Part shown: one piece after another, positions 1 to 64,000 of the stretch
Numbering within the stretch: the stretch's first letter is position 1
Layout: every line of letters starts with the position of its first letter
Source of the DNA: Macrostomum lignano
Lineage: Eukaryota
DNA: 64,000 nucleotides
Direction: 5' to 3'
Assembly: GCA_002269645.1 (NCBI GenBank)
Contig: NIVC01003542.1
Coordinates: 1 to 64,000 of the forward strand
Notes under the pieces: model-generated
The model's input: only the letters and a program-made list of their open reading frames with translations
Database searches by the model: none
Told to the model about the DNA's origin: nothing
Translations under genes and position numbers: made by a program

Positions 1-39
1 AGAATTAGACAAAATTTCTACATGTTGTCTTTGAATGAT

Positions 40-1300
40 GGGTTATAATAACATAAAAACTTGGTCTTCTTGTAAGAAAAAGTCCAATTTTTGGAAAATC
101 AAGGCTTCTTGTAAGATCGAGGGATGCAGACGACGGTATGAATTTGCCATGAAGAATCGCTGACGGGTGACTCTGAATGGAAATTTTTAGTCCAAGTTTC
201 AGGAAAGTTTTGCACCAAATGTCACCACGTAGCTCTTTTTGAAGGACTACTGAAGAAGAAAAACAAGAGTTTATAGAAGCCATTTCAATTCATGGCTCAA
301 GGGATATCTATCAAATGAATTTACTTGCAATGGGAAACCGCCGACACATGTGTTCAAGAAATTTTGACAAAATTAAATCATTAAATGTAATGAAGAATAT
401 AAATGCACAAATTGTGTTGTTACATATGGAAACTAATCAATAACAACTCCGTTGATAGCAACCAAGGTTTTTGTGCCATTTGTCAAGCAGAAGAGCCACC
501 AAAAGCAGACAGTGCGCAGCAACAATTGATTGGGTGAGTTGTAAAATTCTTGTACGTATAAATACCTCTGTGCCAAATATCAATAGACATATACGTCACT
601 TTACCTTTACTTCTTGTATATGCATTATGGAGATAGGAACATCAGTTTTCTCAAATAGTTCTTGAGCATAAAGCCTTGAGTCTAGTTTGAGTTATGATAA
701 TCGCTTAGTGTCTGGGTGAAGTCCTGCATGTCAATTTTCAACAACAAAGAGCAAGCAGAAATACTCAAAATCAAATATCAATTGATTAAACTGTGGATAT
801 AGGGAAGCACAATTTTGGCAAATTGTAAAAAATTCTTTCAATCTGTAGCCGTAACTTTCTTTTAAACTGGTTTATCTTGTGGGTGATGTTTTTTCTGTAA
901 AAAAATCATGGCGTTTGATACTTTAAAAGCAGAGATTTTTGTTAATTCTGAGTATTGATATTAAATATTGCTTGGGGAATCCCTGCATCCCAAAAATGTT
1001 CCCGCTTGCATGGTGCATCGGGGAGACTATGGTGTTTGATGGTTGTAATTACACATTTACATGTACATTATACCCCACTCCCAAATTGTATATATACACT
1101 AGAGAATTCTGGCTATAATGGACATGAAAAATTGTTGGCATAAAGTATTTGGTGTATAGAACAATCTGCCAGAACAGAGCTGGTGTATGGCGTAGATTTT
1201 GGTGTATGTATGAAAGACCCAAAATGTCATAATGCAAGAAAGGGTCCTATATAGTTGCGATGCAAAAAAGGTTTTTTATTGTTGCAATGCAAAAAAGGTC
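40..1300 (+). pseudogene. Highly decayed ORF, possibly a NOF-FB/MULE-type transposase remnant
   Basis: Protein-like segments interrupted by stops and frameshifts (FWKIKASCKIEGCRRRYEF...; RTTEEEKQEFIEAISIHGSRDIYQMNLL...KSLNVMKNINAQ). They resemble, from memory only, the N-terminal region of NOF-FB-like proteins. No TIR was found. Confidence 0.25.
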
Positions 1301-1999
1301 CTTGATTAGGCCTATTGCAATGGCTTTTTGATACTTTCTGGTGTATAATATATATAATCATCTGCTATTGATGATTTAATCTAGTAGGCTAGGCTCATTG
1401 TCAATGACAATAGTTTTGATTACATAAAATAGCCATAATAAAGCAAGATGCAATCAGACAATCTTGTATAGAACATAGAAGAAGAATGTCTATAAATGGT
1501 CAAAAAGACAAAGATAAACAAATAAACAAGAAATTTAAATAGTCGTGCGTTTACATTCGCAACACTGAGTTTTTTAATGTAAACAGTGTTTTGAGCATAT
1601 CAGTTAGAGCCACGGATCGAGCTGGCTTTCCACGAAATTTTACGCTGCGTTGTACAAATTTAAATTTCGTGATTAATATGTTGCAGTTGAAAATATCAAC
1701 CCGGAAAAACTGTAAATCGGGGTTCTTTTTGTAAAATGGATATTTAAATCGGCTAAAAACTTGTCATAATGGTTAAATTTTCTCTATAATTTTTTACGTC
1801 GTACAGTTTCTACATCCAAAAGATAGAAGTAAAAGGCTCTTCATATTGCTTGTTCTGGTTCTAGAACCAGAACCAATTTGTAAAGTATAACTTTTTGTCT
1901 CCTAAACTAGAGAGATATTAGTGCTTTAAAATTGTGATCATTGAATGGCAATATTCTGGATCGATCGCCGTGAAGAGGCTCTAAGTCTTTATAGCCTAT

Positions 2000-2258
2000 G
2001 GGCCTTTTCATATTGCTTGCTCTGGTTCCAGAACCAGAACCAATTTGTGAAGTATAACTTTTTGTCTCCATAACTAGAGGGAGATACGTGCTATAAAGTT
2101 TTTATTATTGAATGACAATCGCCAAGAAGAAAGTGAAAAATTGTGCTAAGTTAGGTTGTCAAGGCAGTCAAATATTAACAGAGTTTAATAGTTATACTGC
2201 TGTTTTTCTTGGAATTCCGAACGATTCTGGTTCTGGAATTGGTAATATGAAAAGGCCC
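2000..2258. mobile_element. MITE (PIF/Harbinger Tourist-like), 259 bp
   Basis: 15-bp TIRs GGGCCTTTTCATATT / AATATGAAAAGGCCC, both flanked by TAT (3-bp direct repeat at 1997-1999 and 2259-2261). A truncated diverged copy of the left part lies at ~1835-1950. Confidence 0.6.
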
Positions 2259-3099
2259 TATGATGACGAAATACTTTTCTAGAAATAGGTCGACGGCCAA
2301 CCTACACTACATTGTTATCAGCGAAACTATTAGGCCCCTAGGCTAGGCATAGGCCCCGCCCTAGCCAATCTCTCCGTAGGCTTACGGTTACGGCCTTATA
2401 GTCAGCCTGTCAGTATGCCCTAATACTCGTAGAGCTGAGAACTAAAGTCCAATTTCCGGATGCGATTTGGAAAGTTGCGATAGGCCTATTAGGCCTATAT
2501 AACATCCCGGCCTGGGCCTATTGCCTTGGAGTTGGCATTGCTAAAAAGCTTGCCTATTTCTTTTTCGCTGGTGCTAGGATGCAAAATTGCATTCAAGGTC
2601 TAATTTGAGGATGCAATTTTGACAGTCAGGACTCAGGATCAGGATGGAATATAGCATCCTTATTGCATTGCATAAAAAATAAATCTAGGCCTAATCTAAA
2701 CTATTATGACTTATGTCATGACGATTCTTTTAGCCTAAGTATTTTACTGACTTCCTAATATTAAAAATCCAGAAAATTTGCAGTTTTCCCATATAAGTTT
2801 TGATGTTGACTTGGCAGTATTGTAGGAGTTCACTTGCAACATACATACAGACAGACAAACAACATGTCAGTTTTAGTATTAGGAAGGATTTTTGGATTTT
2901 TGGATATAGCAGCTATATCCTTAGTATCATACTTAGGGATATAGCAGATATAGCCTTCTAAGAAAGAGCACTTTTCATATGATTTATAGGCAATTTCTAT
3001 TTTATTGAAGATTCATATACTAAAAACTTATTTCATAAAAGCCATTTGCTGAACTTTTAAAAGTAGTATAATAAACCTTTGCATATCGTTCCAATATTA

Positions 3100-4406
3100 C
3101 AAGAGTCACTCAGAAAGTCTTTAGCCTAAGTAGGATAGGATCCACAAGACATAGAAGCATGAAATTTTTCTATGGTAAAGACTAACTTTTAAAAGTATCG
3201 CAGCAAAATTTTCAAATAGAAGCAGCCACTTTTAAGTCCACTGCAGCGAGTTAAAGTCAGTTCACCCCTGAGTTCTTCAATTCAACAATGAAGCTAGAAA
3301 ATTGCAACTTCAGAGCAATGATGTACTTGCACTTTAAGCAAGGCAATTTGCTGGCAGATTCGTATCAAACTTTACAGAATGTTTTCATCTATCTAATGTC
3401 CTTCATACGCAACTGTCAAAAACTGGTTTGCTGAGTTTCGCCGAGGTCATGAAAGCCTCGAAGATGAACATCAATCTGGGAGACCCTGTGACACAGTGAC
3501 TCCAGAAAATATCTGCACTATGTCCAGCATGATTGCCGCAACCGGCGAGTGACCTACCAGCAGATCCAGCAGGAGATTGGATCGGGGAGTGTGCATGCTA
3601 TTCTGCATTAACACCTTGGAATGCAGAAGCTGGCTTCCTGGTGGATCCCCCATCAGCTGTCTGACGTGCAGAAGGACACCAGGGTGGCTTGGTGCCAATT
3701 CATGCTGCAGAAATTCAAATCTAGGACAGCTGGTGTATCTGGGACATCCACACGGGCGATTAGACCTGGATTTATCAATACAACCCCGAAAGCAAGTGCC
3801 AGTCAGCCATGTGGACCTTTGGAGATGAGGACAGCCCCACCAAGTTTTGACGCAGCTGGAGTGTTGGCAAGCAGATGGTGGCCTGTTTCTTCATGCGCAC
3901 TGGGCATGTGGCTTCTGTTTCACTTGAAGATCGCCAGACAGTCACTGCTGACTGGTACACAACAGTTTGCCTACCCAAAGTCTTTTCTGCTATGAGCCAG
4001 AGGCGCCCAAGGTGCGGAATGCGCGGGGTGCTTCTGCACCATGACAACGCCAGTGTGCACATGGCGGCTCAAACTCTCGAGTTTCTGGCTGACTGTGGGG
4101 TCCAGCTGATGACTCACCCTGCGTACAGTCCAGACCTGGCACCGTGCAACTTTTTTCTGTTTCCAAAGTGCAAGGAGATTCTGAAGGGCCAGGTCTTTTC
4201 TTCACCGGAAGAAGCTGTAAATGAATTCAAAAACATCATCGAGGAGTTCTGGGATGAGGATTGGCAGCATTGCTTCAACAGCTGGTTTCACAGGATGCAA
4301 GCCTGTATCAATGCCGGTGGAGAGTATTTTGAGCACTTGTAGTCGTTTTTTAGTTCATTTGTTGCTGTCTTCTTGTTCAGGCTAAGAACTTTCTGAGTGA
4401 CCCTAG
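3100..4406 (+). mobile_element. Mariner (Tc1/mariner) DNA transposon, full length ~1.3 kb, defective
   Basis: Imperfect 28-bp TIRs (CAAGAGTCACTCAGAAAGTCTTTAGCCT vs reverse complement CTAGGGTCACTCAGAAAGTTCTTAGCCT, 24/28) with TA at 3098-3099 and 4407-4408. Encloses a transposase remnant. Confidence 0.93.
3288..4342 (+). pseudogene. Mariner transposase pseudogene
   Basis: Starts MKLENCNFRAMMY at 3288. Contains WIPHQL (WVPHEL motif), TGD*TW, HHDNAS and HPAYSPDLAPCNFFLF (third catalytic D replaced by N). Several stops and frameshifts upstream of the 3875-4342 ORF. Confidence 0.9.
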
Positions 4407-4780
4407 TATACAATTATGATATAATTGTTTATGTACAATGTACCAAAGTAGATTAAACCTGTAGTCTCTAACATTCTAGTAATAACAATAGGCCCCACAA
4501 CTAGGTACCAAAATGACTTGACATAACAAAATGGCTAGCACCAGTGTCTAATTTCTAATGTCCACTATTTGCTATCTTATGCATCAATTAGCAATGATAT
4601 ATAGTTATTATATTCTATTATGTTTTGTCATAGTGTCTTTACCCATCCTTGAATGCTATGCATATTTCATATATAGGATATCCTGTTTTGCTTTGCTTTT
4701 GGACATTGTACAATTCTTTGTCATTGCAAAACCTTTTTGTTCCTGATTTCAGAGCCACCTTTATTATTCACACTAAAGTC

Positions 4781-5382
4781 ATGCAACCTTTAAAGTTTAA
4801 TAAAGTTTACCATCAACTGATGCAGCAGCTGTTTCCATGGCAACAGCATTATGCCCGTCAGCTGGCCACTGCTTGCAGCAGCAGCAGCAGCAATAGTAGC
4901 ACCTTCCGCTTTGCCGATTTAGAAACTGAGCTAACCAAGGAGCCGCAAACCCGACCATCCTCAGTTGACAGCCTGGTGTTCGGCACCCAGTTCTCTGACC
5001 ACATGCTGGTCGCGCGTCACACAGGACCAACTGGCTGGTCGCGGCCTCGCATCGAACCAATCCGCTGCCTGCCGCTGCACCCAGCTACAAAGGCGCTGCA
5101 CTACGCCCTGGAATGCTTTGAAGGTTTGAAAGCCTACTGGGGTGTGGACGGTCGGGTGCGACTATTCCGGCCGCTGGAGAACATGAAGAGACTGCGGGCT
5201 AGTGCGGAACGGGCCACCCTGGCCAGCTTTGATCCGGGCGAACTGCTCGACTGTTTGCGTCAGCTGGTGCGCACCGACCTGGCTTGGGTGCCGCGCTCTC
5301 AGGAAGGCGCACTGTACATCCGGCCTGCTATGATAGCGTCGGAGCCGCGAATTGCCATTGGCCCGGCTGAGGAGACCACGCT
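4781..5382 (+). CDS. BCAT: Branched-chain amino acid aminotransferase, coding exon 1 (probable mitochondrial presequence)
   Basis: LVFGTQFSDHML, LHYALECFEGLKAY and LYIRP motifs. Upstream acceptor tttcag at 4752; donor ct|GTACGT at 5383. The start codon choice (ATG 4781) is inferred. Confidence 0.92.
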
Positions 5383-5467
5383 GTACGTGTTTTTTATCGG
5401 GGGATATTTCGTACGAGACGTACATTTGCTTCTTAATATCATAAGTCTAAAAATTATGATAACAAAC

Positions 5468-6006
5468 AAATTGCAACAAATAGGAATCTTCACAAACTAG
5501 TCATCAATTGCAACAAATAAGAATCTTCACAAACTAGTCATCAGTTGCAACAAATAGGAATCTTCACAAACTAGTCATCAATTGCAACAAATAAGAATCT
5601 TCACAAACTAGTCATCAATTGCAACAAATAGGAATCTTCACAAACTAGTCATCAATTGCAACAAATAGGAATCTTCACAAACTAGTCATCAATTGCAACA
5701 AATAAGAATCTTCACAAACTAGTCATCAATTGCAACAAATAAGAATCTTCACAAACTAGTCATCAATTGCAACAAATAGGAATCTTCACAAACTAGTCAT
5801 CAATTGCAACAAATAGGAATCTTCACAAACTAGTCATCAATTGCAAAAAAATATGAATCTTCACAAACTAGTCATCAATTGCAACAAATAGGAATCTTCA
5901 CAAACTAGTCATCAATTGCAACAAATAGGAATCTTCACAAACTAGTCATCAATTGCAACAAATAAGAATCTTCACAAACTAGTCATCAATTGCAACAAAT
6001 AAGAAT
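5468..6006. repeat. Intronic minisatellite, 37-bp unit
   Basis: ACAAACTAGTCATCAATTGCAACAAATAGGAATCTTC repeated ~14-15 times in the BCAT intron. Confidence 0.95.
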
Positions 6007-6024
6007 AAGAAACTGGTAAGCTCA

Positions 6025-6545
6025 AAAACTAGAAAGTTCACAAGCTAAAAGGTTCACCAACTAGTAAGTTCACAAGCTAGAAAGTTCATAAACTAGAAAG
6101 TTCACTAACTAGTAAGCTCACAAACTAGAAAGTTCACTAACTAGTAAGCTCACAAACTAGAAAGTTCACAAACTAGTAAGCTCACAAACTAGAAAGTTCA
6201 CAAACTAGTAAGCTCACAAACTAGAAAGTTCACAAACTAGTAAGCTCACAAACTAGAAAGTTCACAAACTAGTAAGCTCACAAACTAGAAAGTTCACAAA
6301 CTAGTAAGCTCACAAACTAGAAAGTTCACAAACTAGTAAGCTCACAAACTAGAAAGTTCACAAACTAGTAAGCTCACAAACTAGAAAGTTCACAAACTAG
6401 TAAGCTCACAAACTAGAAAGTTCACAAACTAGTAAGCTCACAAACTAGAAAGTTCACAAACTAGTAAGCTCACAAACTAGAAAGTTCACAAACTAGAAAG
6501 TTCACAAACTAGTAAGCTCACAAACTAGAAAGTTCACAAACTAGT
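6025..6545. repeat. Intronic minisatellite, 32-bp unit (dimer of 16-mers)
   Basis: CAAACTAGAAAGTTCA-CAAACTAGTAAGCTCA tandem copies. Confidence 0.95.
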
Positions 6546-6761
6546 ATTTTTACCGAGTAAAAACTAGGCTTCAAAAAACAGGAAATCTCTCGTTTTTTAA
6601 AGTGAACCCTGCTTAAAGTAGCCTTACTCTTGGTTATAATAAAATAAACAAGTTATGATGAGGAAAAAGTCTCAAAACGGTTGCTGAGGCTGAGACAAAA
6701 ATACTATTATACGCTACTTAAAGTAGCAACTCTGAAAGGTCTACACCGGTTTTTGTTTCAG

Positions 6762-7380
6762 ATTTATCATCACCGGTCCGGTTGGGCCCTACTATCCGAC
6801 AGGGTTCAAACCGGTGACCCTGCTAGCTGATCCGGAATTCGCCCGGGCCTGGCCTGGCGGCGCTGGCAGAAGCAAGATGGGCTCGAACTACGGACCGACG
6901 TGTCGGATCCAGTTGCTAGCCGCTGAGCAGGGCTGCCAGCAGGTCCTGTGGCTGTTCGGGCCCGAGCACCGGATCACGGAGGTTGGCACTATGAATGTGT
7001 TCCTGTTCTGGCGCTGTCCGAGCTCTGGCCGGCCGCAGCTGGTCACCCCAGCGCTCACTGAAGATCTCATTCTGCCCGGCATCACCCGGTCGAGCGTGCT
7101 AGAGCTGGCCCGCCAATGGGGAGACTGGGAAGTTATTGAGCGAAATGTCACTATGCCGGAGGTGGCGGACGCCATTCAATCTGGCCGCCTGTTGGAGATG
7201 TTCGGCTGCGGCACCGCCTGCGTGGTGAATCCGGTTGGTGCCATCCGCTATCAGGGCCAGCTGCTCCAGGTGCCAACTATGAGCGAAGGCGCCCCCGTTA
7301 CTATGCGATTCTTCAAGGCGCTCACGGATATTCAATACGGCCGGATTCCGCAGCATCCCTGGGCTGATATTGTTGCTTAG
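6762..7380 (+). CDS. BCAT: Branched-chain amino acid aminotransferase, coding exon 2
   Basis: Acceptor tttgtttcag|A is in phase with exon 1 (602+619 nt = 406 aa + stop). Contains PVGPYY, the PLP lysine motif AWPGGAGRSKMGSNYG, TEVGTMN, ILPGITR and FGCGTACVV. Confidence 0.95.
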
Positions 7381-7453
7381 GTTCGCTTGCCGTGACACTT
7401 AGCAAGATTGTGCGAATTTCACTTCAAGGCAAGGAAGCAAGGACCGTTAGAAT

Positions 7454-8218
7454 GCATCTCAGCAATTCCCTACATGAGCCTTGACATCTCAGCAATTCCC
7501 TTCGTGAGCCTTGACATCTCAGCAATTCCCTCCGTAAGCCTTGACATCTCAGCAATTCCCCATATGAGCCTTGACATCTCAGCAATTCCCTCCATAAGCC
7601 TTGACATCTCAGCAATTCCCCATATGAGCCTTGACATCTCAGCAATTCCCCAAATGAGCCTTGACATCTCAGCAATTCCCCATATGAGCCTTGACATCTC
7701 AGCAATTCCCCAAATGAGCTTTGACATCTCAGCAATTCCCCAAATGAGCCTTGACATCTCAGCAATTCCCCATATGAGCCTTGACATCTCAGCAATTCCC
7801 CAAATGAGCTTTGACATCTCAGCAATTCCCCAAATGAGCCTTGACATCTCAGCAATTCCCCAAATTAGCCTTGACATCTCAGCAATTCCCCAAATGAGCC
7901 TTGACATCTCAGCAATTCCCCATATGAGCCTTGACATCTCAGCAATTCCCCATATGAGCCTTGACATCTCAGCAATTCCCCAAATGAGCCTTGACATCTC
8001 AGCAATTCCCCATATGAGCCTTGACATCTCAGCAATTCCCCATATGAGCCTTGACATCTCAGCAATTCCCCATATGAGCCTTGACATCTCAGCAATTCCC
8101 CATATGAGCCTTGACATCTCAGCAATTCCCCATATGAGCCTTGACATCTCAGCAATTCCCCAAATGAGTCTTGACATCTCAGCAATTCCCCAAATGAGTC
8201 TTGACATCTCAGCAATTT
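7454..8218. repeat. Minisatellite, 30-bp unit
   Basis: GACATCTCAGCAATTCCCCATATGAGCCTT x ~25; same family as 60932-61818. Confidence 0.95.
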
Positions 8219-10477
8219 TCCTATGAGGCTTTTTATGGTTGACAGGTCAGTTCTTTTATTGTTGAAGCCTTAATCTCACAAAACTGTTAATATCTTACCT
8301 TCAGGACTTCTGATATGGTGTGTTCGAGCGGAGGTGTATTTATAAGTTTTATTTTTTAAAACCTGTTGAAATTAGAAAAAAGCGACAGTATGGTGTGTAC
8401 TCTGAACAGTTTTTTGCGGAATGCATTGCATCAAATAGGGTTTCACTATAGACGAACTAAAAAGAAGAAAACTTCATCTAGAAGAATATACATTAAAGAG
8501 ATAGGAGAAACGATAACCTATCTTAGTTTCCTTGACCTTGTACTTTAGCTGCCCAAATTTCAAGCATTACGCTTGACACTATGCTCGTATCTGAGACTAT
8601 TTGGTTGTGTTTGTTTTAGCAAAAAAGCTTTTTTATTGCCGTGCTCTGTTTGTTAGCTACTACTGATATTAGTCCTTGAGTGCTTTTTGTTTGTTTTGTC
8701 TAATTTTTTATGTTTTTAGCCTTAATGCTACATCTACTACTCATTAAATAAAATAACTGCGTTTTTCTATCCTTTTTAGCTGGTTCTTGGGCATTCCAAG
8801 TCTTTAATTGACATTAAGATAGCTTAATAAAGTATTGTATAGTAACAAGATTAAGTTTATTCTCCGTTTTCTGTGTAGAAAGTTATTTTTTATCTGCTCA
8901 AATTTTCAATCGACTTTCAAACCTACCGATAACAGATGAATCTTTCATTTAATTAAGAAATCTCGTTCCTTTTTTACTTGCGTTTTTATAATTTTATTTG
9001 TTTCTTATTAAGATCGTGCAATTTGATTGTGTTTTATTGTATTTCTATGCATAGTTTAGTAAACTAATGATAGATGACTGCTACTTAGTTATAAGTCTTT
9101 GTGCTAGAAATTTTGTCCTTTTTTCTAAATTGTTCTCAAAGCCAGCTATTAAATGTGTGCCAGTGCCGTATTTTTATTCCATTTTAGTTTTTTGTGTTTA
9201 GTTACTAATTAAATATACTAGTACATGTATATCATGTTGATTGGAGTGTGTAACATTTAGTTACGAGTGTATACACCACTGAACGTTTTTGTTCATACAA
9301 ATCAACTTGAGATTTCGTCGCTTTTTAATTACTAAATAGTGGACATCAGGACTACAAACTGTAGTCTGCTCCTTATCACTTTTGCCATCTCTTCTGATAA
9401 CTTTTGTAGATGAAGAGTGGACTGTTCAAAATCTGGGATGAAATTGAATATATATTCTATAAATAAATAATAATAATAATTTTCTAAATGAAAATGTTCA
9501 CGAATATCAATAGAGCTGAGCTATAAGAAAGGCAAGACAAAAAACTTGAACATTGGATCTGCCTCTCGTCAAAAGCAATATCAATTTTTGTGCTGATGAA
9601 ATGAAAACCTATCTCTGTAATGTAACTTTTAGATAAAACCTGCCTCTTTAAATTTTCCAAGAAACACAGTGTCCCGTCGCGTCCTACTTGAGTAATGATT
9701 AGTCTTTATATACAGGAATATTCACATCGTATTTTAACAAGCAGTTAAAAACGAGATCATTAAAATCAACGGTGTTAAAAAATACATCATTTATAACTAA
9801 GTAGCTGTACAAAACAAAAGTTTTCAAAAATGTTTTTTGTTAACTTCAAGAATTTTTTTTAATTATAAAAACACAATGCTTAGTTTCCTAACTTTGTAAT
9901 AGAGAATCTTTTTATAGCGGTAAAGGCAATATTTAACATGAAATTCTGCTTCATTTTTTTGTCGTCGTCGTAACTACACAGTCGCAGTTGTCTTCCTTGT
10001 TTTTTTGTAATTGTCGAGTAAACTTAACATTTAGTACTACCAGTCCTACTTTGTTAAATATTGACAGATTAATTTATGTTCAAAGTGCAGGAATTTTTCA
10101 TCGAAAATTAATGCGTTTTGATGATGACATAAAAATAAAATACTCTAATTTTAATTAATAATTTCTATATTTCATGATCATCTAATTGTAAGCCTCTCTT
10201 CAGAATGCTTAGAAAATATAAGCACACCGAAATGGACAGAAAAATTGGTTGCGTTGTATCTTGTAGCTGTCTTACTTTTTGTGAATTTAATAATTCAAAA
10301 CCTAGCCTAGCCCCATCAATAAACTAACCAATGCAAGCTCTGCTGGTACAAATTTCTGAAATTTCAGTACAAAGTTGGTTTTGACTAGATCACTTCATGT
10401 ATTATTTTGTTTTATTTAAATATCAGATATTGATAGTTTCTTTACAAAAACTGTCAGTTACTGAGTTACTGAACTTT

Positions 10478-10510
<33 letters not shown>

Positions 10511-10723
10511 ATTTAATTTTAATATATAGAGGTATCAAGAATATATGGGATTTCCTATAAAAGAGAAATTATTATTATCTTTATTCCACAATTTAAGATC
10601 CAAATAATTTTTTAATGGTCTTAATGAAATGCATGAGAAACAAAGAAAATCTATGACTTCACGGCCATGCTGATTTAGGCCTAGCTCACTGAAATTTCCA
10701 AGTGTGGCCACACTGTGCAAGCT

Positions 10724-10924
10724 ATGGATGATTTATCGCCCGACTCTGACTCAAACCAGTACGATTCAGAGCCCAGCTCCTACCCGCCGCCACAGTCCGT
10801 TGGCGGGCAGCTGTCTATGCTTAATACAGCGCTAGTGGACACCAACAGGAATTTGAGGTCTATCGATAAACTCATGGCATTGTACAGAAATACCACTGAT
10901 CGGCAGGCTGCAGATATGAATCGG
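10724..10924 (+). CDS. CEP128: CEP128-like centriolar coiled-coil protein, exon 1
   Basis: LNTALVDTNRNLRSIDKLMALYRNTTDRQAADMNR matches the recalled CEP128 N-terminal motif (TLQDTSRNLRQVDQMLGRYRE..GQAGAIEHLKESL). Donor cgg|GTGAGG. Confidence 0.8.
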
Positions 10925-11265
10925 GTGAGGCGAGCATTATACTCTTAACTTATCAAGCACCAAATTTAGTAATAAAAATTGTCTGCCTCAGTAGCTTTCT
11001 ACACTTTTTTTAAAAAACAAAGCATCCTGTCCTACATATAGAAATCCGAGTCGAAAATCTAAAAACGCCATTGTAGCCGATTCACTAATCGTACATTTTA
11101 CTTTTAGTAGAGTAGAGTGTTTTGAAAATGTTTCGTTGCTTATTATTTTCATGTTGCAGAAATAACCTAGATAGCTCCATAGCAATAAGTGATCTTTGTA
11201 GCTTGTAGCACAACACATTCCCTAGCAAGTGATAACCATCCGTCATGTTTCTTCTCGTTTAAAAG

Positions 11266-12149
11266 CTCAAGGAGGACCTGCACCGAGTCACCAGCGAGGT
11301 CCGACTGGCCAGTCGTCTCGGCCAGCAGACGCCCTACGCGTCCAGCCCGAACGTCGCGACAGCGGCGGCGGCCTCGTCTGCCATGGATCCGGGCAGCCAC
11401 ATGCGCCGCGCCTCCTCTGTTCGGTTTCTGAACGGCGCCGGGGCGGGCGGCGCTGGCAGTACCGAGGAGCTTCATGAGGTGCACCAGCGGCTGCGCGACC
11501 TCGGCACCGAGCAGAGCCGACTGCGCGAGGAGCTCCGCTTGAAACCGTCGCCAGATGAGGCCCGCCTGCTCCGCGAGGAGCTCGACCGGGTACGCGCCGC
11601 TGAACGAGCGCCGAGCCGCGCGCCACCTCCCGGGAGGTGCAGCAGCGCTTGGCGGAGGCCAGCGAGGAGCTTCGCCAGGAACGGCATCGTCTTGGAGGCG
11701 GCGGTGGCAGCGGCGGTGAAGAAACCTCCGCGGCGGCGTTCGGCCGCCATGGTGGCGGCACCGGCCTGCGCCTGTCGGAGTCGCTGCGCGCCGCGCTGCA
11801 CGACCTGACCCAGCGGCGCCACGGGTCCGCCACGCCGCCACCGCTGCCAACAACTCCAGGCGGGCCGCCGATGCCGCCGCCCCGCCGCCGGGCCTCTCGC
11901 CGGAGGAGGTCCTATTCCGCTCCAGGGTCGACGAGTTGGAAGCGGCGAAGTCGTCGGCCGAGGAGGAGCTAGAGGCGGCGCGAAACCGGGTGCGGGAGGC
12001 GGAGGGCGCCAGGAACTGTCTGTCGAACGAGCTGGAGGAGTACAAGGCGCTGTTCTGCCGCGTCGAGTCGGAACGGCGCGCTTTGGAGACGCGAATTCAG
12101 GAGCTGTGCCAGGAGTTCGAGTCCAAGGAGAAAGCGCTGCGCGCTCAGG
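11266..12149 (+). CDS. CEP128: CEP128-like, exon 2 (two apparent -1 frameshifts near 11610-11630 and 11880)
   Basis: Acceptor aaaag|CTC gives LKEDLHRV...RRASSVRFL...LHEVHQRLRDLGTEQSRL (cf. CEP128 TGVRFV..LHGFHQSLRDLSSEQIRL). The coding phase passes through ORFs 11383, 11637 and 11936. Donor g|GTGAGG. Confidence 0.8.
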
Positions 12150-12235
12150 GTGAGGGCTGAGTTTGGGGATCCATTGCCCTTACCTGGCCACTCAGTCTGG
12201 TTCTAAATTAAATTTGAAATTTCGGCGCGTGCATT

Positions 12236-12712
12236 TCCAGATCCTTAGGCTAAACAGCCAGTCTTCCAGATCCTCAGTCTAAGCAGTCAGCTTCCCAGAT
12301 CCTCAGGCTGAGCAGCCAGCCCCCCAGATCCTCAGACTAAGCAGTCAGCCTCCCAGATCCTCAGGCTGAGCAGTCAGCCTCCCAGATCCTCAGGCTGAGC
12401 AGCCAGCCCCCCAGATCCTCGGGCTGAACAGCCAGCCTCCCAGATCCTCAGACTAAGCAGTCAGCCTCCCAGATCCTCAGGCTGAGCAGTCAGCCTCCCA
12501 GATTCTCAGGCTTAGCAGCCAGCCCCCCAGATCCTCAGACTGAGCAGCCAGCCTCCCAGATCCTCAGGCTGAGCAGCCAGCCTCCCAGATCCTCAGGCTG
12601 AGCAGCCAGCCTCCCAGATCCTCAGGCTGAGCAGCCAGCCTCCCAGATCCTCAGGCTGAGCAGCCAGCCCCCCAGATCCTCGGGCTGAACAGCCAGCCTC
12701 CCAGATCCTCAA
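12236..12712. repeat. Intronic minisatellite, 29-bp unit
   Basis: CCCAGATCCTCAGGCTGAGCAGCCAGCCT tandem in CEP128 intron 2. Confidence 0.93.
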
Positions 12713-12809
12713 TTGCTTGGCGCCAGTACACGTCAAAATTCTTAGGCTCGGTAAACAACAAGTTTAACAACTTTTAAATTCTGCATCTCACCCTCTGCGC
12801 CAACAACAG

Positions 12810-13188
12810 AGGAGCGCAGCCTGTCCACTGAGAAGTCCCGCTACGCCGAGGAGGCCGTCGAGCTGCGGGCCCGCCTGTCCCGCTCGGTGCCGCTGGCAGA
12901 GATTGAAGAGGAGCGAAGGAATCGCGAACGAGCCGAGCGACAGCGCGACGATCTGCAGAAGCAGAACGCCAGCCTGCAGAGCCAGTTCGACGATCGGAGC
13001 GCCCAGCTGCGCCGCGCAGCCGATGAGGCGCGCGCCGCGGGAGACCGGCTGGCTCAGGAGGAGCGGCAGCATCGGGAGGCGCAGCGACGCGTCGAGGCAG
13101 CCGAGCGGGAGCTGCGCGAGCACCGAGTTCAAGCCGAGGCGGAGCAGGAGCGGGCGGCAGTTGCTGAACGAGAGGCGCGCAGCCTCAG
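12810..13188 (+). CDS. CEP128: CEP128-like, exon 3
   Basis: caacag| acceptor in phase 1; coiled-coil ERSLSTEKSRYAEE...ARSL; donor ag|GTAAAA. Confidence 0.8.
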
Positions 13189-13239
13189 GTAAAATTTGCG
13201 CTGTTGGACTCGATTCTGATTCTTGCCGATGCAAGTTAT

Positions 13240-13530
13240 GATATAATTAGAGCCTAATGGACAGATGTGCAACCGACAGCTCAGCCGCAGCTATTGCGCG
13301 GCGCATCTGAAGGCTGCGTACGGCTATTCAGTCCAAGGACTGGGGGGTCGCCACACAGACCCTCAATTACCCCAGCTAATGCTGGCACCCATTTTACAGC
13401 TGGGTGAACTGAAGCAATGCAGAGTTAAGTGTGCTGCTCAAGGACACAAATTGTTCCGAGTGAGGTCAAGAATCGAACCCCCGACCTTCAGTCGTGAGTT
13501 CAACGTTCTAATCACTAGGCTACAACCCCC
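13240..13530 (-). mobile_element. tRNA-derived CORE-like SINE, copy 1
   Basis: Minus strand: GGGGTTGTAGCCTAGTGATTAG (A box), GGTTCGATTC (B box), a MIR-core-like block TGTGTCCTTGAGCAG..CACTTAACTCT..CTGTAAAATGGG, and a shared 3' tail. In CEP128 intron 3. Confidence 0.85.
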
Positions 13531-13829
13531 TCCGCAAAGTGCAAGTTTAGGATGCACTTTTCCTAAAATTCAATTCCACTAAACTTAACTCACTAAATGC
13601 TCAAGAGTGAATAACCGGGAATCGGGATGCTGAGATGCCAAAGCTCAATGGAAGGTGCTGATATATTTAAGTCACAATAGTGAACTTTAGAGGGCTCTCA
13701 GCAAAGCATCAATTTAAGCGCCATACCTATAGAAACCTTAGTCTGTAGGACCAGTTTTCGGCGCGAATTCAACTGCTCCAGACGGAGCTCCATTGCTAAA
13801 TGAATACTTTCAACGAACGCTATTTCCAG

Positions 13830-14010
13830 ATCTGAGCTGGCCGAGGAGCGGAACCGGGCCGAGTCTCGGGCCCGCGAATTCCAGGAGCTGACGGAGGCGG
13901 CCAAGCGCGACTCACTGCGGCTGTCTGAGAGCAACAGCGACAGCAGCAGCCGGGCGCAAAGGCTCAATGGCGAGCTGGAGGCGACGCGCAGGCAGCTGGC
14001 TGCGCACCAG
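13830..14010 (+). CDS. CEP128: CEP128-like, exon 4
   Basis: tatttccag| acceptor in phase 2; SELAEERNRAESRAREFQEL...QLAAHQ; donor cag|GTAAAA. Confidence 0.8.
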
Positions 14011-14376
14011 GTAAAAATCTGCAACTAGAGATCAGCTACTGATAGTAGGAATTCAGGAATTTCACTATGTATAAATCGCTCCATTGTGCACAGATGTCGG
14101 TACAGCTTTGGCCAAGAGACAATGTTTTTCAAGCTAGATTGTTCCGAGAGAAAATACTAATAAAACCCTTAATGATTGGTTAGGCTACAGTCCACTCACA
14201 GCCAAGGAGAAGGCAAGCAGTCGTGCCCCTTTTCAGCTGCCCTGACTTTCTTGTATGGTCATGAATGTACAGTCTCTGTAACTTGGGCTGGGAGAAGATT
14301 TTGAATAATCAATTTTCAACAACTTTAAGAAATTCAATTGTCTCAACCCTTTCAATTTTTTAACGCCAAAATACAG

Positions 14377-14543
14377 GCGCAGACGGAGGTAATGCGCAAG
14401 GAGCTTGAGAATCTGCTGGCCACCACAGTGAAGCAAGAGTCGCAGCTCGCCCAGCGCGAGGCGGAGGCTGACCAGCTCAGGCAGGACAAGTACCAGCTGC
14501 GCGAGGAGCTCAACTCGGCTAGAAAGGACGCCGATAAGTTCCG
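14377..14543 (+). CDS. CEP128: CEP128-like, exon 5
   Basis: atacag| acceptor in phase 0; AQTEVMRKELENLL...ADKF; donor cg|GTGAGA. Confidence 0.8.
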
Positions 14544-14544
14544 G

Positions 14545-14915
14545 TGAGAGATGCGTGAGGGATCATCTCCGGTGTGGTGGATCAGTGAAGGATCTTTTCC
14601 GGTGTTGTGGATCAGTTAGGGATCTTTTCCGGTGTGGTTGGTCAGTGAGGGATCTTTTCCGGTGTGGTTGGTCAGTGAGGGATCTTTTCCGGTGTGGTTG
14701 GTCAGTGAGGGATCTTTTCCGGTGTGGTTGGTCAGTGAAGGATCTTTTCTGGTGTGGTGGATCAGTGAGGGATCTTTTCCGGTGTGGTTGGTCAGTGAGG
14801 GATCTTTTCCGGTGTGGTTGGTCAGTGAGGGATCTTTTCCTGTGTGGTTGGTCAGTGAGGGATCTTTTCCGGTGTGGTGGGTCAGTGAGGGATCATTTCC
14901 GGTGTGGTGGATCAG
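14545..14915. repeat. Intronic minisatellite, 30-bp unit
   Basis: GTGAGGGATCTTTTCCGGTGTGGTTGGTCA tandem, beginning within ~10 nt of the exon 5 donor. Confidence 0.93.
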
Positions 14916-15812
14916 AGAGGTGCCACAGGGATGCAGTGGCTCAGTGCGAGGTGCCACAAGGATGCAGTGGCTCAGTGCGAGGTGCCACAAGGATGCAGTG
15001 GCTCAGTGAGGTGCCACACGGATGCAGTGGCTCAGTGAGGTGCCACAAGGATGAAGTGGCTCAGTGAGGTGCCACACGGATGCAGTGGCTCAGTGAGGTA
15101 CCACAAGGATGCAGTGGCTCAGTGCGAGGTGCCACAAGGATGCAGTGGCTCAGTGCGAGGTGCCACAAGGATGCAGTGGCTCAGTGAGGTGCCACAAGGA
15201 TGCAGTGGCTCAGTGAGGTGCCACAAGGATGCAGTGGCTCAGTGAGGTGCCACAAGGATGCAGTGGCTCAGTGAGGTGCCACACGGATGCAGTGGCTCAG
15301 TGAGGTGCCACAAGGATGCAGTGGCTCAGTGCGAGGTGCCACAAGGATGCAGTGGCTCAGTGAGGTGCCACAAGGATGAAGTGGCTCAGTGCGAGGTGCC
15401 ACAAGGATGCAGTGGCTCAGTGCGAGGTGCCACAAGGATGCAGTGGCTCAGTGAGGTGCCACAAGGATGCAGTGGCTCAGTGAGGTGCCACAAGGATGCA
15501 GTGGCTCAGTGAGGTGCCACAAGGATGCAGTGGCTCAGTGAGGTGCCACAAGGATGCAGTGGCTCAGTGAGGTGCCACACGGATGCAGTGGCTCAGTGAG
15601 GTGCCACAAGGATGCAGTGGCTCAGTGCGAGGTGCCACAAGGATGCAGTGGCTCAGTGAGGTGCCACAAGGATGAAGTGGCTCAGTGCGAGGTGCCACAA
15701 GGATGCAGTGGCTCAGTGAGGTGCCACAAGGATGCAGTGGCTCAGTGAGGTGCCACAAGGATGCAGTGGCTCAGTGAGGTGCCACAAGGATGCAGTGGCT
15801 CAGTGAGGTGCC
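14916..15812. repeat. Intronic minisatellite, 29/31-bp unit
   Basis: GAGGTGCCACAAGGATGCAGTGGCTCAGT(GC) x ~30. Confidence 0.95.
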
Positions 15813-15845
15813 AGATTCCTAGTTTCCACTTTTCTCTCTGCCCAG

Positions 15846-16239
15846 GTTCGACTGTGAGTCCCGGGATCACGCGCTAAACGCTAACCGGGAGGTCAGCGCC
15901 CGCCTCGAAGAGCGCCTGACATCCGCCGAGTGCCGGTGCTCGAGCCTGGAGGAGCAGCTCAAATCGTTGCAGACGGAGGCCCGCTCTCTGCAGCGGGAGC
16001 GCGGCGAGCTGCAGGCTCTGTGCGCCGACCTCACGGCTGGCGGACAGGCCAGCAGGCAGCAGGCTGAGGAGGCCGCCAAGCGCAACGCCACCTTAGCCAA
16101 AGAAAAGGAGGCCCTGCTCCGCCAGCTCGGTCAGGAGCGTCGGGACAAGGAGGAACAGCTGGCCGAAATTCGGCGACATCTGGCCACCGCGCAGGAGACC
16201 GCCAGGCAGGCGCACCGGGAGAAGCGAGAGCGGATTCAG
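15846..16239 (+). CDS. CEP128: CEP128-like, exon 6
   Basis: tttctctctgcccag| acceptor in phase 2; FDCESRDHALNANREV...EKRERIQ; donor cag|GTAGGC. Confidence 0.8.
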
Positions 16240-16256
16240 GTAGGCTAGTAGGGACT

Positions 16257-16860
16257 GAGTCACTCTGCACTCCTCACCACCTGGCCGATGGAATTGGGTC
16301 ACTCTGCACTCCTCACCACCTGCCTGATGGAATTGGGTCACTCTGCACTCCTCACCACCTGCCTGATGGAATTGGGTCACTCTGCACTCCTCACCACCTG
16401 GCTGATGGAATTGGGTCACTCTGCACTCCTCACCACCTGGCTGATGGAATTGGGTCACTCTGCACTCCTCACCACCTGGCTGATGGAATTGGGTCACTCT
16501 GCACTCCTCACCACCTGGCTGATGGAATTGGGTCACTCTGCACTCCTCACCACCTGCCTGATGGAATTGGGTCACTCTGCACTCCTCACCACCTGGCTGA
16601 TGGAATTGGGTCACTCTGCACTCCTCACCACCTGCCTGATGGAATTGGGTCACTCTGCACTCCTCACCACCTGCATGATGGAATTGGGTCACTCTGCACT
16701 CCTCACCACCTGGCTGATGGAATTGGGTCACTCTGCACTCCTCACCACCTGCCTGATGGAATTGGGTCACTCTGCACTCCTCACCACCTGCCTGATGGAA
16801 TTGGGTCACTCTGCACTCCTCACCACCTGGCTGATGGAATTGGGTCACTCTGCACTCCTC
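16257..16860. repeat. Intronic minisatellite, 39-bp unit
   Basis: GGGTCACTCTGCACTCCTCACCACCTG(C/G)CTGATGGAATT x ~15; fills most of CEP128 intron 6. Confidence 0.95.
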
Positions 16861-16919
16861 CATCAAGTTTTCCATCACTTTAACCCCAACCTTTTCCCCA
16901 ACCTCCAAACCCTTTCAAG

Positions 16920-17639
16920 GGCGCCGGCCGCGACGCCGCCGACAGAGTCAGCCGGGCTGCCGAAGAGGCTCGCGGCGCCGAGGAGGAGCGCCGCCTGCTT
17001 GAAGGCCTTCGCAAGGCCCAGGCGGCCGAGCTGGAGCGCCTTCAGCGCAGCTTGTCCGACCGCGATGCCGAACTGGCCGCCGCGCACGGCAGGACAACTG
17101 CGGCCAGGCAGGAAGCGGCCGAGCTGTCCGCCCAGGCGTTGCGCCTCGGCCAAGAGCGCTCTGAGCTGCGGGAACGCCTGGCCGAGTCGGAGCGCCGGCT
17201 GGCCGGCCTGGCAGCGGCCGGACGCTCCGCTCTGGAGCACCTGCTCCGCATGGGCGGCGCCGGCCGGCCCCGGCTCTGCCTGGACGAGGCGGACGGCGGC
17301 GAGGCGGCAGCAGATGCTGAGCGGGTCGGCTCCGACCTGGCGCTGGCGAGCCTGTGGGCGCTAGACACCTGGCAGCGGGACCGGCAGGCGGCGGCGGCCG
17401 GGCAGGTCCGGGAGGCCGGCGAGAATCGCCAGCTGTTGCGCAAGTCGCTCAGCCAGCTGGCCAATGTGGAGACCGAGCTGGCCGACCTGCGCTGCCTTTT
17501 GGAGAAGCAGCGCCTGCCGGAGCAGCCGGCTGACATCGACAGGCGGTACCGGAAGCTGAAAGACACGGTGCAGGGCCTGCGCGAGGATCTCAGCCTGGCG
17601 GAGAGATTAGCTGCCAAGCCGCAGGCTGCACAGCATTAA
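16920..17639 (+). CDS. CEP128: CEP128-like, exon 7 (terminal)
   Basis: cctttcaag| acceptor in phase 0; continuous coiled-coil to TAA at 17637-17639. Summed exons are 2926 nt; adding 2 missing bases gives 976 codons. Confidence 0.78.
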   Translation, partial: GAGRDAADRVSRAAEEARGAEEERRLLEGLRKAQAAELERLQRSLSDRDAELAAAHGRTTAARQEAAELSAQALRLGQERSELRERLAESERRLAGLAAAGRSALEHLLRMGGAGRPRLCLDEADGGEAAADAERVGSDLALASLWALDTWQRDRQAAAAGQVREAGENRQLLRKSLSQLANVETELADLRCLLEKQRLPEQPADIDRRYRKLKDTVQGLREDLSLAERLAAKPQAAQH

Positions 17640-19928
17640 GCATAGGCTCTCCCGTTCTTTTTGTTTCTACTTTTATGTGTACTTTTGATCTGGGCACATT
17701 GTCGGTTTTGTAGTGGGGTCTAGCAGTGAGGAGACAGTCGCTTAAAATAGGAATAATAGACGATAGCATAGCCCATAAAAATCAATAAGCATTAGGCATC
17801 ATTACCACTTTCCCTAAAGTAGAATTGCCCTGCGATTGTCCCATAAGTAAGGCGCCGCCAGTTTTTCACAGGTGCATGTAAAAGATGTGTACATGTAGGT
17901 TTTCTTCAATGCCTACATTGAAGTACATTACTTTTTAACGTGTTCGTCTTCCTTTGTTGATTATTTTTATTTGAAGTGCACTCTTCATAAGAAATCTATA
18001 TATAGTCCATAATTACGGAAATTATCGCTTGATGAAAATCTTCAACTACATGCAGTTCGTTTAATTGTTTAATTCTATTTTTATTCTATTTCTATTTCTA
18101 TTTCATATCTACTTTAGGCAATAGAGATTTAGCTACGGCACTCTTGACAAAAAAATTTTACTTTAAGCACAGCTACTTTTTGGGAAAATTAAAGATACAA
18201 ATAACTTGTTCTTTATAATGTTTTTCACAAGGTCGCAACATTTTTGTTGGCAATTCTTTTAAAATATCAACATTACTGAACTGTTCAGATAATGGATTTT
18301 AATCAATATCAGATAAGTTTTGACGTGTGAATTTTATTGCAAATAATTACGTGTAAATGCTTGATTTGATTCCTGGTGGATCATCTCATTTTTATAATAA
18401 CTGTAAAGCCGGAATAAGATTTCAATTCTCTGTTGAATTTAGAAAGTAACACAAAAGCTAACTTCGATTTGTTTATTTTTCAATTGCTTTACCAAAACTA
18501 CCTGAATTTTGCTGGTGTGCTATTGCAGCTGTGCTGTATATTAAACTTTGATCGCTTTGTATCTTAGTAATGCATATGAGCTCTTTAAAATTGTCCCACA
18601 ACGAATTTAGTATTCCACTACTACACGCGCTAATGTTGTGCGGATTTTTCGCTCAATTTTGTCTATTAATATTATGAACAATTAATCTGTAAAGTTTAAT
18701 TTGTATTGACTGGATTGAAAATTATACCGAATTAGATGATTTTTCATTTATATTCATTTTAGATTTTTAAATGAGTAATTTATATACAGCTATATCCTGT
18801 AGTCGAATATACGCTCATGTGATTTTTTGTACTTCATCATTTCTCGTAAAAGCGGCCCAATTGAGGGCTGCATATTTTGATTCGTGTGTATCAGAGCTTT
18901 AAATAAAATAATATCCTTCAGATATGTCCATCGGTTGAAATTAGTTTGTTTTATTTTGTACGTGCATGCACTTGGCTGTGGTCTCATACAGGCCTTGTAA
19001 AATTTTCCTAATTCTAAAATCTTAAGTCTAATTCTAGCTATTCCCACGATAAAATTTTCGAAAAATGCATACTGCTACAAAATTAAGACAAAAATTAAAT
19101 CAAATCAATTACTAATCACTCAGTTACTAACTTACCTACTGTACCTTGGTTAAGTCGCTAATTACAGTAGGTAATAAAAGTTAATAATTGCATGCACACT
19201 TACATGTAAATTTCAAAATTGATTTAGAAAATGATCGTTTCGGAATTTATTGCCGATATTATGGTATTCTTTAAGTTTACGTTATACGCTACTGACAGTA
19301 GGCAAATAATGAACATTCGAAAAACGACTACGATTCAAAGAATTTTTTTGAAACAGTCGACGCAAAAGTAACTTGGATTGTCTGTTTCTATTACAATAAT
19401 AACAGTCGCCTATTTGTTTTATGCATACACATACATCATTCTTGCATGGACTTAACTTCCTGAGCTTTTTCGGTCCGTACACTAAGAGACTTGTGAAGTG
19501 GAAGACGGAAGCATTGTAATTGCATTCCGCGAGAATTTCTGGGCCCAAACTCTGAAATTAATTATTTGTATCGAAATACTCCGGTAGCGAGTTAGTGACA
19601 GTTTGCAATTCAGTGTCAAATAACGACCAAAGCGTTACAAAAGTCGAGTGTAAGGAGCAGCAATTTGTTAATAGTTGCTAGTCCTTAAAGGGGCCGTTTT
19701 ACTCAGAACGGTTTACTCAGACAGTTTAAGTTACTGTTTGCATTGGCAGCTGGCACTGAGGGTTGACTTTTGTCATTTTTTACCGTCAGATCAGCCCGGG
19801 TGAGTCTGTCGATTTATCTTAAAAAAGCTAATATTTTGGTTGGACTTATTGCAAACTAAGTAATTGTGCAGTTTTTTTTCACGAGATAAAAAGCTCATTA
19901 TACAGAAGCTACAACTTCGATAAAGAAC

Positions 19929-20891
19929 GGGAGCACCCCAACTGCCAGCCGGAAAACTGCCAGCCGACAACTGCCAGCCGGAAAACTGCCAGCCGACAAT
20001 TGCCAGCCGACAACTTCCAGCCGACAACTGCCAGTCGACAACTGCCAGCCGACAACTGCCAGTCGACAATTGCAAACTTGTCGACTAACAGTTCTTGCTT
20101 TGTAGGTCAGCAAAATTTGATCGAATTCAAATAAATTCTGTTAGTCACACTTCAGTTTTCTTAAAAGGAAAAGTTCTGGTGTGCAAATTTTATACCTATT
20201 ACAAGTCTGAGCGTGTAATGTAGACAGTTTATTTTAAGTTTCAAGCACTGAATTACGAGTTACGCCACTGATGTACGAGCTAAAGCCCCGTAGAATAGCT
20301 TCTAATGCGAGCTATAGAAACAACATGAACAATAAATCACATTAGCCCAAGAGTTACAGAAATAGGGGCAGTGTCCAATGGCTCGCCGCAGGGCTAGCAA
20401 GAGAACGAAGTCCACCCGCCGGCGGTGTCCAGCGCATTGGCGTCGCACAGCAAACAGTCCAGTGAGTCCACATATCGCTGAGTTTGAGCCTGGCCCCGCC
20501 TGAACAGGCCCTGCATGGTGAGCAGGACGTCCTATAGACAGGTAAAGGTTGGGGGCAGTAGCTTTCGGCACGGATGACGTAGTCCGAGCTATATTTTTTA
20601 CAGCTGTCTGCATTAGTGGTACTCCAGCTAGCACTTGTCCGGCTGGCAGTTGTCGGCTGGCAGTTGTCGGCTGGCAGTTTTCCGGCTGGCAGTTTTCTCG
20701 GCTGGCAATTGTCGGCTGGCAGTTGTCGGCTGGCAGTTGTCGACTGGCAGTTGTCGGCTGGCAATTGTCGGCTGGCAGTTGTCGACTGGCAGTTGTCGGC
20801 TGGCAGTTGTCGGCTGGCAATTGTCGGCTGGCAGTTTTCCGGCTGGCAGTTGTCGGCTGGCAGTTTTCCGGCTAGCAGTTGGGGTGGACCC
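19929..20891. mobile_element. Non-autonomous foldback / Mutator-like (MULE) element
   Basis: Long inverted arms (19929-~20072 and ~20635-20891) built of 14-bp units CTGCCAGCCGACAA, with GGG...CCC termini. Flanks GATAAAGAAC (left) and GATAAAGAC (right) look like a 9-bp TSD with one extra A. Confidence 0.8.
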
Positions 20892-21397
20892 GATAAAGAC
20901 ATATTCGAAGTTTAATTTCGAAACTATTAAATAATAGTAATTTGTGGCAAAAAAAGCACAATCCCAGTAAAATTAAAATTGCATGCAATGTTTCGGGTAG
21001 CCCGTAAAAGGGCCGTTTTACTGAAAAAAGTCAAATTAACTACTGGCACTAAGACTTGACTCATAAAGTATGGAATCGACCGAATCGTGCAGTTTATCAC
21101 GAGACGAAAGCGAATTTTTAGAAGCCACAAATTTGAAAAGTACCTATTAGTTTTTTTCGGACAAATAAAAAAATCGTAATTTATGCCCCAACCAGTATCA
21201 ATAAGCAAAAAAACACTCCCAGAGTCCCAGCAAAGGCAGTATTGATAGATGTCAGATATCTTAATTTGTACAATGCAAAGGAGCAAAGTGAAATGAATGC
21301 TTGAGGTTTTGAATGTACGCGGTTAGGGCCCCAGGCAGTTGCCTCGCGAAATAGAAAAAACCTGCAAATCGATAATTCTGAGGTAGGCTAGGCGCTC

Positions 21398-21428
21398 TCT
21401 CATTGGCTGGGACCGCCCAATATATTCC
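21398..21428 (+). promoter_or_regulatory. Histone-type promoter: inverted CCAAT, CCAAT and TATA-like box
   Basis: CTCATTGGCTGGGACCGCCCAATATATTCC, 80-105 bp upstream of the H2A ATG. Confidence 0.55.
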
Positions 21429-21505
21429 AGCCCTTTGCACGTGTCCGACATTAGTAAGAACTTTCATACGTGGTATACTGCTATACATCCAGTTAATTAT
21501 CTAAC

Positions 21506-21928
21506 ATGTCTGGACGCGGCAAAGGTGGTAAGGCTAAGGCCAAGGCTAAGACTCGCTCGTCTCGCGCTGGACTGCAGTTTCCAGTCGGCCGAATCCATCG
21601 CTTACTGCGCAAAGGCAACTATGCTGAGCGCGTTGGCGCTGGCGCTCCAGTCTACCTAGCGGCTGTGCTGGAATACCTGGCCGCCGAAGTGCTCGAGCTT
21701 GCCGGCAACGCTGCTCGCGATAACAAGAAGACTCGCATCATCCCGCGGCATTTACAGCTTGCCATCCGCAACGACGAAGAGCTGAACAAATTGCTCAGCG
21801 GTGTCACCATTGCCCAGGGTGGTGTGCTGCCTAACATCCAGGCTGTCCTGCTGCCAAAGAAGAGCGGTGCCTCTGGTAGCAGCAAGGCCAGCAGCGGCAA
21901 GAAGGCTGGCCCCAGCCAGGAGTTCTAA
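21506..21928 (+). CDS. H2AX: Histone H2A.X (intronless, 140 aa)
   Basis: Canonical H2A fold ([11 protein letters not shown]...[20 protein letters not shown]) plus an extended tail ending in the SQEF phosphorylation motif. Confidence 0.97.
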
Positions 21929-21994
21929 GCTGCTCAATCGTCAAGCGGCAAAGCCTTGTCCAAGTTTTAACTTTTAACGAAGTTACTGAACGCT

Positions 21995-22020
21995 AAAACG
22001 GCCCTTTTCAGGGCCACCAA
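21995..22020 (+). terminator. Histone mRNA 3' stem-loop (SLBP site)
   Basis: aaaac-GGCCCT-TTTC-AGGGCC-accaa, 71 nt after the stop codon. Confidence 0.95.
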
Positions 22021-23794
22021 ATTTATTTGATGCCAATTCGATCTGCTCTCGTTCGCTCTATTATTAATTAATTTTTCTTAGTAGGCCTAATCGATTTTAT
22101 TTTTTTAATGTGTACGATTAATTAATGTGGTAGAAAAAACAACAGCTAGTTAGTACCCGCATTGATCATTAGCTAGGCCTATGCTCTTCTACGTAGGTCG
22201 TAGCAAGCATGATTTATTTAGTGTCTACTCAATGTCTTGAATCTTGATACTATTTATTTTGCATTAATCAATGATTAGATTATGAAGTTTATTTTGACAG
22301 TTGGTACGGACGGTAACCAAATAAGGTTTCTGTCTACTATTTATCTTGACTATTATTGGGAATATTGCCATTGCCATTTGTAGTATTTTACATTACTGCA
22401 TTGTATTTGTAGACAGTGTAGTCTGCCTGCTATGCCAGTATGCATTTTGCATTCACATCAGAGATAAGTCCCCTCTTTAGCCGTTTAGGGTTCAATCTCA
22501 ATGAAATTGATTATTTAATTTAATCCAGCCCAGGATTTCGGTTTGTAAAATGCATGTCAAATTGCAGTTGAAGTATTTCTCGTGTGTTAGAATATAAACT
22601 CTGGTTAATTTGATACATTGTTACATTGTTATTCTTAAAACAACGCTAAGCCTCTACCTGAAGTACAATAATATTGATAATACTAATAGGCTATGTATTA
22701 GCCTATCCTGAAGCTATACAATACAAAATAATAAAAAGTCTAATTGTTTGTAGTCTAATTACGTGTACGTACTATGTAGCAAGCAATAGTCGTTTCTGGC
22801 CATTCCTCCACAGACCATGTGCAGCTACCAATTGCTTTTTTACACCTGATCCATAAAACCAAAAAATTCTCTGACTTTCCGACAGCTAGAGGATTTGAAG
22901 TATGAACGATGTGTACAGGACAGCGGCCCATTTGTCAACGTTGCCTCCTCACGTGTTGAACAAGAATTTTACTAATTTTTTGACATACTAGTTATGCGTA
23001 TGGCTACTAACAGTAAAAATATGAGAAAATTAAACTTCATTCAACGAAATATAAATGTTTTAAATTATCAGCCGCCTATTTTTACCGTAAGTGAAAATGG
23101 AAAATTCTCAAAGGACCTTTCAAGCCCTTCCACCGTTAATTCATCATAAGGAACTGGGTTATGAAACAGGCCTGATTGACTTCCTAGCTGCTGATTCTTG
23201 CTGCGAGGCTCAAATTGTAAATCATCTTTTTGAGCAGCGCTAATAACTGCTCAGTAAGACTTGACTCTGCTTTCATTTTTGTGAGGTTTTTGTACACTGC
23301 TGAAGAAAAAACTGTACTGAATTCTGTGAAATTAAATTGAGCTCCGCTGAAGCCAGCCAACTAGTGGGAGGACCGAGATCCAAGAATATAGTAGTGTACT
23401 CTCCTCACCCAACTTCCACCAGCCCACACTGGACTTCCGGCTACCCTTGATCTATCTCCAGCTAAAAGGTAAAGCCGCTGGTCACGTATTGCCCTGCCGC
23501 GCTTGCACTGACGCCACGCAGTGTGCTTAGCGGATTAGGACAATCTGCAGTACTGGGACAGTAAATCTTCCTTCCCGATTTAAATCTCTTATTTTCAGGA
23601 CAATTGAGTCGTGCATGGCTGACTGTGCATGGTGCTTTCAGCGAATTGTGTTTATTGAACACTCCGAGTTTGACCAACAATGTGCTGCAATTTTTCAAAA
23701 GCTTTAATAACCAAAAGCAACTTATAAGCTTGCATAATATACAGCTAAGCTGAGTGGAAACTCAGAATTTCGCTGAGTGTCCTGCAACGCTAAA

Positions 23795-24312
23795 CTGAGT
23801 GACTGAGGTGCTAAACTAAAATGAGTGACTGGGGTGCTAAACTAAAATGAGTGACTGAGGTGCTAAACTAAAATGAGTGACTGGGGTGCTAAACTAAAAT
23901 GAGTGACTGAGGTGCTAAACTAAAATGAGTGACTGAGGTGCTAAACTAAAATGAGTGACTGGGGTGCTAAACTAAAATGAGTGACTGAGGTGCTAAACTA
24001 AAATGAGTGACTGAGGTGCTAAACTAAAATGAGTGACTGGGGTGCTAAACTAAAATGAGTGACTGAGGTGCTAAACTAAAATGAGTGACTGGGGTGCTAA
24101 ACTAAAATGAGTGACTGAGGTGCTAAACTAAAATGAGTGACTGAGGTGCTAAACTAAAATGAGTGACTGGGGTGCTAAACTAAAATGAGTGACTGAGGTG
24201 CTAAACTAAAATGAGTGACTGGGGTGCTAAACTAAAATGAGTGACTGGGGTGCTAAACTAAAATGAGTGACTGGGGTGCTAAACTAAAATGAGTGACTGG
24301 GGTGCTAAACTA
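23795..24312. repeat. Minisatellite, 26-bp unit
   Basis: GACTG(A/G)GGTGCTAAACTAAAATGAGT x ~20. Confidence 0.95.
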
Positions 24313-25077
24313 AGTGATCTGAGTGAATGAGGCGCTAAACTAAAATGGAGGGAATATAATTGCGCATTTTTTCTAGCAAAATTATTTGAAATTTACACGG
24401 CAATTAATTACACGCAGCAGCATGCCTTAAGAAGTCCATAAATCATGCCTTATTTTGCGATACATTTCCCCTATTGGACCTACTGTCACGATACATGTAT
24501 GATAGATATTGCAGACCTGAGCCGATACAAGTGATAGGCTCAAGTATAATTTTTTACACAGTATGCTTGCGCGTTAATTAATAATAAAGCATATACATAA
24601 ATCGCACAGCAAGCATTACCAATCTGGTGGGTGAGCCAAGGCCAACCACAGGGCCCATGCTTCACCAATCCCAGCTTATCCAATGAGACCCGACTCCCAC
24701 AGCTGTTCTCAGCCCAGTGGCAGTCAAATCAGCCTTTATACACTAATATGGGACTTTTATGGTTTGCACGCGAGATTAGCACAGACAGAACACGCGGCGA
24801 GAGAACGGCGGAAGAAGACAGCTATAGAAATCCTTGCTGGTATCTTGAACAGCAGAGTGCAAACTTCGACTATACATACATTCTAGCAACAGTCTGCCCC
24901 TGGACATTCATAACTACAGGTGCGTATCAACCCGAGTCTTTAGTTCTTAATCACCTCTCTTTCCCAAAAACACTGATAAGCTCTGACCCGTCCGAACTCC
25001 TATAATTAGCAGTGGCGCAAAAGACTATAGAGATATAGGATTTCATCTGTAATTGGATGGGGTGAAGCATCGGCTCT

Positions 25078-25482
25078 CTCTCACAGCTGACCCTTCACTC
25101 TCACAGGGGGAGTCAGCTGACCCTTCACTTTCTCACAGGGGGAGTCAGCTGACCCTTCACTCTCTCACAGGGGGAGTCAGCTGACCCTTCACTTTCTCAC
25201 AGGGGAGTTATACTTTGACCCTTCATTCTCTCACAGGGGGAGTCACTTGACCCTTCACTCTCTCACAGGGGGAGTCAGCTGAACCTTCACTCTCTCACAG
25301 GGGGAGTCAGCTGAACCTTCACTCTCTCACAGAGGAGTTATAATTTGACCTTTCACTCTCACAGGGGAGTTATGCTTTGACCCTTCATTCTCTCACAGGG
25401 GGAGTCACTTGACCCTTCATTCTCTCACAGGGGGAGTCACTTGACCCTTCACTCTCTCACAGGGGAGTCAGTTGACCCTTCA
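25078..25482. repeat. Minisatellite, ~33-bp unit
   Basis: CTGACCCTTCACTCTCTCACAGGGGGAGTCAG variants; abuts SINE copy 2. Confidence 0.9.
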
Positions 25483-25726
25483 CGCAGCTATTGCTCGGCG
25501 CATCTGAAGGCTGCGTACGGCTGTTCAGTCCAAGGACTGGGGGGTCGCCATCACACACCCTCATTAACCCCAGCTAATGCTGGCACCCATTTTACCGCTG
25601 GGTGAACTGAAGCAATGCAGAGGTAAGGCCTTGCTCAAGGACACAGATAGTTCCGGGTTGGGTCGAGAATCGAACCCCCGACATTTCCGTCGTGAGTCAG
25701 ACGCTCTAACCACTAGGCTGCAATCC
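25483..25726 (-). mobile_element. tRNA-derived CORE-like SINE, copy 2 (3'-truncated)
   Basis: Same sequence as copy 1; the 3' tail is replaced by the adjacent minisatellite. Confidence 0.85.
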
Positions 25727-26412
25727 AGAATATCTACACACGCAGTCAGGCCAATTTGACGAAATGTTTTACAGCGGCTAGTCTGAGAATGCAGACGAAT
25801 ATTTGGCGAGGCGGAGGCTGCTCTGTGTATATAAAATAATCTCCTCCGACACTAATCCACCCATGTAATGCCCAGAACACAGCGCTTGTTACAAATGTAC
25901 AAAAATACTTTCATCCACTGCTGCCGCTGGTATCGGCTTAGCTACTGTCTCGCAACAAACTCTCTCACTCACTCTCTCTCTAGTTCCCATCATGAATATC
26001 TCACTGAGCTGGTGGTCGCAATTCTTGACGCCGTCCAGGCGTTAAGCGTCAACTGGGCTCAGTTGCTAATGAACTCTGTCTCCTCCCGGGTCCCGCCTCA
26101 GCGAGCTGCATGCTACAGTCTGGTGGTGGCTATAAAAAGACAAGGATGTGTGGAAATCCTCTGGGGAGGATTTGTATATCAAGCTATGATCTGCCACGAT
26201 CCTGCTAGCTTTACTATTTGTTTTTTTAAAAGAAATTTTCAGTGTATTTAACAGTTGTTTAACAGTGCCGTTTTTGGCACGAATTTGAAATTGCATTAAC
26301 TATAAGAGGAACTAATTAAAGAGGACTTAGAGTCAAATTGGAGCCTGAAACACTCGAACCCGGTTTCTCTACGCTAAATCCCTTCATTTGGAGCCAAATT
26401 GCTCGCGTTGCG

Positions 26413-26886
26413 CCTAAAACCGACCAATTTAGCATTTGGGGATCTCTATGGGGAGAAATGGGATGAATGGGATTTCGTGTGAACTTAAGGCTCCAAAAAG
26501 AAGCTTGAATCATTGGGTCCCGGTTTCTATTCATTTGGAGCTTCAAATGCCTAAATGACGAGATGTCAAGGAATAACTCTCTTTTTATGTGTTTGTATGA
26601 AGAATAGGAGCGATATAGTAAATGTTTTGTTATGCCCCCATAATGTTATCTTTTAATTTTGTTCAAATTATCCTAAAGGTGCATGCCCTGAATCTCATGT
26701 AACTTACGTCCAGGTTTTCGTACAATGTTTCATAAATGGCTGAATAACTAGAGGATTCTGAAAAAAAACACAATGAGAACATATTAAACTCAAAATAACA
26801 TAGGAAGGTTTCCGATCACATGAAATACCCATTTATCCCATTTCTCCCCATAGAGATCCCCAAGTGCTAAAGTGGTCGGTTTTAAG
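26413..26886. repeat. ~70-bp inverted repeat pair (MITE-like remnant)
   Basis: 26413-26482 (CCTAAAACCGACCAATTTAGCATTTGGGGATCTCTATGGGGAGAAATGGG...) is the near reverse complement of 26816-26886. Confidence 0.7.
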
Positions 26887-27872
26887 CATAAAACCTTCCG
26901 ACTTTTAATTGCTGTTAATTGAGGCAGTTCTGTCCATTCCGCAGACTCCTGAGCATCATACAAGCGCATCAATACTGTACGCAGGCCCGCACTCCTGCAC
27001 ACGCTCACACATGCAGGGTGTGTACAGCGGTGCCCAATTGAATTGTGGCCGCTCACGGAATCAAACCATTAGGATCGTAGCGCGATAGTCAGGTGCGTTT
27101 TACCTCTGAGCTGGTCCGGCCCCTATACATAATTATGATAGAATGACAATAAAATCGCATGAACATATGTACACGAACATACATGACTGATACATGAACA
27201 GGCACCTAGTATGGGGAAATGATAATCCCATAAGAATGGATGAACAACTCGAACAACTGGGCATTGTCCAGCTATTAAACAACAACTCTGAAAGTAAGAA
27301 GCCTGCATGGGGGCTTACAGCAGCATTACTGGCTACAAGCAGAGGCAGCAGCTGAAGAATAGAGGCCCTGTAGAGAGCGCTCTGGTGCACAAGGAAAAAC
27401 TTTTAGTAGCTTATACTTCTTTCTCTTCGCTGCATTCTGGCATGGGAAAGTGTCCCAACAGTTGCAGTAGTTAGCTGCATAGCTTAGTATATTTAGAGAG
27501 GCCGGACCATCTCACAGCCTTCGCAGTGCAAAAAGGAAGCAGCTGCTTCACTGTCAGCAACTATAGCAAGGCCCAATACTCCCTTTTAGTGCTCAGCTGC
27601 CAATGTCTACTTGTTTAACTGAGTGGAACCTCTATGCGTGTTTGAGTCGTTCCCTTCTTCCCTCGTGCAGCCGCGGGCATCAACACTCTTGCCGGTATAT
27701 AGCTTAAGCAGGTTGCCACGGTCCCTTTTTTGGATAATCTAGACCGGTAGCACCTAACCTCATCCTCAATCCCAAAATCTCACCGTCTGCAGAGATCGGG
27801 AAAGCCTAAAAAGCTTAAAATTAAATTAAATAATATATTAAATATTAAATTTTTTTAATTTATTTTATATTA

Positions 27873-28102
27873 AATTAAAGCTTAAAACAAACTGTATGCT
27901 TCAAATTTATTTAATTGCTACTCCAAAAGAGTAAATTAAAGTTTAAAACGAACTGTACGCTTCAAATTTGTTTAATTGCTACTAAAAAAGATTAAATTAA
28001 AGCTTAAAACAAACTGTATGCTTCAAATTTGTTTAATTGCTACTCCAAAAGAGTAAATTAAAGTTTAAAACGAACTGTACGCTTCAAATTTGTTTAATTG
28101 CT
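27873..28102. repeat. AT-rich tandem repeat, ~59-bp unit x ~4
   Basis: TTAAAGCTTAAAACAAACTGTATGCTTCAAATTTGTTTAATTGCTACTCCAAAAGAGTAAA variants. Confidence 0.85.
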
Positions 28103-29651
28103 GATCTGAGAGCAAATCAAATGAGAGGTACAGATAAGGAAACTATATTAATCGTATCGCTGGTGCATTTAATATGCTGTAGCTACATGTAGAACGCATC
28201 GCGCTGAATGGGGTTTTTCCATAGACAAACGTTCATTTCTCTTTTCTTAGAAAATCAAATGCAGTGGCCATCTATTCAAGTTGTCCATGGATGCTAGACA
28301 CACATTTAATATAGTTTTGCACTTTTTATTCCATACCAAAACAGTTTCCCATTTTCTGATGCTTTCCTGGGTCTCTCTAATCTGGCTATGGGATCCGTGC
28401 TGCCGCTTATGGTACTTGGAGAACGGGGACTGCGCAAGTGGATGCCGCCACTTCCGGGTTCCGCTGTCGCCTCCTTCCCCCCGGCCATGCCGTGAGCACA
28501 AAAGTTCCAAGTGACCTAGACATATTTCTCTAACGTTATTAGGGTGTGCCAGTTTAAGTATAATTGAGCATCCATCGGCTGAGGCGTAGAACAAGGATAT
28601 CTGAGATCAAAAACTTGGATTGGAAGCACTAAATTTTAATGATAGTATTGTAGAAAATTTTCGTCGATCATAGGTATATACATGTAAATAAGGTATCCAT
28701 TAGCCAAACCCCCAAGCATGGACTTTTAAACAAGCGAAGGACTTGGACTAGAAGGATTCCCTAGAAGCATTTTCAAGTTAAGCAGAGTTGGCTGCGGTTA
28801 GTCTTAAAATTCCATTGGGTTTTTCAATCCAGTCAGGTTACGAATCCAGGGGTGTGTTTTCAGTAGTCCCTGAACCACTTCATGTTTCCAATCCAGAGTC
28901 TAGTCGAGATCGCCTCGACTACGGCTTAAAAAAGAGTTTTTGTCACAAGCTGTTTTCTTTTATTCATCCATTTTGCCTCTTGTGTGCAGCCCCGGGGCCT
29001 TTGTGAATGTCTCCGCCATCAGCCAGCCTCCTCAGCCCCAGGAACCGGTCCATGCAGCATCCCCTCCAGAGCCGCCATCAATAAATAGAATTTACATTGG
29101 GCATTATTCATTTTGTTGTTGAGGATGCAGGATCCAGGAACATGGATAGCTCTGTCTGGGATTTCAATTGAATGAGCGGAAGCTTCATCTACTCCCATTT
29201 TCGAAAGTGAGGAATCAGGGATTGAATTTGTGTGACGTTGTGACAATTGATCTGAAGGGTGACTCTATTTTAAGTGACAAGTGTGCCAGGAGTGTCGAAT
29301 TCGGAGTGAAAATGGGTCGGGAGTGATGATAGATTTAGAGTGACAATGGGTAGGGATCAATGCATTACGAGTGAAAATGAAAATGGGTCGGGAGTGATCC
29401 ATTACGAGTGAAAATGGGTTGGTATTGTTGAATTTGGAGTGACAGTGGGTCGGAAATGTTCGTAGTGGGAGTGTTCGGAGTGACAATGGATCGCAAGTGT
29501 TCGGAGTGACAACGGGTCTGGAGTGTTGAATTCAGAGTGACAATGGGTTGAATTCGAAGTGACAATGGGACGGGAGTGACTTTGGCTATTTAGAAGAAAG
29601 AACTATGCAAGAAACCCAACAGTGTAATTTCTCTCTACTAAACCATCAGTA

Positions 29652-29960
29652 GGGATTGTATTCTAGTGGTTAGAGCGTCGGACTCACGACTGGTAGGTCA
29701 GGGGTTCGATTCCTGACCCACCAGGAACAATTGGTGTCCTTGAACAAGTCACTTATAACCCTGCATTGCTGCAGCTCACCCAGTTGTAAAATGGGTGCCA
29801 TCATTAGCTGGGGTAATTGAGGGTGTGTGTGGCGACCCCCCAGTCCTTGGACTGAACAGCCGTACGCAGCCTTCAGATGCGCCGCGCAATAGCTGCGGCT
29901 GAGCTGTCGGTTGCACATCTGGCCATTAGGGCAGGTATAATCAATTATATTATTATTATT
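29652..29960 (+). mobile_element. tRNA-derived CORE-like SINE, copy 3 (full length)
   Basis: TAGTGGTTAGAGC (A box), GGTTCGATTCC (B box), CORE-like block, structured 3' region and (ATT)n tail. Confidence 0.88.
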
Positions 29961-31050
29961 ATATTAAACCATCACAGGAGGCCCCCACTGCGCTCCCATC
30001 GAGCCCTGGAATGTCTGCACAGACGGCCGCAGCAGCAGGTTAAATCAGGACTGCGCTCTCTGATCTGTGCAGTGCAGCTCAACTTATTCTTCAGTCATGG
30101 TGAGTTGACTTCTTGTCTCTGAGTATTTTTGTCTCTGAGATACCATTTTGCACTATTGCACTATTTGAGTATACTTTACTTTGTTTTGGAATTTGAGTCT
30201 TGCCTCAGTTTCTGACTTTTAAGTGCTCAAAAAATGGAATTAAGAATTTGCATATCAGTTTTGTTAGAAATAGACTGGGAAAGGGGTGTAGAGATCTACA
30301 TGTGGATGTCGTACTCGAATCGATCTTGCTGTCAGATCCTGTTAAAAGTGCGCACTTGTGACAGGCATCCTGTCTGTAAGACAATCTGGTCGAATACAGT
30401 GAAGAGGCAACCTAAGCTGATGGAGCGGACTTGCAAGAATAACCCATCCATGCACCTGTTGCTCAGCAGAGTTCCGACTACGCGGTTCCCTGATGAGAAG
30501 CTGATGAGGGCTACTTCAGCCTCTCTCTCTTCTCTGAGAGGCCTGTCTCCTCGTCATTTCAATTCACAAGTCCTTCCCATTGGGAATAATTTATGAGGAG
30601 TACACTTGGAAATATTATTTCTCAATGCATAATCAAAGCGCTCGGGTCCTGAAAACAGCAGCCGGCCCACCAAAGGTGAAACAAAAATCGTCAGAGAAAT
30701 CTTGACCAGTTCGAATTCGAAACTGCTAGAGCTGCACTGATAAACACAGCCAGCTTCGAATTTATCGAACTGGACCCGAATATCGATTGCTGTTCGCGCC
30801 TGAGCAGCCTCGATGGACTTAAGGGAGAGGGATGGGGCAGTGGAGTTTGAAGAGGCCGAATCTCCATCTCAAACTGCTCAGAATTGAGACGAAGAAGTGA
30901 AGAAGAGAGTCACTGATTGAGGAAATGCTGGATTTGAAGAGAAGTTTGCGAAGGAGCTGCCGTGACACTACGTGAGCTGGGGGACCTGCTCCAGACATGC
31001 CGAGGGTCAGTTGGAGCTGACTCGATCAGCCCAATCAGTGCGCCAGCCTG

Positions 31051-31662
<612 letters not shown>

Positions 31663-34018
31663 ATAGGAAATAGGAAATGAACAATCTAGTCTCATCCTGA
31701 TAAAAACGAATGTGACATCTTTATGCTTTCGTGATGGATGTGTTGGTTCTATCATCTTATAATCGCACTGTTGTCACCAAAGTTGTTAAAAAGGGTTTTT
31801 CTGTCTTTTATAAACTCAAACTGCCGACACTAAAGTTGTCACAGGCCTTTGCTTCAATCTCACTAATGCCACCAAGTTGTAACAGGCTTACAGGTTGTTA
31901 CTCTGAGTATATGTCTATGCATAATTCTGAGTATATATCTGGATATTTGTATTTGTGTTTCTTACTTCGTAGTGGTAGCGTCGCGTGGAATTTCTTACAT
32001 GTTTTTCTTAGAATAACTCTTCTTGTAAATCTCTCAGTTACCATGATTACCATGATTAGAGGATCACGGTCTTAATACTGTATATGTTTTTCCGAGATCT
32101 ACTTCGTTTCACTTCCATATCTTTAGTATTCTGCGTTCTAATTACAGTATTAAGATTTCCAAGTACTTAAAAGCAGTTGAAAAAGAATTGAAAAGAGTTT
32201 GCGTCTACTTATACTACATGTATTGGGGGAGAACCTAAGTCAATATTAATTTTGAGAACTAGATTATTTAATATGATTTAATTTAATTTAAATGCCATTG
32301 TTTAACGTCGCCAGATTAAAACAAATTACTTGAATATTATTATAGACTGTCAGGACATAAAATTTATTTACAAAAACTATTACTATAAGTAGCACTCGCA
32401 AACTTTATTTATCGATACGATGTGACATTTGCAACAGCCTACTCAGCAGTAGTGCGATCGAAGAGTGCAATTAATTTGTGAGGCAATCCGCTGTGTTTGG
32501 AATTTTGCAACTCCTCTTCTTGTCAACAGAATTTTTCGTCGCACATTATTTACCGACAACTTTATTCGAGTTTGGCAGATATACTCGTAGACGAGTGCCT
32601 AATGGCACAGCACTCCCAGATCCTCTTTTCCTTATTGAATGCTTGGTTGAAAATTTAATTCTCCCAAATTACTCTCAGCTTCGCTTTTCGGTTTATCGTC
32701 CCGTCTATATTATCCCATTTCCAATGAGTTCTTCAGCAGGCCAGCCATCTGCTCCGCATTTCCTTCTCTGCTCACACTTCTGGAGCTGCGGTCTCAGATG
32801 GGGGAAGATTATCTTTAGGGAGGCTGCCACCACAGCGAGTGTCTCCACCCGATATTCATACATGCTCCTCTTCTCGGGGCGCCTCAATTTCATTCCGCTG
32901 CTAGCAACTTCTCCGCCGCACAGTAGCGGCCTCCCAAATCCCCACTTATAGGGATTCCCCCGCCATGCGTAGCTTCTTCTTCCATCTGGCGGGAGCGACC
33001 TCTTTGCCCGCCAACCACACTTCCCCCGCGCGTCTTCCTCATGCAGGCTCATGTTAGTCCAAGGCTGGCGCGGGTGGCGGCCCTCCCCCATAGCCAATTC
33101 CCCCCCAGCCATTCCCTTCGCCACTTTCCAAGAAACCATCGCGGTACTATGGCTGGCACCGTGGCATTGTGTGCTCAACAACTGCAAATTTACTTGCAAG
33201 CCATTCTGCCAGCCCAGTTGGCTTCATCGGCATCTGCACGCGTGTATAACCACCCCCCCCCCCTGCCCCCAGCACCCACGGTCACCCCGTTTTTATGGTA
33301 TTTGACGACAGCCGCCTCTGCTAATCCCCACGGCGGGAGCCCCGGTCCCTCTCTCTTGCTCGTCTCCTCTCTCAGCCCGCGCTCTCTCTCTACTGCTTTC
33401 CCATATTCTCCCTTCTCCCCTTCATGCTCCCTCCCCTTTCTCGTCCCGCCTGCGGCCTCCTGTTTTGGTTCGACCGCCTGGCCACTGGAGAAATAATACG
33501 CCCCCCCTCCCAGCCTCCCACCTCCCGAGTCCGGAGCCTCATCCCACAGCCCCCGGGGGCTCGAATGCGAGATGCGAGAAACCAAAAAGCTTCCAAAGTG
33601 AGCGCCAACCCCCCCATAGCTTCTTCTTCCTCTGCACTGCCGATTTCTATTCCTCTCCAACTCTTTTCTTTATTTGCCGAGACTTCGGACAGGCAATCCA
33701 AAGACTGGGGACGTTTTTGTCCGATTCGAACCCTCCGCCGCCCCACTCCGCTCGACCGTGCGCTCAGCGCGCCTCTGGCACAAACCGGCACGTGCCGCGC
33801 GATCGCACGTGGACAAGACAGGGAGCTCCTCTCAGTTTGAATGAAATAAATCAGGCATAAATAAAGTGTAGCAGCGGCTGCACTGCACTATCGCCCAGAA
33901 AACTTGCTTGTCGAGCGTTCGACGCCGGCCCTGGAGGCAAATCTGGCAGGTGCTGCACAGGTGAGACCGCAAGGCTTTATAATAAGACAAGATCGTAAAT
34001 TTTGATTTTGACCCAGGT

Positions 34019-34128
34019 CAGGGGTTGGCAAACTAAATAACAAAGATGCTTTAAGGATGGTTTCAGAGTTTCAAAGGACCCGAGAGCCGGATAGAGAGGT
34101 TTAGCGGGCCGGAGTTTGCCGACCCCTA
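34019..34128. mobile_element. Small hAT-type MITE remnant
   Basis: 16-bp TIRs CAGGGGTTGGCAAACT / AGTTTGCCGACCCCTA; no matching 8-bp TSD seen. Confidence 0.5.
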
Positions 34129-34144
34129 GCTTAAGTCGCAAGAA

Positions 34145-35432
34145 ATAAGAACCTAGACTCAGTCAGACACAAAGACCTAGAATCAGTCGGACACACAGAC
34201 CTAGAATCGGTCAGACACACAGACCCAGAATCGGTCAGACACAAAGACCTAGAATCGGTCAGACACAAAGACCCAGAATCGGTCAGACACACAGACCTAG
34301 AATCGGTCAGACACACAGACCTAGAATCGGTCAGACACACAGACCTAGAATCGGTCAGACACACAGACCTAGAATCGGTCAGACACAAAGACCTAGAATC
34401 GGTCAGACACACAGACCTAGAATCAGTCAGACACACAGACCTAGAATCGGTCAGACACAGACCTAGAATCGGTCAGACACACAGACCCAGAATCGGTCAG
34501 ACACACAGACCTAGAATCGGTCAGACACACAGACCTAGATTCAGTCAGACACAAAGACCTAGAATCGGTCAGACACACAGACCCAGAATCGGTCAGACAC
34601 ACAGACCCAGAATCGGTCAGACACACAGACCTAGAATCGGTCAGACACACAGACCCAGAATCGGTCAGACACACAGACCTAGAATCGGTCAGACACACAG
34701 ACCCAGAATCGGTCAGACACACAGACCTAGAATCGGTCAGACACAGACCTAGAATCGGTCAGACACACAGACCCAGAATCGGTCAGACACACAGACCCAG
34801 AATCGGTCAGACACAAAGACAAGACCTAGAATCGGTCAGACACACAGACCCAGAATCGGTCAGACACAAAGACAAGACCTAGAATCGGTCAGACACACAG
34901 ACCTAGAATCGGTCAGACACAAAGTCCTAGAATCGGTCAGACACACAGACCTAGAATCGGTCAGACACACAGACCTAGAATCGGTCAGACACACAGACCC
35001 AGAATCGGTCAGACACAAAGACCTAGAATCAGTCAGACACAAAGACCTAGAATCGGTCAGACACACAGACCTAGACTCAGTCAGACACAAAGACCTAGAA
35101 TCGGTCAGACACACAGACCTAGATTCAGTCAGACACAAAGACCTAGACTCAGTCAGACACAAAGACCTAGACTCAGTCAGACACAAAGACCTAGAATCAG
35201 TCAGACACACAGACCTAGAATCGATCAGACACAAAGACCTAGACTCAGTCAGACACAAAGACCTAGAATCGATCAGACACACAGACCTAGACTCAGTCAG
35301 ACACAAAGACCTAGAATCAGTCAGACACAAAGACCTAGAATCGATCAGACACAAAGACCTAGACTCAGTCAGACACAAAGACCTAGAATCGATCAGACAC
35401 ACAGACCTAGACTCAGTCAGACACAAAGACCT
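34145..35432. repeat. Minisatellite, 24-bp unit
   Basis: CAGACACACAGACCTAGAATCGGT x ~50. Confidence 0.95.
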
Positions 35433-35498
35433 AGAATTTACCTACACACCTACCTAGAGACCTAGACAAAGACCTATCCATCCCCCCAAGGCGTCGGC

Positions 35499-35984
35499 AT
35501 GCTCGACGACTCAGTGAACGACGTCGCTGGGGTAAGCGCCGTGGCTGCGATGGGGCTGATTTGGCACCGGCGCCGGGAGGCGGAGCGGCGCCGCCAGTCA
35601 GTGATGGTGATGGGGACGCCACTTGAGTCGCGCCGGAATTCCGCTCTGCGCGAGAGCCTCCGGGTTCGCCGGAAAAGCTGGGACGATCGCCTCACTGCGG
35701 CGGCGGCGTCGGCGGCGGCGGCAGCGGCGGACGCCAGTCCAATGGCCCGATTTCAATTCAACCCGCCGCTGTCCGCTTCCGCGACGCACGTCCTTGAAGC
35801 TGGCTCCGCCTCTGCCTCAGCTGGCGTCGCCGCCGATGCTTCGTCCGAGGACTGGCACGAAAGCTCGCCAGGATCCTCCATCATCACGACAACGGCCGAC
35901 GGGTTTAGAAAGATTCGTCACACGCGGCCGAAATGCATCCTGCGGAATGCCGACTGCCACCTGACGCCTTGCCGCTGCGCCGAG
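35499..35984 (+). CDS. Probable first coding exon (low-complexity Ala/Ser/Arg-rich N-terminus); possibly an alternative 5' end of PATJ
   Basis: GC-rich open frame MLDDSVNDV...CHLTPCRCAE between acceptor ccccccaag| (35490) and strong donor gag|GTGAGT (35985). An upstream donor cag|GTGAGA at 33961 suggests a 5' UTR exon. Confidence 0.55.
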
Positions 35985-36059
35985 GTGAGTCCGTCCAGGG
36001 TTGTCAGCGGGGCTTCGAAGCCAGCGACGACTCTGGTGGCGGCACTGATCATCTATTGC

Positions 36060-36540
36060 GGCATCTCTATCCCGAATGTGGCATCTCTATCCCGAATGTG
36101 GCGCCTCTATCCCGAATTTGGCATCTCTATCCCGAATTTGGCATCTCTATCCCGAATGTGGCGCCTCTATCCCGAATTTGGCATCTCTATCCCGAATTTG
36201 GCATCTCTATCCCGAATGTGGCATCTCTATCCCGAATTTGGCATCTCTATCCCGAATTTGGCATCTCTATCCCGAATGTGGCGCCTCTATCCCGAATGTG
36301 GCGCCTCTATCCCGAATTTGGCATCTCTATCCCGAATGTGGCGCCTCTATCCCGAATGTGGCGCCTCTATCCCGAATGTGGCGCCTCTATCCCGAATGTG
36401 GCGCCTCTATCCCGAATGTGGCGCCTCTATCCCGAATGTGGCGCCTCTATCCCGAATGTGGCGCCTCTATCCCGAATGTGGCGCCTCTATCCCGAATGTG
36501 GCGCTTCTATCCCGAATGTGGCGCCTCTATCCTGAATGTG
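36060..36540. repeat. Minisatellite, 20-bp unit
   Basis: GCGCCTCTATCCCGAATGTG x ~24. Confidence 0.95.
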
Positions 36541-37152
36541 ATGCCTCCATCCAGAATGTGACTATAAGACTCAGACTTTAGATACTGTGGCTTGAAGACC
36601 CCATGTCTCACCTGGACCCTCAAATAGGGCAAACTGCCAGGCGTGGCCAGGAAAGAGATTATTTTTTTCGACTGTTGCCATGCACTTTAGAGTCCACCAG
36701 CGGCGTCTAAATCTGGCTCGCTCACCCAGTCTCTCTCTACCCCAGCTGCCCCCCTGGGAGCCACCCTTGCCCTCTCCGTGTTCGTTAAAATGAAAGCTTA
36801 ATTGGCAGGCCAGGAAGACTTAAAAAACTGAAGTGAGAGGGAGATGAGGGGTGTAAGGGAAGAGAGAAAGAGATGAAAATGCTCGAACTCGAGAGGATGA
36901 AGATTGAGAAAGTGTGGCGGTCTGGTGAGAGCGGCTTCAACTGCGCTTCCTGCGCGCAGTCAACAGAATCTGCTGGCTGGATATTTTTTAGCAAGGAACT
37001 CTTCTAGAAGAAAATGGCAACAACGATATAGCGACGCAGCGCAAGTTTGTAGTGGGGTGGTAAAGCTCTAAACCTCTTACTAAAGTCCCGTGTTCGATTC
37101 CAGTGGCGTAGCCAAACTAATTAGGGGTTCACACTTTGAAACTTAATATTGT

Positions 37153-37619
<467 letters not shown>

Positions 37620-38829
37620 CTAGTCAAAGTGGGGCAGAAACGTTAGAGCCGGACGGTACTGCTGAGCCAGTCCGGCCTCTCGTCCTCGCTGGCTGCTGGG
37701 ACGAACGAATTAATTTAAAAAAAACATTTTACAGGACCGTGTCGGTTTTCCATCAGCTACTTTACTCAGAAATATGTTAGTCCATATTTCTAACCTGGGT
37801 CTTTACTAGCAAAGCCGCCGTCCGCTCGGCCTCCGAGGCGGGCCCAGCGGCACTCACTATAACTTTAATCCTGACGGGCCAAAGCCAAAGCTTTCAGCCT
37901 CAGCGCCTCATCGCCGCCCTATACTCTCCATCGCGGCTCTTTCTGATTCAGTCTTCTGGCCTTCCCCTTCTTCTTCTTTTCCTTCTGAGCAGCAGATGGA
38001 CGGGAGCTGTAAATGCTTGGCCAGAGAAAATATATAGAAAATGCTGAACTGCATCAGCGGTTTCCTTTGCGGAAAGATGGCGAGGGGAGAGGGGACGGAG
38101 GAGGCTGGGTGAGACGGAGTCAGAACGGAAAGAGAGTCAGAGAGAGAATTCGATCAGCCCGGCATGCCACGGAGCGCTTTCGGCTAGCGCGATTCGGTCA
38201 GCTTTGAGTCCAAACGATTCCCAGGTAATTAATTCCCCTTGGCAACGCGGATGTGAAGGAGAAGAGATTATGACTGAGCCGCCATTCCCCACCCCAGCTG
38301 AGCGCTCGCAAACAAATTCGAACTGATGGGAGAATATCCCTTTCTTTGCTTTCCTGCTCGGGGTTGGGGGGGGTTAAAATGGCACAAACCGTCTCTGATT
38401 GACGTCTCGACTTCTAACCTTCCTTAGAGCGGAAGTAGGAAGACTTCCCTGACTGAACTGCTTCCGATGGGAAGCTGGGAGGCTCTCCGACCTCCAGCAT
38501 CTGTTTGCTCCCCGTCTCTCGTCTCCCGTCCCATGCTCGCACTTCTCTCCACACTCCAGTACCGATGCCGCACCGCAGCCTAGGGCATGCCTGTGTTCAT
38601 TCTCATTTTTCGTGTTCGTGCGGTGCGATGTACTCCGAAGTACTTCTAGAGGTTTGCTTATTCCGCAATCTTGCACCCATCATTCAAGTCAGTGGAGTCC
38701 AAGATAATTGAGACATTCCTTGTCGACAACAGTGTCAAGCACTTCATTGATTTCATGGACTTCGATGGTTATGTGCTTCATCATCAGCTTGTTGGAACCT
38801 TCAGGACCTTCAACGCGATGTTTTAGTAG

Positions 38830-39097
38830 TAATAATAATAGTATGCAACCGACAGCTCAGCCGCAGCTATTGAACGGTGGCATGGAGCATCTGAAGGCTG
38901 CGTACGGCTGTTCTGTCCAAGGACTGGGGGGTCGCCACACACACCCTCAATTACCCCAGCTAATGCTGGCACCCACTTTATAGCTGGGGTGAACTGAAGC
39001 AAATGCAGAGTTAAGTGTTTTGCTCAAGGACACAGCTTGTTCCGAGTGGGTCGGGAATCGAACTTCAAACCTTTCAGTCGTGAGCCAACGCTCTAGC
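38830..39097 (-). mobile_element. tRNA-derived CORE-like SINE, copy 4
   Basis: Same family; (TAA)n tail at 38830-38840 and B box GATTCCCGACC on the minus strand. Confidence 0.85.
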
Positions 39098-40534
39098 CGT
39101 TCGGAATGAAACGAAAGTCCATGTCCTTGAGTTCGAAAATAGTAGCAAAAATGATTTACAAGCAAGGCACTGGAACCATCAAGAAGTGAGTAAATATAGA
39201 AATTGTCAATAATCCTGGCCTCTTGGCTTGAGTTCTCCTCATTTCTCCCCCCCCCCCTGAGCAACCGCGAGAAGCTGAGACCAGGAGCCGTCTTTGCTTC
39301 TTTCTTTGCACCTGCTGTGGCCCTGCATGGCGGCTCTGCAGTTCGGCCACCTGACCGCGGCTTCAATCAATCGATAACATAATTATGCTAAGTCTGCCGC
39401 CCTTCTCTCCCCCTTAGCCTCTTCCCCTTTAGCCTCAGGCTGGCTAGCTAGAGGGCGAAAATGAGTGCAGGCTGGATGGAGCCGGGAGGGCACAGCGGAC
39501 TTCCCCTTCAGCCTCCCGCCCCCCTCTCATGTTTCCAAGCCGGAGCTCACCCAAGGAGACCTATGAGAACCAGAGCGTGGAGTAACTCGCAGTTTTACAG
39601 TTTATACACAAATAACAGACAGGCTTCCGCATTCAGAAAAAACTCATAAGTTTGGTTTGTTCAAAGCTAAAAGCTATTGAACATTTTGTACCGACAAGCT
39701 CATGGACTATCGCTGGTAATTTATTCTGCTTCAAAATCGGATCAAGTACACAAAATTCGATTCTACCAAAGCCATTTAGTAGCAAAATAATGCATAATTT
39801 TGCCTGCATTTGGCTGAAACTTCTTGTCTTGGCGATGAGCTGTTACACTCCAAGTTCTGCTCACCGGCCTCCTTGCCTCACCTCAGCGAGCTGAGTTGTT
39901 GTGTGGCCGCCCCGCAGCCCAATCTACATCGTCAAAAACTTCCTCTCTCTGCGGCACTACCCCGCGCGCCCAAGCCTCAGTCCCATACCCGAGTGTTCCT
40001 GCTCCATCCTCTCACTCCGGCCTCTCTTCCTGAGCATTCGCGACTCACTGATTTTCCAAAAGCCCCCACCCACCCCACCCCCTGTCTCAATCGCTGAGCT
40101 ACAGCGACTGTAGTACATTTAAAAACTACCTACTGTAGACCGTGGCGTCCGAGTGAAGTCACACTCGGGGTCTGCACACTGGCGACTAGTCGAACGGAAA
40201 CCGACTGCAGCCCAAAGAGGCGGTCATAGCGAGTTGAAAGCGATGCATTGAGTAACTCGATTCCGCTGGCTGGGGCGGTCGATTGAAAAGCCAAAAAAAA
40301 CAGAGTCAGTTATCACCGGGACCCGTCCTTGCTAAATAATGCAGCGAGCCCTGGGGAGCAGCGTTGGCCGCAGTGCTAAATGTGTTTTTTTTTGTCCATT
40401 GTTCCGGGGCATGCCTGACTGCAAATTAGGATGACGCTTGCATTATTAAAATTTTTGTTTTAAATGAAAGCCCAGGTAGCTATAACATTTGGTTAAGAAG
40501 TACTTCACCTTGAGCATCATCCTCATCTCCCCTC

Positions 40535-42352
40535 AACAACTGTCACTCTCCTCGGTCTTTATTATTCTCCCAATCTCTCAAAACTGTCACTCTCCTCAAT
40601 CATTACCATCCTCCTAATCTGTCACAACTATCACTCTCCTCAATCATTACCATCCTCCTAATCTGTCACAACTGTCACTCTCCTCAATCATTACCATCCT
40701 CCCAATCTGTCACAACTATCACTCTCCTCAACCATCACCATCCTCCTAATCTGTCACAACTATCACTCTCCTCAATCATTACCATCCTCCCAATCTGTCA
40801 CAACTATCACTCTCCTCAACCATCACCATCCTCCTAATCTGTCACAACTATCACTCTCCTCAATCATTACCATTCTCCCAATCTGTCACAACCGTCACTC
40901 TCCTCAATCATTACCATTCTCCCAATCTGTCACAACCGTCACTCTCCTCAATCATTACCATTCTCCCAATCTGTCACAACCGTCACTCTCCTCAATCATT
41001 ACCATTCTCCCAATCTGTCACAACCGTCACTCTCCTCAATCATTACCATTCTCCCAATCTGTCACAACCGTCACTCTCCTCAATCATTACCATTCTCCCA
41101 ATCTGTCACAACCGTCACTCTCCTCAATCATTACCTTTCTCCCAATCAGTCACAACCGTCACTCTCCTCAATCATTACCATCCTCCTAATCTGTCACAAC
41201 TGTCACTCTTCCCAGTCTTTACCATTCTCACAACTGTCACTCTCCTCAGTCTTTACCATTCTCCCAATCTGTCACAACCGTCACTCTCCTCAGTCTTTAC
41301 CATTCTTCCAATCTGTCACAACTATCACTCTCCCCAGTCTTTACCAGTACCATTCTCCCAATCTGTCACAACCGTCACTCTCCTCAGTCTTTACCGTCCT
41401 CCCAATCTGTCACAACTATCACTCTCCTCAGTCTTTACCATCCTCCCAATCTGTCACAACCGTCACTCTCCTCAGTCTTTACCATCCTCCCAATCTGTCA
41501 CAACCGTCACTCTCCTCAGTCTTTACCATTCTTCCAATCTGTCACAACTATCACTCTCTCTCCAGTCTTTACCATTCTCCCAATCTGTCACAACTATCAC
41601 TCTCCTCAGTCTTTACCATCCTCCCAATCTGTCACAACTATCACTCTCCCCAGTCTTTACCATTCTCCCAATCTGTCACAACTATCACTCTCCCCAGTCT
41701 TTACCATTCTCCCAATCCGTCACAACTATCACTCTCCTCAGTCTTTACCATTCTCCTAATCTGTCACAACTATCACTCTCCTCAGTCTTTACCATTCTCC
41801 CAATCTGTCACAACCGTCACTCTCCTCAGTCTTTACCATTCTTCCAATCTGTCACAACTATCACTCTCCCCAGTCTTTACCATTCTCCCAATCTGTCACA
41901 ACTATCACTCTCCCCAGTCTTTACCATTCTCCCAATCCGTCACAACTATCACTCTCCTCAGTCTTTACCATTCTCCTAATCTGTCACAACTATCACTCTC
42001 CCCAGTCTTTACCATTCTCCCAATCTGTCACAACTATCACTCTCCCCAGTCTTTACCATTCTCCCAATCCGTCACAACTATCACTCTCCTCAGTCTTTAC
42101 CATCCTCCCAATCTGTCACAACCGTCACTCTCCCCCGTCTTTACCATTCTCCCAATCCGTCACAACTATCACTCTCCTCAGTCTTTACCATTCTCCTAAT
42201 CTGTCACAACTATCACTCTCCCCAGTCTTTACCATTCTCCCAATCTGTCACAACTATCACTCTCCCCAGTCTTTACCATTCTCCCAATCTGTCACAACTG
42301 TCACTCTCCTCAGTCATTACCATTCTCCCAATCCGTCGCAACTGTCACTCTG
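40535..42352. repeat. Minisatellite, 44-bp unit, ~1.8 kb
   Basis: CTGTCACAACTATCACTCTCCTCAGTCTTTACCATTCTCCCAAT tandem, with a gradient of variants along the array. Confidence 0.95.
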
Positions 42353-43099
42353 TGTCAGTCTTAATGTTTCCAACTCATGTCTGAAATCAATTCCCTCTCA
42401 TAAGCAAAGCCAATTAGTTAATGTCAGCTTGTACTTTGTCAACGTCAATGTCCTTCGCGGGCCATTCCATCTTCCACAAGCGCAGCGGTGCGGGCGCTCA
42501 TTATACTAGTAAAAAAACGCTGAGCAAAATCTGGCGTGGACCACCTCAGTAGGTTGAGCTCAAGTTTCAGCCGCCTCCCTGCCAGTCTAATCGATAAATC
42601 ATTGTGAACTGTCTCAGCTAGTTTGCCATTGATTCCCAGCCCTGTAGCCCCCTGCCCTCTGAATGAACTGAAATCTTCAAAGCCTGCAGAACGGATAGAG
42701 AAAAAACTGACACAAATTTAGATTCAGTCGCTCCAACTAAAATAATAAATTTTCTGGATAACTTCTGAACAAATTAGCATTTTACGAGTGGCGCCTTGGA
42801 GTCAACCGTGGAGATACCAGAGCAAGGATGGAATTCAGGCTCTCACAGGCAATAACTGATTTAGTCATGAATTGCCCAGAAATCATCAGGGTTTACGAGT
42901 CTCCTTTTCAAGTACCCGTGTGACTGGGCAAACCAGTCAACTCAACAGGTGTCAGAGCATGTAGCCCGAGCGGCCCAGATTGGGACCAGGAACAAGGCCT
43001 GGTGCTAAGACCGAGTCCACGCCACCCACCCCCCCCCCCCCCCAACGACAAAACCCGAGTGTTCGCGTGAAAAATTTTGAAAGCGGTCCGAGAGTGGGG

Positions 43100-44276
43100 A
43101 AACCCCAAAGTCTACGGGGGTTGGTTGCCTTAGACCCCAAAGTCTACGGGGGGGTTGGTTGCCTTAGACCCCAAAGTCTACGGGGGGGGGTTGGTTGCCT
43201 TAGACCCCAAAGTCTACGGGGGGGGGGGGTTGGTTGCCTTAGACCCCAAAGTCTACGGGGGGGTTGGTTGCCTTAGACCCCAAAGTCTACGGGGGGGGGG
43301 GGTTGGTTGCCTTAGACCCCAAAGTCTACGGGGGGGGGGTTGGTTGCCTTAGACCCCAAAGTCTACGGGGGGGTTGGTTGCCTTAGACCCCAAAGTCTAC
43401 GGGGGGGTTGGTTGCCTTAGACCCCAAAGTCTACGGGGGGGTTGGTTGCCTTAGACCCCAAAGTCTACGGGGGGTTGGTTGCCTTAGACCCCAAAGTCTA
43501 CGGGGGGGGGGTTGGTTGCCTTAGACCCCAAAGTCTACGGGGGGGTTGGTTGCCTTAGACCCCAAAGTCTACGGGGGGGTTGGTTGCCTTAGACCCCAAA
43601 GTCTACGGGGGGTTGGTTGCCTTAGACCCCAAAGTCTACGGGGGGGGGTTGGTTGCCTTAGACCCCAAAGTCTACGGGGGGTTGGTTGCCTTAGACCCCA
43701 AAGTCTACGGGGGGGTTGGTTGCCTTAGACCCCAAAGTCTACGGGGGGGGGTTGGTTGCCTTAGACCCCAAAGTCTACGGGGGGGTTGGTTGCCTTAGAC
43801 CCCAAAGTCTACGGGGGGGGGTTGGTTGCCTTAGACCCCAAAGTCTACGGGGGGGTTGGTTGCCTTAGACCCCAAAGTCTACGGGGGGGTTGGTTGCCTT
43901 AGACCCCAAAGTCTACGGGGGGGGGGTTGGTTGCCTTAGACCCCAAAGTCTACGGGGGGGGTTGGTTGCCTTAGACCCCAAAGTCTACGGGGGGGGGGTT
44001 GGTTGCCTTAGACCCCAAAGTCTACGGGAAGGGGTTGGTTGCCTTAGACCCCAAAGTCTACGGGGGGGGTTGGTTGCCTTAGACCCCAAAGTCTACGGGG
44101 GGGGGGGTTGGTTGCCTTAGACCCCAAAGTCTACGGGGGGGGGGTTGGTTGCCTTAGACCCCAAAGTCTACGGGGGGGTTGGTTGCCTTAGACCCCAAAG
44201 TCTACGGGGGGGGGGGGGTTGGTTGCCTTAGACCCCAAAGTCTACGGGGGGGGGGGTTGGTTGCCTTAGACCCCAA
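43100..44276. repeat. Minisatellite: constant 27-mer plus variable G-tract
   Basis: TTGGTTGCCTTAGACCCCAAAGTCTAC followed by G6-G12, x ~33. Confidence 0.95.
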
Positions 44277-44721
44277 GGTCTAAGGCACTGGTTGCAGGAC
44301 GGATGTCGCCGAAGGCGTTGGCACCAGGGCCCACAATTTTGCTGCAGTTATTATTCTTCTTCTTTTCATTACTTAAAATGTCAGAAGACGCCAAACTAAA
44401 AATTCTGTATATCAAAACAAATCTCTCACTGTCGGTACTCGAAAGCAATCGTACAAGCAACAATGAGAGGTTGGGAACTTCAATCAGCTGATTAATTCTG
44501 AAGTACACTTGTAAGATGTAAGACGAGGAAGCTGATAGTTAAACAGGAATTTTAGCAGTCGGTTTTTTTCGATGGTGCTTTTAGAAGTCAAGGACTGTGA
44601 TGCAATTTATTCATCATATTGACGGGCGCCTCAAATCCAGGGGTAATTTTTAAACTTAGCTCATTTTTTAATTCCTAAAGTAGTTCGTTGCTCCTGTCAC
44701 CCTTCTGTTCGCTGGGATACT

Positions 44722-45119
44722 CTTTGTCACTCTCCCCAGTCTTTACCATTCTCCCAATCTGTCACAACTGTCACTCTCCCCAGTCTTTACCATCCTCCCA
44801 ATCTGTCACAACCGGCACTCTCCTCAGTCTTTACCATTCTCCCAATCTGTCACAACCGGCACTCTCCTCAGTCTTTACCATTCTCCCAATCTGTCACAAC
44901 TGTCACTCTCCCCAGTCTTTACCATCCTCCCAATCTGTCACAACCGGCACTCTCCTCAGTCTTTACCATTCTCCCAATCTGTCACAACCGGCACTCTCCT
45001 CAGTCTTTACCATTCTCCTAATCTGTCACAACTGTAATTCTCTTCAGTCTTTACCATCCTCCTAATCTGTCACAACCGTCACTCTCCTAAGTCTTTACCA
45101 TTCTCCCAATCTGTCACAG
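44722..45119. repeat. Minisatellite, 44-bp unit (second array of the 40.5-42.3 kb family)
   Basis: Same unit; the last copy ends ...TTCTCCCAATCTGTCACAG. Confidence 0.93.
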
Positions 45120-45196
45120 CTCAACTCACAATTCATTTAAAAACGGCAAGATTTCGAACTTGTTGAACTTTGGATGCTCGTTAAATTCTGAGCCAG

Positions 45197-45770
45197 CATC
45201 CGTCAAGCCTTCAAAACCACAAACACCCCACTTGAACGGATCCAGCTGAACACCGACTGGACTGAGATCGAGGTCGTCGACTTGTTGAATGACGGCACGG
45301 GCCTCGGCTTCGGCATCATCGGCAGCAAGAGCACCGGGGTGGTGGTGCGCACCATCCTGCCTGGCGGCATCGCCGATCAAGACGGCCGCCTTCGCTCCGG
45401 CGACCACATTGTCTGCATCGGCGGAGTCGGCGTGCGCGGCATGAGCAGCGAGCAGGTGGCCACGGTGCTCCGGCAGAGCGGCGAACACGTCCGACTGGTT
45501 GTCGCCCGGGCGCTGCAGGACCCGGCGGACAGCGTGGCGGGACTCGAGGGCCACCCGCTCTGCCAGCTGGTGCCCACTGTCGAGCTCGACGACCACCTGG
45601 AGCAGCTGCTAGCGGCGCTTCATCCTGACGCGGAGGCTGACACTGACGCGGAAACACTGCATGCTGGTGCTACTAGTGAAGATGAGGCTGGTGCTACTGC
45701 GGAAAACGGGCAGACTGACGCGGATGCAATTTCAGATGCGAAGGTTGATCAGCCAGCTGCAGCTGAACAG
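45197..45770 (+). CDS. PATJ: PATJ/MPDZ multi-PDZ protein, exon with first visible PDZ domain (5' boundary uncertain: 45120, 45193 or 45197)
   Basis: [49 protein letters not shown]...[22 protein letters not shown] closely matches Drosophila Patj PDZ1 / MPDZ PDZ2 as recalled. Donor cag|GTAAAT. Confidence 0.9.
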
Positions 45771-45966
45771 GTAAATACTATTAGTAGGAGATTGCTTTGC
45801 ATTACCAGTAATTGAGTGGTATCTTTGTAGCTGTGCATCGAATACTCTGCTTGTCCTTTACAATTGCAACTATGCTAAGAGCTATTGCCCAATCTTATCA
45901 TTAAATACAGTATAATTTATCATCTTATCATTATCATTAAATACAGTAGGATCTTATCATTAAATA

Positions 45967-46935
45967 CTTCGGGTGTGTCATAAGTAATGTCACTGATGTG
46001 AAAACAGACGAACTTGCAATCGCAGATTAACAAAACTGTAGCAATCAACAGCATAGAGTCCCCCAATATCAATCACCCTCTGGAGGTGCTCATACAGCTT
46101 GTCCACCTCAGCCTGCAGGTGTTTTTCCTCCAACTGCCGTAACCAGTGCAACGTGGCCTGTTTGACCTCTTCATGGTTTGCAACTCTTCTTGGAAAAGTC
46201 AGCCTTCAGCCATTTGAACAGGAATCTCTTGCAAAAGTTGAAGTCCGGGCTATAGGGACTCTGTCAGAGCATATTCACTCGCCGTACAGGCAGAAAATTC
46301 GAAACAGCCTTCAGATGTGCAGCCGTGCGGTGTCCATCTGCCACAGAACTTCGTCCAGGTGACATGGATTTGACCGGAGAGTGCGCCAGAGGTCTCCAGT
46401 GTGCCGGACAAAGTCGATAAAATACTGGCCATCGACCTTGGTGTTCGGTGGAGTTGTGCAGATGGAGACTCGTTTGTTTGGCGTGAAGGCTACCAGCAGC
46501 ATGGTCTTCTTGTCCAAGATGGACTTCCTAGTCACCATCGGCCTGGAGTCCCCAGCTCCCAGCCAGCAGCGATTGTCTGCCTTGCTGCCCTTGCCATCCA
46601 GGTGGAGCCAGCTTTCATCCTCAGCAACCAGGCAGTTTAGGATGTCATTCAAGCCCCGGCTGCTAAACACCTTGCGGATCTGCTTGGTGCAGGCGTCATG
46701 TCGAGATTCATGGTGATTTTTGTTCGCTGCATGGACGGTTTTTCATCGCGTTGCACTTGCTAAATCTGCTTGGCGTATTCTTGCGATAGCTTGGGCCATA
46801 AACAACCTATGCACGTCTCAAATGCACTGCTATTGCTTCACTAAGTATACTTTGCAGCTACACTACCCACAAGTCCATGTGCCTACATATTTTAGACAGA
46901 GGCCTGCAGTGACATTACTTATGACACACCCGAAG
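45967..46935 (-). mobile_element. Internally deleted mariner-type element, 969 bp
   Basis: Perfect 29-bp TIRs CTTCGGGTGTGTCATAAGTAATGTCACTG with TA on both sides (45965-66, 46936-37). Minus-strand transposase remnant with EDESW, WQMDTARLH and QSPYSPDFNFCKRFLF. Confidence 0.92.
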
Positions 46936-46979
46936 TACAGTATAAATACAGTATTACATGTATTTATTATATATTAATA

Positions 46980-47265
46980 CGGGTTGTAGCCTAGACGGGG
47001 TTGCAGCCTAGGGGAGGTTGTAGACTAGAGGGGGTTGCAGCCTAAAGAGGGTTGCAGCCTAGAGGCAGTTGCAGCCTAGAAGCGGTTGCAGCCTAGAGGG
47101 GTTGTAGCCTAGAGGGGGTTGCAGCCTAGAGGGGTTGTAGCCTAGAGGGGGTTGCAGCCTAGAGGGGTTGTAGCCTAGAGGGGGTTGCAGCCTAGAGGGG
47201 TTGTAGCCTAGAGGGGGTTGCAGCCTAGAGGGGTTGTAGCCTAGAGGGGGTTGCAGCCTAGAGGT
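46980..47265 (+). repeat. 16/17-bp tandem array derived from the SINE 5' end
   Basis: (A)GGGGGTTGTAGCCTAG x ~17, running directly into SINE copy 5. Confidence 0.9.
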
Positions 47266-47530
47266 GGAGAACGTGGGACTCACGACTGAAAGGTCAGGGG
47301 CTCGATTCCCGACCCACTCGGAACAAACTGTGTCAATGAGCACGTCACTTAACTTTGCATTTCTCCAGTTCACCCAGCTGTAAAATGGGTGCCAGCATTA
47401 GCTGGGGTGTAATTGAGGGTGTGTGCGGCGACCCCGAACAGGGCAGCCTTCAGAGATGCGCCACCGTTCAATAGCTGCGGCTGAGCTGTCGGTTGCACCT
47501 CTGCCCATTTGGGCAGGTGTAATAAAAAAT
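47250..47530 (+). mobile_element. tRNA-derived CORE-like SINE, copy 5
   Basis: GGACTCACGACTGAAAGGTCAGGGGCTCGATTCCC head, CORE-like block and shared tail. Confidence 0.85.
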
Positions 47531-49171
47531 CGACTTCGATTCGGCAGCGATGAACCCAGTGTGCCTCCATACGTATCCGTGTGCTGCTCAGGGGCCAGCG
47601 GAATGCACTTCTTGCTGACAAGGAATTTTTATAGAACTTGTCCACTCAGAGGCAAATTTCCCAACCAAAACTTTTCTGTGGAAACAACTGTCAATTGTAG
47701 AAACAGAATTTTGGGCTGCTTTTAATTGCTTAGATTTAATCACAGAAATTGCTTTTGTCGTGCTAAGCCACAGGCATATACTTAGTAAAACAGCTTTCTA
47801 ATTTCAGTTCAGTAGCAAAGAAGAATACATAAGCTATTTTATAAAAATGAAGCCAGCTGAAACGATATTGATAAGTCAAGCAGCCCGAGCTTGCAGCCGT
47901 AAACAACTTGCTAATTGGTTCAGCAATAATGTACATTAGCCAGTCCACTGAAATGTACATGGCAGTTTTCGGCTGGAATTTTCGAGTAATTGGCAATAAA
48001 AATTGGGGCGGGGCGGAGGGGGTAGTGTGGAAAGGCGCAGTTGGAGGGTTTAAGCTGGGGGTAAGAGCCAATAAATGAGCCTTGGCTTTAAAAATACATT
48101 AAAATGCTTTTGTTTAACTTGCTACTGAACTAAAAGTAGCTTACACGCAAATGTGCTGAGTGGCCCCCATCTAGTAGTTATTCTAGTATTTGTGTGCTAA
48201 GCTAGAAAACAGATATCCAATGTCTCGTACGCAAACGAGTATCTCAAGCCTATTTTCTTCTGTACCAGTATGCTATCTCGAGACAGTTGCATTTTGGCGC
48301 TTGTGTCGATCAAATCTTTGATGAACTTTACTAGAACTTCCTTTGTCCTTTGCAGCAAGGTTTTTAAAAATCGAAACTTTATCTCCGAGATTTTCTGTTT
48401 AGACAATTCAGACAATTCAGACAATTCAGACTGGGGCAACGCTTACGGAAAATCAATAAAAACAAAATCCTGTTCAAAACATTCTGCTACTGAAGCAAGG
48501 TTTAGCCATAGACAAAACTTTCCCCAGTCTGAATTGTCTGAATTGAATTTCCGCTAGTTTTTTTAGAACTGGACTTTGATCAAAATTGAACGTGAAAAGG
48601 TGTAGTTGGTCTTTCATTCGCGTCCGATTTAGAGTTTTACCGCATAGCCAAGCAAATTATGTGTTTTCATCAAGGACCACTAGATTCTAGTGGTCCTTGG
48701 TTTTCATTTGTTCAAAGCTTTAGTCTATGGCAAAACCGACAAATTTCGCAATTTACATTGAACTCTGTAGAATTGACTTATGGTGAGTATTGTTATTAAA
48801 TTTTAAAGCGCAAAAATAAAAATTATCGAGATGCTTTCAGTTGTTACTACTTAAAATACGGTTAAAAAACAGTAGTGACATTGGAACCTTCAGTTAGTCC
48901 TTCTGTGGTGAAAGCGCTCTCTTTGACTCAGTCCCAGGTCTCGTCCCCTCTGGACAGCTGCGCCAAGAAGACCCGAGACCAGAAAGTACGAGTAGAGTGC
49001 CAACTTTTTCCCGAATGCCCGTGTTCAAGACAAGATTAGGCTGATTTTAGTTGCTGCTCTTGTTGCTATCTGTCGTATCGCAAGTGCATTTAGTATACTC
49101 TCAAGAAATCCGATAGAGCATACTATATAATAATAATTTTTTTTCGATCAGCAAAATCCTTAGTCAATTAA

Positions 49172-49480
49172 GCAGATGTGCAACCGACAGCTCAGCCGCA
49201 GCTATTGCGCGGCACATCTGAAGGCTGCGTACGGCTGTTCAGTCCAAGGACTGGGGGGTCGCCACCCGGGGAGGGGGGGTTTCACAAACTCGAAATTTCA
49301 CAACGAAATTTCATAACATCGAAAACTCAAATAGCAACCACTTTCACAAGGTCGAAGCTTCACAAGGTCGAAACTTCACAAGGTCGAAACTTCACAGCGT
49401 AGAAAACTACTGCATGGTTCTTGTTATATTAAGTTTTCGGTGTTGTGAAATTTCGACCTTGTGAAAGCACACCCTCAAGG
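49172..49480 (-). mobile_element. SINE copy 6 (3' part only), interrupted by a MITE
   Basis: Tail sequence AGATGTGCAACCGACAGCTCAGCC...GTCGCCAC, resuming as ACACCCTCAA after the insertion. CORE and tRNA region are missing. Confidence 0.8.
49278..49468. mobile_element. ~190-bp MITE with internal 14-bp repeats
   Basis: TIRs GGTTTCACAAACTCGAAATTTCACAAC vs reverse complement GCTTTCACAAGGTCGAAATTTCACAAC; internal CACAAGGTCGAAACTT-type repeats. Confidence 0.7.
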
Positions 49481-50850
49481 CTACAACCCCCTCTAGGCTA
49501 CAACCCCCTCTAGGCTACAACCCCCTCTAGGCTACAACCCCCTCTAGGCTACAACCCCCTCTAGGCTACAACCCCCTCTAGGCTACAACCCCCTCTAGGC
49601 TACAACCCCCTCTAGGCTACAACCCCCTCTAGGCTGCAACCCCCTAGAGGGCTACAACCCCCTCTAGGCTACAACCCCCTCTAGGCTACAACCCCCTCTA
49701 GGCTACAACCCCCTCTAGGCTACAACCCCCTCTAGGCTACAACCCCCTCTAGGCTACAACCCCCTCTAGGCTACAACCCCCTCTAGGCTACAACCCCCTC
49801 TAGGCTACAACCCCCTCTAGGCTACAACCCCCTCTAGGCTACAACCCCCTCTAGGCTGCAACCCCCTAGAGGGCTACAACCCCCTCTAGGCTACAACCCC
49901 CTAGAGGGCTACAACCCCCTCTAGGCTACAACCCCCTCTAGGCTACAACCCCCTCTAGGCTACAACCCCCTCTAGGCTACAACCCCCTCTAGGCTACAAC
50001 CCCCTCTAGGCTGCAACCCCCTAGAGGGCTACAACCCCCTCTAGGCTACAACCCCCTCTAGGCTACAACCCCCTCTAGGCTACAACCCCCTCTAGGCTAC
50101 AACCCCCTCTAGGCTACAACCCCCTCTAGGCTACAACCCCCTCTAGGCTACAACCCCCTCTAGGCTACAACCCCCTCTAGGCTACAACCCCCTCTAGGCT
50201 ACAACCCCCTCTAGGCTACAACCCCCTCTAGGCTACAACCCCCTCTAGGCTACAACCCCCTCTAGGCTACAACCCCCTCTAGGCTACAACCCCCTCTAGG
50301 CTACAACCCCCTCTAGGCTACAACCCCCTCTAGGCTACAACCCCCTCTAGGCTACAACCCCCTCTAGGCTACAACCCCCTCTAGGCTACAACCCCCTCTA
50401 GGCTACAACCCCCTCTAGGCTACAACCCCCTCTAGGCTACAACCCCCTCTAGGCTACAACCCCCTCTAGGCTACAACCCCCTCTAGGCTACAACCCCCTC
50501 TAGGCTACAACCCCCTCTAGGCTACAACCCCCTCTAGGCTACAACCCCCTCTAGGCTACAACCCCCTCTAGGCTACAACCCCCTCTAGGCTACAACCCCC
50601 TCTAGGCTACAACCCCCTCTAGGCTACAACCCCCTCTAGGCTACAACCCCCTCTAGGCTACAACCCCCTCTAGGCTACAACCCCCTCTAGGCTACAACCC
50701 CCTCTAGGCTACAACCCCCTCTAGGCTACAACCCCCTCTAGGCTACAACCCCCTCTAGGCTACAACCCCCTCTAGGCTACAACCCCCTCTAGGCTACAAC
50801 CCCCTCTAGGCTACAACCCCCTCTAGGCTGCAACCCCTCTGGGCTACAAC
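49478..50850 (-). repeat. 17-bp minisatellite (~80 copies) identical to the SINE 5' end
   Basis: CTCTAGGCTACAACCCC tandem, the reverse complement of AGGGGGTTGTAGCCTAG. Confidence 0.95.
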
Positions 50851-51489
50851 GTACGTATGATTCGTACGTATAAGCTGAGAAACTCAAGTAAGCTTGATAG
50901 TGTGTCCTAGGGGGGAAATTTTCCACTCCAGACTCTGGCTCTTACGTGTGCTTGGTAGCCTCCGCCCAGCCAGTGTCTTTGCCAAGAAGATTAAGAAGCC
51001 AACTCAAATATTGTATATAATATAAAACAGCGGACCCCATGGGAGGGTGAAGAGGGTGTTTGCCAGAGGGTGCTGAGCTGAACTGGTTCGCAACCCCCCC
51101 CTCCCCCAGAGGGGAGGCCTCGCTAGTCTGAGTGCATTATTGATTTTGTGCTTGAAAGAAAGAAAAGCCCTCCTGCCCCCTCTCCCCTTGGACATGAGCC
51201 AAGCGCGAGCTCCAAGACCGAGCAGGCGGGACCAAAGTTTTCAGCTGCAATGGCTGCCCTGCCGGGCTCAAGAAAAAAATATATATTATTCCCACCTCGC
51301 CTTCCAGCGCCAGCAGTTCGCTCAGACACTCTGTATGTCTTGCTACTACCGCTGCTGCAGGCTGGGGGGGGGCTAATCCTCCTTCCACAAAGACAGACAA
51401 TCAATAATATTAGCCTCAAGATCCGAACAGTTTCAAAAAGAAAATCGCTAAGGAGTAACGGGATCTAGGGTTCTCACCAACCCCACTGC

Positions 51490-52125
51490 ATCTGTATCTA
51501 TTCTCATCTCTGGCCACCGTGTCTCAGTCTCACACAACCACTGTATATCTATTCTAATCTCTTGTCACCGTGTCTCAGTCTCACACAACCACTGTATATC
51601 TATTCTAATCTCTTGTCACCGTGTCTCAGTCTCACACAACCACTGTATATCTATTCTAATCTCTTGTCACCGTGTCTCAGTCTCACACATCCACTGTATA
51701 TCTATTCTAATCTCTGGCCACCGTGTCTTAGTCTCACAGATCCACTGCATATCTATTCTCATCTCTGGCCACCGTGTCTCAGCCTCACAGATCCACTGTA
51801 TATCTATTCTCATCTCTGGCCACCGTGTCTCAGCCTCACAGATCCATTGTATATCTATTCTCATCTCTGGCCACCGTGTCTCAGTCTCACAGATCCATTG
51901 TATATCTATTCTCATCTCTGGCCACCGTGTCTCAGCCTCACAGATCCACTGTATATCTATTCTCATCTCTGGCCACCGTGTCTCAGTCTCACAGATCCAC
52001 TGTATATCTATTCTCATCTCTGGCCACCGTGTCTCAGTCTCACAGATCCACTGTATATCTATTCTAATCTCTGGCCACCGTGTCTCAGTCTCACAGATCC
52101 ACTTATATCTATTCTCATCTCTGGC
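51490..52125. repeat. Minisatellite, 51-bp unit
   Basis: CTCTGGCCACCGTGTCTCAGTCTCACAGATCCACTGTATATCTATTCTCAT x ~12. Confidence 0.93.
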
Positions 52126-52547
52126 CATCGAATCTCAGCTCAATCTCACCGATCCACTGTCTATTCTATTCTCAAGCCAGTCAGAATTCAATCATTATCA
52201 CCTTTAAGAGGATGATTTTTATAAGGACATTTAACAATCTCTCTATCGACTGAACAACCGTTAGCTTGAAATTTTTTTTCCATTTTTCCCCATTCTTCTA
52301 TCCAACGCTTAATCATCCTCCGATAAAAGCAGGCACTTCATCGTTAATTTTGATGAGCCCACCCTAGATCTTCTCCCAGGTGATTTGCATATAGCTATTT
52401 CCCAGATGAAGCTGAGAGGCTGTCTGACTCCATGCCGAATAATAGGAAAGACTCTCTCTAGACTAGAGAGATTAACGCGCCCAGCAGACCCCCTCTGACT
52501 CATCGCTGCAGCAGTCACGTGATTATTTGACTTTATTTCCAAATCAG

Positions 52548-52740
52548 GTGACGCCAAAGACCGCCAACAACGGGCCCACGGACGCCGTTGAGGAGCCGAA
52601 ATCGAGCGCAAATCGGATTAAGGATGATTATGATAACGATGAGGAAGAGGAAGTGGAACACTTCCGGGTGGAGCTGCAGAGGGGCTTCGAAGGCGGGCTG
52701 GGCATCACAATTGCCGGCTATGTTGGAGAAACCGCGCTGG
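52548..52740 (+). CDS. PATJ: PATJ/MPDZ exon (linker and start of second visible PDZ)
   Basis: aaatcag| in phase 0; ...EHFRVELQRGFEGGLGITIAGYVGETAL; donor g|GTAAGT. Confidence 0.9.
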
Positions 52741-52742
52741 GT

Positions 52743-53548
52743 AAGTAGGTTACTAGTCTGACGGGTGGAGTGAGAAGTAGGTTACTAGTATGATGGGTGG
52801 AGTGAGAAACAGGTTACTAGTCTGACGGGTGGAGTGAGAAGTAGGTTACTAGTATGATGGGTGGAGTGAGAAACAGGTTACTAGTCTGACGGGTGGAGTG
52901 AGAAGTAGGTTACTAGTCTGACGGGTGGAGAGAGAAGTAGGTTACTAGTCTGACGGGTGGAGTGAGAAGTAGGTTACTAGTCTGACGGGTGGAGTGAGAA
53001 GTAGGTTACTAGTCTGACAGGTGGAGTGAGAAGTAGGTTACTAGTCTGACGGGTGGAGTGAGAAGTAGGTTACTAGTCTGACGGGTGGAGTGAGAAGTAG
53101 GTTACTAGTCTGACGGGTGGAGTGAGAAGTAGGTTACTAGTCTGACAGGTGGAGTGAGAAGTAGGTTACTAGTCTGACGGGTGGAGTGAGAAGTAGGTTA
53201 CTAGTCTGACGGGTGGAGTGAGAAGTAGGTTACTAGTCTGACGGGTGGAGTGAGAAATAGGTTACTAGTTCTGACGGGTGGAGTGACAAGTAGGTTACTA
53301 GTCTGACGGGTGGAGTGAGAAGTAGGTTACTAGTTTGACGGGTGGAGTGAGAAGTAGGTTACTAGTCTGAATGGTGGAGTGAGAAGTAGGTTACTAGTCT
53401 GAATGGTGGAGTGAGAAGTAGGTTACTAGTCTGAATGGTGGAGTGAGAAGTAGGTTACTAGTCTGAATGGTGGAGTGAGAAGTAGGTTACTAGTCTGAAT
53501 GGTGGAGTGAGAAGTAGGTTACTAGTCTGACGGGTGGAGTGAGAAGTA
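52743..53548. repeat. Minisatellite, 32-bp unit, starting at the splice donor
   Basis: AAGTAGGTTACTAGTCTGACGGGTGGAGTGAG x ~25. Confidence 0.95.
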
Positions 53549-54592
53549 GACCTATTCACAAGTGGATGTGTGGAGAGAAATAAACGCATGTTGAGTTGAG
53601 TATAAAGTTAAAGCAAAAATATGGATTTATGAGTATGGGTTGTTAAAGTAAAGAAGTAAAAAGATTCTAGAATCGGGGAACAGTGAGCTTGAGCACACAC
53701 TTTAGCCGCCGCCGTGCCGACGCTCACAACACGTTGAGAGCCCCCGCGCATTCCGGCCCATAGCAAGCGCCTGAGTGTTTAATTACCACCTCCCCTTGCT
53801 GACAATGCGTGCGCGAGTGTCTGCGTGCGTGCGGCGTATTCGGGCAGTGCCATGCAGAAGAAGAAGTTGAAGAAGAGTCAGCCAGCTCTCCTCTGTAACC
53901 CGAGTCGATGAAGCAGGCCAGAAGCTTGTCGCGGGGCCAGCTTCAGCCTTCGGGGCAGATTTGAGCACTCGCGCGAACCGGATAAAGGGACGAAACACAA
54001 GGCCAGCTTTGGGAGGGTAGCAGAGAGAGGGAGAAAAAAGATGCGGAATAATCACAAGTCGATACTTCTCAGTTCGCCTATTTGCTGAAGCAATGCAAAC
54101 AGACAAAGCGCCTCTGCGAACTCCGCATTAGTACGTACGCATTACTAAGCCTTTGGATTTATATGCAGATCTCAGGTAGAAAAAATCATGTTGCCCGACC
54201 GACGGGATGACGGGATAAGGTAGGATAGAGAATGGGTTGTTCTAGCGACGATTTTCTCCGCATATTCCCAGTTGGAGAGGAAAAAAGTGCAGGGAATTTC
54301 CTAGCAATGATGCATATCGATCCTCGGGACCACGCAGATGGCATCGTCCACATTTTGCCGCAGCTGGTGTCTTTTATTATTTTCGCATCCGTGATTTTCG
54401 CAGCAAATCAACGAACGCTAATAAATTTCTCTCGTCAAGCGTTGCTGGACAAAAATCTGCCTCTAGAACTCTCCCCCCCCGGTGCACACAACTGTGCGTA
54501 ATCAGGCGAGCTTAAAACAATACGCTGTAATTCTGACTCGGCATTCTCCCATCATCCCATCCTCGGGAACCGTCCTTGGTTCGTTGTTCCAG

Positions 54593-54684
54593 CTAAACTG
54601 AGCGGAATATTCATCAAAAGCATCGCCGAGGGCAGCGCTGCTTGGCGGGACGGCCGGCTGACAGTTAACGACCGCATCGTAGAG
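54593..54684 (+). CDS. PATJ: PATJ/MPDZ exon (middle of second PDZ)
   Basis: gttgttccag| in phase 1; AKLSGIFIKSIAEGSAAWRDGRLTVNDRIVE; donor gag|GTAAAT. Confidence 0.9.
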
Positions 54685-57423
54685 GTAAATAGCTGATAAG
54701 TACATTTGACCATTTATGCGTCTAACCCTCTATGCCTCTCTCTAAGTCCACGACATTCGCCTGTACTTTATAGCTTTCCATCTGACGCAATAAATGTACT
54801 GTGGATCTTTTAAATGTACATTAAGCTATTTATAGATCTCGGCAATCTCACTCCCCCAGCCCCTTCCTCCCCACTAATTGCATTCTGAAGCGCTCCCTGT
54901 GTACATCATTTGTGTACAAATTGGTCTATTTATAGATCTTGACCACTGCGCCTATTCCGCGCTCACTCCCCCAGCTCCTACCTCTCCCCTCATTGCATTC
55001 TTAAGCGCTCCCTGTGTACACCATGTATGTGTACATTGGTCTATTTATAGATCCAGTCATTGCACCACAAACGCTGTTCATGCTTGGTCTGATTTCTGGT
55101 CTCTCCTAATTGGAATTTACATTCAGCGTATTGATTAATTGATTAATTGACGCTCGCTAAATCTCTAAAGGCCGGATTGTATTACCTCTAGTAGATCCGG
55201 GGGTCAAGGGTTGCTCAAGTAAATTTTAAAAGAGGTCTGAACCAACTGTTGCACGTTGACCAAAGTGGAAAGGTATCCACTCGCTTATTTGGGCTGGAAT
55301 CTGTGTTTGGGAAAAATAGGTTCCACGTCCACTGTAATGCGATGATAGACGAAGCTTGGCCATTGAGTGAAGTCTTTTTTCATGCTCCTTCTGAAGAGAC
55401 CAAACAGGAAGGTCTTTGAAAAAAGACAACAGAAACCGAACAGCAGAAGCAATCATTCGTCGCCTCGTGGGGTTGACTAACCGGAAAGCAGAATAGTGGC
55501 TAGGCTTGACTCTCCACAAGTGCATCTTATCACTTGCAACATCTCAACAACACTGACTGCTTACGTTGTACTTTAAATGGCAAAAAGCTGGGCTTCAAAA
55601 CCAGAGATTTAAGGGAGCTGAACAAGAAATCTCCTTCTCACAGCTTCCCCTGGCTAAAAAGCCAAAAAGCATTCAGTCAGGCTCCTTTCCACTCTTTGCT
55701 CTCCTTGGCGGTAACTCCCTGCATCCCCACTGAAAATCTGCATAATCCCTTTTCCTGACAAAAAAACTGTCCCGTGATTGATGAGCGAGGCCAGACGAGC
55801 TCGGAGAGAGGGAACTGAGCCGGGCGCCAGCGAGTCAAAGGGGGATCCCTAGCGAAAGGTGATGAAGAGTTCCCGAGGCAAGCTGGAGGAAGCTTGGCCC
55901 AACGAGACCTCATGCGGCCTTCCGGCTGTTGAGACTTGACCTCCCATCTCTCTCACTGTCTCTCATCTCCGTTCTTCGCTTTTAACAAAGCAAATAATGA
56001 GGATGTAGGGTGTCTCAAAAATGAAGTAGATTCAAAGTCTATAGATTTATCTGCGTGTTCCTTGGCATATGATGTCAACCGAAAAAAAAACTACCCATTG
56101 CGTATCCTATGAGCTTCGTTATAATAATGTCCCATTCCGATTCGCCGTTCATGGAAAATCGATTAGTTTTTGTGGTCGAATCGATCGATCGATGCTGGCC
56201 CAAGTAGCACCGGAGAGCTGGCCTTGCCCGCCTACTGAAGTGTCCATAGGCAATAATGCAAGATTGATTTATTATATTCAGATGGCCACCTTGCGATAAA
56301 GAGCCGCAGTGAATGACAGCGGAAAAGATGCTCCATTCCGATAGTAGACTGAATTCATTGGCCAAACGCCAGCTGCTTTTAGCTGGCGGCTGAATTTCAT
56401 CACTTCGCTCTTCTCGCTTTCTCTCTTCAAAGAAGAAGCGTCCCAGAAGACAGAAAAACACACGGCTGCAATGCCCTTTGCTCATTTTAGCAGATCAAAC
56501 AATTCATGACCAAAGCGAGGGAGCGGGAGACGCCGCTGATCGAGAGAAAGAAAGCGGCGGAGACCCTGGCAGGTCACAGGGCGACAGGGCACTACAGAAA
56601 TTGACAGACAGGAAATGATAGAAAAATAAGAAAGACACGAAAGCGTGACGGCAATCGTGGGAGTTGGGCAGGGAAGAGAAGGGGGGAGAGGAGGCCTTGA
56701 ACTTTCCCCATTGGGTCGCTCGTTACGCGTCCAAGATCTGGGGGTATCCCTGGCGGCAAAAATGGAAGAAGGAAGACAGAAAAGATTAAAGCAAAAGGGA
56801 AATTCAAGGAGGGTGGTGGGTGCTTGCTTGGCTCCGGCGCGCACAGGGCGATGGAGACTTCGCTCTGGTAGAATCTCTTTCTTCCTCTCTTCCTATCCAG
56901 TACCAGATCCTGGCTGGCGACGCTGCCATGTGTCCCCAAGCCCAAACACGCACTGCCCCGCTACCAAACTCTCTTCTCCCTCCCCTTGTCTGCACTGCTT
57001 CGGGGCTTATGAGGCGCTGGCAGTTTTGGGGATTTAAGGGGGGAGGAGGGGAGAAGGTAGCCAGGAAGACCGGAGGGGAGAATTTGAGAGGAAGGGGAAC
57101 TGGGGAAAGGGGATTATTAGAACTGGAAGGGGGGGGGCAAGTTGGGAATACGGGCAGTTGGACAGACGCTCCAAGGTTCTTAGAGGTGGCTGGGTAAGGG
57201 AGGGGGAACTCACAGCCCCCCTCTACCCCACCGACCACCCCCCCGGCTTCCATGACCGGCGTACATTTATGAGGGGCAGCCGACCAGCGGCGCAATTCAT
57301 TTATTCCCCAGCACTACCAAGGGGTGCAAGCAGCATTTTCTGCACCTAATTATCTTTGGTGTTGTCGGACAAACGTCTGAGCAGTATTATTATTACTCAT
57401 TAATTTGTCGCATTGTCGCCCAG

Positions 57424-57559
57424 GTGAACAATTGCTGTCTCGAGGGACAGTCAAATCGCGCGGCGGTTGAGATACTAAAGAGCGCCAACGACCCAGTGCA
57501 GCTAAGACTCGTGCGCTACAGGCGTGGACTCATCTTTGAGCAGCTCAAAACTTGCGCTG
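57424..57559 (+). CDS. PATJ: PATJ/MPDZ exon (end of second PDZ)
   Basis: gcccag| in phase 0; VNNCCLEGQSNRAAVEILKSANDPVQLRLVRYRRGLIFEQLKTCA (cf. fly Patj RLERYLRGPKFEQL); donor g|GTAAGC. Confidence 0.9.
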
Positions 57560-57594
57560 GTAAGCTGGGAGCTTGACTTTGGTCAATCTACATT

Positions 57595-58065
57595 GGTAGA
57601 CTGAGATTCTGCTTAGATAGATTGAGATTCTGCATTGGTAGATTAGGATTCTGCATCGGTAGACTGAAATTCTGCTTGGGTAGATTGAGATTCTGCATCG
57701 GTAAACTGAAATTCTGCTTGGGTAGATTGAGATTCTGCATCGGTAAACTGAAATTCTGCTTGGGTAGATTGAGATTCTGCATCGGTAAACTGAAATTCTG
57801 CTTGGGTAGATTGAGATTCTGTATCGGTAGACTGAAATTCTGCTTGGGTAGATTGAGATTCTGCATCGGTAGACTGAAATTCTGCTTGGGTAGATTGAGA
57901 TTCTGCATCGGTAGACTGGAATTCTGCTTGGGTAGATTGAGATTCTGCATCGGTAAACTGAAATTCTGTATCGGTAGATTGAGATTCTGTATCGGTAGAT
58001 TGAGATTCTGTATCAGTAGATTGAGATTCTGTATCTAGATTGAGATTCGCGGGTAGATTGAGATT
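57595..58065. repeat. Minisatellite, 42-bp unit (21-mer dimer)
   Basis: GGTAGATTGAGATTCTGCATC-GGTAAACTGAAATTCTGCTTG tandem. Confidence 0.93.
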
Positions 58066-58253
58066 CTCGTATAATCATCATACTCGATTTCTTTGAATTT
58101 TCTGCTTTGAAATCAAGGAAGTTTGAAAATACTGTCGTGAAATTAAACAAATCTGCGCGTTCTAGACTACCCTGTCGTCACGTATTAGCTTATGAGTCTT
58201 AAGGGAGTTTATATCGAAACATTTTGATATAATAAAAATTCCTCATTCCTCAG

Positions 58254-58385
58254 CTGGCACGCCGCCACCGCTTCACCGGCCGCTGCTGCCTTCAACTCAG
58301 CTGACAGGTGGCACAGACGGCGATTCGGTTGGTGCAGACACTGAGCCTCTTCTGCATCGCCAAGAAGCGGAACCCGACTGCTTCG
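58254..58385 (+). CDS. PATJ: PATJ/MPDZ linker exon
   Basis: cattcctcag| in phase 1; AGTPPPLHRPLLPSTQLTGG...EPDCF; donor g|GTGAGT; phase-compatible with the previous exon. Confidence 0.75.
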
Positions 58386-58432
58386 GTGAGTAGCGGCGGC
58401 GTCTGGAAGAGCTCAGGAACAACTTAGAGACC

Positions 58433-58765
58433 CAGACTCTGGGACAGACTCTGGGACAGACTCTGGGACAGACTCTGGGACAGACTCTGGGACAGACTCT
58501 GGGACAGACTCTGGGACAGACTCTGGGACAGACTCTGGGACAGACTCTGGGACAGACTCTGGGACAGACTCTGGGACGGACAAAACGCCAAGACAGACTC
58601 TGGGACAGACTCTGGGACGGACAAAACGCCAAGACAGACTCTGGGACAGACTCTGGACGGACAAAACGCCAAGACAGACTCTGGGACAGACTCTGGGACG
58701 GACAAAACGCCAAGACAGACTCTGGGACAGACTCTGGGACGGACAAAACGCCAAGACAGACTCCG
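58433..58765. repeat. 12-bp tandem repeat with longer variant units
   Basis: GGGACAGACTCT repeats, later interleaved with GGACAAAACGCCAAGACA. Confidence 0.9.
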
Positions 58766-59329
58766 TGTCCAGCAGTTTTCTGACTGCAACCTCACACAAG
58801 CAGCATACAGTGGTATATAGACTTTGGAGCACTTTATCCACTACTTGAAGCCTGCAGCTTCCAGTATAGATGCGGCTCACTTTTCTTCAAGCAGGCATAT
58901 TTCGCGCCAGGCCACTCGAGCCCCACTCTCCCCCCCCTTGGGCTGGTTTCACTCAAAGTTGGGCGTCCACTGCATGCACTGGCTGGCAGCGAATATGAAA
59001 TTGGCAGGCTGAGGCGCCCGAGAGCCATCTGGCCAAAATTGATCCTCTCTCGCCAGAATCCACGGCTAACCGAACCAAACTGCTCGAGTTTCACCCGATC
59101 GGCTCCCCCCCCCTGACCCAGAATAGTTGATTACGGTCTGAAGTAGCCTCACTATTCTCCACTGGGCCAAGTATTAGACAGACATCTACTGAAGCCATGT
59201 GCGGATTTCCTACAGTAGTCAAGTTCTGCAGATAGGAGGGCTGCATATGAAGTCTCCTGGCAGAGGCGCTAAGATAAGCATCGAAATATTCAATACTGCC
59301 AATGCAGGCAAACTAGACAAAACAAGCCA

Positions 59330-59570
59330 CTATGCCACTGGTGCATTAAGTCACTAGGACTCCAACACACTATGCCACTCGTGCATTAAGTCACTAGGAC
59401 TCCAACACACTATGCCACTCGTGCATTAAGTCACTAGGACTCCAACACACTATGCCACTGGTGCATTAAGTCACTAGGACTCCAACACACTATGCCACTC
59501 GTGCATTAAGTCACTAGGACTCCAACACACTATGCCACTCGTGCATTAAGTCACTAGGACTCCAACACAC
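59330..59570. repeat. Minisatellite, 40-bp unit x 6
   Basis: CACTATGCCACTCGTGCATTAAGTCACTAGGACTCCAACA. Confidence 0.95.
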
Positions 59571-59667
59571 TGCGATGCTACAGTATTAACACGCTAAGGC
59601 ACAAGATGCTTAGACGCTAAGATATCACGGCACCAAGGCACTAGCAAACTCACTTATTACTCGTAAG

Positions 59668-60448
59668 GCACCAAGACACTGACACACCAATACACTGACA
59701 CACCAAGACACTGACACACCAATACACTGACACACCAATACACTGACACACCAACACACTGACACACCAACACACTGACACACCAACACGCTGACACACT
59801 AAGACACCGACACACCAATACAATGACACACCAATACACTGACACACAAAGACACTGACACACCAATACACTGACACACCAACACACTGACACACCAATA
59901 CACTGACACACCAATACACTGACACACCAATACACCGACACACCAAGACACTGACACACCAATACACTGACACACCAACACACTGACACACCAACACACT
60001 GACACACCAATACACTGACACACCAATACACTGACACACCAATACACTGACACACAAAGACACTGACACACCAAGACACTGACACACCAATACACTGACA
60101 CACCAATACACTGACACACCAAGACACTGACACACCAACACACTGACACACCAACACACTGACACACCAACACACTGACACACTAAGACACCGACACACC
60201 AATACACTGACACACCAATACACTGACACACCAATACACTGACACACCAATACACTGACACACCAATACACTGACACACCAATACACTGACACACCAATA
60301 CACCGACACACCAATACACTGACACACCAATACACTGACACACCAATACACTGACACACCAACACACTGACACACTAAGACACTGACACACCAAAACACT
60401 GACACACCAACACACTGACACACCAAGACACTGACACACCAAGACACT
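59668..60448. repeat. Minisatellite, 16-bp unit
   Basis: CACCAATACACTGACA x ~48. Confidence 0.95.
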
Positions 60449-60488
60449 AAGGTAATACAAGACATTCGGACACGATAAGACATTACAG

Positions 60489-60623
60489 GACTCAAAATTG
60501 TTCCAAAGCTGTCCAAAAAGTTGAGATCTCAGCACACCTCTCCGCCTTTGCTCACCCGCTGCTCTTTCAACTGTGCGTTCCCCTGCATCTTTGAGCAATA
60601 CTCCGGCATCAGTCTTCACGCAG
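60489..60623 (+). CDS. Candidate further PATJ exon (unverified)
   Basis: cattacag|...g|GTACC; open and phase-compatible (1 to 1) with exon 58254-58385. The acceptor is weak and no domain is recognisable. Confidence 0.3.
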
Positions 60624-60931
60624 GTACCTTGAATTGCCTCACTCTGCGTCGCTGGGATCAGAGAGACTCAAGGAGGAGGGCGCAAGGCCACGCTCACTGA
60701 TCCCAGGCGCAATTGAGTTGGCTTGATTGAGTCCTGCGCGAGCTCTCAGGCATGTGGGGGGGGGGGTGCCTGCCTGAATCGGGCTCGAATACGCCATTGA
60801 AAAAAGCGAATCGGATTTACGGCGCCAAGTGCCACGAGTCGAGACGGTAAAAGTGCAGAACGCGGGCATCAAGTAGAATGGTTCAAAAAACTCTGAAATC
60901 ATCGGAGCGCTACTATGCTAACTACTACAAT

Positions 60932-61818
60932 TCCTCCAGTAAGCCTTGACTTCTCAGCAATTCCCCCAGTAAGCCTTGACATCTCAGCAATTCCCCCAGT
61001 AAGCCTTGACATCTCAGCAATTCCCCCAGTAAGCCTTGACATCTCAGCAATTCCCCCAGTAAGCCTTGACTTCTCAGCAGTTCCCCCAGTAAGCCTTGAC
61101 ATCTCAGCAATTCCCCCAGTAAGCCTTGACTTCTCAGCAGTTCCCCCAGTAAGCCTTGACATCTCAGCAGTTCCCCCAGTAAGCCTTGGCATCTCAGAAA
61201 TTCCCTCCGTAAGACTTGAAATCTCAGCAATTCCCCAGTAAGACTTGACTTCTCAGAAATTCCCCAGTAAGACTTGACTTCTCAGCAATTCCCCAGTAAG
61301 CCTTGACATCTCAGCAGTTCCCCCAGTAAGCCTTGACATCTCAGCAGTTCCCTCCGTAAGACTTGACATCTCAGCAGTTCCCCCAGTAAGCCTTGACATT
61401 TCAGAAATTCCCTCCGTAAGACTTGAAATCTCAGCAATTCCCTCCGTAAGACTTGAAATCTCAGCAATTCCCTCCGTAAGACTTGAAATCTCAGCAATTC
61501 CCTCAGTAAGACTTGAAATCTCAGCAATTCCCTCAGTAAGACTTGAAATCTTAGCAATTCCCTCCGTAAGACTTGAAATCTCAGCAATTCCCTCAGTAAG
61601 ACTTGAAATCTTAGCAATTCCCTCCGTAAGACTTGAAATCTCAGCAATTCCCTCAGTAAGACTTGAAATCTCAGCAATTCCCCAGCAAGACTTGACATCT
61701 CAGCAATTTCCCCAGTAAGCCTTGAAATCTCAGCAATTCCCTCAGTAAGACTCAACGTCTCAGCAATTTCCCCAGTAAGCCTTGAAATCTCAGCAATTCG
61801 CCAGCAAGACTTGACATC
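60932..61818. repeat. Minisatellite, 30-bp unit (same family as 7454-8218)
   Basis: CTCAGCAATTCCCCCAGTAAGCCTTGACAT variants. Confidence 0.95.
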
Positions 61819-62431
61819 TCTATTTTTTGATGCAGTGCAGCTACCTACAGAATTTCGTATTCCTTTAGCCATACACTTTAAACATTTTTAAAGTCGAGTG
61901 CTGAAAATCAAGTGTTCAGGTGCGCAGAAGAGCCAGCAGTAGTCAAGAATAGAATCTGACCTATAGTTCTGTCACTACTCAGTCTACAGAAGTAAAAGAA
62001 GGCTGGTCTGCCTACTGTAGCTGCTGCTTGTTCAAGTTTGTAATGCCATGCAGGCTGGCAAGATCTTGTGGCGACCCCCCCCTTCACTATTCACCTTCTA
62101 GCTCTGTGCCTTATAGGTCAAAACACAGGTCTAGTTAGGTTAGGGAGGGGCAAATCCGCTGTTACAGCAGAAAGTTTTGTAGAGTGTAAGTGTATAGAGA
62201 AGATTTAAAGCTGAAAAGACAGAGTAAACAAAGAGTAGATTAAATCGTTATAGAAGCTAGCGGCCAGTTCTTTGAATTCAGACTGCACATCATGCAGCAG
62301 AGTATAAATCGACCTGGCTTCACTAGTTAGTCATGATAGATAGCTAAGCTTAGTGACCAGAAAAAGGGCATAGTAGCTAAATATAGTGTTCAGAATATAA
62401 TCGGCGCCATCTAGAGAACTCGACCAGAGTG

Positions 62432-62890
62432 CCTAGAAACAGAGTCCCTAGAGAGAGTGCCTAGAGAGAGTGTCTAGACAGAGTGCCTAGACAGAGTGCC
62501 TAGACACAGAGTCCCTAGAGAGAGTGCCTAGAGAGAGTGCCTAGACAGAGTGCCCAAACACAGAGTGCCTAGAGAGAGTGCCTAGAGAGAGTGTCTAGAC
62601 AGAGTGCCAGACACAGAGTGCCCAGAAACAGAGTGCCTAGACAGAGTGCCTAGAGAGAGTGTCTAGACAGAGTGCCCAAACACAGAGTGCCTAGAGAGAG
62701 TGCCTAGAGAGAGTGTCTAGACAGAGTGCCCAGACACAGAGTACCCAGACACAGAGTGCCTAGAGAGAGTGCCTAGAGAGAGTGTCTAGACAGAGAGTGC
62801 CTAGACAGAGTGCCTAGACACAGAGTCCCTAGAGAGAGTGCCTAGATAGAAGGCCTAGACACAGAGTGCCCAGACACAGAGTGCCCAGAC
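62432..62890. repeat. Degenerate ~12-14-bp tandem repeat
   Basis: AGAGTGCCTAG(AG/AC/ACAC) units. Confidence 0.9.
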
Positions 62891-62893
62891 AAA

Positions 62894-63017
62894 ATGCCCA
62901 GCGGAATGCGCCGGTACAGATCAACGGACAGTCTGCGCAGGTCGCTGACTTCGCTCTACCAGAGATTCTCGGGCTCCAGCTTAACATTGGACAGCTCGTT
63001 TTGCAAGCGGCATTTCA
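62894..63017 (+). CDS. Candidate alternative first coding exon
   Basis: ATG 62894 gives MPSGMRRYRSTDSLRRSLTSLYQRFSGSSLTLDSSFCKRHF, ending at a strong donor a|GTGAGT. Confidence 0.35.
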
Positions 63018-63754
63018 GTGAGTCTGACTCAGTGGCCTGATGGATTGCACTGAAGCTCCAACTTGGGTGCTGCCAATATAAAATTTCAGCACGGGAAAAC
63101 CAACAGCTTTCAGTCTCACAGCTTTGTCCTGACAGGATTATACAGTCCATCAGTCAGTCCTTTTTCCCTCTCAAAGTCTGCCAGAAACCCAATATTTTAT
63201 CCACTAACCCTTAATTCTCTCATTTCTCCCGCTCTCACATGCTTCCCAAGCTGCCTGTCATTAAATATTTAACAAATATATATTTGCCAATGTCGCACCT
63301 CACAGCTATCCTATGCCCATCCGAGCGTGTTGGCCTTCCATCTCCCACTGCCGCACTCAAGGGTTACTGATGCTTCTAACAGATCCGAATCTATTTGCCA
63401 ATCTTTCTATTTTGTGTAGTCATTTTCTCTGCACAGGGTTTTCATTGTATTGACCCTGTATTTGGGTTTGTACACCTATACCTGATGTGTTTTTTAATCC
63501 AAGCAATAGAAATCAGGTATAAGCTGCGCCCTTCACTGCGCCCTGTTTTTTGGATTAGACCAAGGATTCGGCAAAAGAGAACGATAATAGAGAAGAGAGA
63601 AGAGAGAAGAGAGATAGGAAAAGGGTGAGGTGAGGGGCGACAGGCGAGGCGAGACAAAAAGTCAGGAGAAAGGGGAAAGGAGAGAGGAGAGAAAAGAAGA
63701 AGAGAGGAGCGGGGAGAGTAGAGAAAAAGAGAGAGGAGATTAGTGAGAATAGAG

Positions 63755-63888
63755 GGGAAATTCTCTGAGAAGGGAAATTCTCTAAGAAGGGGTATTCTCT
63801 GAAAGGGGAATTCTCTAAGAAGGGGTATTCTCTGAAAGGGGAATTCTCTGAGAAGGGAAATTCTCTGAGAAGGGGAATTCTCTGAGAA
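63755..63888. repeat. Short tandem repeat, ~21-bp unit
   Basis: GAAGGG(G)AATTCTCT(G/A)A units. Confidence 0.8.
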
Positions 63889-64000
63889 GAAGAAATGTCG
63901 ATCCAAATGAGACATTTGAAGTTCGAACAAGAAAAAACTGATTATTAGTATAAAATAATCCCATCAAAAAAAATTCGCACTTTTAGAAGGCCCACTCTCT

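What the first reader, a model, noticed from the sequence alone, without database searches (positions are those of the whole stretch)
46980..50850. Minisatellites born from the SINE's own Pol III promoter head
Seen: the 17-bp unit of the arrays at 46980-47265 (~17 copies) and 49478-50850 (~80 copies) is AGGGGGTTGTAGCCTAG. That is exactly the 5'-terminal 17 nt of the intact SINE at 13514-13530, where it occurs once. Both arrays sit at the head position of a SINE copy, so the same site amplified in two copies. Established: the A box of tRNA-type promoters is TRGCNNARYGG, and each unit junction reads TAGCCTAGAGG, a near-A-box. Inference: this SINE family is a recurrent minisatellite seed, yielding tandem TFIIIC half-sites that could shift Pol III starts or act as boundary elements.
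Basis: partly seen in the sequence, partly recalled or inferred. Interest (0 to 1): 0.75.

Follow-up and report, generated by a model that had tools for sequence, protein, structure and literature searches.

The report
SINE-head minisatellites in a flatworm intron
Two tandem arrays in one intron of a flatworm gene were made by repeating the first 17 bases of a tRNA-derived SINE, an ordinary case of a mobile element seeding a minisatellite, with no sign that the arrays act as Pol III promoter or boundary elements.

Summary
The window is Macrostomum lignano contig NIVC01003542.1:1-64000. Array 1 (46980-47261, 17 units) and array 2 (49479-50851, about 80 units, minus strand) repeat AGGGGGTTGTAGCCTAG.

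Array 1 runs in register into a diverged SINE body. Array 2 adjoins only a wreck of a SINE: positions about 15-170 are deleted, a 188-bp foldback is inserted, and the tail is lost. Flanks are unrelated and the two SINE bodies carry different subfamily markers, so these are two separate insertions.

Independence of the two amplifications is not shown. The arrays share the amplified segment, lie 2.2 kb apart in inverted orientation in one intron, and begin with similar outer units.

Arrays make up 30% of the window. No other array matches the SINE. Four other SINE copies have no head array, and the three with a readable head carry it once.

The TFIIIC idea is not supported. The units hold only a near-A-box (10/11), which is the low-affinity half of the promoter, and array 2 has no B box at all.

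SINE-derived minisatellites and satellites are already known. A genome-wide count could not be run.

The parts
46980..47261 (+). Array 1: 17 units of the SINE head. The 7 outer units are degenerate. The 10 inner units are a perfect 33-bp dimer repeated five times (16-nt AGGGGTTGTAGCCTAG plus 17-nt AGGGGGTTGCAGCCTAG).
47262..47530 (+). Body of SINE copy 1, in register with array 1. It is the most diverged copy (79-81% identical to the others). B box GGCTCGATTCC (1 mismatch). Subfamily marker CCACCGTTCAATAG.
49479..50851 (-). Array 2: about 80 units, mostly AGGGGGTTGTAGCCTAG. It holds four micro-inversion variants (CTAGAGG to CCTCTAG) and five GCAGCC units. The outermost units are a truncated CGTTGTAGCCCAG followed by AGGGGTTGCAGCCTAG.
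49468..49478 (-). 11-nt remnant of the SINE middle (TTGAGGGTGTG, SINE positions about 171-181), joined directly to the last array unit. SINE positions about 15-170, including the B box, are deleted.
49280..49467 (.). Foldback (inverted-repeat) insertion built from TTCACAAGGTCGAAAC-like 16-mers. It interrupts the SINE remnant. Filler CCGGGGAGGGGGGG lies at 49266-49279.
49173..49265 (-). 3' part of SINE copy 2 (positions 187-279; 98-99% identical to the copies at 13530 and 29652). Subfamily marker GCCGCGCAATAG. The usual 3' end and tail are missing.
13240..13531 (-). Reference SINE copy with a single head (17-mer at 13515-13531). A box TAGCCTAGTGA, B box GGTTCGATTCT, start-to-start distance 43 nt. 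Candidate 8-bp target-site duplication AACTTGCA. The head is also single in both homeologs.
45771..52547 (+). GT..AG intron of a multi-PDZ (MPDZ/PATJ-like) gene that holds both arrays. UniProt model A0A1I8HCS6 joins ...DQPAAAEQ (ends 45770) to VTPKTANN (starts 52548).
45965..46937 (.). Mariner-like element remnant with perfect 31-bp terminal inverted repeats, ending 42 bp 5' of array 1. This is context, not part of the arrays.

Best explanation
These are two minisatellites (variable-number tandem repeats) made by tandem amplification of about 17 bp at the head of a tRNA-derived SINE. The amplified piece is one leader A plus tRNA-like positions 1-16, which covers the first 8 nt of the A box.

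The arrays sit on two separate SINE insertions that lie tail to tail in one intron of a multi-PDZ gene of Macrostomum lignano.

Inferred mechanism. A short head duplication arose in place. It then grew and was homogenised by replication slippage and unequal sister-chromatid exchange or gene conversion. The same process shapes the roughly 30 other arrays in this window.

Further inferred steps. Array 1 is the older array. Array 2 is the younger and more homogeneous. Array 2 later lost most of its SINE, probably by misalignment between the array junction TAGAGGG and the internal SINE sequence TTGAGGG, and it also took up a foldback insertion.

The arrays are most likely neutral intronic DNA and not Pol III elements.

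Shown: SINE-head origin, register, separate insertions, rearrangements, and absence of a B box. Inferred: in-place growth after insertion, and the mechanism that began the duplication.
For: - The unit matches the SINE head 17/17, and array 1 runs straight into the SINE body.
- The SINE is a real retroposon. It has A and B boxes 43-45 nt apart start to start. There are six dispersed copies at 79-90% identity, and outside the arrays it is the only repeat family dispersed across the window. Target-site duplications of 10 and 8 bp and ATT-rich tails are present.
- No flank homology exists between the two loci apart from the SINE tails (84%), and the subfamily markers differ.
- Array 1 has degenerate outer units and perfect inner dimers. 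Array 2 repeats blocks of variant units. Both patterns are typical of growth by unequal exchange.
- Arrays cover 29.7% of the window. Arrays shared with the two homeologous contigs differ in copy number: 16.4/12.4/6.3, 12.5/4.5/8.5 and 3.8/10.8/11.6. Array turnover in place is therefore active in this genome.
- Three homeologous subgenomes and high repetitiveness are reported for this species (PMC10733133).
Against: - Both arrays amplify exactly the same segment, with the same junction (CCTAG|AGGGGG). Random slippage at two sites would not be expected to do this.
- No short direct repeats flank the unit, so the classical direct-repeat slippage model does not explain the first duplication.
- No target-site duplication was found around either array-bearing copy, so it is not shown that the arrays lie inside the original insertions.
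- The array strands have no hairpin potential.
- Only 6 SINE loci could be examined.
Confidence: 0.6

Rival explanations
1. One amplification, then local copying. The array arose once at one SINE head. It was then copied to the neighbouring inverted SINE head 2.2 kb away by gene conversion or template switching. Alternatively, the whole segment 46980-50851 is a foldback-like composite element with array termini.
For: - The amplified segment and junction are the same in both arrays. Both hold GTAGCC and GCAGCC units and both 16- and 17-nt units.
- Both begin, at the outer end, with a truncated GTAGCC unit followed by a 16-nt GCAGCC unit.
- The arrays face outward in inverted orientation, each flanked by TA.
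- A real foldback-like transposon with tandem-repeat termini exists in this window (19927-20890), with a 9-bp target-site duplication and an empty site in L001.
Against: - The SINE bodies next to the arrays are only 84% identical and carry different subfamily markers.
- No homology exists beyond the SINE and the arrays.
- The pairing of length and base variants differs: 16-nt units are T-type and 17-nt units C-type in array 1, and the reverse holds in array 2.
- A TA flank is weak evidence in AT-rich DNA.
Confidence: 0.2
2. Arrays inherited by retrotransposition. A SINE source gene acquired a duplicated head. Upstream A-box-like units shift the Pol III start, so new copies are born with two or more head units (comparable to the 5' repeats of SVA) and expand later.
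For: - The amplified segment starts at or near the SINE 5' end, which is a natural boundary, and is the same at two insertions.
- TFIIIC tolerates A-B distances of 30-67 bp (PMC11811891). One or two extra units could therefore be transcribed. In array 1 the nearest A-like box starts 45 nt before the B box.
Against: - The two array-bearing copies carry different subfamily markers.
- The remnant next to array 2 is 98-99% identical, over 93 nt, to copies with a single head.
- All three readable heads elsewhere are single, as are the heads of the 13530 copy in both homeologs.
- No target-site duplications enclose the arrays.
Confidence: 0.12
3. The arrays are tandem TFIIIC half-sites that shift Pol III starts or act as chromatin boundaries.
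For: Each unit junction is a 10/11 match to the A box.
Against: [quoted passage not shown]
- There is no B box in the units or anywhere near array 2.
- Array 1's B box and its nearest A box are both mutated.
- The array sequences drift like neutral DNA.
Confidence: 0.03
4. Assembly artefact. The array lengths or the rearranged SINE at array 2 are errors of the long-read assembly.
For: Tandem repeats are error-prone in assemblies. Only one assembly was seen.
Against: - The arrays are 0.3 and 1.4 kb, which I judge to be well within long-read length.
- They have structured internal variants.
- Other arrays of this contig reappear in two independent homeologous contigs.
Confidence: 0.03

Closest known systems
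Alu-derived minisatellites in human (Jurka and Gentles 2006; Ahmed and Liang 2012, PMC3389668)
   Same: A short internal piece of a SINE is repeated in tandem next to the parent element. In human, 23% of minisatellites and satellites are TE-derived, and 136 cases are partial-Alu duplications at the 5' end of an Alu. The way most of them begin is unexplained.
   Different: Most human cases have 2-3 units of tens of bp. Here a 17-bp unit reaches 17 and about 80 copies. The parent is a tRNA-derived SINE, not a 7SL-derived one.
[quoted passage not shown] 1998, listed in PMC9659126)
   Same: A particular short motif inside one SINE family seeds minisatellites at several loci. This is the 'recurrent seed' idea.
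   Different: In mouse the recurrence at many loci is documented. Here only two neighbouring loci were seen, and their independence is not shown.
Hy/Pol III satellite of Hydromantes and satellite 1 of Xenopus (tRNA-related region of SINE-like elements; table in PMC9659126)
   Same: Tandem arrays built from the tRNA-related, promoter-bearing part of a SINE.
   Different: Here the unit is 17 bp and holds only part of the A box.
PcH-sat of Patella, derived from a Nin-SINE (PMC11121367)
   Same: A satellite derived from a truncated invertebrate tRNA-type SINE that lacks boxes A and B.
   Different: PcH-sat is a pericentromeric satellite built from the 3' part of the SINE. Here the arrays are intronic minisatellites built from the head.
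SVA elements (5' CCCTCT hexamer repeats and internal VNTR)
   Same: A tandem array sits at the 5' end of a non-autonomous retroposon.
   Different: In SVA the arrays are part of the transcript and are spread by retrotransposition (my own knowledge). That was not shown here.

Membership tests
tRNA-derived SINE (SINE2/tRNA) | Internal A and B boxes at tRNA-like spacing | tested here: met
   A box with 1-2 mismatches and B box with 0-1 mismatches in the four copies that keep a recognisable A box. Start-to-start distance is 43-45 nt.
tRNA-derived SINE (SINE2/tRNA) | Dispersed short copies with target-site duplications and a simple-repeat or A/T-rich tail | tested here: met
   Six copies at 79-90% identity. 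Target-site duplications TAAACCATCA (10 bp) and AACTTGCA (8 bp). ATT-rich tails. None was found for the array-bearing copies.
tRNA-derived SINE (SINE2/tRNA) | Head recognisable as a tRNA (cloverleaf) | tested here: not met
   ARAGORN finds no tRNA. Rfam gives no tRNA match, even at E up to 10 on the intact copy. Only the boxes, their spacing and a T-arm-like stem, seen by eye, remain.
tRNA-derived SINE (SINE2/tRNA) | 3' end shared with a partner LINE; membership of a core-domain superfamily (Nin-DC, Deu, Meta and others) | not tested
   There is no LINE in the window, and no SINE library or core sequences were available in the tools or in the papers read.
TE-derived minisatellite | Head-to-tail units of about 10-100 bp that match a segment of a TE | tested here: met
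   Only these two arrays match the SINE (E 1e-4 to 5e-7).
TE-derived minisatellite | Array contiguous and in register with the parent element | tested here: met
   Array 1 is directly in register. Array 2 is joined to an internally deleted, interrupted remnant.
TE-derived minisatellite | Copy-number variation between alleles or homeologs | not testable with these tools
   The homeologous array loci could not be fetched. Other arrays of the same contig do vary between homeologs.
Pol III type-2 promoter or extra-TFIIIC site | B box, the high-affinity TFIIIC anchor | tested here: not met
   No B box in the unit and none near array 2. The requirement is taken from PMC11811891.
Pol III type-2 promoter or extra-TFIIIC site | A box | tested here: inconclusive
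   The junction matches at 10/11 (T-type units) or 9/11 (C-type units). Binding cannot be judged from sequence.
Pol III type-2 promoter or extra-TFIIIC site | TFIIIC or Pol III occupancy, or transcripts | not testable with these tools
   No ChIP or RNA data were available.
Foldback-like transposon with tandem-repeat termini | Inverted terminal arrays bounded by a target-site duplication, and an empty site elsewhere | tested here: inconclusive
   Inverted outward-facing arrays are present, but only TA is shared by the flanks. The empty site could not be tested. A clear example with a 9-bp duplication and an empty site lies at 19927-20890.
SVA-like retroposon carrying its array | Arrays enclosed by target-site duplications in several copies of one lineage | tested here: inconclusive
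   No target-site duplications were found. The two copies carry different subfamily markers. The sample is too small.

The most novel reading that the evidence does not exclude
Head amplification is driven by the SINE's own life cycle, not by random slippage. The unit runs from the transcript's 5' end to the D-loop, the size of a 5' tRNA fragment. Two routes are possible. Units could be added at insertion, by serial template jumps of the LINE reverse transcriptase onto such fragments. Or units could be added through upstream A-box-like units that move the Pol III start, so that each generation of copies carries more heads. Either route would make this a self-propagating 5' tandem repeat on a tRNA-type SINE, and would explain why two insertions amplified exactly the same segment.
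Probability: 0.08. Interest if true: 0.65.

Novelty: new member of a known kind. Interest (0 to 1): 0.25.

Why it matters
This is a clean, well-resolved example of a minisatellite born from a defined piece of a mobile element, in a genome that is unusually rich in such arrays. If head amplification proved to be frequent and independent across the SINE family, it would point to a sequence- or promoter-linked trigger for the first duplication. That first step is still unexplained for most TE-derived tandem repeats (PMC3389668). As it stands, the finding mainly helps repeat annotation of the M. lignano genome. It also warns that intron size and assembly in this species are strongly shaped by array growth.

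Tried and rejected
(1) Fetching the homeologous array loci or more M. lignano DNA.
- Protein searches with a BCAT exon, the PDZ exon and a transposase fragment gave no M. lignano protein with a contig on record.
- Exact look-ups of a mariner ORF and of P0121 found nothing.
- Only the H2A.X gene worked. It gave two homeologous loci that stop about 15 kb short of the arrays.

(2) Collection scans. Scans of metagenome and viral contigs for the two-unit pattern and for the SINE core found nothing.

(3) Segmental inverted duplication of array plus SINE. Rejected: no flank homology.

(4) The SINE as a general seed of the window's arrays. Rejected: no other array unit matches the SINE. The 34-mer at 43102-44282, which looks head-like by eye, is not significant.

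(5) Hairpin-driven slippage. Rejected: both array strands fold no better than shuffled sequence (z +3.2 and +1.4). A G-quadruplex from the G5 runs, which are spaced 12 nt apart, is allowed only by a simple model and remains speculative.

(6) Direct-repeat slippage (the Jurka-Gentles model). The AG...AG repeats would give a 15-nt unit, not the observed 16-17 nt. This follows from reading the sequence.

(7) tRNA identity of the head. No ARAGORN or Rfam match.

(8) SINE core-domain family. The papers read give no sequences to compare.
Full report
**Source.** The H2A.X ORF of the window (21506-21928) is on record at the same coordinate of contig NIVC01003542.1 of assembly GCA_002269645.1. Locus L003 from that contig equals window 11506-31928. 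Papers citing this accession identify it as Macrostomum lignano. Two further contigs carry the same gene with the same neighbours. This fits the three homeologous subgenomes described for the species (PMC10733133).

**Observation.**
- TRF reports 46981-47264 (17.0 copies; 33-bp dimer at 91%) and 49472-50850 (80.9 copies, 97%).
- The 15-nt core GGGGTTGYAGCCTAG, with up to 2 mismatches, occurs 95 times against 0.2 expected. It is found only in these arrays and in two SINE heads.

**The SINE.**
- BLAST with the copy at 13240-13531 finds six copies: 13240-13531(-), 25483-25726(-), 29652-29930(+), 38844-39095(-), 47262-47530(+) and 49173-49265(-). Identities are 79-90%.
- Outside the arrays it is the only repeat family dispersed across the window.
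- The four copies that keep a recognisable A box carry A boxes (TAGCCTAGTGG type) and B boxes (GGTTCGATTCC) whose starts are 43-45 nt apart.
- Two copies have convincing target-site duplications of 10 and 8 bp, and the tails are ATT-rich.
- The head is not recognised as a tRNA by ARAGORN or Rfam.
- An A precedes the G run in two of the three readable heads, so the 17-nt unit is a contiguous piece of SINE sequence. Between 3 and 9 further nucleotides lie between the target-site duplication and that A. The unit is therefore near, but not provably at, the 5' terminus.

**Anatomy of array 1.**
- It starts at 46980 after AT-rich flank.
- Seven degenerate units come first. Five perfect copies of a 33-bp dimer follow.
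- The array then runs into the SINE body...GCAGCCTAG|AGGTGGAGAACG... against the consensus TAG|TGGTTAGAGCG.
- That body is the most diverged copy.

**Anatomy of array 2 (minus strand).**
- It is homogeneous but holds four micro-inversion units and five GCAGCC units arranged in repeated blocks.
- Its last unit is joined to TTGAGGGTGTG. This matches SINE positions about 171-181 at 11/11, immediately before the point where the SINE resumes.
- A 188-bp foldback and 14 nt of filler follow, then SINE positions 187-279. The normal 3' end is missing.
- The SINE next to array 2 is thus a wreck that has lost its B box.
- The deletion junction (CCT|TGAGGG) resembles the array junction (CCTAGAGGG). This suggests array-to-body misalignment after the array had formed. 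This step is inferred.

**One event or two?**
- With the arrays masked, the two loci share only the SINE tails (62 nt, 84%). The bodies carry different markers: CCACCGTTCAATAG against GCCGCGCAATAG. These are therefore two insertions and not a segmental duplication.
- Against independence: the amplified segment and its junction are identical, the arrays are 2.2 kb apart in inverted orientation, and the outermost two units are alike in both.
- A real foldback-like transposon with tandem-repeat termini, a 9-bp target-site duplication and an empty site in homeolog L001 lies at 19927-20890. Inverted array pairs in this genome can therefore be single mobile units.
- I could not decide between independent amplification, local copying and inheritance.

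**Background.**
- Arrays cover 29.7% of the window.
- Arrays shared with the homeologs vary in copy number.
- No other array unit matches the SINE.
- The head of the 13530 copy is single in all three homeologs.
- Head amplification is therefore neither general nor fast.

**Function.**
- Both arrays lie in a 6,777-bp GT..AG intron (45771-52547) of a multi-PDZ gene.
- The junction is a 10/11 A-box match. [quoted passage not shown]
- The units have no B box, and array 2 has none nearby. I find no support for a promoter or boundary role.

**Comparison with known cases.** SINE-derived minisatellites and satellites are well documented. Examples are Alu-derived minisatellites, a mouse B1-derived VNTR family, satellites from the tRNA-related region of SINE-like elements in Hydromantes and Xenopus, and a Nin-SINE-derived satellite.

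**Verdict.** This is a new member of a known kind. The decisive genome-wide and homeolog comparisons could not be run, because no route to further M. lignano DNA was found.

Noticed in passing
window 19927-20890; L001 about 9385-9393; L002 8682-9379: A foldback-like DNA transposon of about 955 bp whose inverted termini are tandem 14-mers (9.5 and 17.8 copies), with a 9-bp target-site duplication CGATAAAGA. The site is empty in homeolog L001. The element is present with shorter arms (3 and 7.9 units) in L002.
   Followed up: partly
whole window; L001, L002: About 30% of the window is tandem arrays (33 arrays, units 4-61 bp). Arrays shared by the three homeologous contigs differ in copy number, for example 16.4/12.4/6.3 for the 29-mer at 12237.
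   Followed up: partly
window 49640-49660, 49862-49882, 49897-49917, 50017-50037 (within array 2): A 7-nt micro-inversion (CTAGAGG to CCTCTAG) recurs four times in array 2. Three of the four are followed by a GCAGCC unit, which indicates duplication of multi-unit blocks.
   Followed up: partly
window 25084-25726: The SINE copy at 25483-25726 is cut at about position 255 and abuts a 32-mer array unrelated to the SINE. The array has 12.5, 4.5 and 8.5 copies in the three homeologs.
   Followed up: partly
window 43102-44282: A 34-mer array whose poly-G tract varies from 5 to 12 G between units. The unit looks like the SINE head by eye, but the similarity is not significant.
   Followed up: yes
window 7455-8231 and 60928-61820: Two 30-mer arrays 53 kb apart share 22 nt of their unit but no flanking sequence. 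This is a dispersed minisatellite family of unknown carrier.
   Followed up: partly
window 45965-46937: A mariner-like element remnant with perfect 31-bp terminal inverted repeats and a broken DDE transposase ORF, ending 42 bp from array 1. No close relatives from this species were found in the protein database.
   Followed up: partly
window 21506-22040: An intronless H2A.X-type histone gene (C-terminal SQEF) followed by a histone 3' stem-loop (Rfam RF00032, 34.7 bits). The protein is identical in all three homeologous contigs.
   Followed up: partly
window 11383-11808 versus L001 126-6968: The CEP128-like gene is recorded as a 975-residue product on two contigs but as only 247 residues on the window's contig. 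This suggests a broken model or a decaying homeolog.
   Followed up: no
window 4649-7380: Two exons of a branched-chain aminotransferase gene are separated by an intron filled with 37-mer and 32-mer arrays. No M. lignano protein for this gene appeared in the protein database.
   Followed up: no
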